The notes below the pieces were generated by a model. It made no database searches and was not told the origin of the DNA. It saw only the letters and a list, made by a program, of their open reading frames with translations. A program made the translations under genes and the position numbers. Shown one piece after another: positions 1 to 64,000 of a stretch of DNA of 64,000 nucleotides (positions within the stretch are counted from its first letter, which is position 1; each line of letters starts with the position of its first letter). The stretch lies in NCBI GenBank assembly GCA_964538685.1, contig CAZIFD010000003.1, forward strand, positions 757 through 64,756, in the 5' to 3' direction. This DNA comes from an uncultured Bdellovibrionales bacterium. GTDB taxonomy: Bacteria; Patescibacteriota; Minisyncoccia; Moranbacterales; UBA2206.

Positions 1-1402
1 CAAACCATTTTCCTGTTAATTGAAAACCGATAGGAAGTTTTTCTCCCTCCCAAGAAACCTCCGGAGCCGGAACGGAAATAGCCGGTACGCCGGCAATATT
101 GGCTGTTACTGTAAAAATATCCGCCAAATACATCTCCAAGGGATTTTCCGTTTTTTCGCCTAACTTAAAGGCTGGCGTAGGTGAAGTAGGAGTTAGGACC
201 AAATCAACTTCAGAAAAAGCTTTTTCAAAATCTTCTTTGATAAGCGTTCTGACTTTCTGAGCCCGAAGATAAAAAGCATCATAATAACCGGCAGAAAGAG
301 CGTAAGTTCCAAGCATTATTCTTCTTTTGATTTCTTGACCCAAACCATATTGGCGAGAATCAAAATATTTTTCCAATAAATTTCTATCTGCCAAATCAAC
401 TGGCGTATCTTTTTGATGATCATCCGCCCGCATTCCGTATTTTATGCCATCATACTTGGCTAAATTGGAACTTATTTCAGAAGGCATAATGATATAATAA
501 GCTGGAAGAGAATATTTCGCATTAGGCAAAGCTACCTCTTTTATTTCCGCTCCCATTTTTTTGTAGCTCTCAATCACTTTCTCCATTGAAACTCTCACTT
601 CCGGATTTAGGTCTTTCAAATATTCCGAAATGATTCCAATCTTCATTCCCCTGACTTCTCCTGTCAAATAGTTGGTATAGTCTTTGCCAAAACTTTTCGC
701 CGAAGTCGCGTCTTTGCTATCGCGTCCGGCAATAATATTCAAAATCAAAGCCGCATCTTCCACTGTTTTGGTTATTGGTCCGATTTGGTCCAAACTGGAA
801 CCCATAGCAATCGCACCATATCTGGAAACTCGGCCATAAGTCGGCTTTAACCCAACTAGTCCACAAAAAGAAGCTGGCTGACGAATTGATCCGCCAGTAT
901 CAGTACCAAGCGACCAAACAGCTTGATCGGCGGCCACACTCGCCGCACTTCCACCAGACGAACCACCTGGAACCCTTTTCAAGCTCAGCGGATTTTTAGT
1001 TGGTCCATAAGCACTATTTTCCGTTGAGGAACCGCAAGCAAATTCGTCCAAATTAGTTTTTCCCAAAATCACTGCGCCTTCATCCTTAAGTTTTCTAACC
1101 ACCGTTGCATCATAAGGAGCAATATAGTTATCCAAAATCTTGGAAGCCGCTGTCGCTCTTTCGTTTTTAACTAAAATCATATCCTTAACCGAGCCGGGAA
1201 TTCCTTCTAAAATTCCGATTTCTTCTCCATTTTTTATTTTGTCATCCACCCTTTGCGCTTGTTCCAAAGCCAATTTTTCGGTAATAGTCAAATAAGCGAA
1301 AATATTTTCGTTTTCTTTTTTTATTTTAGACAAATATTCTTCTGTCAATCTCAAAGCGGAAATTTCTCCGCTTACCAATTTTTGATGCAAATCTTTAATC
1401 AT
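1..1402 (-). CDS. gatA: Glu/Asp-tRNA amidotransferase subunit A (amidase family); 3' end runs off the window
   Basis: Minus-strand ORF starting at ATG ~1402 and open to position 1. Translation shows the amidase signature region (GGSSGGSAA...GTDTGGSIRQPA). It lies directly downstream of gatC. Confidence 0.85.
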   Translation of the reverse strand, partial: MIKDLHQKLVSGEISALRLTEEYLSKIKKENENIFAYLTITEKLALEQAQRVDDKIKNGEEIGILEGIPGSVKDMILVKNERATAASKILDNYIAPYDATVVRKLKDEGAVILGKTNLDEFACGSSTENSAYGPTKNPLSLKRVPGGSSGGSAASVAADQAVWSLGTDTGGSIRQPASFCGLVGLKPTYGRVSRYGAIAMGSSLDQIGPITKTVEDAALILNIIAGRDSKDATSAKSFGKDYTNYLTGEVRGMKIGIISEYLKDLNPEVRVSMEKVIESYKKMGAEIKEVALPNAKYSLPAYYIIMPSEISSNLAKYDGIKYGMRADDHQKDTPVDLADRNLLEKYFDSRQYGLGQEIKRRIMLGTYALSAGYYDAFYLRAQKVRTLIKEDFEKAFSEVDLVLTPTSPTPAFKLGEKTENPLEMYLADIFTVTANIAGVPAISVPAPEVSWEGEKLPIGFQLTGKWF

Positions 1403-1428
1403 AATAACTGATAAAATAGCTAATCAAA

Positions 1429-1710
1429 TTACATAACACTCTTAACTTTGTCGTAGCGATCTTTTTTGTCAGGGAAAAGCTCAATTAACTTTTCCTTATC
1501 AGAAAAATCCGCCTCGCGATCTTCTCTTTTAATATTTTTCACACCTGCAATATGAGCTGTCGGCAAAACCTCCGTCACATCCGCTTCTTCCATCTTTTTT
1601 ATCCAATCCAAAACCGAAGAAAGATCTTGGGAAAATCGTTCCAATTCATCGTCGCTCATTCCAATTCTGGCTAACTCCGCAATATGTTTAGTTTCTTCTT
1701 GGCTGATCAT
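1429..1710 (-). CDS. gatC: Glu/Asp-tRNA amidotransferase subunit C
   Basis: 93-aa ORF with GatC-like sequence (DDELERFSQDLSSVLDWI), in the conserved gatC-gatA order. Confidence 0.8.
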   Translation of the reverse strand: MISQEETKHIAELARIGMSDDELERFSQDLSSVLDWIKKMEEADVTEVLPTAHIAGVKNIKREDREADFSDKEKLIELFPDKKDRYDKVKSVM

Positions 1711-1721
1711 AAATTTTCTGA

Positions 1722-3794
<2,073 letters not shown>

Positions 3795-3833
3795 TCACAA
3801 TAAATTAAAGACATCATTAGTTTTAATTATAAC

Positions 3834-3866
3834 ACAAAAAAACCTCTTTTGAGAGGTTTTTCACTA
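3834..3866 (-). terminator. Rho-independent terminator after the pilus operon (bidirectional hairpin)
   Basis: AAAAAACCTCT-TTTG-AGAGGTTTTTT palindrome. On the minus strand the hairpin is followed by a T-run. Confidence 0.55.
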
Positions 3867-3874
3867 AAAGAAAA

Positions 3875-4999
3875 TTAATAAGGCAATGAAGATGGAGTAA
3901 AATTATCTTTCCACTGCGCTTTCCCTTTCAGAATTCTCACTTCATCCAAATAACCATCAAGATAATTTGATTTACTTGAATCTCCCAATGCACCTATCAG
4001 TAAGGCTACACTGCTATTAAAAACCTCACCGTTCAATCCAGAGTCCGTATCTTCTTTATTGCCGTTTAGAAATAAATAAGCCTTATCCCCATCTCTCACC
4101 ACAGTTGCATGATTCCACCTATTTATTTCAATATTTTTGTTGCAAGTTAAATTAATAAGATCCGCAGAATCCGTTTGATTTCTGGCAATAAATTGAAGTT
4201 TGCTGTTATTGTTAATTTCAAACCGGAAAGCATTTTTTCCATTCACTGTCCCCCAACTGGAAACAAAAGTTTCGTTTTTTATATCTGAATTTTTCAGATA
4301 AAACCAAAAATCCATAGTAAAATTATCACTTCCAAAATTCCAATCGTCACTATCCGCTATTGACAAATAACCTGAAGTTCCATCAAATTTTGCCCCCCGA
4401 CAAATCTTTTTTTGATCTTTGGTTATTTCTACTCCCCCCTTCTTAACTATAGTGTGCACTCCATTTGCCACTGCCGAATCAATAAAATTACCGGTATCAC
4501 TCCCACCATCCATATGCAAAAGCAATTTCACTTGTTCATCATTGTTTTCTCCATTACAAGACATAAACTTCACCGGAACATCAATCGCCCGTTCGGATTG
4601 TTGAAAAACATTTGAGGAAACACCTATTGATTTAATGCTTTTCACCCGTTCAATAGGATCAGTGGAATTGCAGGAGATTTTATTTTTGTCATCACCCACA
4701 CCGTCATAAAGAGCTACCCGATATTCGCCCCGACGGATCAAACCGCTACTACTAACACATCCGGAAAGTTCCGAAATTCTGTTAACTTCACTAATTTCTC
4801 CCATAACACTTTCAATTCCCTCATCAGCCGTTTGATAAGCCAAACTAGTTCTGGAAGCTCCCGTAGCTGATCGCATTTCCCTAATAGAAACAAGAATTAA
4901 ACTGAGCGCAATAGATAAAATTAATCCTAAAATTAAAATAGAAACAATCAAAGCTGAAGCTGGATATTTTTTTGTTATATTATTTTTTTCCATAAGCAT
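3875..4999 (-). CDS. Minor pilin-like protein with C-terminal LamG/concanavalin A-like lectin domain (candidate pilus tip adhesin)
   Basis: N-terminal hydrophobic helix followed by the AYQTADEGIE motif typical of PilX-like minor pilins. The C-terminal half has LamG-like signatures (GYLDEVRIL). It is the last gene of the pilus operon. Confidence 0.5.
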   Translation of the reverse strand: MLMEKNNITKKYPASALIVSILILGLILSIALSLILVSIREMRSATGASRTSLAYQTADEGIESVMGEISEVNRISELSGCVSSSGLIRRGEYRVALYDGVGDDKNKISCNSTDPIERVKSIKSIGVSSNVFQQSERAIDVPVKFMSCNGENNDEQVKLLLHMDGGSDTGNFIDSAVANGVHTIVKKGGVEITKDQKKICRGAKFDGTSGYLSIADSDDWNFGSDNFTMDFWFYLKNSDIKNETFVSSWGTVNGKNAFRFEINNNSKLQFIARNQTDSADLINLTCNKNIEINRWNHATVVRDGDKAYLFLNGNKEDTDSGLNGEVFNSSVALLIGALGDSSKSNYLDGYLDEVRILKGKAQWKDNFTPSSLPY

Positions 5000-5002
5000 A
5001 AA

Positions 5003-5554
5003 TTATTCCAAATAATCCCTGAGAGAAATAGTGGTTTGTAACGGCTCATTTGATCCTAAAATTTTAACTTTAATAGTTACTCGTCCGACTGAGGGATTTG
5101 TCGTTCCGTAATTTGATTTTTGAATAACAAATTTCAAGCTTTCAATATTAGAGACTGAAACCAAGTCAAAAAAAGTACCATAACTGACACTGGAACAATT
5201 AGGATTGTCTATTCTGGATATTTCAGCTGTTTCGGCCATTTTAATTTTTTTATTCCCACTATCAAAAGAATAGGCCATACATTTTTTCTGAGAATAATTG
5301 TAAAAATATATTTTTTCTTCTGTTCCACCATCCACCGCTCCCATTCTGATATTTTTTGCCATTGATTCCATCGCTACTCTGGAATTTTCCATCCCCACTT
5401 GAATTTCTCTGGAATTTTTTTGATACCGATAAATGCTCAAAAAGGTAGAAATAACAGCCACAATCACAAAAGAAAAAACAAACATCGCAACCAGAAGCTC
5501 AATCAGAGTAAAGCCTGAAGCCGATTTTTTTTTAATGGTTATTGCTCTCTCCAT
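5003..5554 (-). CDS. Prepilin-type N-terminal cleavage/methylation domain protein (PilW-like pseudopilin)
   Basis: N-terminus [18 protein letters not shown] matches a class III signal peptide. Confidence 0.7.
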   Translation of the reverse strand: MERAITIKKKSASGFTLIELLVAMFVFSFVIVAVISTFLSIYRYQKNSREIQVGMENSRVAMESMAKNIRMGAVDGGTEEKIYFYNYSQKKCMAYSFDSGNKKIKMAETAEISRIDNPNCSSVSYGTFFDLVSVSNIESLKFVIQKSNYGTTNPSVGRVTIKVKILGSNEPLQTTISLRDYLE

Positions 5555-6102
5555 CTGTTTAAAATTATTTTAGTAAAAACACACTTAGAACTTAAATTGC
5601 AATTGCCTACAGTTGGCGCACTACTCGGAAACGACCCGTCCTCCCAAACTACAGTACTATAAACGGTCCTAGTGTCTCCCGTTCCCTGAATTAATATTTT
5701 CCGAGAAAAAAGGGTTTTCGTTCCAAGTGTGGTGTTTCTATAATAACCACCATACAAATTCAAGGCAACATTGGAAGAATTTGCATTGTACAAAGTGACT
5801 CCAGAAAAGTCTATAATTTTCCATCCAGCCGTTATTCCCAAAAATGATTCTTGATCTTTTCTGGCATTCATATCTCGGATATTTCTAACCAGTTCCACTC
5901 CCTCCTGAGACAAAAGCGAAGCAACAAAATAACGCCGACTTTGAGTGGTCTTCTCTATTCCAGAAACCATAATGGAAATGACTGAAATTATTCCCACTGA
6001 AAGCATAAAAATTGAAAGCATCACTTCAATAAAAGAGAAGGCAGAAAAAGTCTTTCTATTTTTTCGTTTGTTTTTCATTAGCACTAAATTAATTTTCAAC
6101 AA
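5539..6102 (-). CDS. PilV-like minor pilin
   Basis: FSFIEVMLSIFMLSVGIISV prepilin-like N-terminus. Overlaps its neighbours (operon coupling). Confidence 0.6.
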   Translation of the reverse strand: MLKINLVLMKNKRKNRKTFSAFSFIEVMLSIFMLSVGIISVISIMVSGIEKTTQSRRYFVASLLSQEGVELVRNIRDMNARKDQESFLGITAGWKIIDFSGVTLYNANSSNVALNLYGGYYRNTTLGTKTLFSRKILIQGTGDTRTVYSTVVWEDGSFPSSAPTVGNCNLSSKCVFTKIILNRWREQ

Positions 6103-6649
6103 CCAAACCAGAACGATTTACAGTTATACTTCTACTCGTTGAACCACTGGCCGAAACAAGCACTATATCGGTACCGTAAAAAACACTACCGTCCCGTTTA
6201 TAAACATTTCCATGCGGTATGGAAAAATACATTTCTGAATTTTGATACACTCCTGATAATTTAACATTATTACTCAAAGCATATTCTTCCAATTTGACGC
6301 AATTTGATCCGGCACTAGAACAATTACTAGCACAGACCCCACTACTTGAATTTTTTATATAAAAAATTTGATAGGTATTATTGTTAACAAATCTAAACCC
6401 ATAACCGCAAGGAGCAATGCTTCCTCCCGGAACCACAAGCCCCTGAAGAGCATAGCTCTTAGTCAAATTTATTGCCGAAGCCACTTCGCGTTGAGAGTTC
6501 TTAAGGCTGTTTTTTTCTTTGGTTGAAATAAAAGAATAAATTCCAACCGAAGAAAGTATACCAATTATGGCAATCACAATCAAAAGCTCAATCAGAGTAA
6601 ATCCTGACAAATTATTTCTTTTTTTGCAGTAATTCAAATTTAAAATCAT
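6089..6649 (-). CDS. Type IV pilin-like protein (FimT/GspH-like)
   Basis: [17 protein letters not shown] class III signal. Confidence 0.7.
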   Translation of the reverse strand: MILNLNYCKKRNNLSGFTLIELLIVIAIIGILSSVGIYSFISTKEKNSLKNSQREVASAINLTKSYALQGLVVPGGSIAPCGYGFRFVNNNTYQIFYIKNSSSGVCASNCSSAGSNCVKLEEYALSNNVKLSGVYQNSEMYFSIPHGNVYKRDGSVFYGTDIVLVSASGSTSRSITVNRSGLVVEN

Positions 6650-6659
6650 ATAAACTAAG

Positions 6660-7475
6660 TTAAAAAGCCAACAAATTCCAATACCATTCAGTTATTGGAA
6701 AATAGAAAAACAAACTCACCAGACTGCCTATCACCAAAAATGGAGCTAGCGGAAGTTTACTTTTCATTTTTTTCTCTCCAAAAGCGATGAGTCCAACTCC
6801 AACAACTGCCCCGAAGAAAAATCCTAAAATCAAAGCTAGGAGAACTTGGGGAGCTCCCAAAATCAATCCTAGAAAAATCGCCAAATAAGCATCCCCCATT
6901 CCCATCCACTTCTCTTTGCTTCCATAAGCAATAGCAAAGAAAAATAGAAAAGAAAAAAATCCGCCAAGAATTCCAGAATATGTCCTAACGCTTAAAATAT
7001 CAGCTAGAAACAAATTATCCCTCCAATCAAATATCAAATTAAATAACAATGCCACCCCAATACCTATCCAAAGAACAATTCCTGGAATTTCCAAGTACAA
7101 AACATCATAAACAAAAATAACTACCAAAATACTAACAATAAAAAGCCAATAAGCCGTTACGATCCAAGAAAAATAATTTTCCGGCAAAAAAAACCTATAA
7201 GCAATAAAGGCAAAAAGTAATCCGGTAAAAAATTCAACCAACGGATACTGCCAAGATATTTTTTCTTTGCAATTCCTACATCTAAAATTGAGCAAAATAA
7301 AACTAACAATAGGAATGTTGTCATACCATTTAATTTTAGATTGGCATTTGGGACATTTTGATCTTCCAAAAAAAATACTCTCCACTACATTCAACCGATA
7401 AATAACCACATTCAAAAAACTCCCCACCATAAGTCCGAATACAAAAAAAACAACTAAAGCGCCGGTCATGTTCAT
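6660..7475 (-). CDS. pilD: Prepilin peptidase (A24 family)
   Basis: N-terminal tetra-Cys zinc motif (CPKCQ...CRNCK) followed by a polytopic membrane domain with a GMGD motif. Confidence 0.9.
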   Translation of the reverse strand: MNMTGALVVFFVFGLMVGSFLNVVIYRLNVVESIFFGRSKCPKCQSKIKWYDNIPIVSFILLNFRCRNCKEKISWQYPLVEFFTGLLFAFIAYRFFLPENYFSWIVTAYWLFIVSILVVIFVYDVLYLEIPGIVLWIGIGVALLFNLIFDWRDNLFLADILSVRTYSGILGGFFSFLFFFAIAYGSKEKWMGMGDAYLAIFLGLILGAPQVLLALILGFFFGAVVGVGLIAFGEKKMKSKLPLAPFLVIGSLVSLFFYFPITEWYWNLLAF

Positions 7476-7554
7476 CTCTTGATTAATAAAAATTATTTAA
7501 TCTCAATTCTCAAGTTCCGAATAATAAAATTCGGAACTAAAAGAATAAAGACTA

Positions 7555-7995
7555 TTAGGGTGCAGTGGCGCTACAAGTCGCATTGCCAGCAATTACTTTG
7601 CAAGAATTGTTTTTGCTATTGCAACAAATCAAATTATCGCTAGCCCCAGTTCCATTATAAGCGGAAAAATAATAAGCGCCAGAAGTTGAATTAAAACTTG
7701 ATCCACTGGTCCAGTTCCATCCGGCAGTACTTCCCGTATTGAGAGTTGGCCATGTTTCTGTCCCTCCGCAAATAGCCGTTCCAGCTGATGGAGCTGCTAC
7801 TGTCTTACCATCATCAAAACACAAGAAAATTGTAGGTAAAACAGAAGAAACTGTTGACTGAACTGAAGCTGTTTTTGCCTTCTTTCTGGCGTTACTCAAA
7901 GAAACCAAAACAGTCGCCGCTAAAATCCCAATTATGGCAATCACAATTAGAAGCTCAATCAGAGTAAATCCTCTCTTGGTTTGAATTTTTTTCAT
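7555..7995 (-). CDS. pilA: Type IV major pilin
   Basis: [21 protein letters not shown] class III signal peptide. The C-terminal domain is Ser/Thr/Gly-rich with multiple Cys. The gene has its own upstream gap, which may contain a promoter. Confidence 0.8.
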
Positions 7996-8038
7996 AAGTC
8001 ACCTCCCTTCATCTTTTTTTTCTTGTCTATTTAAATAT

Positions 8039-9247
8039 CTAACTTATCGATCCGGTAATATTGTAAATTGGAATTAGGACCGCAAAAGCCAAAATTCCCA
8101 CCGCAACTCCAATCATTATCATAAGCACCGGCTCAATTAAGGTGGATAAGTTTTTAGTCAAGGTATCTGTTTGTTGCTGATAAAATTTAGCCACATATTT
8201 CAAAACGGAATCAATTTGCCCCGATTCCTCCCCTATTTTTACCATTTGTGAAACCATAGACGGAACTTGAGGATATTTTCTAAGAATATCACTCATTTCC
8301 CCTCCTATTTTTACCTCCTCAGCCGCTTTGAGAAAAATATTCGCATAAACACTATTATTAATTACTGAACTGACAATATTGAGTGCCCGAATAATTGGAA
8401 TACCTCCTGACAAAAGCACAGCTAGATTTTCAGAAAAACGAGTTACATAAACATTTCTAAATATGATTCCGACGATTGGCAATTTAATTTTAACTTGATC
8501 CCACTCCCTTTTCCCTTCTTCTGTTCTAACATAATAAAACAAACCGACAAAAAAACCAACGATAACAATAGCAACTGCCCACCAATAATTTGCCATAAAA
8601 TCACTGATATTAATGACTAATTTGGTGTACCATGGCACCTCGACTTCCAGTTCCTTAATCATCAAGGTTAATTTTGGAACAATGAAAGAGATTACCAGAA
8701 ATCCAATCACAAAGAAAACCACCATAACAATAGCCGGGTACATCATAGCCGAACGAACCTTGGTGGTAAGCTCATAATTTCTTTCAATATTATCTGCCAC
8801 ATATTCAATTGAATCTTTGAGATTTCCGGAAGCTTCACCAGCTCTGATTATGTTAATAGAAAGATTAGAAAAAACATCATCGTGCTTTTTTAGAGCGTCC
8901 GAAAGAGAAACTCCATCTTGGATTTCATTAGCTACCTCAGTAATAATCCGGCTGAAATATTGATTTCTGGTTTCTTCTCGGATTGAATAGAGAGCGGAAA
9001 TAATTGGCACTTTGGCCCCAATCATTATGGAAAGCTGGCGAAAAAATATTACTAATTCTTCCGTCTTGACACTATCAAAATATTTAAGAAAAGCTTTTTT
9101 AAGAGAATTTTTTTTCTCCGCCACAACACTAATAGGATAAAGTCCGTTTTTTTGCAAAACCTCAATGGCAGCAGTTTCATTAACTGCTTCAATTATACCT
9201 TCCTTTTTGAGTCCGTCTTGATCTTTGGCTCTAAAATTAAATTTCAT
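8039..9247 (-). CDS. pilC: Type IV pilus platform protein PilC (GspF family)
   Basis: 402 aa with duplicated T2SSF-like domains and 3 TM segments. Confidence 0.9.
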   Translation of the reverse strand: MKFNFRAKDQDGLKKEGIIEAVNETAAIEVLQKNGLYPISVVAEKKNSLKKAFLKYFDSVKTEELVIFFRQLSIMIGAKVPIISALYSIREETRNQYFSRIITEVANEIQDGVSLSDALKKHDDVFSNLSINIIRAGEASGNLKDSIEYVADNIERNYELTTKVRSAMMYPAIVMVVFFVIGFLVISFIVPKLTLMIKELEVEVPWYTKLVINISDFMANYWWAVAIVIVGFFVGLFYYVRTEEGKREWDQVKIKLPIVGIIFRNVYVTRFSENLAVLLSGGIPIIRALNIVSSVINNSVYANIFLKAAEEVKIGGEMSDILRKYPQVPSMVSQMVKIGEESGQIDSVLKYVAKFYQQQTDTLTKNLSTLIEPVLMIMIGVAVGILAFAVLIPIYNITGSIS

Positions 9248-9288
9248 ATTTTTTTGTTTTTGATATCTTATATTTTAGTATAAATGCA

Positions 9289-10359
9289 TCAAACATTCAA
9301 CATTGATTGGAAATTTTTCTGATCCTTAGCATAAACCAAAGCTGATTCAAGAGAAATCAATCCTTTTTTCACCATCTCCGACAATGATTTGTCCAGAGAA
9401 ATCATGCCGGAATTGGAACTGGTATCAATCACATTATCTATCTGGTAAGTTTTGTTTTCTCTGATTAAATTTGAAATGGCATGATTTTTTATCATTATTT
9501 CCACCGCTGGGATTCTTCCTCCGTCGTTTTTCGGCACTAACCGTTGAGAAACAACTCCCAAAAGAACATTGGCCAGCTGGGTCCTTATTTGATTTTGCTG
9601 ATGAGCCGGAAAAACATCAATAATACGATCAATTGTTTGAGGAGAATCGTTGGTGTGAAGAGTAGCAAAGATTAAATGGCCGGTTTCTGCCGCAGTGATA
9701 ACAGTAGAAATGGTTTCTAAATCTCTCATTTCACCCACCAAAACTACATTAGCATCCTCGCGAAGAACCGCCTTGAGTGCTGTTTGAAATGATTTCGTGT
9801 CTTCATAGACTTCTCGTTGATCAATAATGCATTTATCCGGTTCATACATATATTCTATCGGATCTTCAATGGTAACAATATGCTTTTCCTGAGTTTTATT
9901 GATCTGATTGATAAGCGCCGCCAAAGTAGTTGATTTTCCATGACCCACCGGGCCGACCACCAAAACCAAGCCTTGGGAAACATTATTGAAATCATATAAA
10001 ATTTCCGGCATACCCAATTCTTCTAAACTCCGAACTTCCATTGGAATAAGTCGCAAAGCAATGCTGATATGGCCTTGCTGAAAAAAAGCATTGACTCTGA
10101 ATCTGGCCTTGTCTTCAAAATTATACGAAAAATCAATGTGTCCATCCTCAAGCATTTTCTTTTTTCTCTCTTCATTCAAAAAACTATCACACATCTCCTT
10201 GGTGTCCGACGGAATGAGAACTTTTTCCTGATTCAAAGGAAATAATTTGCCATCAATTCTAAGTGTTGGATATCTTCCTACATTTAAATGCAAATCAGAA
10301 GCTCCCTGCTGGGCCACTAATCGCAAAAGATTTTTAATTCTTTGTTCCGTATGTATCAT
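9289..10359 (-). CDS. pilT: Twitching motility retraction ATPase PilT
   Basis: Walker A (GPVGHGKST), Asp box, His box and the AIRNLIRE-like motif (AISNLIRE). Confidence 0.9.
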   Translation of the reverse strand: MIHTEQRIKNLLRLVAQQGASDLHLNVGRYPTLRIDGKLFPLNQEKVLIPSDTKEMCDSFLNEERKKKMLEDGHIDFSYNFEDKARFRVNAFFQQGHISIALRLIPMEVRSLEELGMPEILYDFNNVSQGLVLVVGPVGHGKSTTLAALINQINKTQEKHIVTIEDPIEYMYEPDKCIIDQREVYEDTKSFQTALKAVLREDANVVLVGEMRDLETISTVITAAETGHLIFATLHTNDSPQTIDRIIDVFPAHQQNQIRTQLANVLLGVVSQRLVPKNDGGRIPAVEIMIKNHAISNLIRENKTYQIDNVIDTSSNSGMISLDKSLSEMVKKGLISLESALVYAKDQKNFQSMLNV

Positions 10360-10769
10360 TTTTTTATTATTTCACCTCCGGAAAAAACTAAATTTATTTT
10401 TTCCAAAACCTCGGAGGGAGTAAAATGGGATTTAATTAAATAGTCATTAGCTCCCAACCCCAATCCGGTTTCAATTTCTTCTTTTTGACTCAAGTTGGTT
10501 AAAAGAATTACTGGAATATTTTTAAATCGCTCTTCGCTTTTTATTTTTTTGAGAAATTCCAATCCGTCCATGTAGGGCATAATGATGTCCAGAAGTATTA
10601 AATCCGGCAAAACATCCATTTCTTCCAGTTTTTTTAAACCTTCCATTCCATTAGCAGCACCCAAAACATCAAATCCTTCTCCTTGAAGTTTGGTTTCATA
10701 AATATCCATCACAAAGGCATCATCTTCCACTATCATTATTTTCTTTTTTTCAACTGCATTTTCACTCAT
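10356..10769 (-). CDS. Single-domain response regulator (CheY-like REC), PilH/PilG-like
   Basis: 137 aa REC domain (MIVEDD...LLDIIMP...K). Its stop overlaps the pilT start (ATGA). Confidence 0.85.
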   Translation of the reverse strand: MSENAVEKKKIMIVEDDAFVMDIYETKLQGEGFDVLGAANGMEGLKKLEEMDVLPDLILLDIIMPYMDGLEFLKKIKSEERFKNIPVILLTNLSQKEEIETGLGLGANDYLIKSHFTPSEVLEKINLVFSGGEIIKK

Positions 10770-10840
10770 ATTTTTTTCAGTACCTCAATGTTTTTTAATA
10801 AAACACCGTGGCACAATTTTTAACCAATTGAATGGCTATT

Positions 10841-12574
10841 TTATAAATTTTCATCTTCCAATGTAATATTACCTTCCGTAACTCTTTCTATTTCTTCTAT
10901 AGTAGTCAATCCTTTTATAATTTTCATAATACCATCTTGTTTCATTGTAAGCACGCCTAAACGCTGTCTCTCAGCCATCAACAAGGAATCCTCTCCATTA
11001 TTATCAGAGATTATATTTCTCATTTTATCAGAAATAGGAATAACTTCGTAAATCGCTACTCTTCCCTTGAGTCCGGTTCCATTGCATTTTTCGCAACCCC
11101 TACCTTGATAAGCCTTGATTCCTTTTTCAATATCAATGCCATATTTTTTAAATTCATTTTGATTTACTCCCTTTAACACCTCGCTCATTTTATTTTTTAT
11201 TGTTTCCGACAAAACTTTTTCTTCCCGGCAATGATCGCAAATTCTTCTGGCTAATCTTTGAGACATAACCATTCTAAGTGAAGAAGAAAGCAGAAAAGGT
11301 TCTATGCCCATATCAATCAAGCGAGGGATGGCTCCCAGGGCAGTGTTGGTGTGTAAGGTAGAAAACATAAGATGCCCCGTAAGCGCAGCGTGAACCGCCA
11401 ATTCAGCCGTTTCTCCATCTCTGATTTCCCCCACCATAATTACATTAGGATCTTGACGAAGAACGGTTCTTAATCCTGAAGCAAAAGTATAACCAATTTC
11501 CGGTTTTACTTGAGATTGATTAAGTCCTTCAATATTATATTCTACCGGATCTTCCAAGGTAATTATATTTCTTTCTTCTTGATTGAGAATTTTGAGGAGA
11601 GCATAAAGAGTGGTTGATTTTCCACTACCAGTCGGACCGGTCATTAAAATCATTCCATAAGTCTCTTTGATGGCACTCTTCAGGTTATCAATCGCCGATC
11701 CAGAAACACCCAAATGCTCCAAATCAGTTAGACCGCTGTCTTTATCTAAAATTCTCATTACCACTTTCTCCCCGTTTATAACAGGCAAAGTGGAAACCCT
11801 AAAGTCTATTTCCTTACCATCACTTGTAAGACGGAAACGACCATCTTGAGGTTTTCTCTTCTCATCTATTTTCAGATTGGCCAATATTTTAATTCTGGAA
11901 ATAACCACTGGACCAATTTCTTTGGGCAACAACAAGCTTACATGTAAAATTCCATCCACTCTAAATCTTACCCGATATTCTGAACTTGCCGGTTCAATGT
12001 GAATATCACTAGCCTTTCCTTCTATGGCATGACTGATAATTACCTGAACCAACTTGGCCACAGGAGCATCCTGTAAAACTTCCTGACGAGATTTATTTCT
12101 AGCAGCATCTCTTTCAGCAATTTTTTCCGGGGAAAATTCATCTAAATCAAATCCGGAATCTTCCTTAAAAGATTTAACAGCTGCTTTTACCACTTCACTT
12201 GGTCCGTCATATAAAGAAAAAATATCCTCAAAAACCGCTTGACTAATCAAATATGGCTTTATGGTAAAACCTTCTTTTTCAGCAATAAATCTCAGAGTAT
12301 TGAGCGCTCCCAAATCCTGCGGATCAACAAGCGCTACCTTGAGAACATTGCCCTCTCGCTCAAAAGCCACCATTTTGTATTTCAAAGAAACATCCCTAGG
12401 AATGATACCAATAACTCCACTTGCAACACCAGATGGTCTTTTCTCCAAATAACCAGTTCCCATTTTTTCCGCCTTTTCAGCTAAAACCCTCTTGTCTTCC
12501 TTTTCTTTTGCTTCTTCTTCAAGATTATTTTTATTGACAGATTCTATTGATTCTTGATCTTTTTTTTCTTCCAT
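10841..12574 (-). CDS. pilB: Type IV pilus assembly ATPase PilB (GspE family)
   Basis: GspE N-terminal domain, Walker A (GPTGSGKSTT) and tetra-Cys motif (CDHC...CEKC). Confidence 0.9.
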   Translation of the reverse strand: MEEKKDQESIESVNKNNLEEEAKEKEDKRVLAEKAEKMGTGYLEKRPSGVASGVIGIIPRDVSLKYKMVAFEREGNVLKVALVDPQDLGALNTLRFIAEKEGFTIKPYLISQAVFEDIFSLYDGPSEVVKAAVKSFKEDSGFDLDEFSPEKIAERDAARNKSRQEVLQDAPVAKLVQVIISHAIEGKASDIHIEPASSEYRVRFRVDGILHVSLLLPKEIGPVVISRIKILANLKIDEKRKPQDGRFRLTSDGKEIDFRVSTLPVINGEKVVMRILDKDSGLTDLEHLGVSGSAIDNLKSAIKETYGMILMTGPTGSGKSTTLYALLKILNQEERNIITLEDPVEYNIEGLNQSQVKPEIGYTFASGLRTVLRQDPNVIMVGEIRDGETAELAVHAALTGHLMFSTLHTNTALGAIPRLIDMGIEPFLLSSSLRMVMSQRLARRICDHCREEKVLSETIKNKMSEVLKGVNQNEFKKYGIDIEKGIKAYQGRGCEKCNGTGLKGRVAIYEVIPISDKMRNIISDNNGEDSLLMAERQRLGVLTMKQDGIMKIIKGLTTIEEIERVTEGNITLEDENL

Positions 12575-12601
12575 TTCTATTTCGGTTTTTAGAATAAAAA
12601 A

Positions 12602-13354
12602 TTAAGGCAAAAACGGACTAGCTTTTCCAGCTGAATCAACATTCGTTCGGTTAAATTCATGGTCCTTAAAATTCTTAATCTTACTGATAATACTCATATC
12701 AAATCCACTATTTCCAAAAATTTCCTCGTCAATATTGGAAACCAAATCAATTTTGGGAAGATAATTAAATTTAAAAACAAAATTAGCTAAAAGATTATTT
12801 GGATTTCCATCGCCTAAGCCGGTATTTCTAGTGCTTATTTCCAAAGAAGTAATTTCATTGAATCTTTTTAATTTATAAATTTTACTGATAATATTTTTAA
12901 TGTTTTCATATCCTCCAAAAACACTCAAACTAACATCAAATTCCTTTGTTTTGGTTTTCTCCTGTTCTACTAATTTATACCCTGGATCATTTTCCAAAAC
13001 ACCCTCGGTTTCAACCAACGCAACATCTTTCTTGGGTTGCATAACTGACAAGTCAAAAATTGAAAGACTTTCCCCGGTAGCAATATCATTAAGATTTTTT
13101 ATGACATCTTCAGAATTTTGATCATCCGGAAGGAATTTAGTAACCACTGCCTGCTCATCAATACTTTTACTCAATGCATCCATAAGTCCGGCCATTGATT
13201 TTTCCTTTTCATTCAAAGAAATAATGTCTTGATTGATTTTACTCAATTCACCCCGACGCTCCAAAACTCCCTTAAAGGAAGGGACGACCAACCAAATTAC
13301 CAAAGTTACCGAAATCACCAAAATAAGCGGAGTAAGCAATATTTTAACTTTCAT
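12602..13354 (-). CDS. PilO-like pilus assembly protein
   Basis: N-terminal TM followed by a coiled-coil region. Sits between pilN and pilB. Confidence 0.5.
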   Translation of the reverse strand: MKVKILLTPLILVISVTLVIWLVVPSFKGVLERRGELSKINQDIISLNEKEKSMAGLMDALSKSIDEQAVVTKFLPDDQNSEDVIKNLNDIATGESLSIFDLSVMQPKKDVALVETEGVLENDPGYKLVEQEKTKTKEFDVSLSVFGGYENIKNIISKIYKLKRFNEITSLEISTRNTGLGDGNPNNLLANFVFKFNYLPKIDLVSNIDEEIFGNSGFDMSIISKIKNFKDHEFNRTNVDSAGKASPFLP

Positions 13355-13375
13355 ATTTTTGTTTTTAGGATAAGT

Positions 13376-13897
13376 TTATTTAATAAATAATTTAACTTCA
13401 AATTTTATCTTTCCGTTTTCACCGGTAAAAACACTTTCTCCTGCAACAACTGAAGAAAAATAATCGGATTTTTTAAAACTCAATATTTGTTTGGCAATTT
13501 CGTCATAATTAGTGGCAACACACAACAAGTTAACGGTTTTGTTTGTGGCTTCAAATTCGTAGGATTCCAAAAATATACTAGGAATCAAAAGTTTTTCTAT
13601 TTCTTGAATATTGTCTCTAGAATTAACACTTTTATCAATCATTTTACTTGATTGATCAAGCCGATTTTGAAAATCAAGAACATTTCTGGCATTACCGCTT
13701 TTAAATTCATTCAGTCTTTGGTTGTAGTCCTCTCGGGCTAAAATAATATTATTGTCTAAACGGGAAGAATAAAAAACCACTCCTCCGTAAAAAACTAAAA
13801 CCAGAATCAGAACGATAATTGAAAAAGTTAGAAATTTTCCTATTTCTATTTTTTCAGATTTTTCCGATACTTGAGTTTTTAGATTGATGTTGACCAT
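13376..13897 (-). CDS. PilN-like pilus assembly protein
   Basis: Single TM at residues ~22-44 with a periplasmic domain. Lies immediately downstream of pilM. Confidence 0.55.
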   Translation of the reverse strand: MVNINLKTQVSEKSEKIEIGKFLTFSIIVLILVLVFYGGVVFYSSRLDNNIILAREDYNQRLNEFKSGNARNVLDFQNRLDQSSKMIDKSVNSRDNIQEIEKLLIPSIFLESYEFEATNKTVNLLCVATNYDEIAKQILSFKKSDYFSSVVAGESVFTGENGKIKFEVKLFIK

Positions 13898-13936
13898 TTT
13901 TTTTGTTTATATGCTTATTTATTTTTAATTTGAAAA

Positions 13937-15046
13937 TTATTTTTTTTCACCGCCCCGAAGTGCCAAGCCTATTGCTACTGAAAAGCTGGATCCGATTTTT
14001 TTAACTACCGGAGAGAGCTCGTTTTTAAATCCAATCCGACTGAATGGATTGCCCATAACAATTTTCATACCAAGAGATTTGAAAAAATAGTCTCCTATTC
14101 CCGGCATATGCGCTGTTCCACCAGAAAGGATTATTGAATCAATCTTGGTTTTTCCGTCTTTTCCATAATATGAATTTATAACTCGGTTAATTTCTCCAAA
14201 AATAACATCCAAAACAGGAAAAACAAAGCCAGAATTTTGAACAAAAAAATCATTGCTCATTTTCATCTTTTCCGCCCTAGCCTCGTCAACTTGGGCACTT
14301 CTGGCTACTGTTTTGGTAATGTCTTTTCCTCCAGCATCAATGTTTCTATTGACTTTTATAACACCTTTTTCAACCAAAACAATATTACAAACCCGAGAGC
14401 CAATATCAACTATGACAAAATTTCCTTGATCATTTCCGATTAAGGATCTTACTAATGGGAAGCTTTCTATCTCTATGCCATCCAACTTCAAACCGGAATC
14501 GTCAATTATTTTTTCGTATCTTTCCACTTTATTTTTTGGCGCCGCCACTAAAAGAACTTGCATCTTTTCGCTAGTGCCATCTCCGTCCACTATTTCCTGT
14601 TTTTCTGAAAAAGCCTCCTTTGATTTTTTTGATCCGATTAGAATTTTCTTCTTTCTACTGATTTCTCCAACCACATCCCAGCTGAAAACCACATCATCCA
14701 AAGAAGTCGGGATATATTTGTGAGCCTCAAAACGAATTGCTTGTTCCAACTCATCTTCAGCCACTTTCGGAAATTCTATTAAAGTTATCAAGCCTCCAAA
14801 GGCCGGGATAGCCACATTGCAACTTTTGCTTTTTATTTTCGCTACCTTAACAGATCTTTTTATGCTCTGAAAAATAATTGAATCGGATTCCTGCGACATA
14901 ACATCATGACCGCAGTCGCCAATATTCATCCAAGCATAATTGCTTAAATAAGGTTTTCCGCCAGTCATTTCAAGTTCCACAATTTTAATGGAAGATGCAC
15001 CGATATCCACCCCTAAAAAAGATTTTTTCTTAAAAATACCAAACAT
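13937..15046 (-). CDS. pilM: Type IV pilus assembly protein PilM (actin-like ATPase fold)
   Basis: N-terminal LGVDIGASSIKIVEL motif of PilM/FtsA-like proteins. Confidence 0.85.
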   Translation of the reverse strand: MFGIFKKKSFLGVDIGASSIKIVELEMTGGKPYLSNYAWMNIGDCGHDVMSQESDSIIFQSIKRSVKVAKIKSKSCNVAIPAFGGLITLIEFPKVAEDELEQAIRFEAHKYIPTSLDDVVFSWDVVGEISRKKKILIGSKKSKEAFSEKQEIVDGDGTSEKMQVLLVAAPKNKVERYEKIIDDSGLKLDGIEIESFPLVRSLIGNDQGNFVIVDIGSRVCNIVLVEKGVIKVNRNIDAGGKDITKTVARSAQVDEARAEKMKMSNDFFVQNSGFVFPVLDVIFGEINRVINSYYGKDGKTKIDSIILSGGTAHMPGIGDYFFKSLGMKIVMGNPFSRIGFKNELSPVVKKIGSSFSVAIGLALRGGEKK

Positions 15047-15137
15047 TAATTCTAAATCAGAAACATTAAAGTTTCTTTTAATTAATTTTTATTTTTTTAT
15101 TGCAAATTAATATTATCATATTTAAATAAAAAAAACT

Positions 15138-15923
15138 ATGCCAGAATCATTAAGCACTTTATCCACAACCCCAAAGAAATTCGCTAGCCAAATCAAAAAA
15201 ACGCTTTTGGATATATTTTTTCCCATTGAATGTTTTCATTGCCAGGCACCGGACCAATTATTGTGCAAATCTTGTCTCAAAAAAATATTAGTAAAAACCG
15301 AACAAACTTGCCCCCATTGCGAAACAATAATAACTCCTCAAGGAAAGATTTGTCCGAAATGCAAAATAAAATTTGCCCAATCTAATTCGCTTCGCTATTT
15401 AGACTTCCTTGTTTCCTCATCCGAATATAAGCAATGTGATTTAAACAAATTAATTCACTTTTATAAATATCGCTTTATTAAAGATCTTTGTTTCCCTTTT
15501 GGAGAAATAATGATTCAAACCTTAATTGGGAATGACATTTCCATTCCCGATTTAATTATTCCTGTTCCTCTTCACAAAAAAAGACTTCGCCAAAGAGGTT
15601 TCAATCAGTCAGAACTTTTGGCTAGACAAATCAGCCAACATTTGGCACCCGGTTTCCCAATTCCGATGGAAAACAATATTTTATTCAGAAAAAACAACAC
15701 CTCCGCACAAATGAAAATTAAAAATTTTGAAAGCAGACAAATCAATATCCAAGGAGCTTTCAGAGTAATTAATTGTCAAAAAATAAAAAATAAAAACTTG
15801 CTTTTGGTGGATGATGTCGCCACTACCGGATCAACTCTCTTTGAATGCGCCAAGATGCTTAGGGAAAACGACGCCAAAACAATTGGCGCCATTGTGCTTG
15901 CCAGACAAAGTTTTATTCATTGA
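15138..15923 (+). CDS. comF: ComF family competence protein (phosphoribosyltransferase domain)
   Basis: N-terminal Cys4 zinc ribbon and C-terminal PRTase motif (LLVDDVATTGSTL). Transcribed divergently from the pilus operon. Ends with a TGA stop. Confidence 0.8.
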   Translation: MPESLSTLSTTPKKFASQIKKTLLDIFFPIECFHCQAPDQLLCKSCLKKILVKTEQTCPHCETIITPQGKICPKCKIKFAQSNSLRYLDFLVSSSEYKQCDLNKLIHFYKYRFIKDLCFPFGEIMIQTLIGNDISIPDLIIPVPLHKKRLRQRGFNQSELLARQISQHLAPGFPIPMENNILFRKNNTSAQMKIKNFESRQINIQGAFRVINCQKIKNKNLLLVDDVATTGSTLFECAKMLRENDAKTIGAIVLARQSFIH

Positions 15924-16509
15924 TTATTTTCGCTATCAAAGAAAGAATCTTTCTTTTCCAAATATGTCCCATGCCGGGCACTACAATAACCCGCACACCC
16001 ATTTCCAAAAGAATTTTCTCCAAACCAGAGTCGCAAAAAAAATTATCATTTTCTCCCCGAATGACGGTAATTTTTTCTCTAGGAATTTTTTTTACTATTT
16101 TCAAAAAATCATCCCGAAGCAAATACTTGGTCTTTTCAAAAAGTTTAACCGGTCTTTTGAGAACTGAAGCTCTTTCTCTATTAATATTCCCTTTTCCCTC
16201 TTTGGAAAAATATTCCATCCATTTAGAAACCCAGTATCCCAAAGGTCTTTTTATTAGCAAAGGATTAATCAAAATAAGCTTGGTATTTTTATTTTTTTTC
16301 CAATTAAGCAAAGCGAAGTGAGTTCCCAAACTGTGCGCCACCACAAATTCCGTTTCCAATTTTTGGTTGAAATCTATGTTGTTTTCCCAAATTTCCAAAC
16401 TTTTGAATTCCGGATAAAAACAAGCTTTGTCCATCCAACCGGGAATATAAATCGTGTTTTTAAAATCGTGTTTTTTCATAATATTCTTAGTATAAACAAA
16501 AAAATCCAA
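15913..16509 (-). CDS. Alpha/beta hydrolase
   Basis: GxSxG nucleophile elbow (AHSLGTHFA) plus downstream Asp/His candidates. Confidence 0.55.
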   Translation of the reverse strand: MDFFVYTKNIMKKHDFKNTIYIPGWMDKACFYPEFKSLEIWENNIDFNQKLETEFVVAHSLGTHFALLNWKKNKNTKLILINPLLIKRPLGYWVSKWMEYFSKEGKGNINRERASVLKRPVKLFEKTKYLLRDDFLKIVKKIPREKITVIRGENDNFFCDSGLEKILLEMGVRVIVVPGMGHIWKRKILSLIAKIINE

Positions 16510-16621
16510 CTGGAAAAGACCGCAGGAAAGATCAATTTATCAGCAGATCTATTTTCATAATTTATCAGAAAATAAATCAAGCAAGATTGGTTGCGTTTTC
16601 AACTCTTGACAAATCTCCCGA

Positions 16622-16662
16622 AATTAGTTAAGTTTCTTATTGTGTAAGAAACTTAACTAATT
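16622..16662. promoter_or_regulatory. Perfect 18-bp inverted repeat (AATTAGTTAAGTTTCTTA-N5-TAAGAAACTTAACTAATT), candidate MarR operator overlapping its promoter
   Basis: A TTGACA -35 at ~16603 and TAAGTT -10-like sequence lie inside the repeat. The marR start abuts the repeat. Confidence 0.6.
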
Positions 16663-17121
16663 TTGATTATGACACAAAGAAACAAAAATCTTCAGAAAAT
16701 TCTTGATTTTTTCCATCTACAAAGAAAGGTCATCATTCACAAAATTATTCAGGAAGTTTCCGAAAGCAGAGGAAAAATCTGCCTTACTCCTTCACAGTGG
16801 CCTCTCATAATGTTTTTGGAACACAATCAGGCTTCCAGCATCAAAGAACTCGCCAAAACTTTTGGCATAACCAGTTCGGCAGCCACCCAGCTAGTTGACG
16901 GTCTGGTGCAAAATAAATATGTTCAAAGAAAAAATGATCCCAATGATAGACGAAGAATACTCCTTAGTCTTACGTCAAAAGCCAAACAGGATTTGAAAGA
17001 AATCCAGAAAAAAACCGAAAAATTTCTTATATCAATTTTCAGTAATCTCTCCGAAAAGGAGCTGGAAAGTTATGTGAAAATAAACCAAAAAATAACTGAT
17101 ACACTTTTAAAAAAATCCTAA
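16663..17121 (+). CDS. MarR family transcriptional regulator
   Basis: Winged HTH (SIKELAKTFGITSSAATQLVDGLVQNKYVQRKNDPNDRRR). The ORF-track start is TTG at 16663; an ATG at 16669 is more likely. Confidence 0.85.
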   Translation: MIMTQRNKNLQKILDFFHLQRKVIIHKIIQEVSESRGKICLTPSQWPLIMFLEHNQASSIKELAKTFGITSSAATQLVDGLVQNKYVQRKNDPNDRRRILLSLTSKAKQDLKEIQKKTEKFLISIFSNLSEKELESYVKINQKITDTLLKKS

Positions 17122-17155
17122 ATTTAAATAATTATCAATAAATCACTTAAAAATT

Positions 17156-18247
17156 ATGCATAAAAAATCCATTATAATTGCTTTGATTATCATCATCTCA
17201 GGCGCTTCAGTGTTTTTTTGGGGATATCAAAATCATGCCAAAAGCCAACAAGCCACTGCCAATTCAGACAAAAAAACTAAGGAAGCGATCACTGTAACCG
17301 CCCAAACTGTCCGAGAAAGCCTCACCATGCCTTTTGAAATTCAATATCCAGCTGTTATTGTCGGCGATCAGGAAATCACCCTAACCGCCAAAACGAGTGG
17401 CACAATCACCGCTCTTAATTTTGATTTGGGTACTTGGGTTGGGGTCGGAAAGCAATTGATTACTATTGATGATTCCGGAAACTTTTCCAAACCGGGAGAC
17501 AATCAATTTAAAAGCACCAATATTAAACAACTGGAAATTGCTTTGGAAAAAGCCGAGCAATCATACAAACTTGCCAAGAGAAATTATTCGGACGATGATT
17601 CCTATGCAAATAAAAAAACTAAAGAAATTTCCGAATTGGATTTAGAAAAAGCCAAAATTGATTTAAAAGGAGCTCTGGACGATAACTCTGTTGTCGCTCC
17701 GATTTCCGGCTACATCACTCAACGCTATGTTTCATTGGGAGATTCAATAAGTGCCGGACAAACAATTGCCAAAATTTCTCAAACCGGATTTATGAAAATC
17801 CAATTTTATGTTAATCAAGAAGAACTTTCTTCTTTAAAAACAGGCATGCAAATCAATATTTTGGAAGATGGAAAAAATATTCCGGCCACAATAACCAATG
17901 TTTCACCTCAAGCCGACATTACGACAAGAAGATTTCTTATTGAAGCCAAACCAAACAATAAAACTGATCTAAAAATTGGTTCCGTAACCGGAGTTTCCTT
18001 TATGAGAAACCGAACAGTTGAGGAAAAAAATTGGGTTATTCTGCCACTTTCCGCCATTACTGTAAGCCAAAGCGAAAATTTTATTTTCATCAATGAGAAT
18101 GGCATAGCCAAAAAAACTCCGATTGAAATCAAGAAAATCAGTGGAGAAACCGCTCAAATAGAAATCAATCTTCCCGGGGAAACTCAGATTGTCATTAATG
18201 GTAACAAATTAATTCAGGATGGAGATAAATTAATCATTAACAATTAA
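17156..18247 (+). CDS. Efflux RND periplasmic adaptor (HlyD/membrane fusion protein family)
   Basis: N-terminal TM, coiled-coil and beta-barrel/lipoyl-like segments. Lies upstream of the RND permease. Confidence 0.8.
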   Translation: MHKKSIIIALIIIISGASVFFWGYQNHAKSQQATANSDKKTKEAITVTAQTVRESLTMPFEIQYPAVIVGDQEITLTAKTSGTITALNFDLGTWVGVGKQLITIDDSGNFSKPGDNQFKSTNIKQLEIALEKAEQSYKLAKRNYSDDDSYANKKTKEISELDLEKAKIDLKGALDDNSVVAPISGYITQRYVSLGDSISAGQTIAKISQTGFMKIQFYVNQEELSSLKTGMQINILEDGKNIPATITNVSPQADITTRRFLIEAKPNNKTDLKIGSVTGVSFMRNRTVEEKNWVILPLSAITVSQSENFIFINENGIAKKTPIEIKKISGETAQIEINLPGETQIVINGNKLIQDGDKLIINN

Positions 18248-18254
18248 TAATCCG

Positions 18255-21200
18255 ATGGAAGATTTGAATAAAAATAAACTAGACCAATCTTCTGATTCCC
18301 GCTACCTAGAAAGATTGGAATTCAATCCAAAACTTAGAAAATCTTGGCTTAATTTTTTCGTTTCCAATTTTCGGGTAGTCGTTTTGCTTATTCTTCTCAT
18401 TTCCGCTTGGGGAATTTTTTCTTTCTCAAAACTTCCGCTGGAATCCAATCCGGAAGTCAAAATTCCTTATGCTATCATCACCACAACTTATTCAGGAGCC
18501 TCTCCGACCGATGTAGAGGAGCTTCTAACCAAAAAAATTGAAACTAAAATTTCCGGCATCAAAGGCATCAAAAAAATCACTTCTGATTCTTCCAATTCCC
18601 TGTCCTATATTGCTGTTGAATTTGAATCCGGCATTAACCAAGATGACGCTATCAGAAAACTCAGGGACGAAGTTAACTCAATCAAAAAAGACTTGCCTGA
18701 AGACGCCAGCGAGCCGACAGTTATAGAAGCCTCTTTGGACGACACTCCGATTTTTACTTTTTCCTTGACCGGACCATTTGACGGCTTTGAACTAAGAAGC
18801 TTTGCCGAACGCCTAGAGGATGAATTGGAAAAAATTCCCGGCGCCAGAGAGGTTAATATCTCTGGAGGAGATGAACGAGAATTTAGCGTAGCTTATGACC
18901 CAGAAAAACTGTCTTTTTTCAATATTTCTCCAGCTCAGGCTAATCAAATTATCGCAACTGCCAACATTGCCGTTCCAGCCGGTAATTTTGAGGGTCAAGA
19001 ATTTAATTATTCCGTCCGAACTGACGGCCGTTTTTATGATCAAGAATCATTGAAAAATATTCCAATTCTTCATACTGAAGAAGGCGCTATTGCTTACCTC
19101 AAAGACATTGCCCAAATAAAAGAACAAGCCATCAAAAAAACTACTCTTTCCAGATTTTCCATAGACGCTAAAGCTCCGCAAAATTCCGTGACTATCAGTA
19201 TTGTCAAGAAGGCCGGCAATTCTATTGTTGATACTGTTTCCGAAGCCAAACAAATTATCAACCAGGAAGTTTCAACTATGCCAGCAGGACTTCAATATGA
19301 CATTACGGTTGATATGGCCAAACAAATCAAAGACGATTTTGATCAATTGACTCATGATTTCCTTTTGACTTTAGTATTGGTTATGAGTGTTCTCTTTTTG
19401 ATTGTCGGTTTGAAAGAAGCACTAGTGGCCGGTCTGGCCATTCCCTTGGTTTTTTTCATTACTTTTGGAATAATGCATTTGACCGGAATCACCTTGAATT
19501 TTCTTTCCATCTTTTCTTTGATTTTATCTCTTGGTCTTTTGGTTGACGACGCTATTGTGGTAGTAAGCGCCACCAAACAATATATGAAAAGTGGCAAATT
19601 TACTCCCGAAGAAGCTGTTCTTTTGGTTCTTAATGATTTCAAGGTAGTTCTCACTACCACCACCCTGGCTACTACCTGGGCATTTCTTCCATTACTTCTT
19701 TCAACCGGCATCATTGGTTCTTACATTAAATCTATTCCAATTACCGTTTCTGTAACTCTCATCGCTTCTTTGCTTGTTGCTCTTATGGTTAATCATCCTC
19801 TCGCCGCAGTTTTGGAAAGAGTGCGTCTGACTAAAAAATCTTTCTTTTCTTTTGTGATCATACTTTTTGGAGTTTCACTTTTGTCTTTCGCCCAAAAATC
19901 GGTTTGGGGAATAATTTTTTCCGTTCCGGCATTAGCAACCGGAATTTTGTTGCTCTTTTGGTTTTTTAAGAAAAATGGAAAAAAGAAGCTGGAGAACAAT
20001 CAAGCTCTTGCCAAAAGGGAATGGAAAGATGATAAACTCATCAAAGAAAAACTGAAAAAACAAGGTCAAAGAGAAGAAGCTGGTTTCGGACAAAAACTGA
20101 TTCACGGAATTGTTCATTTTGATCGCATTATTCCGATTTATGAAAAATATTTGCGAAAAATTCTTCACACCAAAAAAAGGCGCCTGGCTTTTATCGGAGC
20201 CACAACCGGACTTTTTATTTTCTCTATTCTTTTGCCGATTTTTGGAATTGTTCCTTCGGAATTTTTTTCTCCTTCCGATCAAGAAAATATTTATATCAAT
20301 CTGGAAGCACCTATTGGAACCAGATTGGATATTACCAATCAAATAACCGCCCAAGTGGAAGAAAAACTTTTGACTTATCCGGAAATTATCAACTTTTCAA
20401 CTGTAATTGGAAAATCTGACGGAGCTTCTCACAAAGCATCTTTCACTCTAACCTTAAAACCTAAAGAAGAAAGAAACATCACTTCCTACGCTCTGGCCGA
20501 TAAATTGAGAGAAGCTTTGTCTTCCATCAAAGAAGCTAAGGTGACTGTTGAATCCCAATCTGGCGGACCCCCTTCTGGATCCTCTTTTGAAGCCAGAATA
20601 ATCGGAGATGATTTGGATACCTTGGATAAAATTACCACGGATCTTAAAAAAATTCTTGCCTCCATTCCGGGTGTAGTTGATATAGATGTTTCTCTTAAAA
20701 ATGCTCCGGCCGAATATACTTTCACTCTTGATCACGCTAAAATGGAACTTTACAACTTGAATGCGGCCACAGTTGGATCAACTCTCCGAATGGCTATTTC
20801 CGGAACAGAAGTTTCAACTGTCATCAGGGAAAACAAAGAAATTAACATCAACGCTACTTTTCAAGAAGACAAACTTCCCAACCTGGAAGCCATTCAAAAT
20901 CTTCAAATATTAAATTCAAAAAATCAAAGTGTTTTCCTGAAAGATGTTGCCAAAATTGAACTTAAACCGTCCGTTGAAACCATCAGTCGGGTTGATCAAA
21001 GAAGAGTGGAAATTTTAACTGCCGGAGTTTCGGGTGATGCGCGTGGAACGGAAGTAGTAGCAGAGTTCCAGAAAAAACTTGCTCGGGAATATATTTTCCC
21101 TGAAGGTTATACTATCAAATATGGAGGCGAAACGGAACAAAACAATGAATCAGTCGCTTCCATTATTCGTGCTATGGCTATCGCCGCTATTTTGATTATC

Positions 21201-21638
21201 GCTACAATGGTGATTCAGTTTAACTCATTCCGAAAATCCATTATTGTTCTCATCACTATGCCACTTTCTCTTATTGGAACTTTCATCGGTATGGCAATTT
21301 TTGGAATTACCTTGAGTTTCCCGACGCTTATCGGAATTTTGGCTCTTTTTGGAATCGTAGTAAAAAACGCTATCATTCTTATTGATAAGATAAACCTAAA
21401 CATCAAATTCGGTATTCCGTTTTTTGAATCTGTAATTGATGCCGGAAAATCCAGAATTGAAGCTATTTTTATTACTTCTATTTGTACTATCTTTGGAATT
21501 TTGCCCATTACCCTTTCCAATGAAACTTGGCGAGGATTAGGAAGCGCCATCATTTTCGGTTTAATGCTTTCTTCTTTCCTTACTCTTTTCTTGGTTCCAA
21601 CTCTCTTTGCCACTTTCGTAAAAAAAGAAGAGGAATAG
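18255..21638 (+). CDS. RND efflux transporter permease (AcrB/HAE1-like)
   Basis: 1127 aa with 12 TM helices in two repeats, large periplasmic loops and a charged cytoplasmic linker. Confidence 0.9.
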   Translation: MEDLNKNKLDQSSDSRYLERLEFNPKLRKSWLNFFVSNFRVVVLLILLISAWGIFSFSKLPLESNPEVKIPYAIITTTYSGASPTDVEELLTKKIETKISGIKGIKKITSDSSNSLSYIAVEFESGINQDDAIRKLRDEVNSIKKDLPEDASEPTVIEASLDDTPIFTFSLTGPFDGFELRSFAERLEDELEKIPGAREVNISGGDEREFSVAYDPEKLSFFNISPAQANQIIATANIAVPAGNFEGQEFNYSVRTDGRFYDQESLKNIPILHTEEGAIAYLKDIAQIKEQAIKKTTLSRFSIDAKAPQNSVTISIVKKAGNSIVDTVSEAKQIINQEVSTMPAGLQYDITVDMAKQIKDDFDQLTHDFLLTLVLVMSVLFLIVGLKEALVAGLAIPLVFFITFGIMHLTGITLNFLSIFSLILSLGLLVDDAIVVVSATKQYMKSGKFTPEEAVLLVLNDFKVVLTTTTLATTWAFLPLLLSTGIIGSYIKSIPITVSVTLIASLLVALMVNHPLAAVLERVRLTKKSFFSFVIILFGVSLLSFAQKSVWGIIFSVPALATGILLLFWFFKKNGKKKLENNQALAKREWKDDKLIKEKLKKQGQREEAGFGQKLIHGIVHFDRIIPIYEKYLRKILHTKKRRLAFIGATTGLFIFSILLPIFGIVPSEFFSPSDQENIYINLEAPIGTRLDITNQITAQVEEKLLTYPEIINFSTVIGKSDGASHKASFTLTLKPKEERNITSYALADKLREALSSIKEAKVTVESQSGGPPSGSSFEARIIGDDLDTLDKITTDLKKILASIPGVVDIDVSLKNAPAEYTFTLDHAKMELYNLNAATVGSTLRMAISGTEVSTVIRENKEININATFQEDKLPNLEAIQNLQILNSKNQSVFLKDVAKIELKPSVETISRVDQRRVEILTAGVSGDARGTEVVAEFQKKLAREYIFPEGYTIKYGGETEQNNESVASIIRAMAIAAILIIATMVIQFNSFRKSIIVLITMPLSLIGTFIGMAIFGITLSFPTLIGILALFGIVVKNAIILIDKINLNIKFGIPFFESVIDAGKSRIEAIFITSICTIFGILPITLSNETWRGLGSAIIFGLMLSSFLTLFLVPTLFATFVKKEEE

Positions 21639-21654
21639 TAATTAAATTTGAAAT

Positions 21655-21692
21655 CAAAAACAGCTCCAATCAAGGAGCTGTTTTTTGGTTGG
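21655..21692 (+). terminator. Rho-independent terminator (AAAACAGCTCC-AATCAA-GGAGCTGTTTTTT)
   Basis: GC stem plus T-run after the RND gene. It also faces the convergent lipoprotein gene. Confidence 0.55.
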
Positions 21693-21704
21693 AATCTATC
21701 TCCC

Positions 21705-22085
21705 CTATTCACTTTCCGCATTTTCCGGTCTTCCCGGTCGGCAAGCCAAGGCGTCAGATTGAGGATTTTTTTCACAAGTTCCGCTTATCTCCCGAGCTTC
21801 ATCTTCGTTAGGCGGAGTCATAGAAAAAGAACAATTGTCTCCTTCGGATTTGTCCGTACAAGCTGTTTTAGCTTCTTCGGATTGAACTCCCGAAGCACCG
21901 CCGGGACCATTCCCTTTGGCATCACCTTGTTTTTTTTCTTGGTTTCCGCTTCCGGTTTCTGATTGCTGAACCTGATTGGCCTCCTGAGTTTGCTCCTGAT
22001 TTTGTTTTTGTTCAGCTTTTCCACAACCGGAAAGCACCAAAACAAACAGAAGAAGCCCGGAAATTGCCAATAGTTTTTTCTTCAT
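21705..22085 (-). CDS. Lipoprotein, low-complexity Q/E-rich with C-terminal Cys cluster
   Basis: Lipobox LSGC after the signal peptide. Confidence 0.5.
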   Translation of the reverse strand: MKKKLLAISGLLLFVLVLSGCGKAEQKQNQEQTQEANQVQQSETGSGNQEKKQGDAKGNGPGGASGVQSEEAKTACTDKSEGDNCSFSMTPPNEDEAREISGTCEKNPQSDALACRPGRPENAESE

Positions 22086-22100
22086 TGTTTTTTAATTAAA

Positions 22101-22613
22101 TTATTTAATTTTAATGGTTTTAGCTGTAATTGAATCAGAACTCACCGAATCGGCGCTCACCACAATTTGACCATCTACCGCCAAATCATTGGCGCTTTGA
22201 GAAACTATTTTTTCCACCACTGTTGAATCGGAAAGAACTATGGTTTTGGTTCCGTCTTGAGTTTCAATAGTGAAACTCTGACCGTCCTTAGAAACAATCT
22301 TTCCTTCAATTGTTTTTTCCAAATTACAATTAGGTCCGGTTCCATCTTGAAGTCCTTTGCCGGAATTCATTCGCTGACCACTACCGTCTTTTCGCCCCAT
22401 TTCTTGATCATTATCACTGTTGAATTTTCCTTTTCCGTCAAAATTATTTCCTTGACCCTGAAAAAATTGACCTTGCGGATTAGCCGGAAAACTTCTTCTT
22501 CCCAAGCTGGCTCCACCCACAAAAGCCAATCCGCCAACCAAAACAATTATCACTCCTCCGGCTAAAGCTATGAGCAATTTTTTATTGTTTTTAATATCGT
22601 TATTGATATTCAT
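22101..22613 (-). CDS. Membrane-anchored hypothetical protein (disordered G/Q-rich linker plus C-terminal beta domain)
   Basis: N-terminal TM and a C-terminal repeat-like beta region (DGQSFTIETQDGTKTIVL). Confidence 0.45.
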   Translation of the reverse strand: MNINNDIKNNKKLLIALAGGVIIVLVGGLAFVGGASLGRRSFPANPQGQFFQGQGNNFDGKGKFNSDNDQEMGRKDGSGQRMNSGKGLQDGTGPNCNLEKTIEGKIVSKDGQSFTIETQDGTKTIVLSDSTVVEKIVSQSANDLAVDGQIVVSADSVSSDSITAKTIKIK

Positions 22614-22718
22614 TTTTTTATGTTTCCTGAAAAAGCAGGAAATCCTGCCAATTTCAAGAAAATAGATTGATTAAGGCACAAAAATCTTGCGCCTTAATGT
22701 TTACGAAACAAAAATAAA

Positions 22719-22745
22719 AAAGATGCAAAAAGCATCTTTTTTCAG
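22719..22745. terminator. Bidirectional hairpin terminator (AAGATGC-AAAAA-GCATCTT flanked by A- and T-runs)
   Basis: Palindrome with flanking A/T tracts. Confidence 0.5.
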
Positions 22746-22787
22746 AAAACAAACCACAATTGGCAGAACAATAGAATACTCGCTCTA

Positions 22788-23141
22788 TTATTTCAATCCA
22801 CTTATTACTTTATGAAAATCCCAAATATCCGCTCGTAAATTTAGAAATAATTCATTTTTTATTAGATTATTCTTTTTAAATACATCCGCCAGTTGATGCA
22901 AATAATTATAAATAAGACTGTCAAATCTATATTCTCTGTTAAATCTATATCCTTCATCAAGTTCATTTTTTTCAAACTTATCTATCATTTCCTCAAAAAT
23001 TTCTTTTATTTGCTTTTTTAAATTATCATCAATTTCCGACAAATCAATATGCTCAAACCAATCCCTTTTTCTTTTTTCTACTTCTTTGGCACATAATTCT
23101 TTGCGCGATAACTCCGGACAAGATTCAAAATTATTTTCCAT
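22788..23141 (-). CDS. Hypothetical protein
   Basis: 117-aa ORF with no recognisable motif. Confidence 0.4.
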   Translation of the reverse strand: MENNFESCPELSRKELCAKEVEKRKRDWFEHIDLSEIDDNLKKQIKEIFEEMIDKFEKNELDEGYRFNREYRFDSLIYNYLHQLADVFKKNNLIKNELFLNLRADIWDFHKVISGLK

Positions 23142-23225
23142 ATTTTTAATTTATGCTAATTATTTTTATTTTTTGATTCCAGCTTCAAATATATGACCGT
23201 CAATTTTTATATCATTTTTTTTAAT

Positions 23226-23831
23226 TTACAGCAAAAAACTCTTTCCAACAAGATGCCAAACGGCTTTTTGAACAACCTTGTTCAGCTTTGAAATCTTTTC
23301 GTCATCCAACTTTCTGCATTTACCAATTTGATAAACTTTTGTTTTTATCCCGCAAAATTCCAAAATATCATTTTTAATATTTTTCTTGGGACGATTGCCT
23401 CGTAAATAAGAATACCAAATCGGTCCTCCGCTGGTCATTATTACTATCGCTTTTTTGCCCTTAAGAAGTTTTTTGGGTAAAACATTTTCGTATCTATATC
23501 CAAATCCAGGAGTAATAATTCTATCAAAGAAGCCCTTGAGAATCGCCGGCATCGCTCCCCACCAAATCGGATAAATAAAGATGAAATGATTGCTTCCGAT
23601 TATTTTCTTTTGAATAGATAAATTTTCTGCAGATATATTTCTATTTCCGGAAGTGTAATGTTCGTCTTCTCGCAAAATTGGATCATAATTCATTTTATAC
23701 AAATCCAAAACCTCATAGGGAATATTTCTTGCCACAAGTTCTTCTATGGTTTTTTCCAAAATTTTTGGACAATGTCCTTTTGTTTTGGGATGAGCATAAA
23801 CAATCAGTATTTTCATAAATTGAGCATCCAA
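23226..23831 (-). CDS. Flavodoxin-like NAD(P)H-dependent oxidoreductase (quinone reductase family)
   Basis: KILIVYAHP N-terminus typical of the Flavodoxin_2/NQO fold. Confidence 0.7.
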   Translation of the reverse strand: MDAQFMKILIVYAHPKTKGHCPKILEKTIEELVARNIPYEVLDLYKMNYDPILREDEHYTSGNRNISAENLSIQKKIIGSNHFIFIYPIWWGAMPAILKGFFDRIITPGFGYRYENVLPKKLLKGKKAIVIMTSGGPIWYSYLRGNRPKKNIKNDILEFCGIKTKVYQIGKCRKLDDEKISKLNKVVQKAVWHLVGKSFLL

Positions 23832-24289
23832 ATTGAATAATTTAGGTAGCCAGCGAAACTAACCCACAAAATATATGGTACCAGTAGCCAAGAAGCTAAT
23901 TTTGATATTTTTGCAAAAGCAATGATTGTGCCAAAAATAGCGAGCCAAAGAAAAATCATTTCCAAAAGCGCGCCACCTGGACTATGCAATCCAAAAAAAA
24001 TAATGGACCAAAGCATATTCAAAAACATTTGAACTCCAAAAGCCCAATAGGCCAAGCGTTTGTTTTTTCCGCTTTCGCTTACCCAGACCAGATATAACGC
24101 ATAGCCCATCAAAAGAAACAATGTTGTCCAGACTGGACCAAAAACCCAGCTCGGCGGATTGAGAGCCGGCTTAATTAGCACCGGATACCAATCTTTAACC
24201 GAACCGACCGTAAAAAAACTACCGATTCCCCCTGCCAGTTGCGGAATCAGCAAAGAAATTATGAGCTTAATAAAATTGTTTCTTCTCAT
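23813..24289 (-). CDS. tspO: TspO/MBR tryptophan-rich sensory protein
   Basis: 5-TM protein with Trp-rich motifs (PPSWVFGPVWTTLF). Confidence 0.8.
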   Translation of the reverse strand: MRRNNFIKLIISLLIPQLAGGIGSFFTVGSVKDWYPVLIKPALNPPSWVFGPVWTTLFLLMGYALYLVWVSESGKNKRLAYWAFGVQMFLNMLWSIIFFGLHSPGGALLEMIFLWLAIFGTIIAFAKISKLASWLLVPYILWVSFAGYLNYSIWMLNL

Positions 24290-24460
24290 TTTTGAAACTT
24301 AAACAAACGCCCATAAAACAAAAATTGAAGCAAAATTGTAAGTCCTATATCTTTCCAAAAAAATACCAACTTCGCTTATGTTTTGAATATTTCCTATTTT
24401 ATCTTAATTTCCGAGCAAAATCAAAAATTACAAATATAATCTTTCGGAATCTATCCTTTT

Positions 24461-25198
24461 CTAAACCAACATCGTCAAACCAACATGCACAAGAACACTG
24501 AGAAATAGTCCTAAAATGAATAATGGAATCTTTCCATATTTATGAGCCATAGGAAACAATTCATGCAAAGAAACAAAAATCATCGCCCCTGCCGCAAAAG
24601 CCATAAAAAAAGAGTTTAAACTAGGAAAAAATTCTAAAGTAGCCAAACCCAGAACGGCTCCTGCTGGTTCGGCCAAAGCTGAAAGAAAGGCCGCCTTCAG
24701 GACCAACTCTTTTTTCTTTGCCAATAAAAGTGGTACCGCCATAGCAAATTCTTCGGGAATATTGTGAATAGCAATCGCCAATGCCACCAAGATTCCCAAA
24801 GAAGAAGAATGAATGTAAGAAGTAGCCATAGCGAATCCTTCCGGAAAATCATGTAAAATCAACCCGATAACAATCAAATAGGCAGTTTTAATCAGAGTTC
24901 TTTTCCTTCCTTCATTCTCTTTGACTAAATGAGTATGAGGAATTATCAAGTTTAAAATTCCAATAAAGAACACTCCTAAAAATAAACCCAAAAATGTCTT
25001 GACCAATCCAGATGCTTCCAATGACTCGGGAATTAGCTCAAAAAAAGAAATTAGAAGCATAATGCCGACCGAAAAACCAATGCCAATAACTATTCCCTTA
25101 ACGCTTTTTTTGAAAAAGAAAGCCAGCCCCACTCCAATGATTGTGGAGACAACAGAAAGACAAGATAAAAGGATTATTGCAATAGAAGTTTTTTCCAT
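24461..25198 (-). CDS. zupT: ZIP family metal transporter
   Basis: HDFPEGFAMA and HNIPEEFAMA metal-binding motifs. Confidence 0.8.
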   Translation of the reverse strand: MEKTSIAIILLSCLSVVSTIIGVGLAFFFKKSVKGIVIGIGFSVGIMLLISFFELIPESLEASGLVKTFLGLFLGVFFIGILNLIIPHTHLVKENEGRKRTLIKTAYLIVIGLILHDFPEGFAMATSYIHSSSLGILVALAIAIHNIPEEFAMAVPLLLAKKKELVLKAAFLSALAEPAGAVLGLATLEFFPSLNSFFMAFAAGAMIFVSLHELFPMAHKYGKIPLFILGLFLSVLVHVGLTMLV

Positions 25199-25302
25199 TT
25201 TGAAATAAAATTATATTTGAATATGTTTCGTTGTCCTAATCATCACCCTTGCCACAATTAAATTACTGAATTTATTCCTGAATTTATCTTAAGCTTACAA
25301 TA

Positions 25303-26940
25303 TTAACATTTTTTTTCAAGCATTTCTTTGGCCATTGCAATTGCTTCCGTACTGCTTTTAGCAACAAATTTTTCTCCCCCCAAAAGATCAATAATTCCGT
25401 TCTTCTTCAAATTTCTAAAAACATTTTTTTGCATAGTGGCTAAAATAATTTTTCCGCCATTCGCAAGCACTTCGTCAATTAAAAGTTCCAAAGCGTGCAT
25501 AGCTGTCGCATCAATTTCATCTACATGTTTCATACGAATAATCAAAACTCCGTCTTGAGAATATCCCATACGCTCCTGCATCACACTGGCGGCGCCGAAA
25601 AACATTGGTCCATTTATTTCATACAAAGAAATTTGCGGAAAATTACTGATACTGGCATGCAATTTTTTACTTCCCTCACTGCCAATTTTTACATTATCTT
25701 CCAAACTGATCACTCGGATATCACTCACGCGTTTAACAAACAACAATGCCGCCATCACAACCCCAACTCCCACTGCCACAGTCAAATCCGCAAAAACTGT
25801 CAAAAGAAAAGTCGCAAGCAAAACAATGACATCGCGTCGGGGAGCTTTCATCAGTTTTTTGAAATGATCAATTTCAGCCATATTATAAGCCACAATAAGT
25901 AAAATCGCAGCCAAGGCAGACAATGGAATAACTTTAGCATAGCGAGCAAAAATTAAAATAATCAGAAGCAAAACAAAAGCGTGGATGATTCCGGCTATTC
26001 TGGTTCTTGCTCCGTTTTTAATGTTTGTGGCAGTTCTTGCTATCGCTCCTGTCGCCGGAATTCCTCCAAAAAAAGGCACCACCACATTGCCAATTCCTTG
26101 CGCAATCAATTCTTTGTTTGAATTATGTTTTGTTCCGGTCATACCATCTGCCACTACTGCAGAAAGCAAAGACTCAATTGCGCCCAGCATAGCTACCGTA
26201 AAAGCCGAAGGCAAAAGAAGCTTCATATTTTCAAAATTGAAATCCAACATATGAAAAGACGGCAGACCGGCTGGAATATCCCCTACAATCGGAATTTTGC
26301 CAGCAAAAAAAAGACTAGCGACAATTCCCCCCAAAAGAGCTACGGGTGCCGGCGGAAATTTTTTATTGTATTTTTTCCAAATGAAAAAAACTGCCAAAGT
26401 AACCAAACCAACAACTATGGCTGGCAAGGTTATGCCTCGTTCAAAACTTTCAAAAATCATTTTGACCGTATCAATAAAATCAAGCGGGCGCTTGCCTTCA
26501 AAATCCAAACCGAGGAAATTTTTTATCTGACCAGAAAATATTATTACTGCAATACCAGAAGTAAATCCAACGGTAACGGGATATGGGATATATTTAATGA
26601 TTGATCCGAACTTAAAAGCACCCATCAAAATCAATATGATACCCGCCATAAATCCTGTCATCAACAATCCTTCCACTCCAAATTTATTAACAATACTCAA
26701 TAAGATCACAATAAATGCTCCCGTTGGTCCGGACACTTGATATTTTGAACCCGAAAAAACAGCAATGATTCCACCGGCAATTATTGCTGTATAAAGTCCT
26801 TGCTCAGCGCTTACTCCCGAAGCAATGGCAAAGGCGATAGATAGTGGCAAAGCCACCAAACCAACAACTATCCCTGCAATCAAATCTGCTTTCAAATCAT
26901 TTTTTAGGTACATCCTGACTGACTTTTTTGTAAAAAACAT
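25303..26940 (-). CDS. SulP family anion transporter with C-terminal STAS domain
   Basis: 545 aa polytopic protein with a STAS-like C-terminal tail. Confidence 0.85.
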   Translation of the reverse strand: MFFTKKSVRMYLKNDLKADLIAGIVVGLVALPLSIAFAIASGVSAEQGLYTAIIAGGIIAVFSGSKYQVSGPTGAFIVILLSIVNKFGVEGLLMTGFMAGIILILMGAFKFGSIIKYIPYPVTVGFTSGIAVIIFSGQIKNFLGLDFEGKRPLDFIDTVKMIFESFERGITLPAIVVGLVTLAVFFIWKKYNKKFPPAPVALLGGIVASLFFAGKIPIVGDIPAGLPSFHMLDFNFENMKLLLPSAFTVAMLGAIESLLSAVVADGMTGTKHNSNKELIAQGIGNVVVPFFGGIPATGAIARTATNIKNGARTRIAGIIHAFVLLLIILIFARYAKVIPLSALAAILLIVAYNMAEIDHFKKLMKAPRRDVIVLLATFLLTVFADLTVAVGVGVVMAALLFVKRVSDIRVISLEDNVKIGSEGSKKLHASISNFPQISLYEINGPMFFGAASVMQERMGYSQDGVLIIRMKHVDEIDATAMHALELLIDEVLANGGKIILATMQKNVFRNLKKNGIIDLLGGEKFVAKSSTEAIAMAKEMLEKKC

Positions 26941-27156
26941 AGCCGTAAATTTTGTTAATTAAAAATAAAGTCCAGCCTTTTGGGCTGGTTAACCGGTAAC
27001 TATAAATTGCCAGAAAAACAAAACACCGCGTGCACTAACAAACGCTGGTGATTCTATATTTCAAACTATTAAGGCACTTGGCTCACAATGATAGATTATA
27101 TTCTCATTTAAAAATTTTGCAAGTGCTTGTTTTTATGCATTTTTACAGATGATTTA

Positions 27157-27251
27157 TTCCTGAATTAATTCGGGAATTTGTTGCCAATTAAGTAAGCTAA
27201 TGACCGTCCCAGAATGGTTCTATTTTTTTATTATATCACTAAACAAAAACA
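27157..27251. repeat. 95-bp direct repeat, copy A (94/95 identical to 33651..33745). Contains a near-palindromic operator TTCCTGAATTAATTCGGGAA and a minus-strand extended -10 (TGATATAAT)
   Basis: Direct sequence comparison of the two copies. Confidence 0.85.
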
Positions 27252-27556
27252 ACCGCGTTTAGCGATTGTATTTGTGGAAGGTCGCGCCTTTAGATCATCT
27301 TCTCAGTGTCGCCGGATTTCTAATAACTTTTTATGGCTTTCGTATCTCCTACCGATCGGACCCTATCTGTCGAGTCGCAGTTTCCCAATAACCTTTTACT
27401 TACTTCTCCGCCAAACATATTTATATCCAGGAGGTGCTGGTGGTTTTGGTGGTTTGATTTCCGGAATTCTTGGGATACGAGGCCCTCTTGGACCTCTAGG
27501 AATTTTAATTTTTGGAATCACAAGCGGACCATTGGGATCTTTTATCAGCTTCCATG

Positions 27557-28939
27557 TCATACCCTTTCACCCCCTTTCTCAATCATCTCTTCAACTTTTC
27601 TTTTGGCTTCTTCTAATAATTCTTTGGCTTTCCTGCGCGCTCCATGTGACTTCTGCACAAGATTGGCAATTTTTTCTTGAATTTCTTTTGGCAAAATTGG
27701 AACAACGACATTTTTAATTTGCTCCGGTTTCCAGTGAGCAATGACCGACCCGCCAGCATCTCGTTCAGCCTGCATTTGTCCGACCAAAGAATTTAGACAT
27801 AGTGCCAAATATTCTGCTTCGACATCATCATCTTTTAATTTTAACCGCAAAGTTCCGCCAGAAATAATACCTTGGATATCTTCTTTGAGAACGTAAGCAA
27901 TCCCTGGCGTCGCATCCTTGGTTAAAAGGATTTCGCCTTTTTTCGGCTCAAAATTATTTTTTAACTCATCATATAGCTTATCGCTCAAGTATTTTTGATC
28001 ACTTTCAACCACCCCAAATTTTGTCATACTACTAACTCGAATAAAAACTTTGCCTTCTTCCTGATATTCTTCCGCTCCAACCTCAATCCCTTTTCTCACA
28101 GAAACCAAATCGCTCAGTTTTTTGAAATTTTGAGATTTGATTTTCAAAAATAGTTTCTCATATTTTTTTTGAAAATATTCCGCATCTATCCGCTCTGCAC
28201 CCAAGACATCCGAAAAATTTACAATCGTTGATAAATTTTCCCCCGCATCAGAATTTTCTAAATTCAATTCTTTCAAGAGTAGCCTTTCGGCTCGTTGATA
28301 AAAGCTAATAGACTTTCTTTTTTCATTTACAATTTCAGAATATAAATCTTCAAAAATATCATACTTTGCACTTTCGCTTAATGGCACAATTAAACTCTCT
28401 ATATCTAAAACATTTAACTTTAATTGGATATTTCCACTAGCTTTTCTAAAAATTTGCGCCTGACCAAACTTGCTTAATAGAAAAAATAAAATGAAAGATT
28501 TTATTTTATTGTTTAAATTTTGCAATCTTATTCCAATATTATTTTCGCTTATATTAACTTCCCCGAAGCTATCATCAATAACAGACAGCCTGCCAATTGT
28601 AGCAATTTTTGATAGAACGATATCTCCAATATTCAAATGGGTGCTATAAATTCTTTTATTTTCTTCCTCTGAAATATAAACTAAATTATCTTTATCAATA
28701 AAAATGTCCGAAATATCACCAATGCGAATAAATGGGATGCCGTCGCTTTGATATGATTCGCTTTTCAGGGTAGAGCCAAATGGACCGCTAAAAACTTTTT
28801 CTGATATATTTTTTATTGTTTCGAATTTATTTTTTTTTATTTGATTTTCCACATCTAAATACTCTGGCTGATAATATTCAGCATCCAATCGCATCGCGCC
28901 TTCAAGTTGAGATTTTTGGATTATTGAAAAAGTTATCAT
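27557..28939 (-). CDS. hsdS: Restriction-modification specificity subunit (HsdS/BcgIB-like, two target-recognition domains)
   Basis: Duplicated TRD-plus-conserved-spacer architecture (RLDAEYYQPEY ... ERIDAEYFQKKY). Confidence 0.8.
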   Translation of the reverse strand: MITFSIIQKSQLEGAMRLDAEYYQPEYLDVENQIKKNKFETIKNISEKVFSGPFGSTLKSESYQSDGIPFIRIGDISDIFIDKDNLVYISEEENKRIYSTHLNIGDIVLSKIATIGRLSVIDDSFGEVNISENNIGIRLQNLNNKIKSFILFFLLSKFGQAQIFRKASGNIQLKLNVLDIESLIVPLSESAKYDIFEDLYSEIVNEKRKSISFYQRAERLLLKELNLENSDAGENLSTIVNFSDVLGAERIDAEYFQKKYEKLFLKIKSQNFKKLSDLVSVRKGIEVGAEEYQEEGKVFIRVSSMTKFGVVESDQKYLSDKLYDELKNNFEPKKGEILLTKDATPGIAYVLKEDIQGIISGGTLRLKLKDDDVEAEYLALCLNSLVGQMQAERDAGGSVIAHWKPEQIKNVVVPILPKEIQEKIANLVQKSHGARRKAKELLEEAKRKVEEMIEKGGERV

Positions 28940-28940
28940 T

Positions 28941-29270
28941 TTATTTGCTAAAAATCCACTTATATTTTTTAAGTTTTTCGAGATATGTTAACTCTGCCTT
29001 CTTTTTATCTATTTTATTATCATATTTTACCCTTAAGACATTCTCGATTTTTGTTCTGATGCCAGAAAAAGTTAGGCCTCTTCTAGCCATATCCGCCTTA
29101 ATATTTTCTTGATCTTTCAAATATTCATTTTTTAATTCTGCTATTTCTATTCTCTTTATTTCTATTTCCTTATCAATTTCAAGGCCCTTTAATTTTCTAT
29201 TTTCTAAATACAAATAGACAGTCATCAGTCCCAATATGCCATTCAGTATTTTGGATATTATATCCCACAT
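28941..29270 (-). CDS. Small protein with N-terminal TM and coiled-coil
   Basis: 109 aa with a 2-bp gap to hsdS. Confidence 0.45.
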   Translation of the reverse strand: MWDIISKILNGILGLMTVYLYLENRKLKGLEIDKEIEIKRIEIAELKNEYLKDQENIKADMARRGLTFSGIRTKIENVLRVKYDNKIDKKKAELTYLEKLKKYKWIFSK

Positions 29271-29276
29271 ATTCCT

Positions 29277-29591
29277 TTATAAAATTTTAACTATAATTTT
29301 AATCATAAAATAAGCTGAAACTATTAAACCAAACAAAAACATTCCCCATAGAAACTTTCCAAAATATGTTGTCTCATAGCTAAAAATTCCGCTAGGAGTG
29401 GGTAAAGAGTCTTTTCTTTTACCCAACAAAATTGAAAGTCCCATAATAGTCACCCCCATTGATAAACCGAACAAATTTTTATTTTCAAGAAAAGAAATGT
29501 CATACTGAACAGAAATAAACATCAAAAAAATTCCCAAATAAATAAAGATGTAAAATTTATTAATTTGTAATTTTCCAATGACTTCCTTCAT
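29277..29591 (-). CDS. Small 3-TM membrane protein
   Basis: 104-aa hydrophobic ORF in the same operon. Confidence 0.45.
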   Translation of the reverse strand: MKEVIGKLQINKFYIFIYLGIFLMFISVQYDISFLENKNLFGLSMGVTIMGLSILLGKRKDSLPTPSGIFSYETTYFGKFLWGMFLFGLIVSAYFMIKIIVKIL

Positions 29592-29644
29592 TTTTAAAAA
29601 TATTATCCTTGATTAAAGCGTATTATTGGTGAGTATAGCGACTA

Positions 29645-29756
29645 TTGACAATCTATCAGAAACTGCTATACTTACAATGTCTTTCGGTCAACATAGACTG
29701 AAAGGGTATTACATCCAAGAGCAGTCCTCCTTGCGGAGGGCTGTTTTATTTCTTTT
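29645..29756 (+). ncRNA. Candidate small RNA, antisense-oriented within the RM/NYN operon
   Basis: Near-consensus promoter (TTGACA 29645-29650, 16-nt spacer, TATACT 29667-29672). About 78 nt downstream lies a GC hairpin (CAGTCCTCC-TTGC-GGAGGGCTG) followed by TTTTATTTCTTTT. An 8-bp inverted repeat (AGTATAGC/GCTATACT) brackets the promoter. Confidence 0.3.
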
Positions 29757-30327
29757 CAGATCTGTATCTCAACTCCTTCCCCCAAACATCTTCTTCAATT
29801 TTCAATACATCAAAATATCCGTCGCCACCGGTTTTCAATTCCCGAGAAGCGTTGTTTTCTGAAGAAAAAATATATACCTTCTTGCCCCTATTTTTTAAAT
29901 AAGTTACCAATGCTAAAAAATCCGAATCTCCACTGAATAATATCGCAGTATCATATTTCTTTATATGGTGCATTGCATCTATTGTCATTTCAACATCCAT
30001 GTTTCCCTTTTCCTCGATAGCCTGTCCGTTATCCGTAACTATCGAAATGCGTTTCAGTTCCTTTTTTCTAACAACAAAACCCAAACCCTTCTTCAGGAAT
30101 GTAAAAAACTTATGCTTTCCATCCGTGCTATAATCACGAGTTCCTTCGGCCGGATAAGCAGTATAATAAAATACTTTTATTTCGGTTGACTCAAATTTGT
30201 TTTTAAGGTAGTTTCTTAATTTTTCTAAATCAAAAAGTCTCCCCTTCGTCTTTTGAGCTTGCCAAAGATTGGAAGCGTCAACAAAAACATAGACTGCATT
30301 TTTATTTTGTTTTTCTTGGTCATGCAT
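29746..30327 (-). CDS. NYN domain (LabA-like) nuclease
   Basis: Conserved acidic motifs VFVDASNL, DVEMTIDAM and SGDSDF. Sits 6 bp downstream of the methyltransferase gene. Confidence 0.75.
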   Translation of the reverse strand: MHDQEKQNKNAVYVFVDASNLWQAQKTKGRLFDLEKLRNYLKNKFESTEIKVFYYTAYPAEGTRDYSTDGKHKFFTFLKKGLGFVVRKKELKRISIVTDNGQAIEEKGNMDVEMTIDAMHHIKKYDTAILFSGDSDFLALVTYLKNRGKKVYIFSSENNASRELKTGGDGYFDVLKIEEDVWGKELRYRSEKK

Positions 30328-30332
30328 AATAT

Positions 30333-32264
30333 TTATTTTTTCATAAACCTCAAAAACTCTTCCGCGATTTCTTCCAGATCATGATCAATGATTTTCTTTC
30401 CATTCGGGTCAAACATCACATTTCCATCCTTGTCTTTCTTGTAGACATAATCCCCCGAAGTATCTTTTCCGCCTCTCTTTGAAACCGCCATAAAAATCGG
30501 ATAGTCATCTACTTTTGGACAAAGCGGTCCGGCCTTCGGATCATCATTCCATTTTTGCAAAAACAACACGCTTGTTTTTGTCCCGGTATGCGGCTTGAAA
30601 GTGTTTCCATGAAGTCCAACGACTGCCAAAAGCCTGGCTTTGTCCAGAAAGAAACGGCGCACATATTCCATTTGAGTATTATTCAGGATTCCTTGCGGCA
30701 AAACAATGGCCATTCTTCCGCCCGGTTTTAGAAAATTCAAGTCTCTTTCAATAAAAAGAACATCGCGAGAAACCTTGTTTTGATGCTTATTGGTTTTTTG
30801 AAAATCTTTGTCCCACTTAAAGCCCAGGTCATATCGATTGAGAAGTACCCCTTTGATTTCTCCGGCAAATGGCGGATTAGTGATGACTATATCAAAATCA
30901 AAGTCTGTCATTTTCTCCTGATTTCTTCTGTCTTCTTCCGGATCTTTTAATTTTCTAAGAAATGGCCGGAATTTAGCTTTGGCCTCTTCATTCCAAACTT
31001 CGCTGTCGAGTGAATTGGCATAAGTCACATTAGTTTTTCCGTCTCCAGCAATCAGCATCATGGCTTTTCCGATTTTAACACTGCGAGGATCAAAATCGAT
31101 TCCAAACAAACGTTTTTCGGCATAGTCTTTGCGTTCCACATCGTAGCGCTCGCCATATTTTTCTTTGGTAATTTCCCTTTTCCAAACATATTGCATGGCA
31201 TGAAGCAAAAAACCACAGCTTCCGGCTGCCGTGTCGATAATATAATCATTGGAAGTTGGAGCAAGCATCTTGACGGCCATATCAATAACATGGCGTGGTG
31301 TGAAATATTGGCCCTTTTCTCCTTTGGCATCCAGATTGATTAAATATTCAAAAGCATCGTCAATCACTTGAAGATTTGATCCAAACAGGCGGTATTTTTG
31401 AAGAAGAGAAACTGCCGGCACAACAACATTTTCTGGAATCTCCAATTCATCATTTGCCTTGAAAACTTCCCGCCACTCTCTTTTGGCATCTTCGAAAAGA
31501 CGTTCAATATTATTGAGATTTTCTTTGTTGGTAGCTCCAGCGATTACCCTAAACCTTCTATTTTCATTTCTTGGAGTCCGAATATCATCATAGAGCTTGG
31601 CATAGATAAGTTTGAAAATTTCATCAAAAGAATTAACGCCACTATTAGCCAGAACGACTTCCTGCAGATCATAGACCAGTTGCTGCAGATTTGGGATTTC
31701 ATCCAAGTCGTCATAAGTAAGCTTTTTTGTTCTAACATCCTCCACCGTTTCATTGAATTTGGGAATTTCCGGCAAATCTTCAAAAAGGTTAGGATCGGTT
31801 CGGAGAATATTATTTTGAATTTTTCCGTCCGTTAGAATCAGGATCGGCGCGCCAGTCGCATTAGCGTAGCTCTTGAGCTGCCCTAGTCCATCTTTTACAT
31901 CAGGTTTTTTGACCTCAACCACAAGGTATGGAGTTTTTCCGTCTTCCCGATAAATTACAATGTCCGCCCTTTTAGATCCAATCTCTCTTCCAAATTGAAC
32001 ATCTACCTCAACATCCAGTCGATCTAGGGGATATTTATAAAAATTAACCAGCTTATATATCATAAGTTGGCGAACAATTTCTTCCGGTTTAGCTTGGATA
32101 CTTTTTTTTCTTTTTAAACATTCAAGATAATATTTTCCTTCTTTTTCCGAAAAGCGAATAACTTCTTCAATAGTAATTCCTTCAAAAACCGAAAGCCCAA
32201 ATTGCATATCTGGATTATGAAATATCTTGCCCAAAATTTCGCTAGTCTTTTTTTGATCTACCAT
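30333..32264 (-). CDS. Fused PD-(D/E)xK endonuclease (HsdR_N-like) plus gamma-class N6-adenine DNA methyltransferase (BcgI-A-like type IIB / type I-like RM subunit)
   Basis: N-terminal D...EVK nuclease motif (RADIVIY...YLVVEVKKP). MTase motif I (IIDTAAGSCGFLL) and motif IV (NPPF). Confidence 0.8.
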   Translation of the reverse strand: MVDQKKTSEILGKIFHNPDMQFGLSVFEGITIEEVIRFSEKEGKYYLECLKRKKSIQAKPEEIVRQLMIYKLVNFYKYPLDRLDVEVDVQFGREIGSKRADIVIYREDGKTPYLVVEVKKPDVKDGLGQLKSYANATGAPILILTDGKIQNNILRTDPNLFEDLPEIPKFNETVEDVRTKKLTYDDLDEIPNLQQLVYDLQEVVLANSGVNSFDEIFKLIYAKLYDDIRTPRNENRRFRVIAGATNKENLNNIERLFEDAKREWREVFKANDELEIPENVVVPAVSLLQKYRLFGSNLQVIDDAFEYLINLDAKGEKGQYFTPRHVIDMAVKMLAPTSNDYIIDTAAGSCGFLLHAMQYVWKREITKEKYGERYDVERKDYAEKRLFGIDFDPRSVKIGKAMMLIAGDGKTNVTYANSLDSEVWNEEAKAKFRPFLRKLKDPEEDRRNQEKMTDFDFDIVITNPPFAGEIKGVLLNRYDLGFKWDKDFQKTNKHQNKVSRDVLFIERDLNFLKPGGRMAIVLPQGILNNTQMEYVRRFFLDKARLLAVVGLHGNTFKPHTGTKTSVLFLQKWNDDPKAGPLCPKVDDYPIFMAVSKRGGKDTSGDYVYKKDKDGNVMFDPNGKKIIDHDLEEIAEEFLRFMKK

Positions 32265-32268
32265 ATTA

Positions 32269-32907
32269 TTACTCTACTTTAGAAAGATTTAAAATTACTT
32301 TTCCCTGGAATTCAACTTCTTCCGGAATAATCACCTTGGCTTCATAGGCTGGATTTTCCGGTTTCAAATATCTCTTTCCGCCTTCAGCAATAAAGCGTTT
32401 AACAGTTGTTCCTTCATCCGTCCTGGCAATGACAATATCTCCGCTCTTGTATTCTTTTGATTCCTTAACTAATAATTTGTCCCCGTCATCGATGCCAGCG
32501 TTGATCATAGAGTCTCCGCTAACCTTTATGATAAAAACATCCTTTATCTGCTGAATATTTTCGTTATATAAAAATTTATCAGACAACGGCATCCAACTGG
32601 TAAAAGCATCGACATAAGATTCAATATATGGTCCGCCCGCGCTTGTTCCGGCAACCCTAACCAGAGGTTTTCTGTTTATTTCTTTATACCCTAAAGGCAA
32701 TATCTTAATTCCACGCGCTTGTCCATCCTCGCGCTTAATACATTCCTTCCTTTCTAATATCTCCAGAAAATTCAAAACCGATTGATTAGAAGACACACCC
32801 AATTCCTCTTTCAAGTCCGCCAAGGTTGGCGGAAATCCAGAAGATTGAATAGCGTCATATATTGACTCAAGGACTTTTTTCTGTTTTGAAGTAAGATATT
32901 TACTCAT
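32269..32907 (-). CDS. lexA: LexA repressor (wHTH plus S24 peptidase)
   Basis: N-terminal LexA DNA-binding domain. C-terminal Ser (GDSM) and Lys (KR) catalytic dyad. 4 bp upstream of the MTase gene. Confidence 0.8.
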   Translation of the reverse strand: MSKYLTSKQKKVLESIYDAIQSSGFPPTLADLKEELGVSSNQSVLNFLEILERKECIKREDGQARGIKILPLGYKEINRKPLVRVAGTSAGGPYIESYVDAFTSWMPLSDKFLYNENIQQIKDVFIIKVSGDSMINAGIDDGDKLLVKESKEYKSGDIVIARTDEGTTVKRFIAEGGKRYLKPENPAYEAKVIIPEEVEFQGKVILNLSKVE

Positions 32908-33103
32908 TAATCTAATTATATATGACTATAAAGTCTTGTCAAGTGTCTTTATTTAAGCCATTTTTAAACTATTTATTTTAGGATAAAAATCTTGACTTAT
33001 TTCGAGAACCTGCTAAAATTATACCTTAGAAGTACTTTTCTGGTTCCCCAGAAACCAGTTAATAAACCTGCCGGAGTCTGGGGCAAGGGCCTACAATAAA
33101 ATT

Positions 33104-33420
33104 ATGATTGGATCATTCAGGGAACCTTTTCCGTTTAACAATGATTCTGTCTCGAGAAACGCACCTGATTCAATGGGAGTTTATTACTGCGGGAAATTAA
33201 AGACAGACAATGTCAACGCGCTTTCACCCGTCCACTATGTTGGAATGTCAGGAGAAAGCATAAAGGGTCGTTTACAGGATCACATACGAAAAGACAATTG
33301 GCCAGATGTGACTCATTTCGGTTTTGAGGTATGATCTACTGAGTCTGAAGCTGAAAATCAAGAAGCAAGAGAAATTGCTCGGCTACGACCAAAATATAAC
33401 GAGCAGGGAAAATAGTTATA
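33104..33420 (+). pseudogene. GIY-YIG nuclease gene interrupted by an in-frame TGA
   Basis: GVYY...YVGMSG...R motif, then a TGA at 33335. The frame continues through ESEAENQEAREIARLRPKYN, giving the GIY-YIG Glu/Asn residues. Confidence 0.5.
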
Positions 33421-33435
33421 TTTTGTAACGCTGGA

Positions 33436-33468
33436 AAGAGCTAGTTTAGTCTAGCTCTTTTTCATTTC
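33436..33468 (+). terminator. Hairpin terminator (AAAGAGCTAG-TTTAGT-CTAGCTCTTT plus T-rich tail)
   Basis: Palindrome followed by TTCATTTCTT. Sits between the convergent GIY-YIG pseudogene and the AbrB-like gene. Confidence 0.5.
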
Positions 33469-33638
33469 TTCCAATCCCTAATCACCACTCCCCCACGGAC
33501 GCGCTTGACGACAACTTTCTGTTTCTCTTTCCACCCAAGCTCACGAACAACTTCAATCGGCAAAGTCAATCCGATTGATCCGTTGCCGGATTTAGTCAGC
33601 TTGCGAATGTCTTTTTCGGTTAATTTTTTGTTTGCCAT
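33462..33638 (-). CDS. AbrB/SpoVT/MazE-family small DNA-binding protein (antitoxin-like), orphan copy
   Basis: 58 aa MANKKLTEKDIRKLTKSGNGSIGLTLPIEVVRELGWKEKQKVVVKRVRGGVVIRDWKK. Not in the ORF track (under 60 aa). It is 83% identical in core to the 35228..35407 paralog. Confidence 0.55.
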   Translation of the reverse strand: MANKKLTEKDIRKLTKSGNGSIGLTLPIEVVRELGWKEKQKVVVKRVRGGVVIRDWKK

Positions 33639-33650
33639 AAGTTTTATTAA

Positions 33651-33745
33651 TTCCTGAATTAATTCAGGAATTTGTTGCCAATTAAGTAAGCTAATGACCG
33701 TCCCAGAATGGTTCTATTTTTTTATTATATCACTAAACAAAAACA
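33651..33745. repeat. 95-bp direct repeat, copy B. Contains the perfect 20-bp palindrome TTCCTGAATTAATTCAGGAA and a minus-strand TGATATAAT -10 driving the AbrB-like gene
   Basis: Identical to 27157..27251 except one base (A/G inside the palindrome). Confidence 0.85.
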
Positions 33746-33758
33746 GCTACATTGGTAG

Positions 33759-34592
33759 CTATTTCTTACTGTTTAATTTAAGTTGCTTAGCATTCTTTTT
33801 GGTTATAACTTTTCTGCCAGTTTTTTTCTCTATGTCTTTTCTAGCATTACCGGCCACACTGCCACCTTCGCGCGCCGTTTGTCTGTTTTCTTCAAAATTT
33901 TTCGGCTCGCGTTTTTGCGAAATTTCAGTCGTGACAGTTTCCGCCAACATATTCAATACCAATTCCAAATTAGTCATATTGTCGCGCAAATTTTCTTTTT
34001 TCAAATCTTTTAATTTTTTATACTCTTTTGTTGTGAGTCCTGCCCAAGCTTTAGTAATTTCATTGGTTAATATAGCAAAATCCAAACCTTCTTTCACTCC
34101 ACGCATTTCCCATTCATCAGTTAAAGATTTTCTAATTTCAATACTCTTTAGTCTTTGATTGATCCATTCTCGGCTATAGCCTTTTTGTAGATAAGTTTTC
34201 AAGGCGCGATTGATTGCCAATTCCGGATCAGCGGTTTCCTCCAATCTTTCATAACCAACCCGAGCCAACCAAAGCTTAAAAGGCTCAGCCTTTGGCGAAG
34301 GCACGGATTGAATAAGGCGAAGAACATTTTCCGTATCCAAAACATCAGTCAGATAGAATTTGCCGTCGCTGGCTTGCATTTTCAGTTGTCCGATTTTTTC
34401 GGACAACTCACTTCCCTCCTTTTTCAGCTTATTTTTCAGGTCATTCCAGTATTTTCTTGGCCGATCAGTTTGCGCCAATATTTGAATTATATCCATCACC
34501 GAAAAATACCACAGCTCTTTTTCCTCGTCCCAGTGACGGCGAATTTGCTTACCCTCAAAAATCGCAATTTGTTTTATCTTCTTGGATTTCAT
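33759..34592 (-). CDS. DinD-like DNA-damage-inducible protein with N-terminal Bro-N domain
   Basis: N-terminus IAIFEGKQIRRHWDEEKELWYFSVMDIIQIL (Bro-N). The C-terminal half resembles DinD. Confidence 0.65.
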   Translation of the reverse strand: MKSKKIKQIAIFEGKQIRRHWDEEKELWYFSVMDIIQILAQTDRPRKYWNDLKNKLKKEGSELSEKIGQLKMQASDGKFYLTDVLDTENVLRLIQSVPSPKAEPFKLWLARVGYERLEETADPELAINRALKTYLQKGYSREWINQRLKSIEIRKSLTDEWEMRGVKEGLDFAILTNEITKAWAGLTTKEYKKLKDLKKENLRDNMTNLELVLNMLAETVTTEISQKREPKNFEENRQTAREGGSVAGNARKDIEKKTGRKVITKKNAKQLKLNSKK

Positions 34593-34675
34593 AGATTTAA
34601 ATTATTACTGCCGGTTTTCCCAATCTTCACTAAACCAGAAACCGCGGTTGTCATGATATAAATAATTCCTTTCAT
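34589..34675 (-). other. 28-codon mini-ORF encoding a GIY-YIG-like N-terminal fragment (MKGIIYIMTTAVSGLVKIGKTG); its TGA overlaps the ATG of the DinD-like gene
   Basis: Direct translation. GIIY and KIGKT match GIY/YIG positions. The ATGA overlap suggests coupling or a relic of a fused GIY-YIG/T5orf172-Bro-N gene. Confidence 0.3.
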
Positions 34676-34850
34676 ATTTATTCACTTAAATAGTATTTTC
34701 TATAGAATCATTTATTTAAATCATCTACTATATAATTAATCCCATCTTTAATTCCAACAAAACCCTTCGTATAAACATGGCCACTCTCTTTTGACTTCCC
34801 TATTTTATATAGGATATCACCAACTGAATCCCAAACCTCTCTTATCTTAT

Positions 34851-35240
34851 TTATGCAGCCTGATTAAAAAATCGATAGTTGTCTTCCTGAATAATATTTT
34901 TCGACAGATGACCAATGTGCTGATTGCGGAGTATCACGCAAAATTTCATTTCTTTTTTTGCATTATCAATATCAATCTTTCGTGCGCCTTCTAAATCAAT
35001 GGCATATAGTGACCAACAGTCTTTTCTTTTTTGAAAAAATAAATCTATAGTTATCGCAATACTTCTAGTTAGATTATCAAGTATGAGCTGAAAACCAAAG
35101 TTATATCGATTACTTTTTATTTCAATGTTTTGGAAGAACTTATCATAAGCGTAAAGCTGATCATGTAATTTTAACCACTCCCTATAGAGAAAATGATAAA
35201 TTTTTTCTTTCTCTTTTTCCATTTCCCTTACTTCCTCCAA
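34851..35240 (-). CDS. Hypothetical protein with HEPN-like Rx5H motif (candidate toxin)
   Basis: 129 aa, predicted helical, with RNQHIGH near the C-terminus. Its start overlaps the stop of the upstream AbrB-like gene by 13 bp. Confidence 0.4.
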   Translation of the reverse strand: MEEVREMEKEKEKIYHFLYREWLKLHDQLYAYDKFFQNIEIKSNRYNFGFQLILDNLTRSIAITIDLFFQKRKDCWSLYAIDLEGARKIDIDNAKKEMKFCVILRNQHIGHLSKNIIQEDNYRFFNQAA

Positions 35241-35407
35241 TCCTTAATCACTACTCCTCCACGAACGCGCTTAACAATAACCTTTTGCTTTTCTTTCCAG
35301 CCTAAATCATCCACCATATCTTTCGGCAAAGTAAGCCCGATAGATTTCCCACCACCGGATTTGGTTAATTTTCTAATATTATTCTCGCTTTGAATTCTTC
35401 TGGCCAT
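35228..35407 (-). CDS. AbrB/SpoVT/MazE-family small DNA-binding protein (candidate antitoxin)
   Basis: 59 aa MARRIQSENNIRKLTKSGGGKSIGLTLPKDMVDDLGWKEKQKVIVKRVRGGVVIKDWRK. Preceded by the CTGAATTAATTCCTGAAT operator-like motif. Confidence 0.55.
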   Translation of the reverse strand: MARRIQSENNIRKLTKSGGGKSIGLTLPKDMVDDLGWKEKQKVIVKRVRGGVVIKDWRK

Positions 35408-35524
35408 ATTTTTGTTTTATAAATTACTGAATTAATTCCTGAATACTTTCAGCTTTTCAGACTTATTCTCCCCCTCAAAAACTACCCTAAGCTTATAACA
35501 AAACACGGCTTTAGTAAAACCAAG

Positions 35525-35556
35525 TTTGATATCAAAAAACCCGCCGTTAGGCGGGA
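35525..35556 (-). terminator. Rho-independent terminator (CCCGCC-GTTA-GGCGGG plus T-run on the minus strand)
   Basis: GC hairpin followed by T-run, immediately after the 35547..36173 gene. Confidence 0.55.
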
Positions 35557-36173
35557 TTATTTACTCTTTTTTTTGCTTTTTCCCAAGCATACCTATATTC
35601 ATCTTCTTTTTCTGGACACACCAGCATTCTCCATTTGAATAATTTTTCCGCTTTCCCAGCTTGTTCTGCCAATAAAAATTCTCTCCTTAAAGCAAGTTGA
35701 TGATTCCTCTCTCTCATTTCTTGAGTAAATTCTTCCTCCCTTTCTTCCAAAAAACCCCTCTTTGCTCTTATCCATACTTCCGTTATCTCGTGCTCAATAA
35801 TGAAAGGAATCAAATCCTCATAATTTTCTCCGTCTATAGAGAACTTGCTAATATCAATGGCTATTTCAAGATTGGTGATATATTTTTCAAAATCATCTTT
35901 TGGGCTGATTTTAAAATTTATTAACCCAAGCGCCGGACTTTCAGCAAAATTTTCGCTCCAATTTTCATCATCAATCATACTGGAAAGCCAACTCAAAAAT
36001 TCTTGATGACTAAAATAGCTTATCTTATTTTTAGCCAATTCATAAAATGATTTTTTAGAATCATTAATGCTTTTCTCAATTTTGTGAGGAGGATTAATAT
36101 TTGAAGATTCTGGCATTTTAAACATTTTATACTTTCTTTCGTCTGTTTCATCCTTGTTTTGAAAATTCTCCAT
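35547..36173 (-). CDS. Hypothetical protein
   Basis: 208-aa acidic ORF with no recognised motif. Adjacent to the tRNA-Ser pair. Confidence 0.45.
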   Translation of the reverse strand: MENFQNKDETDERKYKMFKMPESSNINPPHKIEKSINDSKKSFYELAKNKISYFSHQEFLSWLSSMIDDENWSENFAESPALGLINFKISPKDDFEKYITNLEIAIDISKFSIDGENYEDLIPFIIEHEITEVWIRAKRGFLEEREEEFTQEMRERNHQLALRREFLLAEQAGKAEKLFKWRMLVCPEKEDEYRYAWEKAKKRVNNPA

Positions 36174-36190
36174 AATATTAATAAAACTTC

Positions 36191-36280
36191 TGGCGGGAAG
36201 GCAGGGATTTGAACCCTGGGACCCTTTTACAGGTCAACACGTTAGCAGTGTGCCGCTTTCAACCACTCAGCCACCTTCCC
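36191..36280 (-). tRNA. tRNA-Ser (anticodon GCU)
   Basis: Manual fold: GGGAAGG acceptor, long variable arm, anticodon loop CUGCUAA, encoded CCA. Confidence 0.85.
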
Positions 36281-36308
36281 AATATATATTTTTTAAAACT
36301 TCACTTTT

Positions 36309-36405
36309 TCTTTCCGGCGGAAGAGGTGAGATTCGAACTCACGGAACCCTTTCAGGTTCGACAGTTTTCAAGACTGTTCCCTTAAACCACTCGGGCACTC
36401 TTCCC
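36309..36405 (-). tRNA. tRNA-Ser (anticodon UGA)
   Basis: Manual fold: GGAAGAG acceptor, long variable arm, anticodon loop CUUGAAA, T-loop GTTCGAATC. Confidence 0.85.
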
Positions 36406-36532
36406 CTAATCCAATTTTCGCATTTTAGCATTTAATAATCAATTTGTAAACCCAAGCTATTTTTTTATTATAACCTATTTTGGATAAACAATTAATCGTG
36501 CTAAAATCAAAAAAGAAAAATAAGCTAAAAAA

Positions 36533-37144
36533 ATGGATATAGGAAATATTTCACGACACAAAAAAAATTTGGATCGCGATCAAAAAATGGGCGAATTTTT
36601 GCGAAAAGATTTGGAAGCGGAAAAAAGAAAAATGATTGCCGAGGAAGAATCGCTCCAACCTAAAGAAAAACCTTTTCCCAAAAATACGCTGATGCATTGG
36701 CAAGCACCGGATTATGAACCGACCTTTCGCCGAGATGATCGCTGGTACAAATATATCTCTCTTGTAATTGCCGCCATTGTCGGTTATGCCGTTTATATGA
36801 ACAGTCCGATTATGGCCATTACATTTATATTGATCGGGCTGGTTGGTTATTTGTATCTCAAAAAAGAACCGGAAATTTGGGATTTTTTCATTACCAAAAA
36901 AGGAGTTGTGGCTGGAAAAGAACTTTATGCCTTTGAAGACATTGATTCTTTTTGGATTTTTTATGAACCAGGAGAAACAAAAGTGATCAGTCTTCACAAC
37001 AAAAAAAGCATGTTCCCCTTTGTTCATATTCCGGTTCATGACCAAGATCCGGTTCAAATCCGAGAAATTCTCCTCAAATTTATTCCTGAAATAGAGCAAG
37101 AACCTAGCTTTATAGACACTTTGGAAAAATTTATTGGAATTTAG
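36533..37144 (+). CDS. Hypothetical membrane protein (2 TM)
   Basis: 203-aa ORF followed by a strong terminator. Confidence 0.5.
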   Translation: MDIGNISRHKKNLDRDQKMGEFLRKDLEAEKRKMIAEEESLQPKEKPFPKNTLMHWQAPDYEPTFRRDDRWYKYISLVIAAIVGYAVYMNSPIMAITFILIGLVGYLYLKKEPEIWDFFITKKGVVAGKELYAFEDIDSFWIFYEPGETKVISLHNKKSMFPFVHIPVHDQDPVQIREILLKFIPEIEQEPSFIDTLEKFIGI

Positions 37145-37150
37145 TTTAAA

Positions 37151-37195
37151 AGCAAAAAAGAACGGCTGTTGCGTTCTTTTTTGCTTTCTCTCTAG
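37151..37195 (+). terminator. Rho-independent terminator (13-bp stem GCAAAAAAGAACG / CGTTCTTTTTTGC)
   Basis: Long palindrome plus T-run. Confidence 0.6.
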
Positions 37196-37247
37196 TTTTG
37201 TGGTATTTGTTATTTGTCAGACGAGACAAGCGGAGGAGACACAAGAA

Positions 37248-37315
37248 GTCCTTGTAGCTCAGTGGACCTGCCCGGCATTGCCTTCGGCATCAGCCGATGG
37301 CAGGCGGGTAGAGCG
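37248..37315 (+). other. Duplicated 5' fragment of tRNA-Arg (positions 1-27) with a 43-nt structured hairpin inserted in the D-loop
   Basis: GTCCTTGTAGCTCAGTGG, then ACCTGCCCGGCATTGCCTTCGGCATCAGCCGATGGCAGGCGGG, then TAGAGCG. The intact tRNA follows 30 nt downstream. Confidence 0.5.
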
Positions 37316-37344
37316 CCTCTTGGGATTACAAAAATTAAACAAAA

Positions 37345-37417
37345 GTCCTTGTAGCTCAGTGGATAGAGCGTTTGGTTGCGGTCCAAAAGGTCGCAGGTTC
37401 AATTCCTGCCAAGGACA
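37345..37417 (+). tRNA. tRNA-Arg (anticodon GCG by manual fold; needs tRNAscan confirmation)
   Basis: Cloverleaf: acceptor GTCCTTG/CAAGGAC, D-stem GCTC/GAGC, anticodon stem TTTGG/CCAAA, loop TTGCGGT, T-loop TTCAATT. Confidence 0.75.
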
Positions 37418-37418
37418 C

Positions 37419-38249
37419 CTAGTATTTCTTTTCAAATTCAGCAAATTCTTCTAACATTTCCTGAGTAATTTTTCCGATTTTTCCATTCCCTACTTTCCAA
37501 GAATCAACCTTAACAATCGGAACTACAAATTTATTGGTAGCTGTCAAAAAGATTTCATCAGCTTTTTTGAGCTCATCAATTGAAACTTCCCGCTCTTCAA
37601 CCGGGTATTTTTTCTTAGCCAATTTCAAAACCAAATTCCGAGTAATGCCATGAAGAATTCCGTCTTTGGGAGTGATAATTTTTCCATCTTTGACCATAAA
37701 AATATTACTAGTGGAAGCTTCCAGAACCAATCCGTTTTTCACAAAAAGAATTTCCAAAGCTTTTTGCTTATTTTTTTTATCTTGCAATTTAATCGCTTCC
37801 ACATAGTTTGTGATTTTGCATTTTGGAAGATTTCGGGAAAACTCATGAGTTATGAGTTTAGCGCCCTTGGTATAAATTTCTTCGGGAAGATTGTAAAATC
37901 TTTCAATTAAAATATAGCAAGTCTGTTTTCCGACAGAAAAACCGTTCTCACTCACTCCTCCTGTCAGAACTGTTCTTATGGTTGATTTTTTGTGCCCATG
38001 AAGCTTGAGCAAATTTTTTAGTATTCCCTCATATTCCGAAAATGAAAATGGCACTTTGAGTTCAAGTTCTTTGGCTGAATTTCTAAATCGTTCAAAATGT
38101 TCCTTGCTTAAAAAAGGTTTCTCGCCGTTCGCACACATCACATCAAACACTCCGTAACCACGAAGGATTCCAATGTCATAAGGATCAATTTTTATCTTGT
38201 CCACAGTTGTTATTTTTCCGTTCCAATAGCAATGGTTTTTTTTGGCCAT
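37419..38249 (-). CDS. Class IV aminotransferase (branched-chain / D-amino-acid aminotransferase family)
   Basis: 276 aa with fold-type IV PLP motifs (EASTSNIFMV ... GITR). Confidence 0.75.
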   Translation of the reverse strand: MAKKNHCYWNGKITTVDKIKIDPYDIGILRGYGVFDVMCANGEKPFLSKEHFERFRNSAKELELKVPFSFSEYEGILKNLLKLHGHKKSTIRTVLTGGVSENGFSVGKQTCYILIERFYNLPEEIYTKGAKLITHEFSRNLPKCKITNYVEAIKLQDKKNKQKALEILFVKNGLVLEASTSNIFMVKDGKIITPKDGILHGITRNLVLKLAKKKYPVEEREVSIDELKKADEIFLTATNKFVVPIVKVDSWKVGNGKIGKITQEMLEEFAEFEKKY

Positions 38250-38382
38250 ATTGTTTCAGTTGCATTCCCAGCAAAAGCCAGAAATCCAATTTGATTAAAT
38301 TATTATTGGAAACCCCATTATATACAAAAAATCAGAAAAAAGGAAATTTCCCCTGTTTCCCCTAATCCTTTATACTAAAAGC

Positions 38383-40491
38383 ATGAAGATTACGCTTGAA
38401 ACACCACTCACCGATCTTGGCGCAGTTAGTCCGAATTATTCAAAACTGCTCAAAAAACAAAATCTTGAAACCGTTCAGGATTTGCTTTGGTATTTTCCTA
38501 ATCGCTATGACGACTTTTCTAAAATTGTCCCAGTTTCGGAAGAATACCTCGGAGAAACTATTACTGTTTCGGGAACAGTCCAAAAAACAAAGATTAATCG
38601 GATTTGGAAAAGAAAAATGACTATTATAGAAGCTTCTTTGGAAACTTCCGATTCAGTTATGCTCAAGGCTATTTGGTTTAACCAGCCCTTCATTCTTTCC
38701 ACTGTTCAAGAAGGAAAAACGATTCGCTTATCCGGAAAGTTGGAAAAAAAGGGTCGCACTTTTCAAATGGTCGGTCCGGCCTTTGAAAGATCCGCTCGCG
38801 CCACTACGCATACCGCCCGCTTGGTTCCAATCTACAAGGAAACCAAGGGTCTCACTTCCAAATGGCTTCGCTGGCAAATTTCCAATTTCCTTTCGCTTAC
38901 TCAAGAAATTCCGGATATTGTTCCTCAAGAAATTTATCAAAAGTTTCATCTTTTTTCCTTGGGAAAAGCTATTCGGGAATTGCATTTTCCAAGTTCAACC
39001 GATCATCTTTTGATTGCTCAAAAAACTCTAGCTTTTCAAGAAATGTTTTTGCTTCAGGTCAAAGCTCTTCAAATTAAAAACCTTTGGCAAGAAAAAAAAT
39101 CGGTAGCTATTGAAATTAAAGAAAAAGAAATCCAAGAGTTTATTCAAAGTCTGCCATTTGCATTGACAACGGCTCAAAAAAAATCCATCCAAGAAATATT
39201 TTCCGATCTCAAGAAAAAAATTCCAATGAACAGGCTTTTGAACGGTGATGTTGGCAGTGGAAAAACCGTTGTAGCCGGAGCATCCGCTTTTCCCGTCTTA
39301 AAAAATGATTTGCAAGTAGCGCTGATGGCTCCAACTGAAGTTTTAGCTCGCCAACATTTTGAAAGTTTTTGCCGACTATTTAAAAATTATGACTTTAGCA
39401 TTGCTCTTTTTTCCGGTTCTTATAAAATAACAAACCAAAAAAACGACACGCTGAAATCTTACCAAAAAAGAGAGGATCTATTGAAAAAAATAAAAACTGG
39501 AGAAATCAAATTTGTCATTGGCACCCACGCTCTCATCCAAAAAGATGTTCATTTCAAAAATTTGGCACTCGTCATTATTGATGAGCAACACCGTTTCGGC
39601 GTCGCCCAAAGAGCCACCCTACAAAAAGAAACTTTGGAAATGGATGACGGCAACAAAAAAAGCGTTCCGCACCTTCTCACTATGACTGCCACTCCCATTC
39701 CCCGCAGTCTTTCAATTGCTTATTTCGGCAGTTTGGATATTTCCGTTTTGGACGAAATGCCCAAAAATAGAAAACCGGTTGAAACAAAAATAATTTCGTC
39801 TCATCAAAGAAATCAGGTTTACGCTTTTGGGCGAAAGGAAATTGCGGAAGGTCGCCAAGCTTTCATCATTTTGCCTTTAGTTGAAGATTCTCAATCACTA
39901 GCCAACACCAAATCCGTCAAAGCCGAGCACCAAAGATTGGCAAAAGAAATTTTTCCCGAACTGAAACTCGGACTCCTTCACGGCCAAATGAAACCAGATG
40001 AAAAAGAAAAAACTATGCAGAAATTCAAAAACAATCAAACTCAAATTTTGGTTTCCACTTCAGTGGTGGAAGTAGGCGTTGATATTCCAAACGCTTCTAT
40101 TATGATTATTGAAAATGCCGAGAGATTCGGTCTTTCCCAGCTTCATCAATTTCGCGGTCGGGTCGGACGAGGTGAATTTAAATCACATTGTTTTCTTTTT
40201 TCTGATTCCGAGTCGGCAACAGTTTGCCAAAGATTAAAAATCTTGGAAAAAAATGCTGATGGTTTCAAAATTGCCGAAAAAGACTTGGAACTGCGCGGTC
40301 CCGGTCAATTTTTCGGCACCATTCAATCCGGCCTGCCGGATGTTTCCATGCAAAACATCACTAATTTGAAATTGGTCAAACTAGCTAGAGAAGAAGCGGA
40401 AATTATTTTAAAAGAAGATTCTGAACTAAAAAAATTTCCCGCCATAAAAAAAGCTCTCAAAAAATTTGAAGAGCAAGTTCATTTGGAATAG
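38383..40491 (+). CDS. recG: ATP-dependent DNA helicase RecG
   Basis: Wedge domain plus SF2 helicase motifs (GDVGSGKT, DEQHRFGV, QFRGRVGRG). Confidence 0.9.
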   Translation: MKITLETPLTDLGAVSPNYSKLLKKQNLETVQDLLWYFPNRYDDFSKIVPVSEEYLGETITVSGTVQKTKINRIWKRKMTIIEASLETSDSVMLKAIWFNQPFILSTVQEGKTIRLSGKLEKKGRTFQMVGPAFERSARATTHTARLVPIYKETKGLTSKWLRWQISNFLSLTQEIPDIVPQEIYQKFHLFSLGKAIRELHFPSSTDHLLIAQKTLAFQEMFLLQVKALQIKNLWQEKKSVAIEIKEKEIQEFIQSLPFALTTAQKKSIQEIFSDLKKKIPMNRLLNGDVGSGKTVVAGASAFPVLKNDLQVALMAPTEVLARQHFESFCRLFKNYDFSIALFSGSYKITNQKNDTLKSYQKREDLLKKIKTGEIKFVIGTHALIQKDVHFKNLALVIIDEQHRFGVAQRATLQKETLEMDDGNKKSVPHLLTMTATPIPRSLSIAYFGSLDISVLDEMPKNRKPVETKIISSHQRNQVYAFGRKEIAEGRQAFIILPLVEDSQSLANTKSVKAEHQRLAKEIFPELKLGLLHGQMKPDEKEKTMQKFKNNQTQILVSTSVVEVGVDIPNASIMIIENAERFGLSQLHQFRGRVGRGEFKSHCFLFSDSESATVCQRLKILEKNADGFKIAEKDLELRGPGQFFGTIQSGLPDVSMQNITNLKLVKLAREEAEIILKEDSELKKFPAIKKALKKFEEQVHLE

Positions 40492-40499
40492 TTTTTGGT

Positions 40500-41651
40500 T
40501 TATTTTTTAATTTTTGTCAAGTCGTCATAAACTTCCAGCATTTTTTTGGCACAAACCGAAGCGGTGTATTTTTCTCGGGCAATGTGCGACGACAATACTC
40601 CCATTTTCTTTCTTAGTTCTTTGTCCAAAATCAAATTTTGAACTTTTTGCATAAACTCTTTCTTGTTTTTCCGAACTAAAAATCCGTTTTTTCCATCCTC
40701 CACCAAAGAAGAAATTCCTGTTGCCCGAATCGCTACCACCGGCAAGCCAGCATACATTGCTTCAGTCACAATCATGCCTTGCGTTTCCGACAGAGAAGCA
40801 TACACAAAAATATCCGCCACCGCATAATACTCCGCAATTTCTGTCCGTTTTTTTTCTCCAACAAAAATTATTTGTCCGGTTAATTTTTTTCGTCTAGTCC
40901 AATTTATAAGATTATCCAAGAGATAACCCCCGCCAACCACTAAAAATTTTATTCGGCTGTCGCTTTTTAGTATTTTGACTAAAGACTTGAAAACAAATCC
41001 GACATTTTTTTCTTCCGTCAAACGGCTCACCAAAAGAATAACGATGTTTTTCTCCTCAAAACCGAAGTTCCTCCGACTTTTTTCTCTGTTTTTGTCGGAA
41101 AAAATTTCTTCCTCCACTCCGGTTGGAATGGCAATTATGTCATTTTTAACTTTCCATTTTCTAAGAATAGGAATGATTGAATCAGTTGGAGCAATCACCT
41201 TGTCCGCCAAATTGGCATAATTCCTGGCATTTCTAATTGTCCAATAATTTACCAATTTTTTGGGTAAGAATGGAACAAAATGAGAATATTTATCATATAA
41301 AGTGTGCCAAGTAAAAACCAGCGGGATATTTTTTTTTCTCGCCCATTTTTCGGCCGCCGCCCCCAACAAATTGGGATGCTGAGAATGAATAATATCCAGA
41401 TCCAAATTTTCCAAAATAGCATCCATTTTTTTGGAATAAGGAATGGCCAAAGGAAAGCGGAATTTTATTTTAATATCCAGCGACGGATAACGAAAAACAT
41501 TTTTGTTTTCATCCTTGTATCCCGGCCAATCGGGCGCAAAAACAAAGACCTTGTGTCCCATTTTTTCAAACTCTTTCCGAAAAGTTTCCACCGAACCGGG
41601 AACACCATAAGGATTGGGAAGGTAATTATTGGTAAAAATACCAATTTTCAT
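40500..41651 (-). CDS. Glycosyltransferase family 4 (GT-B fold)
   Basis: C-terminal EX7E-like region (SETQGMIVTEAMYAGLPVV). Confidence 0.8.
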   Translation of the reverse strand: MKIGIFTNNYLPNPYGVPGSVETFRKEFEKMGHKVFVFAPDWPGYKDENKNVFRYPSLDIKIKFRFPLAIPYSKKMDAILENLDLDIIHSQHPNLLGAAAEKWARKKNIPLVFTWHTLYDKYSHFVPFLPKKLVNYWTIRNARNYANLADKVIAPTDSIIPILRKWKVKNDIIAIPTGVEEEIFSDKNREKSRRNFGFEEKNIVILLVSRLTEEKNVGFVFKSLVKILKSDSRIKFLVVGGGYLLDNLINWTRRKKLTGQIIFVGEKKRTEIAEYYAVADIFVYASLSETQGMIVTEAMYAGLPVVAIRATGISSLVEDGKNGFLVRKNKKEFMQKVQNLILDKELRKKMGVLSSHIAREKYTASVCAKKMLEVYDDLTKIKK

Positions 41652-41652
41652 T

Positions 41653-42510
41653 TTAATTTTCTTTAATGAAATTTAAAATATCCTCAAAAACTTCTTCATT
41701 TTTAATATCTGAAATGAAAGTATGGTAAGCTCGTTTGATATATTTTTTTCTTTTCACCTCGGAACCGACTTGATTATATATTTCCACAAGACTTCCTTTG
41801 GAAACAACATGATCACTCAATGATTGAATCACGAAAACCGGTTGAGTAATATTTCTAATAAATTTCCTAGCTTCTTTGACCAACTCAAAAGCTTCCACGG
41901 CGCTTTTAATCGGATAAGTTTGATAGGAAATTATTCTGGTAATTGTTCGCCTGGAACCAAACATCGGCGGATAATATTTTTTGTTATATTCTTTGAAAAG
42001 TCCCATTAATTTTCCAAAGAATACCGTTATTCGTTCAAATTTTATCCGGAAAGGAGCCGCCATCAAAATCAATCCAGCAATTTCCGGATTTTTTTGAGCC
42101 AACATAATCGCCACACTGGATCCGATTGAAGTGCCGGCCACAAAAACTTTTTTGTGAGTTTTTTTTAATTTTTCGTATTCGTTTTCAATATCCAAAACCC
42201 AATCTTTCCATTCAACATTGCGAAGATCGCTAGGTACTGTTCCGTGTCCCCGAAGCATCGGTCCGGAAGCTGTATAACCGTTTTCATTGAGATATTTTCC
42301 CAATCTCCGCACTTCATAAGGAACCGAAGTCCAGCCGTGAACCAAAATCACCGCTTCATTGTTTGTTCCTTGAAAAAAGAAAGGCTTGTTAGTCAATTCC
42401 CTTTCTTTGTCAAAAAGTTCCCGCGGATTGAAAAGTAAAACACTCTTCACTTCCTTAACTTTTTTATATACACTTTTGACAATTTTTTTGTTTGCCAGTT
42501 TTTCTATCAT
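41653..42510 (-). CDS. Alpha/beta hydrolase (esterase/lipase-like)
   Basis: HGWTS oxyanion region and GTSIGS nucleophile elbow. Confidence 0.7.
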   Translation of the reverse strand: MIEKLANKKIVKSVYKKVKEVKSVLLFNPRELFDKERELTNKPFFFQGTNNEAVILVHGWTSVPYEVRRLGKYLNENGYTASGPMLRGHGTVPSDLRNVEWKDWVLDIENEYEKLKKTHKKVFVAGTSIGSSVAIMLAQKNPEIAGLILMAAPFRIKFERITVFFGKLMGLFKEYNKKYYPPMFGSRRTITRIISYQTYPIKSAVEAFELVKEARKFIRNITQPVFVIQSLSDHVVSKGSLVEIYNQVGSEVKRKKYIKRAYHTFISDIKNEEVFEDILNFIKEN

Positions 42511-42542
42511 TTGTATATTCTAGCAAAAATAAACGAAAAATA

Positions 42543-42568
42543 AAAAGCGGATTTATCCCGCTTTTAAT
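42543..42568 (-). terminator. Terminator after tRNA-Glu (AAAAGCGG-GATAAAT-CCGCTTTT)
   Basis: Hairpin plus T-run on the minus strand. Confidence 0.55.
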
Positions 42569-42569
42569 C

Positions 42570-42648
42570 TGGTACCGCCAAGGGGATTCGAACCCCTGAT
42601 TTCCAGGATGAAAACCTGGCGTCCTGGACCGGGCTAGACGATGGCGGC
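42570..42648 (-). tRNA. tRNA-Glu (anticodon UUC)
   Basis: D-arm CGTCTAGCCCGGTCCAGGAC, anticodon loop TTTTCAT, T-loop GGGGTTCGAATCCCC, encoded CCA. Confidence 0.85.
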
Positions 42649-42776
42649 AAATTTGCATAACATAAAAGATTATAACAGAAAAGATAAATAAATCAAGTCC
42701 TCCCTTTGAATATTTCGCCTTGCTGAGTTTCTTTCTGTCCCATATAATGAAATTATATTTTTCAAACTCCGAATTT

Positions 42777-43862
42777 ATGCTTATTTTAGGAATAGAAACT
42801 TCTTGCGACGAAACAGCCGCTTCACTGATAGAAGCAAAAAATGGTCAAATAACAGTTCTATCGGACATTGTTTCCTCTCAAGTCAAACTTCATGCCAAAT
42901 GGGGCGGAGTGGTCCCCAATTTGGCCGCCAGAGAACACACTAAAAACATTATTCCCGTCATTCGGGAAGCCTTGGAAAAATCCGGAAAAAATCCGAAAGA
43001 AATTGATCTGCTGGCCACAACCAATGGTCCCGGGTTGATGCCAGCCTTGATTGTTGGCGCCCAAGCCGCCAAAGCATTAGCTCTTGTCTGGCAAAAACCG
43101 CTTATGGGAATTCATCACATTGAAGGACACATTTATGCAAATTTCATCAATCAAAACTTCGGTTCCGATAAAATTAAGTTCCCAGCCATATCATTGGTGA
43201 TTTCCGGCGGTCATACCCAGTTAATTTTAATGAAAGAACATCTGAAATACGAAATAATCGGAGAAACCCAAGACGATGCTGTCGGTGAAGCGTTTGACAA
43301 AGTTGCCAGAATTTTAGGCTTAGGCTATCCTGGCGGACCGATTATTGCAGAAGAAGCTGAAAAGTATTCAGACCAAAAAACAAAAACTGATGTTTTTGAC
43401 TTTTCTTTTCCTCGCCCGATGATAAATTCCAAAGATCTTAATTTTTCTTTTTCCGGACTCAAAACGGCTGTTCTCTATTTGACTAAAAAAAATTCTTCTC
43501 TTCTTGAGGAAAAAATGTTTATCCAAAAAGTTGCTTTTGAATTTCAAAATGCCGTTTCTGATGTATTGATTTCCAAAACTATTTCCGCCGTCAAAAAATA
43601 CCAACCAAAAACAGTATTAATTTCCGGTGGCGTTAGCGCTAATCAAGAAATTCGTCAAAATTTGGAGAAAAGCCTCCGAGACAATTTTCCTCAAATAAAT
43701 TATCTGGCTCCGGAAAAAAAATACACCGGAGATAATGCGACCATGATTGCCGTCGCCGCTTTTTTTCGCTTCCAAAAAATGAGTTCTTCGGAAAAAAACG
43801 GACTGAGTGAAACTTGGAAAAATTTGGAAATTAAAGCTGATTTAAAGTTGCAAAATTTATGA
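42777..43862 (+). CDS. tsaD: tRNA N6-adenosine threonylcarbamoyltransferase (Kae1/TsaD family)
   Basis: MLILGIETSCDETAAS start and HxxGH metal motif (GIHHIEGH). The ORF-track start at 42720 is probably too far upstream. Confidence 0.9.
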   Translation: MLILGIETSCDETAASLIEAKNGQITVLSDIVSSQVKLHAKWGGVVPNLAAREHTKNIIPVIREALEKSGKNPKEIDLLATTNGPGLMPALIVGAQAAKALALVWQKPLMGIHHIEGHIYANFINQNFGSDKIKFPAISLVISGGHTQLILMKEHLKYEIIGETQDDAVGEAFDKVARILGLGYPGGPIIAEEAEKYSDQKTKTDVFDFSFPRPMINSKDLNFSFSGLKTAVLYLTKKNSSLLEEKMFIQKVAFEFQNAVSDVLISKTISAVKKYQPKTVLISGGVSANQEIRQNLEKSLRDNFPQINYLAPEKKYTGDNATMIAVAAFFRFQKMSSSEKNGLSETWKNLEIKADLKLQNL

Positions 43863-44332
43863 AAAAACCATCATCTCCTTTTTGGGAAGGACTTCTTGCG
43901 TCATTTGTGGTTCTCATTTTTGAAACCTTTTTATTGATTATTACGCAAAGAGAAGTTTCTCTTCGGCTAGACATGGGATCAATTGTATTTTTGGCTTTTT
44001 TAGCCTTGATAGAAGAATTCTTTAAATTGTTTTTTATTTTCAAAAATATCTCTTTAAATTCAACCTTTTCCCAGGCCATTTCTTCTTCTTTGCTGGTTGG
44101 ATTGGGTTTTTCAATCGGAGAATTAATTTTCAAAACCTTTTCTTTCCGGGAAAGCGTTTTTTGGGAAAACATTCCGGCCCTAATATTTCATTTGTTTTTA
44201 GCCACACTGACTGGAGTTATTATTTTTAAAAAAAGACTTCAATCCAAAACCGGCTATTTCTTGCTGTTATTTTTTTTAGTCCTTATTCACCTGGCTTTCA
44301 ATATCCTAATAATAGATTATTTCAATAAATAA
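43859..44332 (+). CDS. Hypothetical polytopic membrane protein
   Basis: 157 aa with 4-5 TM. Its start overlaps the tsaD stop. Confidence 0.5.
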   Translation: MKKPSSPFWEGLLASFVVLIFETFLLIITQREVSLRLDMGSIVFLAFLALIEEFFKLFFIFKNISLNSTFSQAISSSLLVGLGFSIGELIFKTFSFRESVFWENIPALIFHLFLATLTGVIIFKKRLQSKTGYFLLLFFLVLIHLAFNILIIDYFNK

Positions 44333-44403
44333 CGACTTGCAAAATGAAAGGGTTATCCTTTATAATATAAGCAAGCGAATAAAATAAACAGTAATATAAA
44401 ACC

Positions 44404-44928
44404 ATGACTAAAGTTAAAAAATCTTTTTTAGAAAGATTAACCGGCTCAACTAAACTGGAAATGGAGCCTGAAGAAGATAATCGGACCATTGAAACCAATA
44501 CTTATTTTGAAGAAGAGGATACCCCTCAAATGCTTATGCGAAACCCAAGAAACAACTCCATAGAAGAACGATTGGAATCATCATCTCAAGATGATAGCGA
44601 GGGACAATTAACCTTGGATGTTTATCAAACAGAAGGCGAAATTGTCATCAAATCAACCATTGCTGGAGTCAAACCCGAAGATTTGGATGTGAGCATCAAC
44701 AATGATATGGTTACTATCCGAGGAGAAAGAAAAAATGAAGAAGAAGTAACTGATGACAACTACTACTACCAAGAGTGTTATTGGGGAGGATTTTCCCGTT
44801 CCGTTATTTTGCCGGTTGATGTAATTCCGGAAAAGTCAGAAGCAGCTATGAAAAACGGGATCTTAACTATCCGACTCCCCAAAGCTGATATCAATAAAAC
44901 CAAAAAAATTCAGGTTCGCGGTTTCTAG
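44404..44928 (+). CDS. Hsp20/alpha-crystallin small heat-shock protein
   Basis: ACD core (LTLDVYQTEGEIVIKSTIAGVKPEDLDVSINNDMVTIRGER ... GILTIRLPK). Confidence 0.85.
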   Translation: MTKVKKSFLERLTGSTKLEMEPEEDNRTIETNTYFEEEDTPQMLMRNPRNNSIEERLESSSQDDSEGQLTLDVYQTEGEIVIKSTIAGVKPEDLDVSINNDMVTIRGERKNEEEVTDDNYYYQECYWGGFSRSVILPVDVIPEKSEAAMKNGILTIRLPKADINKTKKIQVRGF

Positions 44929-44952
44929 AAATAAAATTATCAATTTTTCAAA

Positions 44953-44987
44953 AAAATCCTTCTCAGAAAAGAAGGATTTTTTTTGAA
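44953..44987 (+). terminator. Rho-independent terminator (AAATCCTTCT-CAGAAA-AGAAGGATTT plus T8)
   Basis: Palindrome plus T-run after hsp20. Confidence 0.6.
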
Positions 44988-45035
44988 ATCGTTCCGCATC
45001 AGCATATTGATTTTAACCTTAGTTTAGTCTATTAT

Positions 45036-46334
45036 TTGTTTATGGGTAAAAAATTGACCACAGTTTTTTTATTATCCTCGGCTTTAATTTTTTTTGAAGC
45101 TTCTTTTTGTCGTGCCGAAACTCAATCTGTTAAAAAATATTTTGACATTCAACTAAAAATAAAAGAGAAAGTCTATAACCTGAAAAAACAAGAAACTGCC
45201 AATTGGCTTTCCAATAAGACTGATTTGACCATTAATTTGGATTATTTGACAGAGATAGAAAATAATAATTTATGCCAATATTTACAATCTCCGATTTGCG
45301 ATTTAACTTTTTCTTCCAATCAAAAACTCCACATCAAAAAAATATCTTCAGTGAATGTTGACCAAAAAGCAATTGAAAATTTTCTGGATAAATTGGCCAA
45401 TGAAATGGATGAAGAACCGAAAAACGCCAAATTTAAAATAGAAGATGGCAAAGTTTCTATGTTTTCGCTCAGCAAAAAGGGAATCTCTCTTGACAAAGAA
45501 AAAAGCTTGAAAAAAATAATGGATTTTTTCCAAGAAAATTCCAATCCGTTTTCCGAAAATTCAACCCTGGAATTACCCTTTTCGGAAACCGAAGCAGAAA
45601 TAGGCATTGATTCAATTGAAAATATGGGAATCACCACTCTTATCGGACAGGGAAAATCAAACTTTCGCGGATCCACCAACAGCCGAATTCATAACATTAA
45701 AACCGCCACCGCCAAATATGACGGTTTACTCATAAAACCTAATGAGGAATTTTCTTTTGTAAAAATTTTAGGAGAGGTTGACGAAGAGCACGGATATTTG
45801 CCCGAACTGGTTATTAAAAAAGATAAAACTGAACCGGAATTCGGAGGCGGAATTTGCCAAGTTTCCACCACTGCTTTCCGGGCCGCCATCTATTCAGGCT
45901 TAGAAATCACCGCCAGAAGGAACCATGCTTATCCAGTTTCTTACTACAATCCTCAAGGGATGGATGCCACTGTTTATGTCCCCCGCCCTGATCTTCGCTT
46001 TGTCAACAATACTCCGGGCTACATCTTGATTCAAACGGAAATCAAAGGAACGGAATTGACTTTCAATTTTTATGGCACCGACGACGGACGCAAAGTTGAG
46101 GTGGACGGTCCGACCATTTTGGAAAAAAACGCTGACGGATCAATGAAAACTTCTTTTACCCAAAAAGTTTTTGACAAAAACGGAAATTCAACAATGGAAA
46201 GCACTTTCAAAAGCAACTATGATTCTCCCGACAAATATCCTCACCCAACCACCACCGAAGATGTTCTGACGGAAAAACCTAAAAGCTGGTCAGATAATGA
46301 ATGGAAAAAATATAAAAAAGAACACGGTCTTTAA
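45036..46334 (+). CDS. VanW family protein (secreted)
   Basis: Signal peptide and VanW signature GGGICQVSTTAFRAA. Confidence 0.8.
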   Translation: MFMGKKLTTVFLLSSALIFFEASFCRAETQSVKKYFDIQLKIKEKVYNLKKQETANWLSNKTDLTINLDYLTEIENNNLCQYLQSPICDLTFSSNQKLHIKKISSVNVDQKAIENFLDKLANEMDEEPKNAKFKIEDGKVSMFSLSKKGISLDKEKSLKKIMDFFQENSNPFSENSTLELPFSETEAEIGIDSIENMGITTLIGQGKSNFRGSTNSRIHNIKTATAKYDGLLIKPNEEFSFVKILGEVDEEHGYLPELVIKKDKTEPEFGGGICQVSTTAFRAAIYSGLEITARRNHAYPVSYYNPQGMDATVYVPRPDLRFVNNTPGYILIQTEIKGTELTFNFYGTDDGRKVEVDGPTILEKNADGSMKTSFTQKVFDKNGNSTMESTFKSNYDSPDKYPHPTTTEDVLTEKPKSWSDNEWKKYKKEHGL

Positions 46335-46401
46335 TTGACTTTTGCTTCTATTTTTGATATATTGTTTCTGTTGTGCCAAGACAAAAAAATAAGCTAAAAA
46401 T

Positions 46402-46474
46402 GCGCTGGTAGCTCAGTGGATAGAGCAGTAGCCTTCTAAGCTATTGGTCGCAGGTCCGATTCCTGCCCAGCGCA
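46402..46474 (+). tRNA. tRNA-Arg (anticodon UCU)
   Basis: Manual fold with anticodon loop CTTCTAA. Confidence 0.8.
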
Positions 46475-46496
46475 CTAAATAATACGAAAAAAGTAC

Positions 46497-46565
46497 GCCC
46501 TTATAGCTCAGTTGGCCCGCCCGGCATCGTCTTCGGCTCAGCCGATGGCGGACGGGTAGAGCAGT
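46497..46565 (+). other. Duplicated 5' fragment of tRNA-Lys (leader plus positions 1-27) with a 41-nt hairpin inserted in the D-loop
   Basis: GCCCTTATAGCTCAGTTGG, then CCCGCCCGGCATCGTCTTCGGCTCAGCCGATGGCGGACGGG, then TAGAGCAG. Same insert family and position as 37266..37308. Confidence 0.5.
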
Positions 46566-46574
46566 AAAAAATAA

Positions 46575-46814
46575 ATGTTTTTTTATACATATGTACTGAA
46601 AAGTGAAAAAGATGATAATTTATATATAGGATTCACCAGTAATTTAAAAAATAGACTGGAAAAACATAACTCGGGAAAAGTAGTCGCCACAAAAAACAGA
46701 AAGCCACTAGAATTAGTTTATTATGAAGCCTGCAAAAATAAGGAAAAAGCCATAGCAAGAGAAAAATATTTCAAGAAAGGATTTGGGAGAAATTTCCTAA
46801 AAAATAGAATATAA
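46575..46814 (+). CDS. GIY-YIG family nuclease (79 aa)
   Basis: FYTYVL...LYIGFTSNLKNRLEKHN...E...KYFKKG matches the GIY-YIG core. Nested between the tRNA-Lys fragment and the intact tRNA-Lys. Confidence 0.75.
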   Translation: MFFYTYVLKSEKDDNLYIGFTSNLKNRLEKHNSGKVVATKNRKPLELVYYEACKNKEKAIAREKYFKKGFGRNFLKNRI

Positions 46815-46821
46815 AAAGTAC

Positions 46822-46894
46822 GCCCTTATAGCTCAGTTGGTAGAGCAGTTGCCTCTTAAGCAAACGGTCCCAGGTTCAAGTCCTGGTGAGGGCA
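46822..46894 (+). tRNA. tRNA-Lys (anticodon CUU)
   Basis: Manual fold with anticodon loop CTCTTAA. Confidence 0.85.
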
Positions 46895-46906
46895 CGGAGA
46901 AAAACA

Positions 46907-46975
46907 TGGCGGGTATAGTTCAATGGTAGAACACTGGTTTGTGGTACCAGCTACCTGGGTCCAATCCATCCGACC
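46907..46975 (+). pseudogene. tRNA-His-like fragment (intact acceptor-5', D-arm and GUG anticodon arm; no matching T-arm or 3' acceptor)
   Basis: GGCGGGTATAGTTCAATGGTAGAAC-A-CTGGT-TTGTGGT-ACCAG, then non-complementary sequence. Confidence 0.3.
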
Positions 46976-47135
46976 AATGACTTTCCAAGATTGGAGATAG
47001 ATTTAATTATAGTGTGAAGTAGCGCCTACTCTATGAGAGCACCTAAGAAAAAAGGGTGTTTTTTGTTCATTAAAAATTAATAATTTCTCATTTCTAGATT
47101 ATAAAGTAATTTTTTGAAATTATGCCTTACTTATT

Positions 47136-48185
47136 CTACTTTTTTCCTATTTGCCTCTTCAGCGCTCCTTTAATCAGTTTGTCCAGAAAAATCGGAAACT
47201 CCATCCCAGCTGCCTTGGCAGCTTGTGGCACAAGGCTGGTTGCGGTCATACCGGGAATAGTGTTAATTTCAAGAAAATATAATTTGTCATCACTTTCACT
47301 CCAAATGAAATCAGCCCGAGCTAAATCTAAACACCCCACTGCCTTAAAAGCTTTGACTGCATAGCGCTGAATCTTCTTTCTCACTTCTTCCGGAATTTCA
47401 GCTGGACAAACTTCTTGTGATCCCCCAGTTTCATATTTCGCTCTATAGTTAAACCATCCGGAAACTTTAGGAATGATTTCGATGACTGAAAGAGCCTTTG
47501 GAGTTTTGTCGCTCATAACGGTAACGGTTAGTTCACGCCCTTTCACAAATTGTTCCAAAAGGATTTCGCTCCCATATTTCAGAGCCTCTTTAATACCGGA
47601 CTCCAATTCTTCTTTAGAGTTGGCCAAACTCATTCCAATAGACGAACCAAGCTCACCAGGTTTAACGACAATCGGAAGACCGAGTTTGGATATAATCTTT
47701 TCCGTATTATATTTTTTACCCTTTATAACAACCATATCTTTAGCAATTTTGAGTCCTACCGATTTAACAATGATTTTGGTTTTTTTTTTATTCATTGCAA
47801 GAGAGCTAGCTAAAACGCCGGAAAAGGCATATGGTAAACCAAATAACTCAAAAACGCCTTGCACATTGCCATCCTCTCCGAAAGTACCGTGCATGACCGG
47901 CAAGATCAGATCAACTTTCGGAAACTCTTCTGGAAATTTACCGCGCTCTCCCGTTTCTGCGACACCTTTCACTCCGCCTTCCTGATCAGCTTTTCCGATA
48001 TTGTTTTTCATATAATTCTCTCCTTCTTCTCCTGTTAGCCAGTAGCCGTTTTTAGTGATTGCCACTGAAAAAATTTCATATTTATTCCTGTCCAGCGCAC
48101 TCATGACTTGACTCGCTGATTTTAAGGACACTTCATGCTCGTCTGATGGTCCGCCAAAAATGACAGCGATTTTCTTTTTTCGCAT
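47136..48185 (-). CDS. ddl: D-alanine--D-alanine ligase
   Basis: ATP-grasp with KIAVIFGG N-terminus. The omega-loop retains K-Y (NYRAKY), consistent with D-Ala-D-Ala rather than D-Ala-D-Lac specificity. Confidence 0.9.
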   Translation of the reverse strand: MRKKKIAVIFGGPSDEHEVSLKSASQVMSALDRNKYEIFSVAITKNGYWLTGEEGENYMKNNIGKADQEGGVKGVAETGERGKFPEEFPKVDLILPVMHGTFGEDGNVQGVFELFGLPYAFSGVLASSLAMNKKKTKIIVKSVGLKIAKDMVVIKGKKYNTEKIISKLGLPIVVKPGELGSSIGMSLANSKEELESGIKEALKYGSEILLEQFVKGRELTVTVMSDKTPKALSVIEIIPKVSGWFNYRAKYETGGSQEVCPAEIPEEVRKKIQRYAVKAFKAVGCLDLARADFIWSESDDKLYFLEINTIPGMTATSLVPQAAKAAGMEFPIFLDKLIKGALKRQIGKK

Positions 48186-48323
48186 AAATATAAATCAAAC
48201 ATTTATTATGTAAATGATAGCCTGATTTGGTGATTATTGCAATAATAACTACGGCTTAAGCCAAAAATAAAGTGGCCATCAAAAAAAACGATGACCACTA
48301 AGCCTATATGAGAATGTTCTCCA

Positions 48324-49106
48324 TTAAGGCTCTACATACGAATAATAAGCAATCCCCTTCTTTACAAGAGCATCCATCTGATTGCCGAAATTGAAATGCC
48401 ATATTTCTGGACCATAGCAAGTGAACTCTTCTTGCAACATTGAAAGCAACATCCTTTCTCGATTATGGCATATCTTGGCATCGTTTCCGGAAAATTTTTT
48501 CCGATTAGTTTTCAGATGATAAAAAGCTCCAGCTTCCTCTTCCATCCAGTCAAAAGGCACTCCCAGATTCACAGCTTTGGAATCCTTATACAACCAAATA
48601 TCAACGGCGCCTCCCGTAGCATGAGGACTTGGACAAGACGAATTGCTCGTTGGCCAGCTCACATAAGTTCTGTTGGCCTCAAAAAGCAATTGCCTAACAT
48701 CAAGAGAAAGGCTTTCGTAGCACTCTTTTATCTCCTTTATTAAAGTCAGGTTGGCGAATTTTTCCTTGAGATTAAACTTCTCCACGGTGAACAATTTCAT
48801 ATAAAACCAAAAGAGTTTTTCTTGAAGCTCGATAGATCTCCATCCATCATATACCATCAAATCAAAACCCTGAGATCTTAATTTTGTACGAGCAACCAGA
48901 ACTCTATCTAAAACCTCCTCGCGAAGGTAGAGCTTATCTGAATCCGTGACCTTCAAGACATTGTGATAAAAAGGAAACGCCATCTCTCCGGGAACTTCAA
49001 CAAGAGGTTGGTTGCTTTCTTTGATTAAAACCTTACGCCAGTCGCCTTTTTTATACGCCATCAGTGTGAAATATCTAGCCACCTGTAATTTTAAATAATT
49101 CAACAT
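48324..49106 (-). CDS. VanX-like D-Ala-D-Ala dipeptidase (M15 family)
   Basis: SxHxxGxAxD motif (SPHATGGAVDI), DGWRS and EIWHF motifs. Confidence 0.8.
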   Translation of the reverse strand: MLNYLKLQVARYFTLMAYKKGDWRKVLIKESNQPLVEVPGEMAFPFYHNVLKVTDSDKLYLREEVLDRVLVARTKLRSQGFDLMVYDGWRSIELQEKLFWFYMKLFTVEKFNLKEKFANLTLIKEIKECYESLSLDVRQLLFEANRTYVSWPTSNSSCPSPHATGGAVDIWLYKDSKAVNLGVPFDWMEEEAGAFYHLKTNRKKFSGNDAKICHNRERMLLSMLQEEFTCYGPEIWHFNFGNQMDALVKKGIAYYSYVEP

Positions 49107-49108
49107 TT

Positions 49109-49468
49109 CTAACCTCCTATGCCTATTTCGAAGAATCGTTCTTCTTTTATTTTTTCAACTATTCTTTTCTTATCCAAATAGCTGATAACTTCAAATGCAC
49201 GACATTTCGTATTGCGACATATAGCAGGACGATTTTCATAATCACCACACAGTCCTGTTTCTGCGTTGAATTTAGTACAGTAATACTGTTTTAACCTAAT
49301 CGTGTCAGGATTTGATTCCGGAGCCAATATCCCTTCTAATTCTATAAAAGGAAGTTTGTCTCTTTCTAAACCAATCAATCTTCTACTGTCGATTTTTACA
49401 GGATTGCAACACATGCTACATCCGAAAAGCAAGCAAATATTACCTTTATTATTAGTGTCTTTATCCAT
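49109..49468 (-). CDS. YkgJ-family Cys-cluster protein
   Basis: CxxCxxCC motif (FGCSMCCNP) plus additional C-terminal Cys residues. Confidence 0.55.
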   Translation of the reverse strand: MDKDTNNKGNICLLFGCSMCCNPVKIDSRRLIGLERDKLPFIELEGILAPESNPDTIRLKQYYCTKFNAETGLCGDYENRPAICRNTKCRAFEVISYLDKKRIVEKIKEERFFEIGIGG

Positions 49469-49639
49469 GGATACTCCTCCTATTTACATGAGATTTGTAT
49501 TTTTTGTTAAGGAACCTTATCGGTTCTTATTATATTTAATATGCCGACTACTCTAAGCATACCAGTTTACTACTTTTTTGCAAAAAGTCAACAGCTACTA
49601 TGATGATTTGCTAAATTTAAAAAGTTCCACCTTCCATAG

Positions 49640-49800
49640 CTAGTTTTTTAAGTTGTTCTTGAATTTTTTTCTATTTTCCTTTTTAAATGAGCGTGTTTAT
49701 CTTCAAATCTTTGTTGAGGATTTTTGTAATTGTAAAAAGTAGCTTTACTGATTCCGGTTAACTGACAGATGTAGTTAGTGTCTAATATCTGATTTTTGAC
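49640..49800 (-). pseudogene. Degenerate transposase HTH remnant (IS3-like OrfA fragment)
   Basis: Minus-strand translation ILDTNYICQLTGISKATFYNYKNP resembles the HTH_Tnp_1 'ISxATFYNW' region. No intact ORF. It lies in a 600-bp non-coding stretch. Confidence 0.3.
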
Positions 49801-50082
49801 TTAGTTTCTTGTAAATTGCACTAGGTCCGTATTTTGGATTCGTAAAAATCTGAAAAAAATTTTTTCCAGAAGACTCGAATCCACTTCCTTTTTGCTGATG
49901 ATTTATTATGGTTTCTTCAACCACTTTGAACTATGGCTCAACTGAAAAGAGCACATTGACAGGAAACTGTGCTGAGCATAAGACGCAAAAAAGACCTACA
50001 AAATGAGGATTAAATCAGTATCTTGATAATTGTATTTTTTTATGCTAACCTTTTGAAGTGATAGTCTTGCATTTTTATTTAT

Positions 50083-50156
50083 GGCGATTATCGTCTAACG
50101 GTTAAGACATCGGTTTGTGGTACCGAGAATCAGGGTCCGACTCCCTGTAATCGCCC
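50083..50156 (+). tRNA. tRNA-His (anticodon GUG) with G-1
   Basis: G-1:C73 pair, anticodon loop TTGTGGT and T-arm CAGGG-TCCGACT-CCCTG. Confidence 0.85.
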
Positions 50157-50204
50157 CGATATTGGCTTAATAAATAGATTTAACTCCCTTTATTTTACAA
50201 AGCC

Positions 50205-50242
50205 AATAAAAAAACAGATACTTTGAAGTGTCTGTTTTTTTT
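50205..50242. terminator. Bidirectional terminator (ACAGATAC-TTTGAA-GTGTCTGT flanked by A7/T8)
   Basis: Hairpin plus T-run on both strands. Serves tRNA-His (+) and mntH (-). Confidence 0.55.
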
Positions 50243-50249
50243 GTTAAAT

Positions 50250-51584
50250 TTATCTTAAAGAAAATATAATTGAAGCCAAGACTATGAGTGCCATAAAAAA
50301 TACCGCCATCCAACCGAAAAATTTGACCCAAGCCGGATGACGATGTTTACCCATAATTTTTGAATCATCCCCCACCACCATAATGAGAATTAGAAGTGGT
50401 AAAGCGATGATCCCGTTCAAAAAAGCGCTCCAATAGAGAGCTTGAATTGGATTAATGCCAAAAAAATTCAACAATAATCCGAAAATTATTGAAGCTATAA
50501 TAACCGCATAAAAACCTTTCGCCCGAGAAAATTTAAGTTCCAAACCTTCTTTCCAATTAAAAACTTCCGAAAGCGCATAAGCCCCTGATCCGGCCAAGAT
50601 TGGCACTGCCAAAAGTCCCGTTCCAATAATTCCCAAAGCAAAAAACAAAAAAGCATAATTTCCAGCCAAAGGTTTGAGAGCCAAAGCTGCTTGCTCGGCT
50701 GATTTAATATCAGTTATTCCGTTTTTAAAAAGTGTTTGAGCTGTCGCCACAATAATAAAGAAAAAAACTAAATTTGCTAAAACCATTCCGATACTTACAT
50801 CTTTTCTCATTTTTTTAACCTTTTTTTCAATTAAACATTTTTTCGCTCCGTCTCGCAAAAGATGATTTTCCTCCACTTCCTCCGAAGTTTGCCAGAAAAA
50901 AAGATAGGGTGTGATTGTGGTTCCAAAAACAGCGATTATAGCAAAAAGGTAATCTTTGGTTAAATGAATTTGAGGAACAAAAGAATTTTCCAACACTTCC
51001 CGCCAATCAGGTTGAACAATAATTCCAGTTAGAACATAAGCAAAAACTGAAAGCGTGAGCCATTTGAGAAATTTAACATAAGAATGATAGTGAACAAAAA
51101 TTTCAAGTAAAATTATAAGAACGGAAAAAAGAACGGCACCAAAATAAAAATGAATGCCGGTTATCATTTCAAAAGAAGCTGCCATCGCCCCCAAGTCAGC
51201 GCCAATATTGGCAATATTGGCAATTAGTAAAAAAACTACCGCCAATAAAATAACATTTTTTTTGTAATGTTTTTTAAGCACTCCGGCCAATCCTTGATTG
51301 GTTACGATTCCAATTCTGGCACACACTTCCTGAACCGCCAGCATAAAAGGAAAAAGCCAGACAGCCATCCAAAGAAGAGAAAATCCGAATTTAGCTCCCA
51401 CTGAAGAATAAGTTCCGATTCCTCCCGGATCATCATCTGACGCTCCAGTAATAAGACCCGGCCCCAAATCTTTGCTGAAATGAGCCGTCCTTTTGAAAGG
51501 ATTCCTAATGGCATAGCTGATACGACCCAATTGTTTTCTAAAAAATCCGGCTGGTTGTATTTTGTTTTTATTTTCTATTTTCAT
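50250..51584 (-). CDS. mntH: Nramp family divalent metal transporter
   Basis: DPG motif (DDDPGGIGTYS) and 11-12 TM. Confidence 0.85.
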   Translation of the reverse strand: MKIENKNKIQPAGFFRKQLGRISYAIRNPFKRTAHFSKDLGPGLITGASDDDPGGIGTYSSVGAKFGFSLLWMAVWLFPFMLAVQEVCARIGIVTNQGLAGVLKKHYKKNVILLAVVFLLIANIANIGADLGAMAASFEMITGIHFYFGAVLFSVLIILLEIFVHYHSYVKFLKWLTLSVFAYVLTGIIVQPDWREVLENSFVPQIHLTKDYLFAIIAVFGTTITPYLFFWQTSEEVEENHLLRDGAKKCLIEKKVKKMRKDVSIGMVLANLVFFFIIVATAQTLFKNGITDIKSAEQAALALKPLAGNYAFLFFALGIIGTGLLAVPILAGSGAYALSEVFNWKEGLELKFSRAKGFYAVIIASIIFGLLLNFFGINPIQALYWSAFLNGIIALPLLILIMVVGDDSKIMGKHRHPAWVKFFGWMAVFFMALIVLASIIFSLR

Positions 51585-51585
51585 C

Positions 51586-52266
51586 TCAAATAAACTGGTG
51601 AATCAATTCTTCCGCCAAAATCAAATCTTCTTTGGTGTTGATTGGATGCCAATGACTGGCTTTTTGAATTTTTATTTTATATTTATCTTTCATTTGAGCT
51701 ACTGTTTGGGGCAAACCGAATTCGCCCTTGCCAATTGAAACCAGTTCGTAGTCAAAAAATTTTTCATTTAGAACATAAACGGCCGCATTGGCCAATTTTT
51801 CTTTGCATCTTTGAGGTTTTTCAAGAATATCAACTAAATTACCATTTTTGTCAGTTTTGAGAATTCCAAATAAACTGGAGTCCGCCACTTCTTTGGCCAA
51901 AATTGAAAGATCATCCTTGAGCATTGCCTGAATATCTTTTTTTGAATACAAATCGTCTCCCATCATCACCATAAATTTCTTTTCCAAAACACTTCTGGCA
52001 GCATAAACCGCCCCGCCAGTACCATTCAAAATCGGCTGAAAGACATAAGTTATTTTTCGTCCGTCAAATTCTCGTTTGAAATGACGCATAATCTCTTCGC
52101 CATAATATCCGATCACAAAAATCACTTCGTTGATTTTTTTGGGCAACGCTTTGATTTTATATTCCAGAATCGGAACCCCCTTGATCCGAAGCATCGGTTT
52201 GGGCGCATGCGCTGTCAATTTTCCCATTCGCTTCCCCTTTCCAGCGGCTAAAATAAGTGCTTGCAT
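51586..52266 (-). CDS. Sugar-phosphate nucleotidyltransferase
   Basis: N-terminal LILAAGKGKRMG motif. Confidence 0.7.
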   Translation of the reverse strand: MQALILAAGKGKRMGKLTAHAPKPMLRIKGVPILEYKIKALPKKINEVIFVIGYYGEEIMRHFKREFDGRKITYVFQPILNGTGGAVYAARSVLEKKFMVMMGDDLYSKKDIQAMLKDDLSILAKEVADSSLFGILKTDKNGNLVDILEKPQRCKEKLANAAVYVLNEKFFDYELVSIGKGEFGLPQTVAQMKDKYKIKIQKASHWHPINTKEDLILAEELIHQFI

Positions 52267-52318
52267 CTAAGGAAATAAAAATGCAAAAATCAAATAACCC
52301 CAACTTTGACTTTTGATT

Positions 52319-54703
52319 TTAGATTACAAAATTAACCAGTTTGCCCCTAACAAAAATTACTTTTTTCAGCTCTTTGTTTGCTAATTGATTTTTAATTTTT
52401 TCCCTTGAAATAGCCTTATTTTTGGCTTCTTCTTCGGAAATTTCTACGCTAACGGTCATTTTATCTCTAACTTTTCCATTGATTTGAATCACCATTTCCA
52501 CTTCTTCATCTTGAATGAGATTTTTGTCATATTCCGGCCAAGATTCTTGAAAGATACTGGTTTCATGTCCAAGTTCAGACCACAACTCTTCAGCTAACGC
52601 TGGAAGAAAAACTGAAACCATGATAAGAAATTTCTTGAAAGTTCCGATGGATATTTTTGTAGTTCCGCTAAAAGCGTTAGTCAATTCCATAAGCTTAGCC
52701 ACGGCCGTATTATATTTCTGTTCCTCCATATCTTCTTCAATTTTCTTGATAGTTTTGTGAAGTTTTTTCAAAAGCTCTTTTTCATCATCATTTTCAATAA
52801 GCACTTTCTTGGACAAATTAAAAATTCTATCCATCCAATGACGCGTTCCGATAATTCCTTCATCGCTGAAACTTCTATCTTCGCTAAGTGGTCCCAAAAA
52901 CAGTATGTAACTCTTGAGCGCATCATAACCGACTTTTTCTCCATATTCCTCGGGGTTAATAACATTACCTTTGGACTTGCTCATTTTCTTTCCATCCTTA
53001 AGAATCATCCCGTTAGCCCTGAATTTTTTAAAAGGATTGTCAAAATCAATCAGTCCCAAGTCGTGCAATGCCATTGTAATAAAACGCGTATACATCAAAT
53101 GCAAAACGGCATGTTCATTGCCTCCGACATAAAAATCAACCGGAAACCATTTTTTCGCCAGCTTCTCATCAAAAATTCGATTTTCTTTTTGCGGAGAAAT
53201 ATAACGGAAAAAATACCAAGCTGAATCCAAAAAATTATCCATAACATCAGCTTCTCGCTCGGCGCGCCCTCCACACTTAGGACAAGTCGTTTCCATAAAA
53301 TCTTTTACCTTAGCCAAAGGTCCTCGTCCATCTCCAGCCGGTTCCCATCCTTCTTTCATTTCCGGCAAACGAACCGGCAAATCTTTTTCGGGAACGGAAA
53401 CTACTCCGCATTTTTCACAATAAACCACAGGCACTGGCGGTCCCCAATAACGCTGACGAGAGATGCACCAGTCGCGTAGTTTATAATTGGAAACTAATTC
53501 TCCGCCAACAAATTCCGTAATAGCTTTTTTCGCTTCTTCGGAAGTTAATCCGGAAAATTTATCAGAATTTATGAGACTACCTTCTCCTACAAAAACTTCC
53601 TTTTTGATATTTCCACCATTAATAACTTCTATTATTTCCAGATTAAACTTTTTGGCAAACTCAAAGTCCCGTTCATCATGGGCGGGAACGGCCATAATTG
53701 CACCAAATCCATAACCAACTAAAACATAATCAGCAATCCAAATCGGAACTTTTTTCTGATTAGCTGGATTAATTGCGTAAGCCCCTGTAAAAACCCCACT
53801 TTTTTCTTTATTCTCTTTTCTTTCTAGTTCTGATTTAGCACTTGATTCTTGGATATATTTTTCCACTGCTTCCTTTTGCTCCTCTGTTGTAATTTTATAA
53901 ATCAAGTCATGTTCTGGAGCTAAAACACAATAAGTACAACCAAAAAGAGTATCCGGTCGCGTTGTAAAAATATCAAATTCTAGAGCACTGTCAGCCACCT
54001 TAAATTTAATTTTAGCTCCTTCTGATTTTCCGATCCAATTTTTCTGAGCGCTTTTGGTAATGTCAGACCAATCCATATCTTCCAGACCATCAAGTAATCG
54101 GTCAGCATAATGAGTAATTCTAAAAAACCACTGCTTCATTTTTCTTTTTTCAGGAATACTTTTACATCTCTCACATTGCCCTCCTTCAATTTGCTCATCC
54201 GCCAAAACTGTTTTGCAACTTGGACACCAATTCAAATAGGCTTCTTTTTGGTAAGCCAAACCTTTTTCAAAAAGTTGGGTAAAAATCCACTGTGTCCATT
54301 TGTAATACTCCGGGAAAGTAGTATTAAGCTCGCGCGTCCAATCGCAACTAAGCCCCGCCGCTTGAATTTGTTTGGTAAAATTAGCCACTGTTCGCTTGAG
54401 CATTTTTTCCGGAGATTCGCCAATCTTCAAGGCATAATTTTCACTGTGAATTCCAAATGCATCCCAACCGATCGGCTCAAAAACATCAAAACCTTTCAGC
54501 TTTTTATATTTTGCCATCACATCCACGCAAGTGAAAGCGTAAAAATTGCCAATGTGAAGCCCTTCGGCACTGGGATAAGGAAACATAAATAAGGCATAAT
54601 AAGGATTCTGAGCTTTTTCTAAGTCTGGAACAAAAATCGCCTCATCTATCCATTTTTTAGCCCATTTAGCTTCTATTTCCTTGTGATTATATTTATTGCT
54701 CAT
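52319..54703 (-). CDS. leuS: Leucine--tRNA ligase
   Basis: 794 aa class I aaRS with a HIGN(HIGH) variant, KMSKS and editing (CP1) domain. Confidence 0.95.
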   Translation of the reverse strand: MSNKYNHKEIEAKWAKKWIDEAIFVPDLEKAQNPYYALFMFPYPSAEGLHIGNFYAFTCVDVMAKYKKLKGFDVFEPIGWDAFGIHSENYALKIGESPEKMLKRTVANFTKQIQAAGLSCDWTRELNTTFPEYYKWTQWIFTQLFEKGLAYQKEAYLNWCPSCKTVLADEQIEGGQCERCKSIPEKRKMKQWFFRITHYADRLLDGLEDMDWSDITKSAQKNWIGKSEGAKIKFKVADSALEFDIFTTRPDTLFGCTYCVLAPEHDLIYKITTEEQKEAVEKYIQESSAKSELERKENKEKSGVFTGAYAINPANQKKVPIWIADYVLVGYGFGAIMAVPAHDERDFEFAKKFNLEIIEVINGGNIKKEVFVGEGSLINSDKFSGLTSEEAKKAITEFVGGELVSNYKLRDWCISRQRYWGPPVPVVYCEKCGVVSVPEKDLPVRLPEMKEGWEPAGDGRGPLAKVKDFMETTCPKCGGRAEREADVMDNFLDSAWYFFRYISPQKENRIFDEKLAKKWFPVDFYVGGNEHAVLHLMYTRFITMALHDLGLIDFDNPFKKFRANGMILKDGKKMSKSKGNVINPEEYGEKVGYDALKSYILFLGPLSEDRSFSDEGIIGTRHWMDRIFNLSKKVLIENDDEKELLKKLHKTIKKIEEDMEEQKYNTAVAKLMELTNAFSGTTKISIGTFKKFLIMVSVFLPALAEELWSELGHETSIFQESWPEYDKNLIQDEEVEMVIQINGKVRDKMTVSVEISEEEAKNKAISREKIKNQLANKELKKVIFVRGKLVNFVI

Positions 54704-54781
54704 AATAGTATCTTATCCTAAAAATTGCTTTTTTTCAAGAAAAATCCCGGAGCCTCCTTTTGGCGACTCCGGGGGAAAGAA

Positions 54782-54967
54782 TTACCGATTGCAGGCTTCG
54801 CAATTTGGATATCGGTAATCCTTCATCGATCCATAATTTTCAGTACCACACTCTTTTCTTTGTTCATTAGAACAAAATTCACAAGTTCCCCGGTCACAAC
54901 CAAGTGGACGATTGCAAACGGAGCAGTAGACTATAGTCGGATTCTTTCTTACTGCGCTTGGATTCAT
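54782..54967 (-). CDS. Small Cys-rich zinc-ribbon-like protein (61 aa)
   Basis: Four CxxC/Cx4C pairs. Flanked by stem-loops at 54746-54772 and 54978-55008. Confidence 0.3.
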   Translation of the reverse strand: MNPSAVRKNPTIVYCSVCNRPLGCDRGTCEFCSNEQRKECGTENYGSMKDYRYPNCEACNR

Positions 54968-54974
54968 TTTTCCC

Positions 54975-55012
54975 TCCTTCTGGCAAACAAAAAACCGACT
55001 TTTCAGTCGGCG
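54975..55012 (-). terminator. Terminator after atpC (CCGACT-GAAA-AGTCGG plus T-run on the minus strand)
   Basis: Hairpin plus T6. Confidence 0.55.
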
Positions 55013-55152
55013 TTGGTTGCTTTTTTAAAACGAACTTTAGCAATCCAAAACTACCGACCTTGCGCCAGCATTATTATTGTTATTGTTTTGGATTGTTTGA
55101 ATTTTCATATCACCATTCTATTCTTTAACCAAAATTTGTCAATTATTTATTT

Positions 55153-55584
55153 TTAATGGCGACTGCGAAATCTTCTTGCTACTCCGATTCTGGCCAGTTC
55201 CTTTTCCAAGACTGCTGCCACTCTAGCATAATCAGAATCATCAACATTTTTCTGATTTTGAACTTCCTCAGCTCTCTTTCTGGCTTCTTCCGCTTTTTCA
55301 ATGTCAATTTCTTCCGCTCTTTCCGCTTCATCCGACAAAATCACCAGTTTGTTGTTGTGAAATTCAATAAAGCCTCCTGAAATAAAAAGACTGCTTTCTT
55401 TTTTTTCCTTGGAATCTTCTTTGAGAATCACTTCTCCCGGCTTGAGCGAAGCGATATAGGAGCGATGATTGGGCAAAATCGTCACCAAACCGTTCGCCAC
55501 CGGCAAAGTGGCTTGATAATATTCTCCGCTTATCACTGTTCTCTCCGGAGTAATAATATTAATTTGAATTATTTTTTTATCCAT
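55153..55584 (-). CDS. atpC: F-type ATP synthase epsilon subunit
   Basis: Homology plus operon position. Confidence 0.85.
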   Translation of the reverse strand: MDKKIIQINIITPERTVISGEYYQATLPVANGLVTILPNHRSYIASLKPGEVILKEDSKEKKESSLFISGGFIEFHNNKLVILSDEAERAEEIDIEKAEEARKRAEEVQNQKNVDDSDYARVAAVLEKELARIGVARRFRSRH

Positions 55585-55597
55585 AACGATTTTAGGA

Positions 55598-57080
<1,483 letters not shown>

Positions 57081-57114
57081 TAAAAAAACTAACCAGATGA
57101 ACTTCGTTGCTAAT

Positions 57115-58083
57115 TTATCCCTCCAAAGCCGCCCGACCGGCTGAAATTTCAGAAATTTCTTGGGTAATTTTGCTTTGTCTAATCTGATTATAAGCAAAAG
57201 TTAAATCGGAAACCATTTCTCCGGCCGCCTCAGTCGCATTTCTCATCGCCAACATCCGAGCTGATTCTTTGGAAGCGTTGGATTCCAGAATGGCATGAAA
57301 AATTTGCATTTCAAGCAGTCTTGGAAAAATTTCATTCAATACTGTTTCTGGACTCGGTTCAACCTTATATTCCGACTTTGGTTTATCCAATCCATATTCT
57401 TCTGCCGTTTGATCCATTTCCGCTAATTGTTTTTCAATGTCCACCTTGGAAATCGGCAATAATTGACGAATCTTGGTTTGTTGAATCATCGTTGAAACAT
57501 AGTCAGTATAAACAATCACCACTTTATCATAATTTTTGTTGAGATATTCAGCTTGAATAATTTGCACCAGAGGATAAACATCAGCAATTTTGGGAAGATA
57601 AGTCAGATTGGGAAAAGAAGCAATCAATTTTCCGGTTCCAAATTTCTTGACAATATTTTCCCCTCTTTTTCCAACGGCAATAAAATCCACTTTCAAATCT
57701 TTTCCTTTCTTCTGAGATTCTATCCTCTTGTCTCCCATTCTATTGATAGAAAGACTTTCCGGATTGTTAAGTTGTTCTTTAACTTTCTTAATCACTTGGG
57801 AATTAAAAGATCCACAAAGACCCTTGTTAGATGCCACTATGATCATCAAGACATTTTTCACTTCCCGCACTTCCAAAAGCGGAAAATCGCGTGCTCCTTT
57901 TTCAAAAGCTCTGGCCAAATTAGTTAGCACGCTCCAAGCTGTTCGGGCATAATTTCGGACCTTAAGCACTCCGTCCACCGCTCGGCGCATTTTGGCTGCC
58001 GACACCATCTCCATTGCACGCGTGATTTTCTTGGTGTTTCCAACCGACTTTATTCTTCTTTTGATTTCAAGAGTATTGGGCAT
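57115..58083 (-). CDS. atpG: F-type ATP synthase gamma subunit
   Basis: Homology plus operon position. Confidence 0.9.
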   Translation of the reverse strand: MPNTLEIKRRIKSVGNTKKITRAMEMVSAAKMRRAVDGVLKVRNYARTAWSVLTNLARAFEKGARDFPLLEVREVKNVLMIIVASNKGLCGSFNSQVIKKVKEQLNNPESLSINRMGDKRIESQKKGKDLKVDFIAVGKRGENIVKKFGTGKLIASFPNLTYLPKIADVYPLVQIIQAEYLNKNYDKVVIVYTDYVSTMIQQTKIRQLLPISKVDIEKQLAEMDQTAEEYGLDKPKSEYKVEPSPETVLNEIFPRLLEMQIFHAILESNASKESARMLAMRNATEAAGEMVSDLTFAYNQIRQSKITQEISEISAGRAALEG

Positions 58084-58088
58084 CTGAA

Positions 58089-59597
58089 TTAATTTCCATT
58101 ATTATAAATTTCATTAAAATCTTTGATGGCTTTTTCCAATTTTGCCACCAATTCATCGCTAAGTTCTTTTTCTTTCCTAATCATTTCCAAAACATCGCTT
58201 GCCTGAGCACCGAGAAAACTTTGGAAATCATCTTCCCATTTTTGAATCTTCTCAACCGGCACTTCGTCCAAAAATCCGTTTGTCAAAGCATAAATAACCG
58301 CCACCTGATTTTCAACCGCCATTGGTTCATATTGCTTCTGTTTCAAAAGCTCAACCGTTCTTTTTCCTCTCTCAATTTGCTTTCTGGTTCGCTCATCCAA
58401 GTCCGATCCGAATTGAGCAAAAGCTTCCAATTCACGGAATTGAGCCAAGTCCAATCTGAGTTTTCCAGCCACTTTTTTCATTGCTTTTATTTGAGCCGAA
58501 GAACCGACTCTGGAAACTGAAAGTCCCACATTAATAGCCGGTCGGATTCCTTTGTAAAAAAGATCTGATTCCAAATAAATTTGTCCGTCGGTGATGGAAA
58601 TCACATTGGTCGGAATGTAAGCGCTAACATCTCCGGCTTGAGTTTCAATAATCGGAAGAGCGGTAATTGACCCTCCGCCATAGGCTTCGTCCAATCTAGC
58701 ACTTCTTTCCAAAAGTCTGGAATGCAAATAAAAAATATCTCCCGGATAAGCCTCTCGTCCTGGTGGTCTTCTTAAAATCAAAGAAATTTGACGATAAGCC
58801 CAAGCGTGTTTGCTTAAATCATCATAAACAATCAAAACATCTTTTTCTTGGTCCATAAAAAATTCTCCCAAAGCACAACCGGCATAAGGAGCAATAAAAG
58901 AAAAAGCAGCTGGCTCGGATGATCCGGCTGAAACCACAATGGTGTAATCCATTGCACCTCGTTTTTTAAGCTCCGCTACAATTCTGGCTACTTTGGATTC
59001 TTTCTGACCGATGGCCACATAAACACAAATTATGTCTTGTCCTTTTTGATTAATAATCGTGTCAATTGCCACTGCTGTTTTTCCGGTTTGCCTGTCGCCG
59101 ATAATAAGTTCTCTTTGTCCTCGTCCAATCGGAATCATAGCGTCAATTGCCTTAATTCCGGTTTGCACCGGCTGAGAAACTGATTTTCTTTCAATTACGC
59201 CCGGCGCCACTTTTTCAATCGGATAAAATTTTTCCGATTCAATCTCCTCGCCTCCGTCCAAAACTTTTCCAAGCGGATTAATCACTCTTCCAATCATTTT
59301 TTCGGAAACCGGAACTGACAAAATGCGTCCGGTTGAAACTACTTTGTCGCCTTCCTTAATACCTCCGGCTTCTCCTAAAATCATCACACCCACCTGATCT
59401 TCCTCAAGGTTAAGCACCACTCCAACGGTTCCATCCGGAAATTCCACCATTTCCGAAGCCATTACTTCTCCAAGACCGTTAATTTTGACCACGCCATCTC
59501 CAACTTCAACCACTTCACCGACTTTTTCTTTACCTGCTTCATCTTTCCAGCCTTCAATTTGTTTTTTGATCTGATCAATAATGTAATTTTTGTCCAT
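58089..59597 (-). CDS. atpA: F-type ATP synthase alpha subunit
   Basis: Walker A GDRQTGKT. Confidence 0.95.
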
Positions 59598-59636
59598 AGA
59601 AATTATTTTAATATATTGTATTTAAAAAAATATCAA

Positions 59637-60038
59637 TTACTTGGCAATTTGCGCTTTCAACCTCCGAACTTTTCTCACCACACTCATGTCCCACAAATCA
59701 TCACCGGCTTTTATGATTATTCCTCCCAAAATTTCCGGATTCATTTTCTGACTCAATTCTATTTTTTTTCCGGGATATTGTTTTTCCAAAAATTCCCCAA
59801 TCTTCTTGTTTGTTTCTTCCTGAACCTTTCCGAAAGTTTCTATTTCTACCGGCAATACACTTTCTTTTTCATTAAAAATTTCTTGAAAATTAGCCATAAT
59901 CCGTCCGATATCTTTCCTCCGTTTGTTTTTTTTCACCAAATTTAAAAAATTCAAAACACAAAAATCAATCTCTTTTTGGTTCTTGCCTTGAAGCGACTCA
60001 TACAACCCCTCAGCATACTGTTTGGAGCTTAGTTTCAT
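59637..60038 (-). CDS. atpH: F-type ATP synthase delta subunit (short form)
   Basis: 133 aa OSCP-like, in operon position. Confidence 0.7.
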   Translation of the reverse strand: MKLSSKQYAEGLYESLQGKNQKEIDFCVLNFLNLVKKNKRRKDIGRIMANFQEIFNEKESVLPVEIETFGKVQEETNKKIGEFLEKQYPGKKIELSQKMNPEILGGIIIKAGDDLWDMSVVRKVRRLKAQIAK

Positions 60039-60043
60039 ATTTC

Positions 60044-60535
60044 TTATCTCTCGCCAAGCGAGTCCTCAATTATTTTTTTATCTTTCTCAGTATCCATCTT
60101 TTCTTTGATTACTTTTTCCGTCGCCAAAGAAACCAACTCCGCCACTTCCGACTTGATTTCCCGAATAGCCCGGTTTTTTTCCTCCTCCACTTTCTTCTTA
60201 GCCGCCTCAATAATTTTTCTTGATTCTTCTTGCGTTTTTTCCATAATTTCCAACTTGGATTTTTCCGCCGTATCCTTGGCTAAATTGATCATTTCTTGAG
60301 ACTCTTTTCTAGCCTCAGCCAAAACCGTTTTTTCCTTTTCGGAAATTTCTTTCAAGTTCTTTCGGGCTTCTTCAGCATTAGTGATTCCTTTGGCTATTTT
60401 TTTGTTGCGCTCATCCAAAAAAGACAAGATTGGTTTGTAGCCGAAACGATAAAGAACAAAAACCAAAACGGCAAAATTGACGAATTGCGCCAAAAGAATT
60501 TTTAGATCAAGCCCGAGTGCATTGAAAAGCTCCAT
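60044..60535 (-). CDS. atpF: F-type ATP synthase subunit b
   Basis: N-terminal TM plus long charged helix. Confidence 0.75.
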   Translation of the reverse strand: MELFNALGLDLKILLAQFVNFAVLVFVLYRFGYKPILSFLDERNKKIAKGITNAEEARKNLKEISEKEKTVLAEARKESQEMINLAKDTAEKSKLEIMEKTQEESRKIIEAAKKKVEEEKNRAIREIKSEVAELVSLATEKVIKEKMDTEKDKKIIEDSLGER

Positions 60536-60616
60536 ATCTTTATTTCAAAAAATTTAAAAATAACCCTCTCCGACTCTCTTGGATTGCCAAAAGTGCCGGA
60601 AGATGAATATCTTTTT

Positions 60617-60859
<243 letters not shown>

Positions 60860-60889
60860 TTAATTATTAAAAATTATTTACCCACTTCA

Positions 60890-61630
60890 TTAAGCTGTTT
60901 CTGTTTCAGTTTCTGAGGCCATTGAAATGAAAACCAAAGTTAGGACTGAAAACACAAAAGCCTGAACAAAGGCAGTCAAAAGACTCAAAAACATAAACGG
61001 AATCGGAGCAAAAAACGGCAGAAGAAACATCACCACCGCTCCCAAAACTTCTCCGGCAAAAATATTTCCAAAAAGACGGAACGACAAGGAAACTATTTTA
61101 GCTGTCTCTCCAACTATATCCATTAGTCCTAAAAAAAACTTAAGCGGGCTTCTGAGGTTAATGAATTTAGTGACATAGCCAAATGGACCAGAAACATAAA
61201 TTGCCACAATTTGAACAATAATAATAGTTATCATTGTCATTACCAAAACCATTCCATAATCAGCCATCACTGCCCGAAAAATCGGAACCGAACCACCCTC
61301 TTTCAAAAGGCTAACCGCTGCTTGACCAGGAATAAAAGTGGCCAAATTGGCCAAGAGAATAAAAATAAAAAGAGTCATCACTAAAGGATAAACTCTCTTG
61401 GCCTTTTTTTTGTCTCCAACAATTGACACTACAAAATCAAATCCTCCTTCTAAAAGAAGTTCAAAAACCGATTGTAATCTTCCCGGAACGGTTTTGAGAT
61501 TGAAACGAATAATTAAAGTGAAAATTATGATAAAAGCAGACAAAAAAAGAGACCAAAAAAAGGTGTTGGTCACCGGGAAAGACCCGATATGAAACAAAAC
61601 TTCCGGAGATAGAGATATGCTTAGATTCAT
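60890..61630 (-). CDS. atpB: F-type ATP synthase subunit a
   Basis: 5-6 TM with conserved Arg in the penultimate helix (SLSFRLFGNIFAGE). Confidence 0.85.
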   Translation of the reverse strand: MNLSISLSPEVLFHIGSFPVTNTFFWSLFLSAFIIIFTLIIRFNLKTVPGRLQSVFELLLEGGFDFVVSIVGDKKKAKRVYPLVMTLFIFILLANLATFIPGQAAVSLLKEGGSVPIFRAVMADYGMVLVMTMITIIIVQIVAIYVSGPFGYVTKFINLRSPLKFFLGLMDIVGETAKIVSLSFRLFGNIFAGEVLGAVVMFLLPFFAPIPFMFLSLLTAFVQAFVFSVLTLVFISMASETETETA

Positions 61631-61635
61631 AGATT

Positions 61636-61956
61636 TTATTGCTTGTTTTCTTTTTCTGCTTCCTCCTTTTCTTTTTCTCTACCTTCGCTGTTGATTTTTT
61701 TCACTAGAGAAATTGATTTAAGAGTGATTTTTCGCGATTTTTTAATTAGCAGAATGTTGGTCACCACAAAAGCTATTCCCAAACCTATCAACATACAAAT
61801 AGGTTTGCTTCCAAAAATTCTATCCAACCAATAGCCTATTCCCAAAAATATAACGAGCGGAGCGAAAACTGCTGCGCTACTGTATGACATCACCTCCAGC
61901 ATTATTTTCCAAAATTGATTGTCTTTCGGAGTCATATTTTTTCTTGAATTGCTCAA
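61636..61956 (-). CDS. AtpZ/AtpI-like small membrane protein at the head of the atp operon
   Basis: 106 aa, 2 TM, charged C-terminus. Confidence 0.45.
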   Translation of the reverse strand: MSNSRKNMTPKDNQFWKIMLEVMSYSSAAVFAPLVIFLGIGYWLDRIFGSKPICMLIGLGIAFVVTNILLIKKSRKITLKSISLVKKINSEGREKEKEEAEKENKQ

Positions 61957-62045
61957 TCAACACAATCTATTATGAAGCCTCAGAAAAAAAAAGTCAAGAT
62001 TTGAAAATCCGACCTTTTTCAACTACTTTTTAAAAAAATTCCCCT

Positions 62046-62873
62046 CTAATCCCAACTAAATAGCTTCTTGGCATTATTGGAAGTTGCCTCGGCTACCTCG
62101 GAAATTTCCATTCCTCTAACTTTAGCTATCTTTTCAACCACTTTTTCCACATAAAGCGGTTCGTTTCTTTTACCCCGAAACGGAACTGGCGTAAGATAAG
62201 GACAATCGGTTTCCGTCAAAAAATATTTGAGATCAATATTTTTTAACACTTCTTCATAAACATCAGTGAAGGTAATAATACCATTAAATCCTAAATGAAA
62301 ACCCAGTTCAGCAGTGTAGATTTCAGCTTGCTTCAAATTTCCCGTAAAGCAATGCATCACCCCCCTCAATTTTTCACTGTATTCATTTTTCTTTTTTCGT
62401 AAAATTTCAATCGTATCTTTATGCGCCTCTCTACAATGAACGATGATCGGCAAATCCAACTCTAATGCCAAATCAATTTGTTCGGCAAAAACTTTTTTCT
62501 GAAGTTCCGTATTGTCCGAAGCGTGAAAATAGTCAAGACCAATTTCACCAATCGCCACCACTTTTTTGTTTTTTGCCAACTCGCGATATTTTTCCTTGTC
62601 ATATTCTTCCGGCTTCGGCTGAAATTTAGCCGTTTCCATTTCATCAATCTTTGCCAAAAATTCTCGGCTATCAAGATGAGCCGGATGGAGACCAACTGCT
62701 GCCAAAACGCCTTCCGGATATTTTTTGGCCATTTCAACTGCCCGAGCGCTGGTTCTCAGCTCTGACCCGACATTGATCATCCAAATCCCATTATCCAAAG
62801 CGCGCCTAATCACCGATTCTTGATCGTCTTTGAAAGCGTTAAAATTTACATGGGCATGAGTGTCAATTAACAT
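62046..62873 (-). CDS. tatD: TatD family metal-dependent hydrolase (DNase)
   Basis: MLIDTHAHVNF start and conserved His/Asp/Glu. Conserved metG-tatD order. Confidence 0.9.
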   Translation of the reverse strand: MLIDTHAHVNFNAFKDDQESVIRRALDNGIWMINVGSELRTSARAVEMAKKYPEGVLAAVGLHPAHLDSREFLAKIDEMETAKFQPKPEEYDKEKYRELAKNKKVVAIGEIGLDYFHASDNTELQKKVFAEQIDLALELDLPIIVHCREAHKDTIEILRKKKNEYSEKLRGVMHCFTGNLKQAEIYTAELGFHLGFNGIITFTDVYEEVLKNIDLKYFLTETDCPYLTPVPFRGKRNEPLYVEKVVEKIAKVRGMEISEVAEATSNNAKKLFSWD

Positions 62874-62922
62874 ACTTTTTTTATCCCTGTTTTTATAAGA
62901 ATAAACTTCGGTGGGAACTGGC

Positions 62923-63213
62923 TCATTTAATTATATTGAAATATAAATCATTCCAATTGGGATTATCTTTTTCAATCAATTTTATCTTCCAACTTCTATT
63001 CCATTTTTTAAGTTGTTTTTCTCTAGTGATAGCCGAATTAATATAGTCTGCTTGCTCATAATATACTAATTTGTGTACATTGTATTTTTTTGTGAAACCA
63101 TCCGCTAATTTTTCTCTATGTTCTTGAATTCTCTTGATTAAATTTGAAGTTACTCCGATGTATAAGGTACTGTTTCTTTGATTAGTTAAAATATAAACGA
63201 AATAGCTTTTCAT
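62923..63213 (-). CDS. GIY-YIG family nuclease (96 aa)
   Basis: FVYILTN...LYIGVTSNLIKRIQEHR...E...KQLKKW. Confidence 0.75.
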   Translation of the reverse strand: MKSYFVYILTNQRNSTLYIGVTSNLIKRIQEHREKLADGFTKKYNVHKLVYYEQADYINSAITREKQLKKWNRSWKIKLIEKDNPNWNDLYFNIIK

Positions 63214-63225
63214 TAAACTTTTCCA

Positions 63226-63333
63226 CTGGATTCCCAGTCAAGCTGGGAATGACATAAAAAAATTAAAATTAGCCAGTAGACATTTGGAAATGAGATTTAT
63301 CTTGTTGTCATTCCTGCGAAAGCGGGAATCCAG
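63226..63333. repeat. REP-like palindromic element (CTGGATTCCCAGTCAAGCTGGGAATGACA ... TGTCATTCCTGCGAAAGCGGGAATCCAG), 13 bp upstream of the GIY-YIG start
   Basis: Same hairpin-unit family as 57003..57080, with the units in swapped order. Confidence 0.75.
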
Positions 63334-63341
63334 TCATTTGA

Positions 63342-64000
63342 TTATATTTTTTCCAAAAAACCGGAAGTGTTTATCCGCGGAAAAAGAATTTTCGCTTCTT
63401 TGGTTTCAATCGCTTTTTTAATTTTCAGAGAAGTTTCAGGAAGATAAATCTTTATTTTATGGGAAATATATAAAAGTCCTTCAATTAAATGCTTCATCAT
63501 GGCATCAAATTTAACTTTGTCATTCTTTAATATCTCCCAAGGTTTATTATCTTCAATATATTTATCCATATCTCTAATATGAACCATAATATAATTTATA
63601 TCCAAATCAAATCTTAAGTCAGCTATATTTTTAAGCAACTCTTTATTGTCTTCAGAAAAAACAACTTCTTTATTTCTAGTAATATCAAAAACGGTATCCG
63701 TTTTTTTATATAAAGTAATTATTCTGCTTGTGAGGTTACCAATGCCATTCGCCAGATCCGCATTATATTTTTCGGTAAATTTTTCCCACGAAACATCCCA
63801 ATCTTCTCCGAAAGCTCCGGAAGATAAAAGCAAATAGCGCGTGCCGTCCGTTCCGAATTTTTCCACCATCTCATTGGGAGAAATGACATTCCCCAATGAC
63901 TTGCTCATTTTTTGGCCGTTGACATTGATGAAACCATTCACAAAAACTTGTTTGGAGTTGGGAAGCTCAGTTGCCAAAAGCATCGCCTGCCACATTCCGG
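63342..64000 (-). CDS. metG: Methionine--tRNA ligase (C-terminal portion; the 5' end lies beyond the window)
   Basis: KMSKS motif and class I anticodon-binding region. The ORF is open at the window edge. Confidence 0.85.
   Translation of the reverse strand, partial: GMWQAMLLATELPNSKQVFVNGFINVNGQKMSKSLGNVISPNEMVEKFGTDGTRYLLLSSGAFGEDWDVSWEKFTEKYNADLANGIGNLTSRIITLYKKTDTVFDITRNKEVVFSEDNKELLKNIADLRFDLDINYIMVHIRDMDKYIEDNKPWEILKNDKVKFDAMMKHLIEGLLYISHKIKIYLPETSLKIKKAIETKEAKILFPRINTSGFLEKI

Follow-up and report, generated by a model that had tools for sequence, protein, structure and literature searches.

Insertion of restriction-modification (R-M) gene units with long target duplication was reportedly described by Nobusato et al. 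in 2000, and Sibley and Raleigh are said to have described, in 2004, R-M substitution at the hsd/immigration control region of E. coli. Furuta, Abe and Kobayashi (2010; PMC2853133) treated both R-M units with long target duplication and allelic R-M substitution, with criteria for each; in many cases the long-duplication repeats lay at gene starts or stops, and in Xanthomonas a type III system was found substituted for a type I system or vice versa. Recombinase-free defence hotspots located between core genes and non-coding RNA (tRNA/tmRNA) have been proposed to move by homologous recombination (Johnson et al. 2023; PMC10250203). The locus described here lies in a 64,000-nt stretch (the window) of the genome of an uncultured Moranbacteria (Candidate Phyla Radiation, CPR) organism. 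It is a fresh example of two known patterns, the repeat-flanked R-M unit and, at a defence hotspot, the allelic replacement of R-M systems, and thus represents a known route of gene turnover and not a new kind of mobile element. We consider it fairly probable that the block between the repeats is the current occupant of a strain-variable R-M slot in a tRNA-Ser-adjacent defence island, and that each repeat is a copy of one promoter-leader-operator module.

The repeats R1 and R2 (Table 1) are in direct orientation and identical at 98/100 positions, with an exact core of 79 nt (27173-27251 = 33667-33745); mismatches are found at 27172 (G) versus 33666 (A) and at 27155/33649. The sequence-only reading had reported 95-bp direct repeats, and 27157-27251 and 33651-33745 indeed match at 94/95 positions, with the single mismatch at 27172/33666. 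A 25-mer census revealed no other long repeats in the whole window. On the minus strand, the module consists of a terminator T-tract, an extended -10 element, a leader of ~60 nt and a palindromic operator-like site. Each copy starts at the T-tract of a terminator hairpin: that of R1 belongs to a terminator-like hairpin (27249-27269) that follows the 54-aa ORF, and R2 is preceded by the Bro-N terminator hairpin (33745-33760). The minus-strand promoter proposed earlier for each repeat corresponds to TGATATAAT, present at 27230-27238 in R1 and at 33724-33732 in R2; since it has no -35 match, it is a putative extended -10 element by sequence only, and it was absent from the promoter-scan output. 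The proposal that the repeat is an AbrB-type promoter/operator region agrees with the finding of a homologous operator and leader at the paralogous gene abrB-B, located 1.8 kb away (71% protein identity to abrB-A). Judged by this arrangement, small abrB/mazE-type genes are the native setting of the module.

The palindrome noted earlier in each repeat, TTCCTGAATTAATTC(G/A)GGAA, was found at 27157-27176 (P1) and 33651-33670 (P2), against a chance expectation of 0.00 matches. It is part of a 22-24-bp site, P, made of TTCAGGAA half-sites, of which two further copies, P3 and P4, were identified. An invariant core, ATTC..GAAT.AATTCAG.AAT, is common to all four, the half-sites being inverted in two and direct in the other two (P3 and P4). 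Strong folding is seen only in P2 (z -4.2; -0.8, -0.6 and +0.2 for the others), and conservation of P therefore concerns its sequence and not an RNA hairpin. AbrB-type proteins may bind P.

Table 1. Features of the repeat-flanked block and its surroundings (positions in the window)
Feature	Position	Strand	Evidence or remark
P4, solo site between the sulP stop and the ZIP-transporter promoter	25263-25282	-	24/25 identical to P3
sulP, left-hand flank	25303-27122	-	own promoter 27095-27122 and leader
R1, repeat copy	27152-27251	-	points towards sulP
Segment specific to this strain, 6,450 nt	27180-33629	-	BLAST and junction sequences
54-aa proline-rich ORF	27396-27560	-	ATG overlaps hsdS stop (ATGA)
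hsdS-type specificity subunit, 460 aa, two target-recognition domains	27557-28939	-	Pfam Methylase_S
Two small ORFs, 109 and 104 aa	28941-29270, 29277-29591	-	hydrophobic/coiled, membrane-associated look
NYN-domain nuclease, last gene of lexA-RM-NYN operon	29746-30327	-	domain match
R-M fusion, PD-(D/E)xK-type HSDR_N_2 + N6_Mtase	30333-32264	-	BsaXI/BcgI-like type IIB RM subunit
lexA, 212 aa	32269-32907	-	Pfam LexA_DNA_bind and Peptidase_S24
lexA-operon promoter, consensus sigma-70 TTGACA-16-TATAAT	32915-32942	-	conserved in L109
76-aa ORF, weak GIY-YIG-like motif	33104-33334	+	sub-threshold Pfam matches, E 0.056 and 0.23
abrB-A, 58-aa AbrB/MazE (SpoVT-AbrB fold) small DNA-binding protein	33462-33638	-	Pfam PF04014, 29.2 bits
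R2, repeat copy	33646-33745	-	same module as R1; palindrome P2, 12 nt upstream of abrB-A ATG
Bro-N/DinD-like protein, candidate defence gene (PDC-S13), right-hand flank	33759-34592	-	domain/defence search
abrB-B, paralogue of abrB-A	35228-35407		homologous P and leader
P3, operator-like site upstream of abrB-B	35424-35443	-	TTCAGGAA half-site in direct, not inverted, repeat
tRNA-Ser(gct)	36191-36280	-	outer boundary of larger variable island 26941-36190

The gene content of the block was largely as first described: hsdS, two small ORFs, NYN, a nuclease-methyltransferase fusion, LexA and an AbrB-like gene were all borne out. A GIY-YIG pseudogene had also been listed; the ORF exists, but its GIY-YIG match is weak. 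LexA passes the TIGR00498 model (140 bits against a cut-off of 111), and since its ATG lies 8 nt past the -10 element, the mRNA is probably leaderless. The lexA-RM-NYN trio is also present in L109, and a terminator-like hairpin (29718-29747) is located at the NYN gene. No family match was obtained for either small ORF, and no toxin gene is adjacent to abrB-A. The closest solved relative of the R-M fusion is RM.BsaXI (PDB 8w0p, 1.8e-25), while PADLOC places the fusion under type I methyltransferases and matches hsdS to Specificity_I (9e-53). As in the type IIB enzymes BsaXI and BcgI, a nuclease and a gamma-class N6-adenine methyltransferase are joined in one polypeptide, with a separate HsdS-like subunit; unlike in those enzymes, the NYN nuclease gene and the two small ORFs lie between the fusion and hsdS, and the R-M genes are predicted to be co-transcribed with lexA.

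A sister strain is represented by contigs L007 and L001 from SRR30684748, which do not overlap and were taken as one strain because they come from the same sample and because a fragment of a DUF3800 gene lies at the end of each. In this strain, an unrelated type I R-M cassette, at least 9.3 kb long, takes the place of the segment specific to ours, and the flanks of the slot are 98.8-99.8% identical to the window. L007 carries, in order, Bro-N, a repeat copy 100% identical to R2, the leader and hsdM; in L001, the hsdR stop directly abuts P1, which is followed by the sulP promoter. Downstream of the sister cassette, only the 28-nt palindrome segment is found, the 72-nt promoter part being single-copy there. 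The right-hand sister junction falls at the exact edge of P1 (27179|27180), a position that might reflect a site-directed or palindrome-stimulated event and not chance. The left-hand one is located ~20 nt from P2, at the start codon, with 11-nt microhomology; since hsdM natively begins MAN..., the shared ATGGCAAAC is the microhomology. The block is thus accessory, as had been proposed. The single-repeat empty site that had been predicted was not found in the relatives compared; a substitution was found instead.

R2, the upstream copy, would express the first gene of whichever cassette fills the slot, abrB-A in our strain and hsdM in the sister. The downstream copy sits behind the hsdS terminator, facing sulP, whose own promoter and leader indicate that it does not depend on R1. 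One could instead suppose that the duplication is regulatory, R1 having been copied, or kept by selection or conversion, so as to put sulP under the AbrB-type control of the cassette, with P4 serving ZIP likewise; the near-identity of R1 and R2 would then reflect gene conversion. Both strains keep P1 ahead of the sulP promoter, P4 lies ~25 nt upstream of the ZIP -35 element, and the repeat copies are 98% identical versus only 71-75% for the abrB paralogues, all of which would fit. However, the sulP promoter is conserved in congener L110 with no P upstream, the promoter part of R1 is missing from the sister strain, where the sulP leader shows no other change, and the spacing between P and the -35 element differs between sulP and ZIP. 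We know of no link of AbrB/MazE-type proteins to anion or zinc transport, and we regard a regulatory duplication as unlikely.

The distribution of SNPs bears on how the cassettes were exchanged. On the sulP side, 20/22 SNPs lie within the 3.6 kb adjoining the cassette, with the remaining 2 in the following 8.2 kb (binomial p 6.5e-9); on the Bro-N side, a 2.5-kb stretch holds about 29 differences, and the 1.2 kb beyond tRNA-Ser holds none. Such clustering around the cassette indicates that a ~12.7-kb segment was exchanged by homologous recombination and not by a dedicated recombinase. Between strains, the cassette is exchanged along with several kb of flanking sequence through ordinary homologous recombination. 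A different mechanism would apply if P were a site-specific recombination site, either dif/Xer-like in a 9-6-9 arrangement (AATTCCTGA ATTAAT TCAGGAATT) or attC/attI-like, with cassettes moved by a recombinase encoded elsewhere. Consistent with such a role, P copies bracket both alternative cassettes, with the P1-edge junction described above; the four P sites lie within 10 kb, each in an intergenic position at a module boundary, with none elsewhere in the 64 kb; and sulP and ZIP synteny in relatives also breaks at P sites. Yet no integrase, transposase or recombinase domain, of the tyrosine or serine type included, was detected in the island ORFs scanned, one junction is off P2, the direct half-sites of P3 and P4 are unlike a recombinase core site, and a scan of 185,579 species genomes returned chance or coding matches only. 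Moreover, homologues of both cassettes exist elsewhere without P: the lexA-RM-NYN module of L109 and the type I system of L116, where homology starts 2 nt before the ATG. Since these homologues carry neither repeat nor palindrome, P and R belong to the locus and not to a mobile unit. Together with the SNP tracts in the flanks, this makes site-specific recombination at P quite improbable. Integron arrays and Acinetobacter pdif modules, which we consider functional comparators only, share with the locus promoterless or swappable modules read from a fixed upstream promoter and short palindromic sites at module borders; they differ in that here there is no integrase and no XerC/D-type asymmetric site, junctions are off the site centre, and the cassettes occur elsewhere without the site.

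Returning to the R-M slot, we note that the block resembles long-target-duplication units in encoding R and M functions in an insert of <20 kb, in being flanked by direct repeats of >30 bp (here 100 bp) at gene starts/stops, and in having no integrase or transposase. In contrast to those units, the defining one-copy empty site was not found among the relatives compared, the comparison strain carries a substitution in which no more than 28 nt are repeated, the duplicated sequence can be recognised as a promoter/operator module and is not anonymous target DNA, and the host is a CPR bacterium. Target duplication is a proposed step, since no genome with Bro-N, a single R and sulP in succession was found; the repeat may stem from the entry of DNA at the abrB promoter region or from a rearrangement there. 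RecA-type recombination between R1 and R2 could delete the block, leaving one copy. With allelic R-M substitution the locus shares near-identical flanks, unrelated R-M types in one place (type IIB-like versus type I) and an exchange explained by homologous recombination in the flanks; it differs in that a single fixed promoter-operator-leader would serve both cassettes and in that one cassette is also followed by a second copy of the module.

The structure is recovered independently in Logan contigs of run SRR5581382, which break precisely at the exact repeat: L003, in which the junction of R1 with the sulP flank is independently present, ends at 27202, and L005 spans 33696-27222. These k=31 contigs fit either graph path, so the block might equally be threaded as an empty site plus a 6.49-kb circle. 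The chromosome would then be the empty site and the block a 6,494-bp circle (R and block), mis-threaded via the 79-nt repeat, or the join would be a chimera of two strains. The 65.6-kb deposited contig, which alone threads the block into the chromosome, was independently deposited and holds both junctions, a repeat of 79 nt, being shorter than ordinary reads, is usually resolved, no replication or mobilisation gene is present in the block, and the sister slot is filled chromosomally, with contigs running straight through R and through P. A circle or chimera is accordingly very unlikely. No plasmid, phage or viral relative was found, and GC and tetranucleotide content are native and do not mark the block as foreign.

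The slot comparison covers three sampled states. The block is nested inside the larger island, and the whole island from tRNA-Ser to sulP is absent from congener L110. Like the core defence hotspots, the island has variable defence genes between tRNA-Ser and the conserved sulP, no obvious mobile-element backbone and transfer by homologous recombination; unlike them, it is much smaller (9-13 kb) and resides in a reduced CPR genome. Its defence content includes PDC-S13, an AbrB-HEPN pair and R-M systems, and in the sister strain a 3.5-kb insertion is present beside tRNA-Ser.

A sister strain (sample SRR30684748) carries other genes in the slot that holds the 6.4-kb phage-defence block. Contig L001 from this sample corresponds to window 27179 to 15303 at 99.8% identity; upstream of the match come a DUF3800 gene, two uncharacterised genes, a fusion of HsdS to a reverse transcriptase, and hsdR, whose stop directly abuts P1 (GTGTAA followed by AATTCCCGAATTAATTCAGGAAT). 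On the other side, contig L007 corresponds to window 36197 to 33624 at 98.8% and contains a 208-aa gene, abrB-B, a HEPN-like gene, the Bro-N gene and a complete repeat matching R2 at 100%, past which the leader ends in AATTAATAAAACTTATGGCAAAC and type I hsdM begins. The sister strain thus has unrelated type I R-M genes, at least 9.3 kb in length, in place of window 27180-33629, which supports the sequence-only reading of the segment as an accessory block. A search for k-mer overlaps joining L007, L001 and a third contig, L006, found none.

Furuta et al. (PMC2853133) have described allelic substitution, in which one R-M system gives way to one of a different type; it is recognised by flanks homologous on both sides, R-M regions without homology and a counterpart longer than 1 kb. 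The present case agrees, with flanks 99.8% and 98.8% identical and a counterpart of at least 9.3 kb. Since the leader 3' of P2 (TAATAAAAC) is of the abrB type, the type I arrangement of the sister strain must derive from an abrB-type arrangement by substitution, and not from insertion into a naive site. The starts of abrB-A and hsdM have ATGGCAAAC in common. We rejected this as proof of hsdM being fused to abrB-A codons, because the HsdM family of the sister strain natively begins Met-Ala-Asn, and regard the shared ATGGCAAAC as junction microhomology.

Several further features of the sister strain were recorded. Its type I HsdS continues in frame into a reverse transcriptase that has a maturase motif (L001 1800-4427; Methylase_S, RVT_1 and GIIM, 875 aa), and the homologue on contig L116 is a plain 400-aa HsdS. 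A group II intron in this gene was rejected, as Rfam detected no intron RNA. An Rfam DUF3800-IX RNA motif lies beside the cassette DUF3800 gene (L001 374-443, minus strand, 50.7 bits, gathering threshold 36.8). A 3.5-kb insertion encoding a radical SAM protein and four small ORFs is found exactly beside tRNA-Ser(gct) (window 36193, L007 1199-4774) and is a second variable point of the island. Contig L006 (984 nt) corresponds to window 33229 to 32246, with lexA at 99.9% identity, and stops 23 nt beyond the lexA stop; the records of SRR30684748 list no exact RM-fusion gene, so the lexA module may occupy a third, unseen context in this sample.

The direct repeats bounding the block were re-examined, and the coordinates of the features are collected in the table. 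The 95-bp repeats described earlier are 94/95 identical over the length then delimited; the full 100-nt copies are 98/100 identical and spaced by 6,494 nt, and no further long repeat exists in the 64-kb window. Neither blastn nor tblastx found a decayed continuation of the duplication past the repeat ends.

Features of the R-M slot and its surroundings (window positions)
Feature	Positions	Strand	Remarks
P4	25263-25282		solo, between sulP and the ZIP-transporter promoter; 24/25 identical to P3
sulP leader	26941-27122	minus	leader of ~150 nt after the promoter
Hairpin in sulP leader	26972-26988		terminator-like
sulP promoter	27095-27122		
Repeat R1	27152-27251		differs from R2 at 27155 and 27172 (33649 and 33666 in R2)
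P1	27157-27176		in R1
Exact core of repeat	27173-27251, 33667-33745		79 nt
Hairpins giving T-tract at repeat start	27249-27269, 33745-33760		terminator-like; stems differ between copies
54-aa ORF	27396-27560	minus	proline- and arginine-rich (…PRGPRGPRIPRIPEIKPPKPPAPP…)
lexA, RM fusion and NYN operon	29746-32942	minus	
abrB-A	33462-33638		58 aa; R2 directly 5'
Repeat R2	33646-33745		
P2	33651-33670		in R2
Bro-N/DinD-like gene	33759-34592	minus	277 aa
abrB-B with HEPN/AbiU2-like ORF	34851-35407	minus	overlapping
abrB-B	35228-35407		71% identical to abrB-A
P3	35424-35443		upstream of abrB-B

Read on the minus strand, which carries nearly all local genes, each repeat consists of a T-tract, the element TGATATAAT, a leader of ~60 nt and the palindrome TTCCTGAATTAATTC(G/A)GGAA (chance expectation 0.00). 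The palindrome and minus-strand promoter claimed for each copy are thus both present as sequences, the promoter as a predicted extended -10 element with no -35 match, from which transcription would start; Rfam found no RNA family in the repeat. The proposal that the repeat is an AbrB-type promoter/operator region is also supported: the region upstream of abrB-B is homologous to that of abrB-A and carries P3 and the same 'ATAAAAC' leader. Both abrB genes encode proteins with the swapped-hairpin domain of the AbrB/MazE (SpoVT-AbrB) family (PF04014, 29.2 and 31.2 bits, cut-off 24.7), abrB-A with the AbrB/MazE fold. The repeats would have arisen by duplication of this promoter/operator module. The sister strain has a single copy of the promoter part, and the 28-nt P segment alone stands on both sides of its cassette. 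That the duplication is purely regulatory is unlikely, since the sister strain lacks the promoter part and its sulP leader is otherwise unchanged. Moreover, sulP has its own promoter, conserved in a congener (contig L110) that has no P, so that sulP has no need of R1.

The four P sites share the core ATTC..GAAT.AATTCAG.AAT (4/4), with the half-site TTCAGGAA in inverted arrangement in P1 and P2 and in direct arrangement in P3 and P4. An RNA hairpin or terminator role for P was rejected, because a strong hairpin is predicted in P2 only (z -4.2; -0.8, -0.6 and +0.2 for the other three); it is thus the DNA sequence that is conserved. A LexA box was likewise rejected: the half-site is missing from the lexA promoter both here and in the homologous cassette on contig L109, which makes LexA an unlikely binder. 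P fits a protein operator, most simply a putative autoregulatory operator that the AbrB-type proteins would bind. Scanning one genome per species for the palindrome returned 21 hits, all chance or coding matches (in contig L024, for example, the match encodes ELIPELIPELI) and none beside an abrB homologue. No toxin gene lies directly 3' of abrB-A, as a type II toxin-antitoxin pair would have it; a terminator-like hairpin comes next, and then an ORF on the opposite strand. Only abrB-B overlaps another ORF, one with weak HEPN/AbiU2 similarity (L007 5565-6265 in the sister strain), and the two could work together as antitoxin and toxin or in abortive infection. This ORF encodes 129 aa in the window, through a 1-nt deletion at 34855, vs 171 aa in the sister strain.

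How the cassettes are exchanged can be judged from the flanks. On the sulP side, 20 of the 22 SNPs fall in 23532-27139 (0.55%) and two in 15303-23531 (0.024%; binomial p 6.5e-9); on the Bro-N side, ~29 differences lie in 33860-36156 (1.1-1.2%) and none in 36193-37390. We interpret these clusters as the footprint of a ~12.7-kb tract, cassette included, that was swapped by homologous recombination and is predicted to extend from about 23.5 kb to 36.2 kb, with crossovers near the flavodoxin-like gene and at the tRNA-Ser genes. Cassette homologues occur elsewhere: in L109 homology begins exactly at the lexA promoter, and in L116, where the sister-strain type I system recurs at 82% beside radC, it starts 2 nt 5' of the hsdM ATG. 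Neither contig has a P site; on this comparison, the P sites do not travel with the cassettes.

That P is itself a recombination site is very unlikely. Copies of P do bracket both cassettes, and the sister-strain junction falls at the exact edge of P1, but the left junction lies off the site, the cassette homologues elsewhere lack P, P3 and P4 are in direct-repeat form, recombination tracts are seen in the flanks, and no recombinase was found in the island ORFs scanned. In Xer/dif sites (IMEX, pdif), 28 nt long, the XerC and XerD arms differ and flank a 6-nt centre, and crossover takes place within the site; P can be written as 9-6-9 but is perfectly palindromic, P3 and P4 have direct half-sites, and the left junction is outside P. 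An integron has intI with attI beside an array and attC on the cassettes, and an element integrated at a tRNA gene has an integrase and is bounded by direct repeats that stem from the tRNA 3' end. Here none of the island ORFs scanned encodes an integrase, the homologous cassettes elsewhere are without P, and the repeat, 2.4 kb away from tRNA-Ser, shows no similarity to tRNA.

For the insertion or excision of the block, as first proposed, neither evidence of excision nor a dedicated mobility mechanism was found: none of the island ORFs scanned (22788-37144) has an integrase or transposase domain, and no plasmid, phage or viral relatives were found past generic methyltransferase similarity. Nor was the predicted empty site with one repeat copy found, the sister strain having one full repeat and a 28-nt partial one and L110 lacking the island; sampling is thin, and such a site may still exist. 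Furuta et al. (PMC2853133) named R-M units between long direct repeats and without mobility genes 'insertion with long target duplication', requiring an insert below 20 kb that contains R and M and is bounded by repeats of more than 30 bp. The block has both R and M, is below 20 kb, is bounded by 100-nt repeats and has no other mobile-element genes in or beside it; it differs from that class in that no related genome compared showed an empty site with one copy of the repeated target.

Independent k=31 assemblies of run SRR5581382 (same strain), recovered via exact-protein look-ups, gave contigs 100% identical to the window: L003 (27202 to 15303), L004 (42601 to 34389) and L005 (33696 to 27222, the block with 30-nt overlaps). 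Since independent contigs reproduce the repeat, it is present in the reads of this run. The k=31 graph fits an integrated block or an empty site plus circle alike. A circle with an empty site, or a mis-join, is nonetheless highly improbable: the deposited 65.6-kb contig contains the block, the exact core of the repeat is short (79 nt) and the block has no replication genes.

We favour, as the probable reading, a slot for R-M systems within a small defence island that is expressed from a fixed abrB-type promoter, operator and leader, with cassettes swapped between strains by homologous recombination and a second module copy behind the present occupant. It reveals no new kind of mobile element. 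A further proposal, which we hold to be quite unlikely, makes the module a fixed 'expression socket' under resident AbrB/MazE proteins with P sites as preferred joining points, i.e., a recombinase-free, integron-like cassette system in a CPR bacterium. Any defence cassette entering the slot would then share the same AbrB/MazE control, and the P sites at four successive borders between modules (abrB-B module, R-M slot, sulP, ZIP) would be points, either fragile or recognised, where new DNA is joined again and again. The favoured reading offers a nucleotide-resolution view, through a natural sister-strain comparison, of how defence genes turn over in a CPR lineage that is uncultured and has reduced genomes: unrelated R-M systems would occupy one slot, be read from one shared promoter/operator and be exchanged with their flanks without mobile-element genes, extending patterns known from Helicobacter, Haemophilus, E. 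coli and Pseudomonas. It predicts that the AbrB-type proteins pair with the operator, that the window strain has a bipartite type IIB methylation motif and the sister strain another, type I motif, and that the block can be deleted through its repeats.

The gene list first drawn up for the block holds overall, except that the 'GIY-YIG pseudogene' is a sub-threshold match only. The endonuclease-methyltransferase fusion is nearest to the type IIB enzyme RM.BsaXI and combines HSDR_N_2 nuclease and N6_Mtase domains in one protein, with HsdS alongside, so that R and M homologues are both in the insert. LexA, defined by an N-terminal LexA winged helix, an S24 self-cleaving domain and a score over the equivalog cut-off, was recognised by TIGR00498 (140.2 bits vs 110.95), and Pfam finds both domains. 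The block does not qualify as a MADS system (scores vs equivalog cut-offs: MAD2 316 vs 720, MAD5 157 vs 400; no further mad genes). Composition, a check suggested at the outset, gave no foreign signal: GC is 0.364 vs 0.367 for the window, and 20 of 116 windows of equal size exceed the block in tetranucleotide distance.

The lexA, BsaXI-like fusion and NYN nuclease genes form one tight operon with a perfect TTGACA-16-TATAAT promoter and are apparently leaderless. The trio recurs in another organism (L109 728-4018) at 78% nucleotide identity, beside TspO; LexA thus seems to travel with the R-M system and perhaps controls it. Our literature search returned no paper combining LexA, restriction-modification and the Candidate Phyla Radiation. 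The start codon of the 54-aa ORF, which has no family match, overlaps the hsdS stop (ATGA), suggesting translational coupling.

In L110 (467 kb), SulP is 84% identical and the order is tRNA-Ser, tRNA-Arg, tRNA-Ser, one unrelated gene and sulP; the whole interval 26941-36190 and the repeat are absent, so the block is nested in a larger tRNA-Ser-adjacent variable island. This island also holds the AbrB/HEPN-like pair and a candidate defence gene, the Bro-N protein matching PADLOC PDC-S13 (1e-131). Block and island resemble the recombinase-free core defence hotspots beside tRNA/tmRNA genes in Pseudomonas (PMC10250203). A metagenome scan with the Bro-N protein retrieved 576 relatives, none with the window flanks, and no empty site. 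The Bro-N/DinD-like protein is 62-92% identical in more than 570 of the metagenome contigs (L029-L108), from very different habitats and with unrelated neighbours; the gene is unusually conserved and free-floating. The sulP leader, which matches no Rfam family, has a T-run ~30 nt 5' of the ATG besides its hairpin and looks like a putative attenuator or riboswitch.

Follow-up and report, generated by a model that had tools for sequence, protein, structure and literature searches.

The locus lies on the minus strand of a 64-kb stretch of DNA (hereafter the window) and contains six open reading frames, whose coordinates in a program-made list are those of a preliminary description. The six genes were confirmed at these positions and on one strand; the gene for the 643-aa protein starts 4 nt beyond the lexA stop. 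The genes, together with two features downstream of them, are as follows:

32269..32907, minus strand: lexA, 212 aa; LexA_DNA_bind (winged-HTH) and Peptidase_S24 autopeptidase domains
30333..32264, minus strand: gene for the A (restriction-modification, RM) subunit, 643 aa; HSDR_N_2 and N6_Mtase domains
29746..30327, minus strand: NYN gene, 193 aa; LabA-like, PIN-like predicted RNase; cargo
29277..29591, minus strand: 104-aa ORF; three predicted transmembrane (TM) segments; taken as cargo if a real gene
28941..29270, minus strand: 109-aa gene; N-terminal TM helix and a helical region
27557..28939, minus strand: hsdS, 460 aa; HsdS-like specificity (S) subunit with two TRDs
27396..27560, minus strand: proline-rich ORF of 54 aa, its start overlapping the hsdS stop (ATGA); reality uncertain
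27249..27269, minus strand: terminator-like hairpin with a T-run after it; the operon probably ends here

Pfam searches bore out all the domain calls made earlier, and a crude hydropathy scan agreed with the three TM segments of the 104-aa protein and the single N-terminal TM helix of the 109-aa protein. The tight spacing attributed to the genes is present throughout, except between NYN and the 104-aa ORF, where 154 bp accommodate a promoter, an RNA of ~78 nt and a terminator on the opposite strand. No homologue of the 54-aa ORF was found in any of the related loci compared.

The A and S subunits

Within the 643-aa protein Pfam places HSDR_N_2 at residues 60-168 (E = 1.7e-23) and N6_Mtase at residues 300-575 (E = 1.9e-34). 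The N-terminal PD-(D/E)xK nuclease is joined through a helical connector to a gamma-class N6A methyltransferase, with motif I at residues 344-352 and NPPF at 463-466, and the chain closes with a C-terminal helix. Nuclease residues E86, D101, E117 and K119 do not change across 11 sequences whose identity goes as low as 60%. By sequence, the best solved relative is RM.BsaXI (93 bits); a profile of the N-terminal domain matches the BsaXI nuclease domain only (E = 4.7e-4), and the alignment pairs the window residues E86/D101/E117/K119 with E73/D90/E105/K107 of BsaXI, which are catalytic by mutagenesis and conserved across type IIB enzymes. The PD-(D/E)xK fold, on which the earlier reading of this domain turned, was examined by structure prediction: an AlphaFold model of the nuclease domain (pLDDT 61, pTM 0.60; both AlphaFold models are low to moderate in confidence) has an alpha-beta-beta-beta-alpha-beta arrangement, and its top Foldseek match is again BsaXI (E = 7.6e-4), with the other matches mostly proteins of the restriction-endonuclease fold.

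The hsdS product matches Methylase_S in two stretches (Pfam). No HsdR-like or other restriction translocase was found in the 64-kb window, where the sole large helicase is RecG; among 38 large neighbours of A-S loci, ResIII occurs in three and there is no consistent helicase partner, and in Neisseria, Aggregatibacter, Treponema and Nitrosopumilus the A+S module occurs as two genes by themselves. The same domain order and C-terminal tail, separate two-TRD S subunit and lack of a translocase characterize the type IIB 'RM + S, Type I-like' enzymes (BcgI, BaeI, SdeOSI, Hso63250II, HpyUM032XIII and BsaXI, the solved structure, with which the four catalytic residues align), and at 643 aa the window protein is as long as characterised subunits of this kind with a C-terminal tail (626-680 aa). 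Judged by its sequence, it belongs with the BcgI/BsaXI-type (type IIB, RM+S) nuclease-methyltransferases and has a predicted intact nuclease; the original proposal of a BcgI-like A subunit, paired with a two-TRD S subunit and lacking a translocase, thus stands. Being only 643 aa long, the window protein has neither the 'knob' nor the 'paddle' of BsaXI. It differs from the group in that REBASE-derived models call its family 'Type I M' (in PADLOC, the A subunit is classed as 'Type I methyltransferase'), in the lexA gene that heads its cassette and in the cargo that splits A from S; two-sided cleavage at a bipartite site would apply to the window enzyme by analogy. The best NCBIfam matches of A and S are the MAD2 methyltransferase and the MAD5 S subunit; a MADS identity was rejected, as scores fall far under the curated cut-offs (316 against 720 for MAD2, 157 against 400 for MAD5) and the remaining MADS genes are absent.

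In loci where A is 81-85% identical, S is only 33-56% identical, and divergence of S beside a steady A fits the expectation for a working specificity subunit. Such rapid change of TRDs between near-identical A subunits, a specificity-switching signature of defence systems, bears on the notion that A and S serve Patescibacteria chiefly in housekeeping, as a methyltransferase or DNA-processing enzyme with roles in epigenetic marking or in degrading imported DNA for nucleotide salvage during repair, and not an anti-phage restriction enzyme. Patescibacteria generally lack nucleotide synthesis and take up DNA, which counts for such a role; so does the unusual conservation of A (80-89% across several candidate phyla, exceeding the 62-76% of LexA), as does a cassette found in nearly all Patescibacteria loci sampled and located among core genes (directly after the rpsM-rpoA-rplM-rpsI cluster in locus L199). 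However, the catalytic residues of the nuclease are invariant, the slot between A and S gathers defence-type genes, and the A+S module is sporadic in many phyla and viral contigs in the manner of mobile RM systems. On balance we think a housekeeping role distinctly unlikely.

lexA, its promoter and its putative operator

The LexA protein scores 140 bits with the NCBIfam equivalog model TIGR00498, above the cut-off of 111, retains the S24 catalytic Ser (GDSM) and Lys (VKR), and has Ala-Gly in its linker. Two features precede the gene:

32915..32942, minus strand: lexA operon promoter (TTGACA, 16 nt, TATAAT; 12 of 12 matches)
32923..32936, minus strand: putative LexA operator AGACTTTATAGTCA, a GACyAwwTrGTC-type palindrome between -35 and -10

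The promoter layout recurs in 35 related loci and the putative operator stands at the equivalent position in at least 30 lexA promoters; the window has no real site other than the one at 32923-32936. Of 37 sites that reach 14 bits in the 1.6 Mb sampled, 30 are at lexA promoters and none was found at any other promoter, so that a wider SOS regulon is not demonstrable from this sample. The gene is directly upstream of the A gene in 26 of 29 Patescibacteria-labelled loci (the three without it are L012, L059 and L077) and in eight other loci, and is likewise present in L086, L100 and L197-L201; it is absent beside A in all other phyla sampled and in 11 viral contigs. These labels are drawn from the titles of MAG records, and two lexA-positive loci are labelled Gammaproteobacteria. 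The linkage is not local chance: on this comparison, lexA-A-slot-S is a conserved Patescibacteria cassette. SOS control, which the preliminary description had raised as a potential feature, is plausible, and the case for it is stronger than the one first made because both the linkage and the in-promoter operator are kept across Patescibacteria. Nevertheless, SOS induction of an enzyme able to cut the host's own fresh DNA looks risky, which counts against such control.

The lexA-like gene might instead be a dedicated controller of the RM cassette, in the role of a C-protein or RptR, that times and levels expression of the enzyme (upon transfer to a new host, for example), with DNA damage playing little part or none. 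The very tight linkage to the RM pair, in a cassette found in differing neighbourhoods as if it were a mobile unit, is in keeping with this role, as are an operator seen solely at the gene's own promoter, the second LexA-like genes of L003, L031 and L077, and the precedent of autoregulating first-gene repressors of RM islands such as RptR. Yet the sampled neighbourhoods are too small for a scattered regulon to show, and the protein exceeds the LexA equivalog cut-off while keeping its Ser/Lys pair and Ala-Gly linker, machinery required only for RecA-dependent self-cleavage. A dedicated controller, and not a global SOS repressor, therefore strikes us as rather unlikely.

The slot between the A and S genes

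Some 55 proteins encoded in A-S gaps fall into 36 clusters. Pfam matches among them include DUF3800, OLD-type AAA_15 with TOPRIM, Trypsin_2, DUF4760, DUF4145, LPD3 and a weak RnlA-like match; HEPN-like and many membrane proteins are also present, and a hydropathy scan predicts a TM segment in 18 of 40 cargo proteins. Cargo and flanks both differ even between the closest relatives, whose A subunits are 87-88% identical, and in two loci (L043 and L048) the slot is without cargo. These comparisons show a hypervariable slot for cargo between A and S, where genes are swapped. With the NYN, 3-TM and TM/coiled-coil genes, the locus had been said to look like a composite defence operon; the hypervariable slot and the lack of a conserved triplet do not sustain a defined composite system. 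Association of the intervening genes with RM genes elsewhere does hold for NYN and for the 109-aa gene, but not for the 3-TM ORF: the 104-aa product has no homologue, matching only itself among 5.8 billion clusters, and the ORF may be no gene at all. The 109-aa protein has a conserved C-terminus, YLEKLKKYKW(I/L)FSK; its gene stops 1 nt before the hsdS start, and its family stands immediately before hsdS in four of five contexts (three independent ones besides the window). Among the three intervening proteins it alone appears specifically linked, to hsdS.

The NYN domain match is strong (Pfam, E = 3e-26), and the acidic residues D17, D111, D117, D134 and D136 do not vary among 21 orthologues. 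Convergent with the gene is a small RNA gene, which the preliminary description had missed in the 154-bp gap:

29645..29672, plus strand: small RNA promoter (TTGACA, 16 nt, TG-n-TATACT; 11 of 12 matches), convergent with NYN
29677..29754, plus strand: structured small RNA of ~78 nt (5' hairpin, single-stranded segment, intrinsic terminator)
29622..29651, minus strand: possible internal promoter (TTGTCA, 18 nt, AATAAT; 10 of 12 matches)

Both hexamers of the small RNA promoter are kept in about 21 of 23 distinct loci. The structure of the RNA is supported by covariation; its terminator stem spans 29718-29747, with a U-tail that overlaps the NYN stop codon, and its single-stranded segment, AGGGU..UACAUCC.AG, is invariant, which suggests recognition of a protein or of a target in trans. 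The RNA accompanies NYN orthologues in ~30 loci, also occurs beside a DUF3800 gene (L011) and one other gene (L084), and matches no Rfam family. The strong hairpin past NYN may halt read-through, in which case hsdS would rely on the internal promoter, which is weak and not conserved elsewhere; it is possible that this promoter serves the 104-aa gene, the 109-aa gene and hsdS.

Convergent antisense RNAs that overlap the 3' end of the partner gene are known from type I toxin-antitoxin pairs such as txpA/RatA and bsrG/SR4 of B. subtilis. As in these, a small RNA that has a promoter and a terminator to itself is transcribed towards a gene whose product may be toxic and overlaps its 3' end, and the two travel together. 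The putative toxin here, however, is a soluble RNase of 193 aa, unlike the small membrane peptide of those pairs, the RNA overlaps the NYN ORF by only ~10 nt (barring NYN read-through), and the RNA has its invariant single-stranded motif and non-NYN neighbours.

That the cargo acts in abortive infection or targets RNA is something we infer by analogy with PrrC and HEC-09. The PrrC anticodon nuclease, one of the RNases known from within RM loci, is encoded in the EcoprrI type Ic RM operon, whose RM proteins silence the RNase until phage disables restriction (PMC3710099). Sharing the arrangement of a predicted RNase gene inside an RM operon, PrrC could be the best model for any action of NYN here. 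It differs in combining a HEPN domain with an ABC ATPase, whereas NYN has a metal-dependent PIN-like fold; masking by RM proteins is a feature of PrrC, and a like masking of NYN by A2S would be conjectural; NYN has its own small RNA and occurs outside RM loci. HEC-09, which the window NYN weakly matches (PADLOC model, 30 bits), is an NYN-domain protein embedded in Hma defence systems, and is likewise a PIN-like predicted RNase carried as cargo in a methylase-containing defence locus. HEC-09 has an additional N-terminal HTH-like region and a different host system, with no associated RNA described in the text consulted; no other NYN protein has been assayed as embedded cargo, and it did not protect against any phage in the challenge (Payne et al., bioRxiv 2024.01.29.577857).

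The cargo could be functionally unrelated to the restriction enzyme: NYN and its RNA would be autonomous (toxin-antitoxin-like, or a housekeeping RNase with its RNA) and would have landed in a permissive hot spot, with the 3-TM ORF spurious or a passenger. NYN orthologues with the same RNA do occur in housekeeping neighbourhoods (L082, L089/L090, L105/L106/L108), and independence is also suggested by the RNA's own promoter and terminator, contents that differ at 87-88% cassette identity, the empty slots, the orphan 104-aa ORF and the lack of defence by HEC-09 in the tests reported. On the other hand, orthologues occupy the exact slot in six further loci (L004, L053, L086, L096, L100, L103) and stand beside unrelated RM parts in others (L085, L092, L104/L107, L109), these two classes making up about half of the loci whose flanking sequence is long enough; the 109-aa family keeps its place before hsdS, and over-represented in the slot are effectors of nuclease, RNase, protease and membrane types, as is typical of defence genes embedded in RM loci. 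Unrelated cargo is a real possibility, if one that we hold in some doubt.

A probable operon for a type IIB-like enzyme with variable cargo

We consider it probable that lexA here heads an operon for a type IIB-like RM enzyme of two subunits, with variable cargo between A and S. The A subunit would supply the PD-(D/E)xK nuclease and N6-adenine methyltransferase and S would read a bipartite DNA site; by analogy with BcgI and BsaXI, an A2S complex would methylate host sites and cut unmethylated DNA on both sides of the site without a translocase. LexA would repress its own operon through the operator in the single consensus promoter, and self-cleavage stimulated by RecA upon DNA damage or replication of phage or foreign DNA would yield more enzyme. 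The A-S space would act as a recombination hot spot that takes in varied accessory genes, many resembling second-line, abortive-infection-type effectors (RNases, nucleases, proteases, membrane proteins). The NYN RNase and the convergent RNA would form a self-contained module, in which the RNA probably restrains or partners NYN; here the slot would also hold the orphan 3-TM ORF and a small membrane protein of a family presumably translationally coupled to hsdS.

Repressor-controlled restriction islands with embedded cargo are already known as a kind; added here are lexA as head gene across Patescibacteria, the A-S swap slot and an undescribed small RNA gene. In the RptR type I RM island of EPEC, the first gene encodes an autoregulating repressor with sites overlapping the island promoter, and DarTG2 is embedded among the RM genes at a recombination hot spot for defence genes (PMC12255303). 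The two share a repressor gene first, RM genes next and an unrelated module embedded. They differ in the repressor, RptR being a 9-kDa helical protein whereas LexA cleaves itself through an S24 domain and so has an input for DNA damage built in; in the RM system, which is type IIB-like in the window and not type I; in the host, here a tiny-genome bacterium of the Patescibacteria; and in the slot, which lies between A and S in the window and between hsdS and hsdR in the RptR island.

The restriction-modification subunits of the lexA-led cassette

The preliminary description had placed six ORFs in and around a BcgI-like restriction-modification (RM) module split by a NYN nuclease gene and two small membrane protein genes. 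All six are present on the minus strand where it located them, and Pfam confirms every domain it named. The genes, with a further small ORF at the 3' end, are as follows.

Genes of the cassette
32269-32907, minus strand: lexA (Pfam LexA_DNA_bind and Peptidase_S24)
30333-32264, minus strand: A gene, 643 aa (Pfam HSDR_N_2, residues 60-168, and N6_Mtase, residues 300-575)
29746-30327, minus strand: NYN gene, 193 aa (Pfam NYN, PF01936, E 3e-26)
29277-29591, minus strand: 104-aa ORF with three predicted transmembrane (TM) segments, without Pfam match
28941-29270, minus strand: 109-aa ORF, without Pfam match
27557-28939, minus strand: hsdS, the S gene, 460 aa (Pfam Methylase_S, two stretches)
27396-27560, minus strand: 54-aa ORF rich in proline and lysine, its start overlapping the hsdS stop via ATGA

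Just 4 nt separate the lexA stop codon from the ATG of the A gene. An identical copy of the 643-aa protein is on record, on a 6.5-kb contig with matching gene order. The 54-aa ORF has a homologue in none of the loci compared (homologous genome, metagenome and viral contigs, numbered with the prefix L), and the small ORFs found 3' of hsdS in other cassettes are unrelated (a 63-aa zinc-ribbon-like protein in L114, a 69-aa protein in L199). Large ORFs of the window encode DNA ligase, a type II/IV secretion ATPase, an RND pump, RecG, LeuRS and an ATP synthase subunit; no gene for an HsdR-like protein or ATP-dependent translocase was found in the whole 64 kb.

The A subunit matches HSDR_N_2 with an E-value of 1.7e-23 and N6_Mtase with 1.9e-34, and its closest solved relative by sequence is the RM subunit of BsaXI (93 bits, over connector and methyltransferase). 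Comparison of an N-terminal domain profile to the PDB returned a sole match, the BsaXI endonuclease domain (E 4.7e-4). In the profile alignment, residues E86, D101, E117 and K119 of the A subunit fall on BsaXI E73, D90, E105 and K107, whose substitution by alanine abolishes cleavage and which are reported to be absolutely conserved among type IIB enzymes. The four A-subunit residues are invariant in an alignment extending down to 60% identity (11 sequences), as are methyltransferase motif I (D344..GSCGF352) and N463-P-P-F466, in keeping with a gamma-class N6-adenine methyltransferase. A full-length AlphaFold model built on an 11-sequence alignment reached a pLDDT of 51, too poor for a fold search, and was rejected for that reason. 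A model of the nuclease domain alone, of moderate confidence (pLDDT 61, pTM 0.60), contains an alpha-beta-beta-beta-alpha-beta core; with this model the top Foldseek matches are three BsaXI entries, and the others are mostly of restriction-endonuclease fold (Cas4, Bax1, MGME1, Hjc, the R2 RLE domain, DrdV). At that level of confidence, structure prediction upholds the PD-(D/E)xK fold.

Characterised type IIB subunits of the 'RM, Type I-like' kind (BaeI, BcgI, SdeOSI, HpyUM032XIII, Hso63250II) have 626-680 aa, a C-terminal tail and bipartite sites. The window module is like this RM+S group in that its A subunit has 643 aa and a predicted C-terminal helix (residues 630-642, local pLDDT about 75-81) that may bundle with the conserved regions of S, its S subunit is separate and carries two TRDs (with the Specificity_I model matched over the full length), and it is without an ATP-dependent translocase subunit. 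Homologues sharing 45-50% identity with A are spread over many phyla, archaea and viral contigs as a bare two-gene A + S module, for example in Neisseria perflava, Aggregatibacter segnis, Treponema and Nitrosopumilus. No consistent translocase partner was found across 80 loci; a ResIII helicase domain is present in only 3 of 38 large neighboring proteins, one of these belonging to a separate type ISP enzyme. A classic type I system (HsdR/M/S) can be set aside because the R subunit is absent: there is no HsdR in the window, nor systematically in related loci, and the nuclease resides on the M-like chain. MADS is likewise rejected, because both scores lie far under the cut-offs (MAD2, 316 bits against 720; MAD5, 157 against 400); the other mad models gave no match. 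The BcgI-like reading is thus well supported from sequence, by the catalytic residues, the match to BsaXI, the two-TRD S subunit and the lack of a translocase, and the A + S pair is best regarded as a type IIB-like RM+S system, which would be predicted to methylate a bipartite site and to cut both strands on either side of it.

The nearest relatives of the A subunit, at 80-89% identity, all belong to Patescibacteria (Moranbacteria, Paceibacterota, Nomurabacteria, Uhrbacteria, Gracilibacteria, Absconditabacterales), which places the host in the candidate phyla radiation. Such identity over several candidate phyla is unusually high for a restriction gene, and predicts a common methylation barrier to transformation of Patescibacteria. 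Where A subunits are 81-85% identical, S subunits share just 33-56% identity; judged by these identities, S divergence beside a conserved A is the usual mark of specificity turnover. When L002-L007 are compared to the window over these same ranges, A is more strongly conserved than LexA (62-76%), and more strongly by far than S.

Linkage to lexA and its predicted control

Among the 80 best genome loci, 29 have Patescibacteria-named records, and in 26 of these lexA lies directly upstream of the A gene on the same strand. The lineages include Paceibacterota, Moran-, Woese-, Staskawicz-, Azam-, Nealson-, Roizman-, Beckwith-, Portnoy-, Ryan-, Falkow-, Gribaldo- and Saccharibacteria. The arrangement is also present in five unlabelled 'bacterium' MAGs, one Saganbacteria MAG and two MAG contigs labelled Gammaproteobacteria; within these 80 loci it is absent from every other phylum. 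Seven more metagenome or assembly loci have the same lexA-A order, and none of 11 viral contigs does. The two contigs labelled uncultured Gammaproteobacteria (L048 and L062) carry a Patescibacteria-type lexA-A-S cassette with the same putative operator, and their labels probably reflect mis-binning; otherwise the whole cassette would have been transferred horizontally.

The encoded LexA scores 140 bits on the NCBIfam equivalog model TIGR00498 (cut-off 111), and the S24 dyad (Ser in G-x-SM, Lys in T-x-KR) is kept in 37 of 37 LexA sequences. A near-consensus promoter precedes all cassette lexA genes, its spacer carrying the palindrome (ccc)GACyAwwTrGTC(ggg), which is conserved inside the promoter core at at least 30 loci. 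In the window these elements are:

32942-32915, minus strand: lexA promoter, perfect TTGACA-16-TATAAT (sequence match)
32936-32923, minus strand: putative LexA operator AGACTTTATAGTCA, a palindrome within the promoter spacer

A weight matrix of the palindrome finds 37 sites of at least 14 bits in 1.6 Mb of loci, 30 of them at lexA promoters and the remaining seven with no promoter context. The window's only other high-scoring site, at 54996, corresponds to a terminator hairpin.

On this arrangement LexA would repress a single transcript starting with lexA and the A gene, and self-cleavage of LexA would raise its expression. The SOS link that the preliminary description had raised as a possibility is, as a prediction, stronger and much broader than proposed, since both the lexA linkage and the promoter palindrome are conserved. 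In full-text literature on LexA in Patescibacteria, CPR or Saccharibacteria, a search whose scope left out Sanchez-Osuna et al. 2017 (reportedly a study of the Patescibacteria SOS network), nothing was found on a lexA-RM linkage.

Patescibacteria grow in attachment to other cells and rely on nucleic acids that they take up. To our knowledge, immunity regulation and the DNA-damage response are almost unstudied in this huge and mostly uncultured group. If LexA truly drives the restriction enzyme group-wide, the SOS response would be tied directly to defence or to the processing of imported DNA.

Just upstream of the lexA promoter, a DnaA-box consensus, TT[A/T]TNCACA, most often GTTATCCACAG, occurs in 23 of 42 loci, against an expectation of about 0.02 per such window. 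The sites lie 44-95 bp upstream of the lexA start (L003, L004, L007, L009, L017, L023, L024, L027, L030, L031, L033, L050, L053, L063, L068, L069, L071, L072, L078, L086, L100, L199/L200); the window itself has no exact match upstream of lexA. The replication initiator may thus feed into the control of the lexA promoter.

The idea that lexA has a conserved, divergently oriented partner gene on its upstream side was considered and rejected, the small opposite-strand ORFs there being unrelated between loci. The window has a 76-aa orphan ORF at this position (33104-33334, plus strand), and relatives have an 82-aa HNH protein (L201) or a Cys-rich 68-aa ORF (L197); because relatives hold unrelated small ORFs, the position upstream of lexA seems variable too. 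Further upstream in the window, between lexA and a tRNA-Ser pair (33400-36410), lie a Bro-N gene, two 58-59-aa ORFs and several orphan ORFs, which could be the remnant of an integrated element beside the cassette. A tRNA-Lys gene farther along is directly followed by a 51-nt match to the tRNA model (30.7 bits, just over the gathering score), which is a truncated or degenerate tRNA copy.

Other features of the window
33759-34592: gene with a Bro-N domain
33462-33638 and 35228-35407: two similar ORFs of 58-59 aa
36191-36280 and 36316-36404: two adjacent tRNA-Ser genes
46822-46895: tRNA-Lys
46909-46959, plus strand: tRNA-model match

Variable cargo between the A and S genes

Outside Patescibacteria, most loci have the A and S genes side by side, 24-250 bp apart. 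The corresponding gap of lexA-linked loci can be as short as 27 bp (L043, L048) and as long as about 2.1 kb, and it contains zero to three same-strand genes. About 55 gap proteins fall into 36 sequence clusters; those with a Pfam match comprise DUF3800, OLD-type AAA_15 with TOPRIM, Trypsin_2, DUF4760, DUF4145 (a HEPN family), LPD3 and a weak RnlA-like match. TM segments are predicted in 18 of 40 cargo proteins, and a membrane protein is encoded just before hsdS in 15 of 26 cassettes. In relatives whose A subunits are 87-88% identical, NYN is replaced by a 324-aa protein of unknown kind, by DUF3800 or by Trypsin_2, and the chromosomal neighborhoods differ. The NYN gene, the three-TM gene and the coiled-coil gene had been read as parts of a composite defence operon; a neighborhood check found this triplet in none of roughly 200 loci. 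In place of a 'composite operon', we favour a conserved lexA-A-[slot]-S cassette whose cargo can be exchanged.

Type I RM, BREX and Hma loci are described as commonly containing embedded genes, often defensive ones (Payne et al., bioRxiv 2024.01.29.577857), and RM operons also harbour PrrC and many HEPN RNases as a second-line defence (PMC3710099). The RptR-type I RM-DarTG2 island shares the repressor-first layout, and an insertion hot spot is described there (PMC12255303). The variable A-S slot fits these precedents of embedded genes in RM islands. The slot offers a 'guilt-by-embedding' catalogue: its candidate effectors come from a lineage that current defence databases do not cover.

Three contigs from marine metagenomes (L111-L113) lack the A and S genes, and in them DUF3800 and a homologue of the 109-aa protein come straight after a divergent lexA; these are either decayed cassettes or LexA-headed operons able to carry cargo alone.

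With regard to the window's own cargo, only nine homologues of the 109-aa protein were found. The family has an N-terminal TM helix, starts with MWDI.SKILN and ends with YLEKLKKYKW(L/I)FSK. In four independent contexts (the window, L004, L114-L118 and L119/L120) the end of its gene abuts or overlaps the start of hsdS, a placement that suggests translational coupling to the specificity subunit. A homologue search with the 104-aa ORF was empty, and this ORF may not be a gene.

The NYN gene and its convergent small RNA

Residues D17, D111, D117, D134 and D136 of the NYN protein, the acidic metal-binding set of the NYN fold, are invariant in 21 orthologues, and nuclease activity is predicted. Orthologues of 60-81% identity occupy the same A-S slot in L004, L053, L086, L096, L100 and L103; others stand beside other RM parts (L085, L092, L104/L107 and L109, the last a classic hsdR-NYN-hsdM-...-hsdS locus) or amid housekeeping genes (L082, L089/L090, L105/L106/L108). 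PADLOC gave weak matches to a NYN model and to HEC-09. The latter is a NYN cargo protein of Hma systems that is reported to have given no protection when tested (bioRxiv 2024.01.29.577857).

The genes had been described as all tightly spaced. This does not hold between NYN and the 104-aa ORF, where the gap contains a promoter, a structured RNA of about 78 nt and a terminator, all convergent with NYN:

29645-29757, plus strand: small RNA unit including promoter, predicted transcript of about 78 nt
29645-29672, plus strand: small RNA promoter, TTGACA-16-TGcTATACT (sequence match)
29718-29747, plus strand: terminator stem of 13 bp, with a T-run into the NYN stop codon
29651-29622, minus strand: possible weak internal promoter, from which hsdS may be transcribed

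All NYN orthologues examined, from about 30 loci with 23 distinct sequences, have the same element at their 3' side, and the two promoter hexamers are conserved. RNAalifold predicts a 5' hairpin, then an invariant unpaired AGGGU..UACAUCC.AG, then the terminator; 98% of cells pair, and 8 of 20 pairs show compensatory changes. None of 500 shuffles reaches the observed covariation, and in slid controls the paired fraction is down to 41-61%. For the window copy the folding energy is -33.4 kcal/mol (z = -6.6). Rfam has no family for it at the gathering score, with only chance matches at E up to 10, and we consider the NYN-linked RNA a candidate new structured RNA family.

A covariance model located copies away from NYN orthologues, one after a DUF3800 gene within another lexA-RM slot (L011 12866-12948, 70 bits) and a second at L084 1481-1560 (92 bits). 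Viral contigs gave 65 pattern matches but merely two weak matches to the model (26-28 bits).

The element begins with AUG, yet hairpin-loop indels of 1-4 nt shift the frame between loci; because these indels break the frame, the element is not coding. A type I antisense toxin-antitoxin pair was also rejected: NYN is a soluble enzyme of 193 aa rather than a small hydrophobic peptide, and no more than the final ~10 nt of its ORF are covered by the RNA. No conserved trans-pairing site was found in the NYN mRNA, RNAduplex positions being spread from +50 to +480. The most economical guess is that the small RNA serves as a restraint on NYN or as its partner, that is, as an RNA antitoxin or cofactor. 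The RNA may also explain why a NYN cargo protein cloned free of its surroundings showed no activity. Transcription from the lexA promoter might be held up at the RNA hairpin, in which case the weak internal promoter may serve hsdS.

Type IIB RM systems and repressor-controlled RM islands with embedded genes are of kinds already known; unusual here are the SOS repressor itself as the predicted controller, conservation across the whole group, and the small RNA linked to NYN. To a further, joint claim we give only a small chance of being right: that the core LexA operon of Patescibacteria is an immune module, and that NYN and the convergent ~78-nt RNA together form a new kind of RNA-governed RNase module. 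Under the first part, RecA activation induced by DNA damage or phage would lead to a burst of type IIB enzyme together with the current slot effector, and restriction, if this were true, would be an ancestral, phylum-wide SOS function. Under the second, the RNA would be the antitoxin or cofactor of a PIN-like nuclease, and the module would move between RM loci and sites in the core genome.

Other convergent units of promoter plus hairpin follow DUF3800 cargo. The Rfam DUF3800 motif has no match at the gathering score within them, and their sequence is unlike that of the NYN-linked RNA; they are small RNA candidates at L004 8145-8262, L111 2171-2303, L024 7654-7788 and L071 9578-9736.

Follow-up and report, generated by a model that had tools for sequence, protein, structure and literature searches.

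The gap between minus-strand ORFs at positions 29592-29745 of the 64-kb window (the whole stretch of DNA that was analysed) harbors a predicted plus-strand gene for a small RNA of ~78 nt (29679-29756), which comparison with relatives shows to be a member of an uncatalogued family of structured small RNAs of ~75-85 nt spread across CPR/Patescibacteria. The predicted members of this family share a common layout, namely their own sigma-70 promoter, a 5' hairpin, a near-invariant segment of 16-18 nt (GGGUAUUACAUCCAAGGG) and an intrinsic terminator. The gene is convergent to a gene for a NYN-domain protein, and the RNA probably represents a new kind of small RNA associated with a nuclease, not a peculiarity of a single defense operon. 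The original prediction of a non-coding RNA gene of this size and strand is thus borne out, as far as sequence analysis can tell, by a promoter, a terminator, covariation and a covariance-model match.

The promoter consists of a -35 hexamer TTGACA (29645-29650, plus strand), a 16-nt spacer and an extended -10 element TGcTATACT (29664-29672, plus strand), the two hexamers and the spacer being those proposed originally; with the TG it scores 11/12 and ranks second among the promoter matches in the 12 kb scanned. From the promoter geometry, transcription would start at G29679. These elements are retained in most of the relatives: a sigma-70 promoter match of at least 9/12 is found at a fixed distance from the 5' end of the RNA in 93 of the 101 unique loci, a -35 element of the TTGAC[A/T] type occupies the equivalent position in 77, TATACT is the most frequent -10 hexamer (52/101), the TG is present in 48, and exactly 6 nt separate the end of the -10 element from a conserved 5' (G/A)UCU in 83. 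The RNA locus is conserved and probably highly expressed.

The 8-bp inverted repeat that was noted around the promoter is present, with the left arm AGTATAGC at 29632-29639 and the right arm GCTATACT at 29665-29672, within the extended -10 element. The left arm is kept, as GAGTATRGC, only in the clade to which the window belongs; most other lineages lack it and often carry a DnaA box at the same place (a DnaA box is found at the RNA promoter in 40 of the 101 loci). The -35 element doubles on the opposite strand (TTGTCA, 29651-29646) as the -35 element of a candidate divergent promoter, which continues with an 18-nt spacer and the -10 hexamer AATAAT (29622-29627, minus strand) and matches the consensus at 10/12 positions. 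The segment GCGTATTATT of this candidate promoter is conserved within the clade of the window, and the promoter, which is clade-specific, would drive a 104-aa ORF and the genes that follow it.

The predicted transcript (29679-29758) folds with a minimum free energy of -33.4 kcal/mol (z = -5.9), and none of 200 shuffled sequences folds as well. Its 5' hairpin (29681-29704) has a 9-bp stem formed by CUUUCGGUC and GACUGAAAG and a loop AACAUA, the loop being variable across the family. It is followed by the single-stranded segment GGGUAUUACAUCCAAG (29704-29719), the columns of which are invariant or at least 90% conserved in both alignments that were used (A1 and A2). The GC-rich terminator hairpin (29718-29747), also part of the original prediction, comprises 13 pairs and outranks every other terminator-like site in the 12 kb scanned; its CCUCC-loop-GGAGG top is conserved, with the family-wide form CCCUCC-tetraloop-GGAGGG, and the base of its stem covaries. 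The T-run TTTTATTTCTTTT (29744-29756) covers the stop codon and the last codons of the NYN gene, and across the 101 loci the 12 nt located 3' of the terminator stem contain 8 T on average.

Covariation was assessed in a MAFFT alignment of 89 sequences against 500 shuffles and slid controls. Paired cells amount to 97.1%, compared with 87.9% in the shuffles and 42-65% in the slid controls, and there are 185 double-change cells as opposed to 54 in the shuffles. None of the 500 shuffles matches the paired cells, the double-change cells, the pair types or the covariation score, whereas the number of pairs changed on both sides (11 of 22) is matched by 5/500. In the 5' hairpin, 6 of the 10 pairs are changed on both sides and 94.7% of the cells are paired; the corresponding values for the terminator helix are compensatory changes in 5 of 12 pairs and 99.1%. 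The abundant G-U pairs fit the plus strand only, with columns 56/83 turning into C-A in 89 of the 89 sequences on the other strand, so that a structure formed on the NYN-sense strand is excluded. The combination of an invariant single-stranded segment with covarying helices indicates that selection acts on the RNA itself. The covariation also speaks for RNA, and a DNA-level function, such as a dif site, is rejected.

The original prediction had discounted a plus-strand protein gene in this region, and we arrive at the same conclusion. The sole plus-strand ORF at the RNA (78 aa, TTG start, 29626-29862) has no Pfam match; the AUG is not conserved in relatives, loop indels break the frame, and in three of the relatives the frame stops after 4-8 codons. 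A small protein or a leaderless mRNA can therefore be ruled out. No plus-strand gene was found downstream of the RNA.

A covariance model (R1) built from the relatives matches the window at 29673-29756 on the plus strand (86.4 bits, E = 7e-19). This is the only significant match in the 64 kb, so the RNA is present in a single copy and a repeat family is ruled out. A pattern limited to the 18-nt linker recovered ~100 further copies in metagenomes. The family appears to have escaped description: Rfam 15 yielded no match at E <= 10 in a 6.5-kb scan, only tRNAs at the gathering threshold in the whole window, and at best Phe_leader in a 111-nt scan (17 bits, with the gathering score at 55), and a full-text literature search found no published account of the RNA. 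On inspection, it is not an SRP RNA, given that both hairpins are fully paired and lack the internal loops of the SRP motif, and at 78 nt it is too small for a 6S RNA. An additional weak match in one of the loci (L106) proved to be an ordinary bidirectional terminator. Viral contigs yielded no real copy, the two matches there being chance hits that lack the hairpins, so that a phage-borne element is rejected as well.

The convergent gene (29746-30327, minus strand) encodes a 193-aa protein with a NYN domain of the LabA/DUF88 type (PF01936, E = 3e-26). Its stop codon (TAA) lies at 29746-29748, and the T-run of the RNA overlaps the last four NYN codons, in agreement with the original placement of the element in the gap with its end inside the 3' end of the NYN gene; the antisense overlap with coding sequence is only ~11 nt. 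The best 120 homologs listed are 71-100% identical to this protein, and all organism-named entries among them come from CPR phyla or unclassified bacteria. The acidic residues D17, D111, E113, D117, D134 and D136 are invariant, and the identity between NYN proteins is 61-82% where the LexA proteins of the same loci are 32-51% identical, which suggests that NYN is probably an active nuclease under strong constraint. The structure model of the protein is of moderate quality (pLDDT 68.5), and its sole clear structural relative is 2qip, whose function is not known. A role as a protein-only RNase P is rejected given the presence of an RNase P RNA in two CPR loci. No shared regulatory motif was seen by eye upstream of the NYN genes.

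The association between the two genes is tight from either side. The RNA is present at the 3' end of the NYN gene in all 11 genome loci found via the NYN protein as well as in each of four additional NYN loci (E = 7e-18 to 1.5e-21). Altogether, it is convergent to the NYN 3' end in 15/15 NYN-anchored loci, a sample biased toward close relatives of the protein encoded in the window, from at least ten CPR lineages (Morani-, Doudna-, Sacchari-, Lloyd-, Zambryskii-, Portnoy-, Pacei-, Kaiser-, Wolfe- and Falkowbacteria), and none of these 15 loci has a NYN gene of this subfamily without the RNA. Conversely, among 114 RNA loci (101 identified by the linker pattern alone, 11 NYN-anchored, one duplicate and the window), a gene of the NYN cluster adjoins the RNA in 99 and in three more by tblastn, that is, in ~91% of the assessable loci. 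In 88 loci, the linker is followed at a distance of 29-57 nt by the NYN 3' end. The pattern of identities is compatible with vertical descent.

No conserved neighbor gene other than NYN was detected among the RNA loci. In the window, a methyltransferase gene (HSDR_N + N6_Mtase, 30333-32264, minus strand) is located directly upstream of NYN, and the gene for a HsdS-type specificity subunit (27557-28939, minus strand) is found on the far side of the RNA; both are lineage-specific context. The methyltransferase-NYN arrangement recurs in eight other loci, and NYN lies inside a restriction-modification (RM) locus in the window and in 5 of the 14 other NYN-anchored loci. Among RNA-anchored loci, a methyltransferase is found directly upstream of NYN in 3 of 47 and HsdS nearby in 2 of 38, and in most loci the NYN-RNA pair is free of any RM genes. 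The original assignment of the element to a defense operon does not hold for a pair that is found CPR-wide. The 104-aa ORF that diverges from the RNA (29277-29591, minus strand) is predicted to encode a membrane protein, has no match in Pfam, NCBIfam or PADLOC and is outside the conserved module: its position is taken by unrelated ORFs in four of the loci compared and by none in a fifth, and the small ORFs on the promoter side fall into a separate protein cluster for every RM-wrapped locus compared. The methyltransferase and NYN genes follow lexA (32269-32907, minus strand; TIGR00498, 140 bits against a cut-off of 111), the first gene of a lexA-methyltransferase-NYN array. A perfect consensus promoter precedes lexA, and 7 nt separate its -10 element from the ATG. 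Such lexA-headed arrays are found in the window and in ~14 loci, and LexA adjacency is limited to a minority of the loci.

In ~10 loci, an intact RNA is located beside a decayed or missing NYN gene, with 3' remnants of NYN still recognizable in four of them. Most of these orphan RNAs (nine loci) retain covariance-model scores of 86-99 bits. In one locus (L070), a divergent NYN paralog occupies the convergent slot; in another (L043), a NYN paralog is encoded beyond a NYN remnant; and in a third (L062), a PemK/MazF-like RNase is encoded between lexA and the RNA.

We favor, although with somewhat less than even confidence, the interpretation that the RNA binds the NYN nuclease as its dedicated partner or restraint, acting as a decoy, an inhibitor or a specificity factor. 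The invariance of the single-stranded segment and the hairpin top, combined with covarying stem bases, favors recognition by a protein over plain antisense pairing. The occurrence of orphan RNAs but not of orphan NYN genes (0 of 15) and the replacement of NYN in its slot, as seen in L070, are also in line with this interpretation. Under the proposed mechanism, the hairpins would lock both ends of the RNA, which should make it stable, and NYN would bind the exposed invariant segment and possibly also the conserved hairpin top; the bound RNA would then hold the nuclease in check as a decoy or inhibitor, or else would serve as a specificity factor. Such a relationship would be antitoxin-like without amounting to a classical toxin-antitoxin system. 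The convergent overlap would additionally render the RNA fully complementary to NYN read-through transcripts, allowing for a secondary cis-antisense coupling, and the DnaA box in the promoter might tie RNA synthesis to DnaA in many lineages, with NYN being part of a lexA-headed gene array in some, including that of the window. The broader proposition, a CPR-wide RNA-NYN ribonucleoprotein or nuclease-inhibitor pair of an undescribed kind, in which a near-universal and strongly constrained nuclease would be governed by, or depend on, its own 78-nt RNA, with the RNA wired to DnaA and the nuclease to LexA in some lineages, is more speculative and appears possible at best. The original suggestion of a regulatory or antitoxin-like RNA survives in part: the NYN gene is the conserved genomic partner and an antitoxin-like role is possible, but the suggested control of membrane-protein genes is not supported, the small ORFs being lineage-specific.

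The main alternative to a partnership with NYN is an independent, trans-acting housekeeping RNA, the invariant segment of which would recognize, by base-pairing or binding, a conserved target that has nothing to do with NYN, with the adjacency representing frozen ancestral synteny. We consider this a serious contender, albeit on balance a doubtful one. The succession of a 5' hairpin, a single-stranded, nearly invariant seed and a terminator is the typical architecture of base-pairing small RNAs, and the RNA has a promoter of its own, often equipped with a DnaA box. It also remains intact at loci with a decayed or absent NYN gene, and the intact orphans would fit a NYN-independent function equally well. 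Furthermore, the overlap between the T-run and the NYN stop leaves no neutral breakpoint and could alone preserve the adjacency without functional coupling. Against this, synteny of ~91% across phyla, with all other neighbors changed, is unusual for unrelated genes, and no NYN of the subfamily without the RNA was encountered (0 of 15 NYN-anchored loci). In addition, searches for a target of the RNA revealed no complementary site. In the 64-kb window, the best non-self duplex reaches -19.6 kcal/mol and the complement of the 18-mer has no match at up to 3 mismatches; no target was found in ~0.8 Mb of CPR flanks; and the translation-initiation regions of NYN genes do not pair with it better than those of other genes (mean -8.7 vs -9.3 kcal/mol, p = 0.93). 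With the E. coli 16S, 23S and 5S rRNAs as a proxy, the best duplex (-24.0 kcal/mol) is not clearly above that of the best shuffled linker (-22.1 kcal/mol) and falls in a variable helix.

A purely cis-antisense regulator in the manner of SymR/SymE or of the type I antitoxins with 3' overlap, which would lower NYN by convergent transcription and by pairing with its read-through transcripts and have no role as a free molecule, seems improbable. The convergent 3' overlap is conserved, NYN belongs to a lexA-headed array in the window and several lineages, and the hairpin on the NYN strand is not followed by a U-run, so that read-through from NYN across the RNA gene is plausible. However, an antisense RNA is complementary to its target by construction and needs neither an invariant segment nor covarying helices, the shared coding sequence is very short, the partner is a conserved soluble nuclease and not a small toxic peptide, and orphan RNAs keep the full structure. 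The short overlap and the selection on the RNA itself also count against the original designation of the RNA as antisense.

A riboswitch-like conditional terminator, in which a signal sensed by the hairpin and linker would gate antisense transcription into NYN, is very unlikely. A strong promoter that points into the NYN 3' end and has no sense gene after it, and the aptamer-like conservation of unpaired sequence might be taken to hint at such a device. However, the minimum-free-energy structure coincides with the centroid structure, with no competing antiterminator or alternative fold predicted; the GC-rich terminator stem of 12-13 bp is 99% paired across the family; the variable loop of the first hairpin precludes a pseudoknot with the invariant tail; no Rfam riboswitch matches; and there is no plus-strand gene to be regulated. 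We give even less credence to a local regulator of the RM operon or of the small membrane-protein genes. The RNA gene does lie between NYN and the genes for the 104-aa ORF, a 109-aa ORF and HsdS in one co-directional array, its -35 element is shared back-to-back with the candidate promoter of those genes in the clade of the window, and the order methyltransferase-NYN-RNA-...-HsdS recurs in several lineages, but RM genes are rare among RNA-anchored loci, the small ORFs differ in every lineage, and the RNA does not overlap the transcripts of those genes. Finally, the notion that a promoter-like sequence happens to adjoin a bidirectional terminator serving only to end the NYN gene is already refuted by the comparison of more than 100 loci, which represent at least ten CPR lineages and in which promoter, helices and linker are conserved with covariation, common as promoter-like hexamer pairs are in the AT-rich DNA of the window (48 vs 36 expected in 12 kb).

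The pairing of this RNA with NYN resembles several known systems without matching any of them. In the type I toxin-antitoxin systems RatA/txpA and SR4/bsrG of B. subtilis, the antitoxins are cis-antisense RNAs that overlap the 3' end of the toxin gene. The present RNA is similar in having its own promoter and intrinsic terminator, in its convergent orientation and 3' overlap relative to a protein gene, and in that orphan RNAs occur whereas orphan protein genes were not seen (15 NYN-anchored loci). Type I toxins, however, are small (<~60 aa) hydrophobic peptides, in contrast to a 193-aa soluble NYN protein that is 61-82% identical across phyla, and type I systems are patchy, multicopy and mobile, whereas this RNA is single-copy and appears to be vertically inherited; the ~11-nt coding overlap, the invariant single-stranded segment and the covarying helices across many CPR lineages also set it apart. 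As a separate observation, NYN is far more conserved than typical toxins, which counts against the favored interpretation.

In the SymR/SymE system of E. coli, an SOS-induced RNase-like toxin is held down by a cis-encoded antisense RNA, and SymR overlaps the 5' end and the ribosome-binding site of symE. The combination of a LexA-linked nuclease-type protein with a separately transcribed small RNA on the opposite strand is shared, but here it is the 3' end that is overlapped, the RNA is not predicted to pair with the NYN initiation region, and LexA adjacency is not general. In type III systems, the toxin processes ToxI, an array of tandem repeats that precedes the toxin gene in the same orientation. 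ToxIN and the proposed pair have in common the idea that a dedicated small RNA neutralizes an endoribonuclease by binding to it directly, whereas the RNA described here is single and non-repeated, convergent, located downstream of NYN and equipped with its own promoter. Like the PrrC-type RNases of type I RM loci, NYN is flanked in the window and in some relatives by the methylase and specificity genes of an RM-type system, but it is unrelated to PrrC and most NYN-RNA pairs lack RM genes. In the Rsr (Ro60)/Y RNA modules of bacteria, a structured non-coding RNA gene is likewise kept beside a gene for an RNA-metabolism protein over long evolutionary distances; this long-kept adjacency suggests a ribonucleoprotein. 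Unlike Rsr, NYN has no TROVE/Ro domain, the genes are convergent, and the RNA shows no Y RNA structure, sequence or Rfam match.

CPR/Patescibacteria represent a large share of bacterial diversity, and their RNA biology is almost unexplored. The family described here is widespread in this group, better conserved than its protein neighbors and a textbook case of covariation, and yet neither Rfam 15 nor the literature searched contains it; the RNA is genetically locked to NYN, which is itself more constrained than LexA of the same loci. The R1 model would enable annotators to avoid spurious ORF calls in the gap. The genomes of CPR bacteria are now becoming genetically tractable, and Saccharibacteria are naturally competent (PMC10187176). 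If the RNA and NYN act together, they would constitute a new nuclease-RNA partnership and provide a function for an uncharacterized branch of the LabA/DUF88-type NYN proteins. With the RNA wired to DnaA and the nuclease to LexA, such a pair would form a small RNA-protein circuit through which the status of replication or DNA damage would bear on RNA cleavage, and this in the most reduced of known bacteria.

The gap that separates the minus-strand ORFs at 29592-29745 holds the gene for a predicted structured RNA of the plus strand (29679-29756), and all elements of the original prediction (promoter, inverted repeat, terminator hairpin, T-run and gap) are confirmed in the sequence. The promoter consists of a -35 TTGACA (29645-29650), a 16-nt spacer and an extended -10, TGcTATACT (29664-29672); it scores 11/12 and ranks second among the promoter matches in the 12 kb scanned. 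AGTATAGC (29632-29639) and GCTATACT (29665-29672) form the 8-bp inverted repeat. The GC-rich terminator hairpin of 13 pairs (29718-29747, plus strand), the top terminator-like site of the region, is followed by the T-run TTTTATTTCTTTT (29744-29756), which covers the stop codon and the last codons of the convergent NYN gene because that ORF occupies 29746-30327 on the minus strand. The predicted fold of the transcript has a 5' hairpin (29681-29704) separated by unpaired bases from the terminator hairpin, and its energy of -33.4 kcal/mol (z = -5.9) was equaled by none of 200 shuffled sequences. A 78-aa plus-strand ORF with a TTG start has no Pfam match. When the window was scanned with R1, the covariance model derived from the RNA alignment, a single significant copy was detected, at 29673-29756 (86.4 bits).

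Both helices are supported by a MAFFT alignment of 89 distinct RNA sequences. Standard pairs are formed by 97.1% of the cells, compared to 87.9% in column shuffles and 42-65% when the partners are slid by 1-3 columns. Changes on both sides are observed in 11 of the 22 pairs (8.7 in shuffles, with 11 reached by 5 of 500) and in 185 cells (54 in shuffles, with the observed value reached by none of 500). The helices contain many G-U pairs that would read C-A on the opposite strand, and hence the structured molecule is the plus-strand RNA. Hairpin 1 has a loop of variable length and sequence. Almost no variation is seen in the linker between the two hairpins, GGGUAUUACAUCCAAGGG, or at the top of the terminator stem, CCCUCC-tetraloop-GGAGGG, in contrast to the base of this stem, which covaries. 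Neither a reading frame nor an AUG is conserved across the RNA copies compared.

When genomes were scanned with the NYN protein, 11 loci from seven named lineages of CPR/Patescibacteria were recovered, and in all 11 the same RNA is found at the NYN 3' end on the opposite strand, each time with its own TTGAC-N16-18-TATACT promoter and terminator. Four further NYN homologues that were checked individually (from Kaiser-, Wolfe- and Falkowbacteria and one metagenome contig) are likewise accompanied by the RNA (4/4; covariance-model E = 7e-18 to 1.5e-21), so that it is present in 15 of 15 NYN-anchored loci, among which no NYN of this subfamily was found without it. In a search of metagenomes that was independent of NYN, with the 18-nt linker GGGTWYTACATCCAAGGG as the sole query, at least 120 stretches matched; 20 of these are chance matches within coding sequence, without hairpins, and the remaining matches listed, about 100, are full RNA copies. 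A gene of the NYN cluster ends 29-57 nt past the linker in 99 of 114 RNA loci; in three more, NYN was identified by tblastn, at a contig end or frameshifted, about 10 lack an intact adjacent NYN, and two were left out of this assessment. No neighbor besides NYN is conserved among the RNA loci, the next most common clusters being LexA (14 loci), methylase (12) and HsdS (10). The association of the RNA with NYN is reciprocal, near-universal and convergent in many CPR lineages, with all other synteny lost.

The minus-strand array of the window comprises, in order, lexA (TIGR00498 match above the cut-off), an HSDR_N + N6_Mtase methylase, the 193-aa NYN (PF01936), the RNA gap, two small ORFs without a family match and an HsdS-type specificity subunit. 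The lexA promoter (32908-32945, minus strand) is a perfect consensus (TTGACA, 16 nt, TATAAT), and the lexA ATG lies just 7 nt past the -10; the mRNA with which the lexA-MTase-NYN array begins is therefore probably leaderless. In the protein collection, 2204 relatives of NYN are recorded; the best 120 of these are 71-100% identical, and their named sources are all CPR/Patescibacteria lineages (Moran-, Doudna-, Kaiser-, Wolfe- and Falkowbacteria and the Parcubacteria group) or unclassified bacteria. These identities and sources place the window in a CPR bacterium, and NYN behaves like a strongly constrained core gene, unlike a typical defense gene. The acidic catalytic residues are all retained among the NYN homologues compared, and by identity NYN is under tighter constraint than LexA of the same loci.

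The order lexA-MTase-NYN-RNA-variable ORFs-HsdS, in which the NYN-RNA pair splits the methylase from the specificity gene, recurs among the closer relatives of the window; it is seen in the window (27557-32907) and in the related loci L001, L002, L009, L022, L054, L079, L127, L137 and L138, and occurs in Morani-, Doudna-, Portnoy-, Wolfe- and Falkowbacteria. Each lineage has different small ORFs on the promoter side of the RNA. Identities in the lexA-MTase-NYN-RNA loci (47-74% for LexA, 50-86% for the MTase and 62-82% for NYN) suggest that the arrangement with HsdS is old and vertically kept.

Among 101 unique loci, the promoter match is at least 9/12 in 93, the -10 ends exactly 6 nt ahead of the conserved 5' (G/A)UCU in 83, TG precedes the -10 in 48, and the mean T content past the terminator stem is 8 of 12 bases, a combination that marks an autonomous transcription unit. 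In 40 of these loci, a DnaA box, TTATCCACA, in either orientation and with no more than one mismatch, is located directly upstream of the -35; its frequency in the remaining sequence of these loci predicts about three, which suggests that DnaA controls the RNA in many CPR lineages. Loci with the box include L007, L012, L014, L020, L024, L038, L063, L072, L076, L080, L086, L101, L104, L105, L117, L121 and L126, among others. The clade of the window has no DnaA box at this promoter and instead contains conserved GAGTATRGC and GCGTATTATT. The former is the left arm of the inverted repeat and, together with GCGTATTATT and TTGTCA, the reverse reading of the -35, forms a candidate divergent promoter for minus-strand genes; the repeat is thus explained in part as two facing -10-like elements, and it is clade-specific. 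Upstream of the sRNA promoter, some 70 nt are conserved in this clade (TTTTGAAATATTT..CATAAATAAGCGTATTATT..GAGTATGGC; 29592-29645 in the window, with equivalents in L001, L022, L044, L054, L116 and L128), which is compatible with a divergent promoter and the 5' leader of the downstream minus-strand genes. These genes vary between loci.

In about 10 loci, an intact RNA is found beside a decayed or replaced NYN. Of the NYN gene, 76 codons are left in L024, 35 in L047 and 16 in L034, and L075 carries an internally deleted remnant. In these four loci, as well as L038 and L094, NYN has been reduced to a short 3' remnant, or other genes have fused with it or taken its place, and the promoter, structure and terminator of the sRNA are all retained in full. 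The promoter of L025 is nearly identical to those of the orphans L016/L047, and that of L128 to that of the orphan L094; because L025 and L128 retain NYN, the losses in L016/L047 and L094, at least, look recent. The convergent slot is taken by a divergent NYN paralogue in L070, and in L043 a paralogue is found beyond a remnant of the canonical NYN. In L062, a gene for a PemK/MazF-like endoribonuclease (offsets +142..+1087 from the RNA) lies between lexA and the RNA, the slot usual for NYN; no other full-length RNA copy scores as low with the model as that of this locus (72.8 bits). A related PemK-like gene is present on the other side of the RNA in L016. The Wolfebacteria contig L137 (1-867) encodes, upstream of the methylase-NYN-RNA unit, another NYN paralogue that is longer (236 aa) and is followed by a Phd/YefM-ParE pair; no RNA copy was detected beside it in the 141 nt of this paralogue that the locus covers. 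RM-type genes surround the orphan copies of L038, L040 and L094: a helicase/restriction-like 695-aa ORF abuts the RNA terminator in L040, and methyltransferase-like ORFs are located nearby in L094 and on the RNA promoter side in L038. The RNA 3' end thus may be a favored site for insertion of, or replacement by, defense genes.

No family in Rfam 15 resembles the RNA, and full-text searches of the literature, one of them by the sequence itself, found no description of it. A phage-borne element was ruled out by checking the viral-contig matches. A base-pairing target was detected neither in the 64-kb window nor in the CPR flanks searched (about 0.8 Mb), the RNA shows no preference for pairing with NYN initiation regions, and no site in rRNA, with E. 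coli rRNA as a proxy, is clearly above shuffled controls. Because at least one defining feature of each of the closest analogues, namely 3'-overlapping type I antitoxin RNAs, SymR/SymE, the Rsr/Y RNA modules and ToxIN, is missing, we class this as a new RNA family and a new form of the theme of a nuclease with a dedicated small RNA. RNase P RNA is encoded about 3-8 kb from the sRNA in two of the 11 long loci scanned (L028, 11572-12059; L065, 10878-11180), which may be coincidence or loose linkage; the CPR bacteria of these loci possess a normal RNase P RNA. Right after tRNA-Lys (46822-46895), the window has a partial tRNA-like match of 51 nt (46909-46959, plus strand; Rfam tRNA, 30.7 bits) without an ARAGORN call, possibly a fragment of a tRNA or a scar left by integration.

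With regard to function, we tentatively favor, at slightly below an even chance, the RNA being a dedicated partner of NYN: a stable, end-protected molecule that the nuclease would bind through the exposed invariant segment and that would serve as a decoy, inhibitor or specificity factor, with antisense complementarity to NYN read-through transcripts as a secondary coupling. The step from conserved neighbor to binding is one that we infer. The observations that bear on function are genetic: the adjacency of RNA and NYN, the intact RNAs beside lost NYN genes with no converse case found, the displacements in the NYN slot, the selection on the RNA and the constraint on the nuclease. The invariance of the unpaired segment and the hairpin top argues for recognition of the RNA itself, given that a cis-antisense RNA would need neither. 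The main rival, possible albeit rather unlikely, holds that the RNA is a housekeeping sRNA acting independently in trans and that the 3' overlap froze its place next to NYN; the intact orphan copies, with covariance-model scores of 86-99 bits, are consistent with this. Less likely are pure cis-antisense control, improbable given that the invariant elements would be superfluous; a conditional terminator, for which we see little prospect; and a role specific to RM operons. The latter, in line with the location originally described as a defense operon, is highly doubtful because a methylase is directly upstream of NYN in just 3 of 47 RNA-anchored loci and HsdS is nearby in 2 of 38. Chance is hardly credible. 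The mechanism is put forward as a proposal, and for RNA and CPR biologists the family is clearly of interest.
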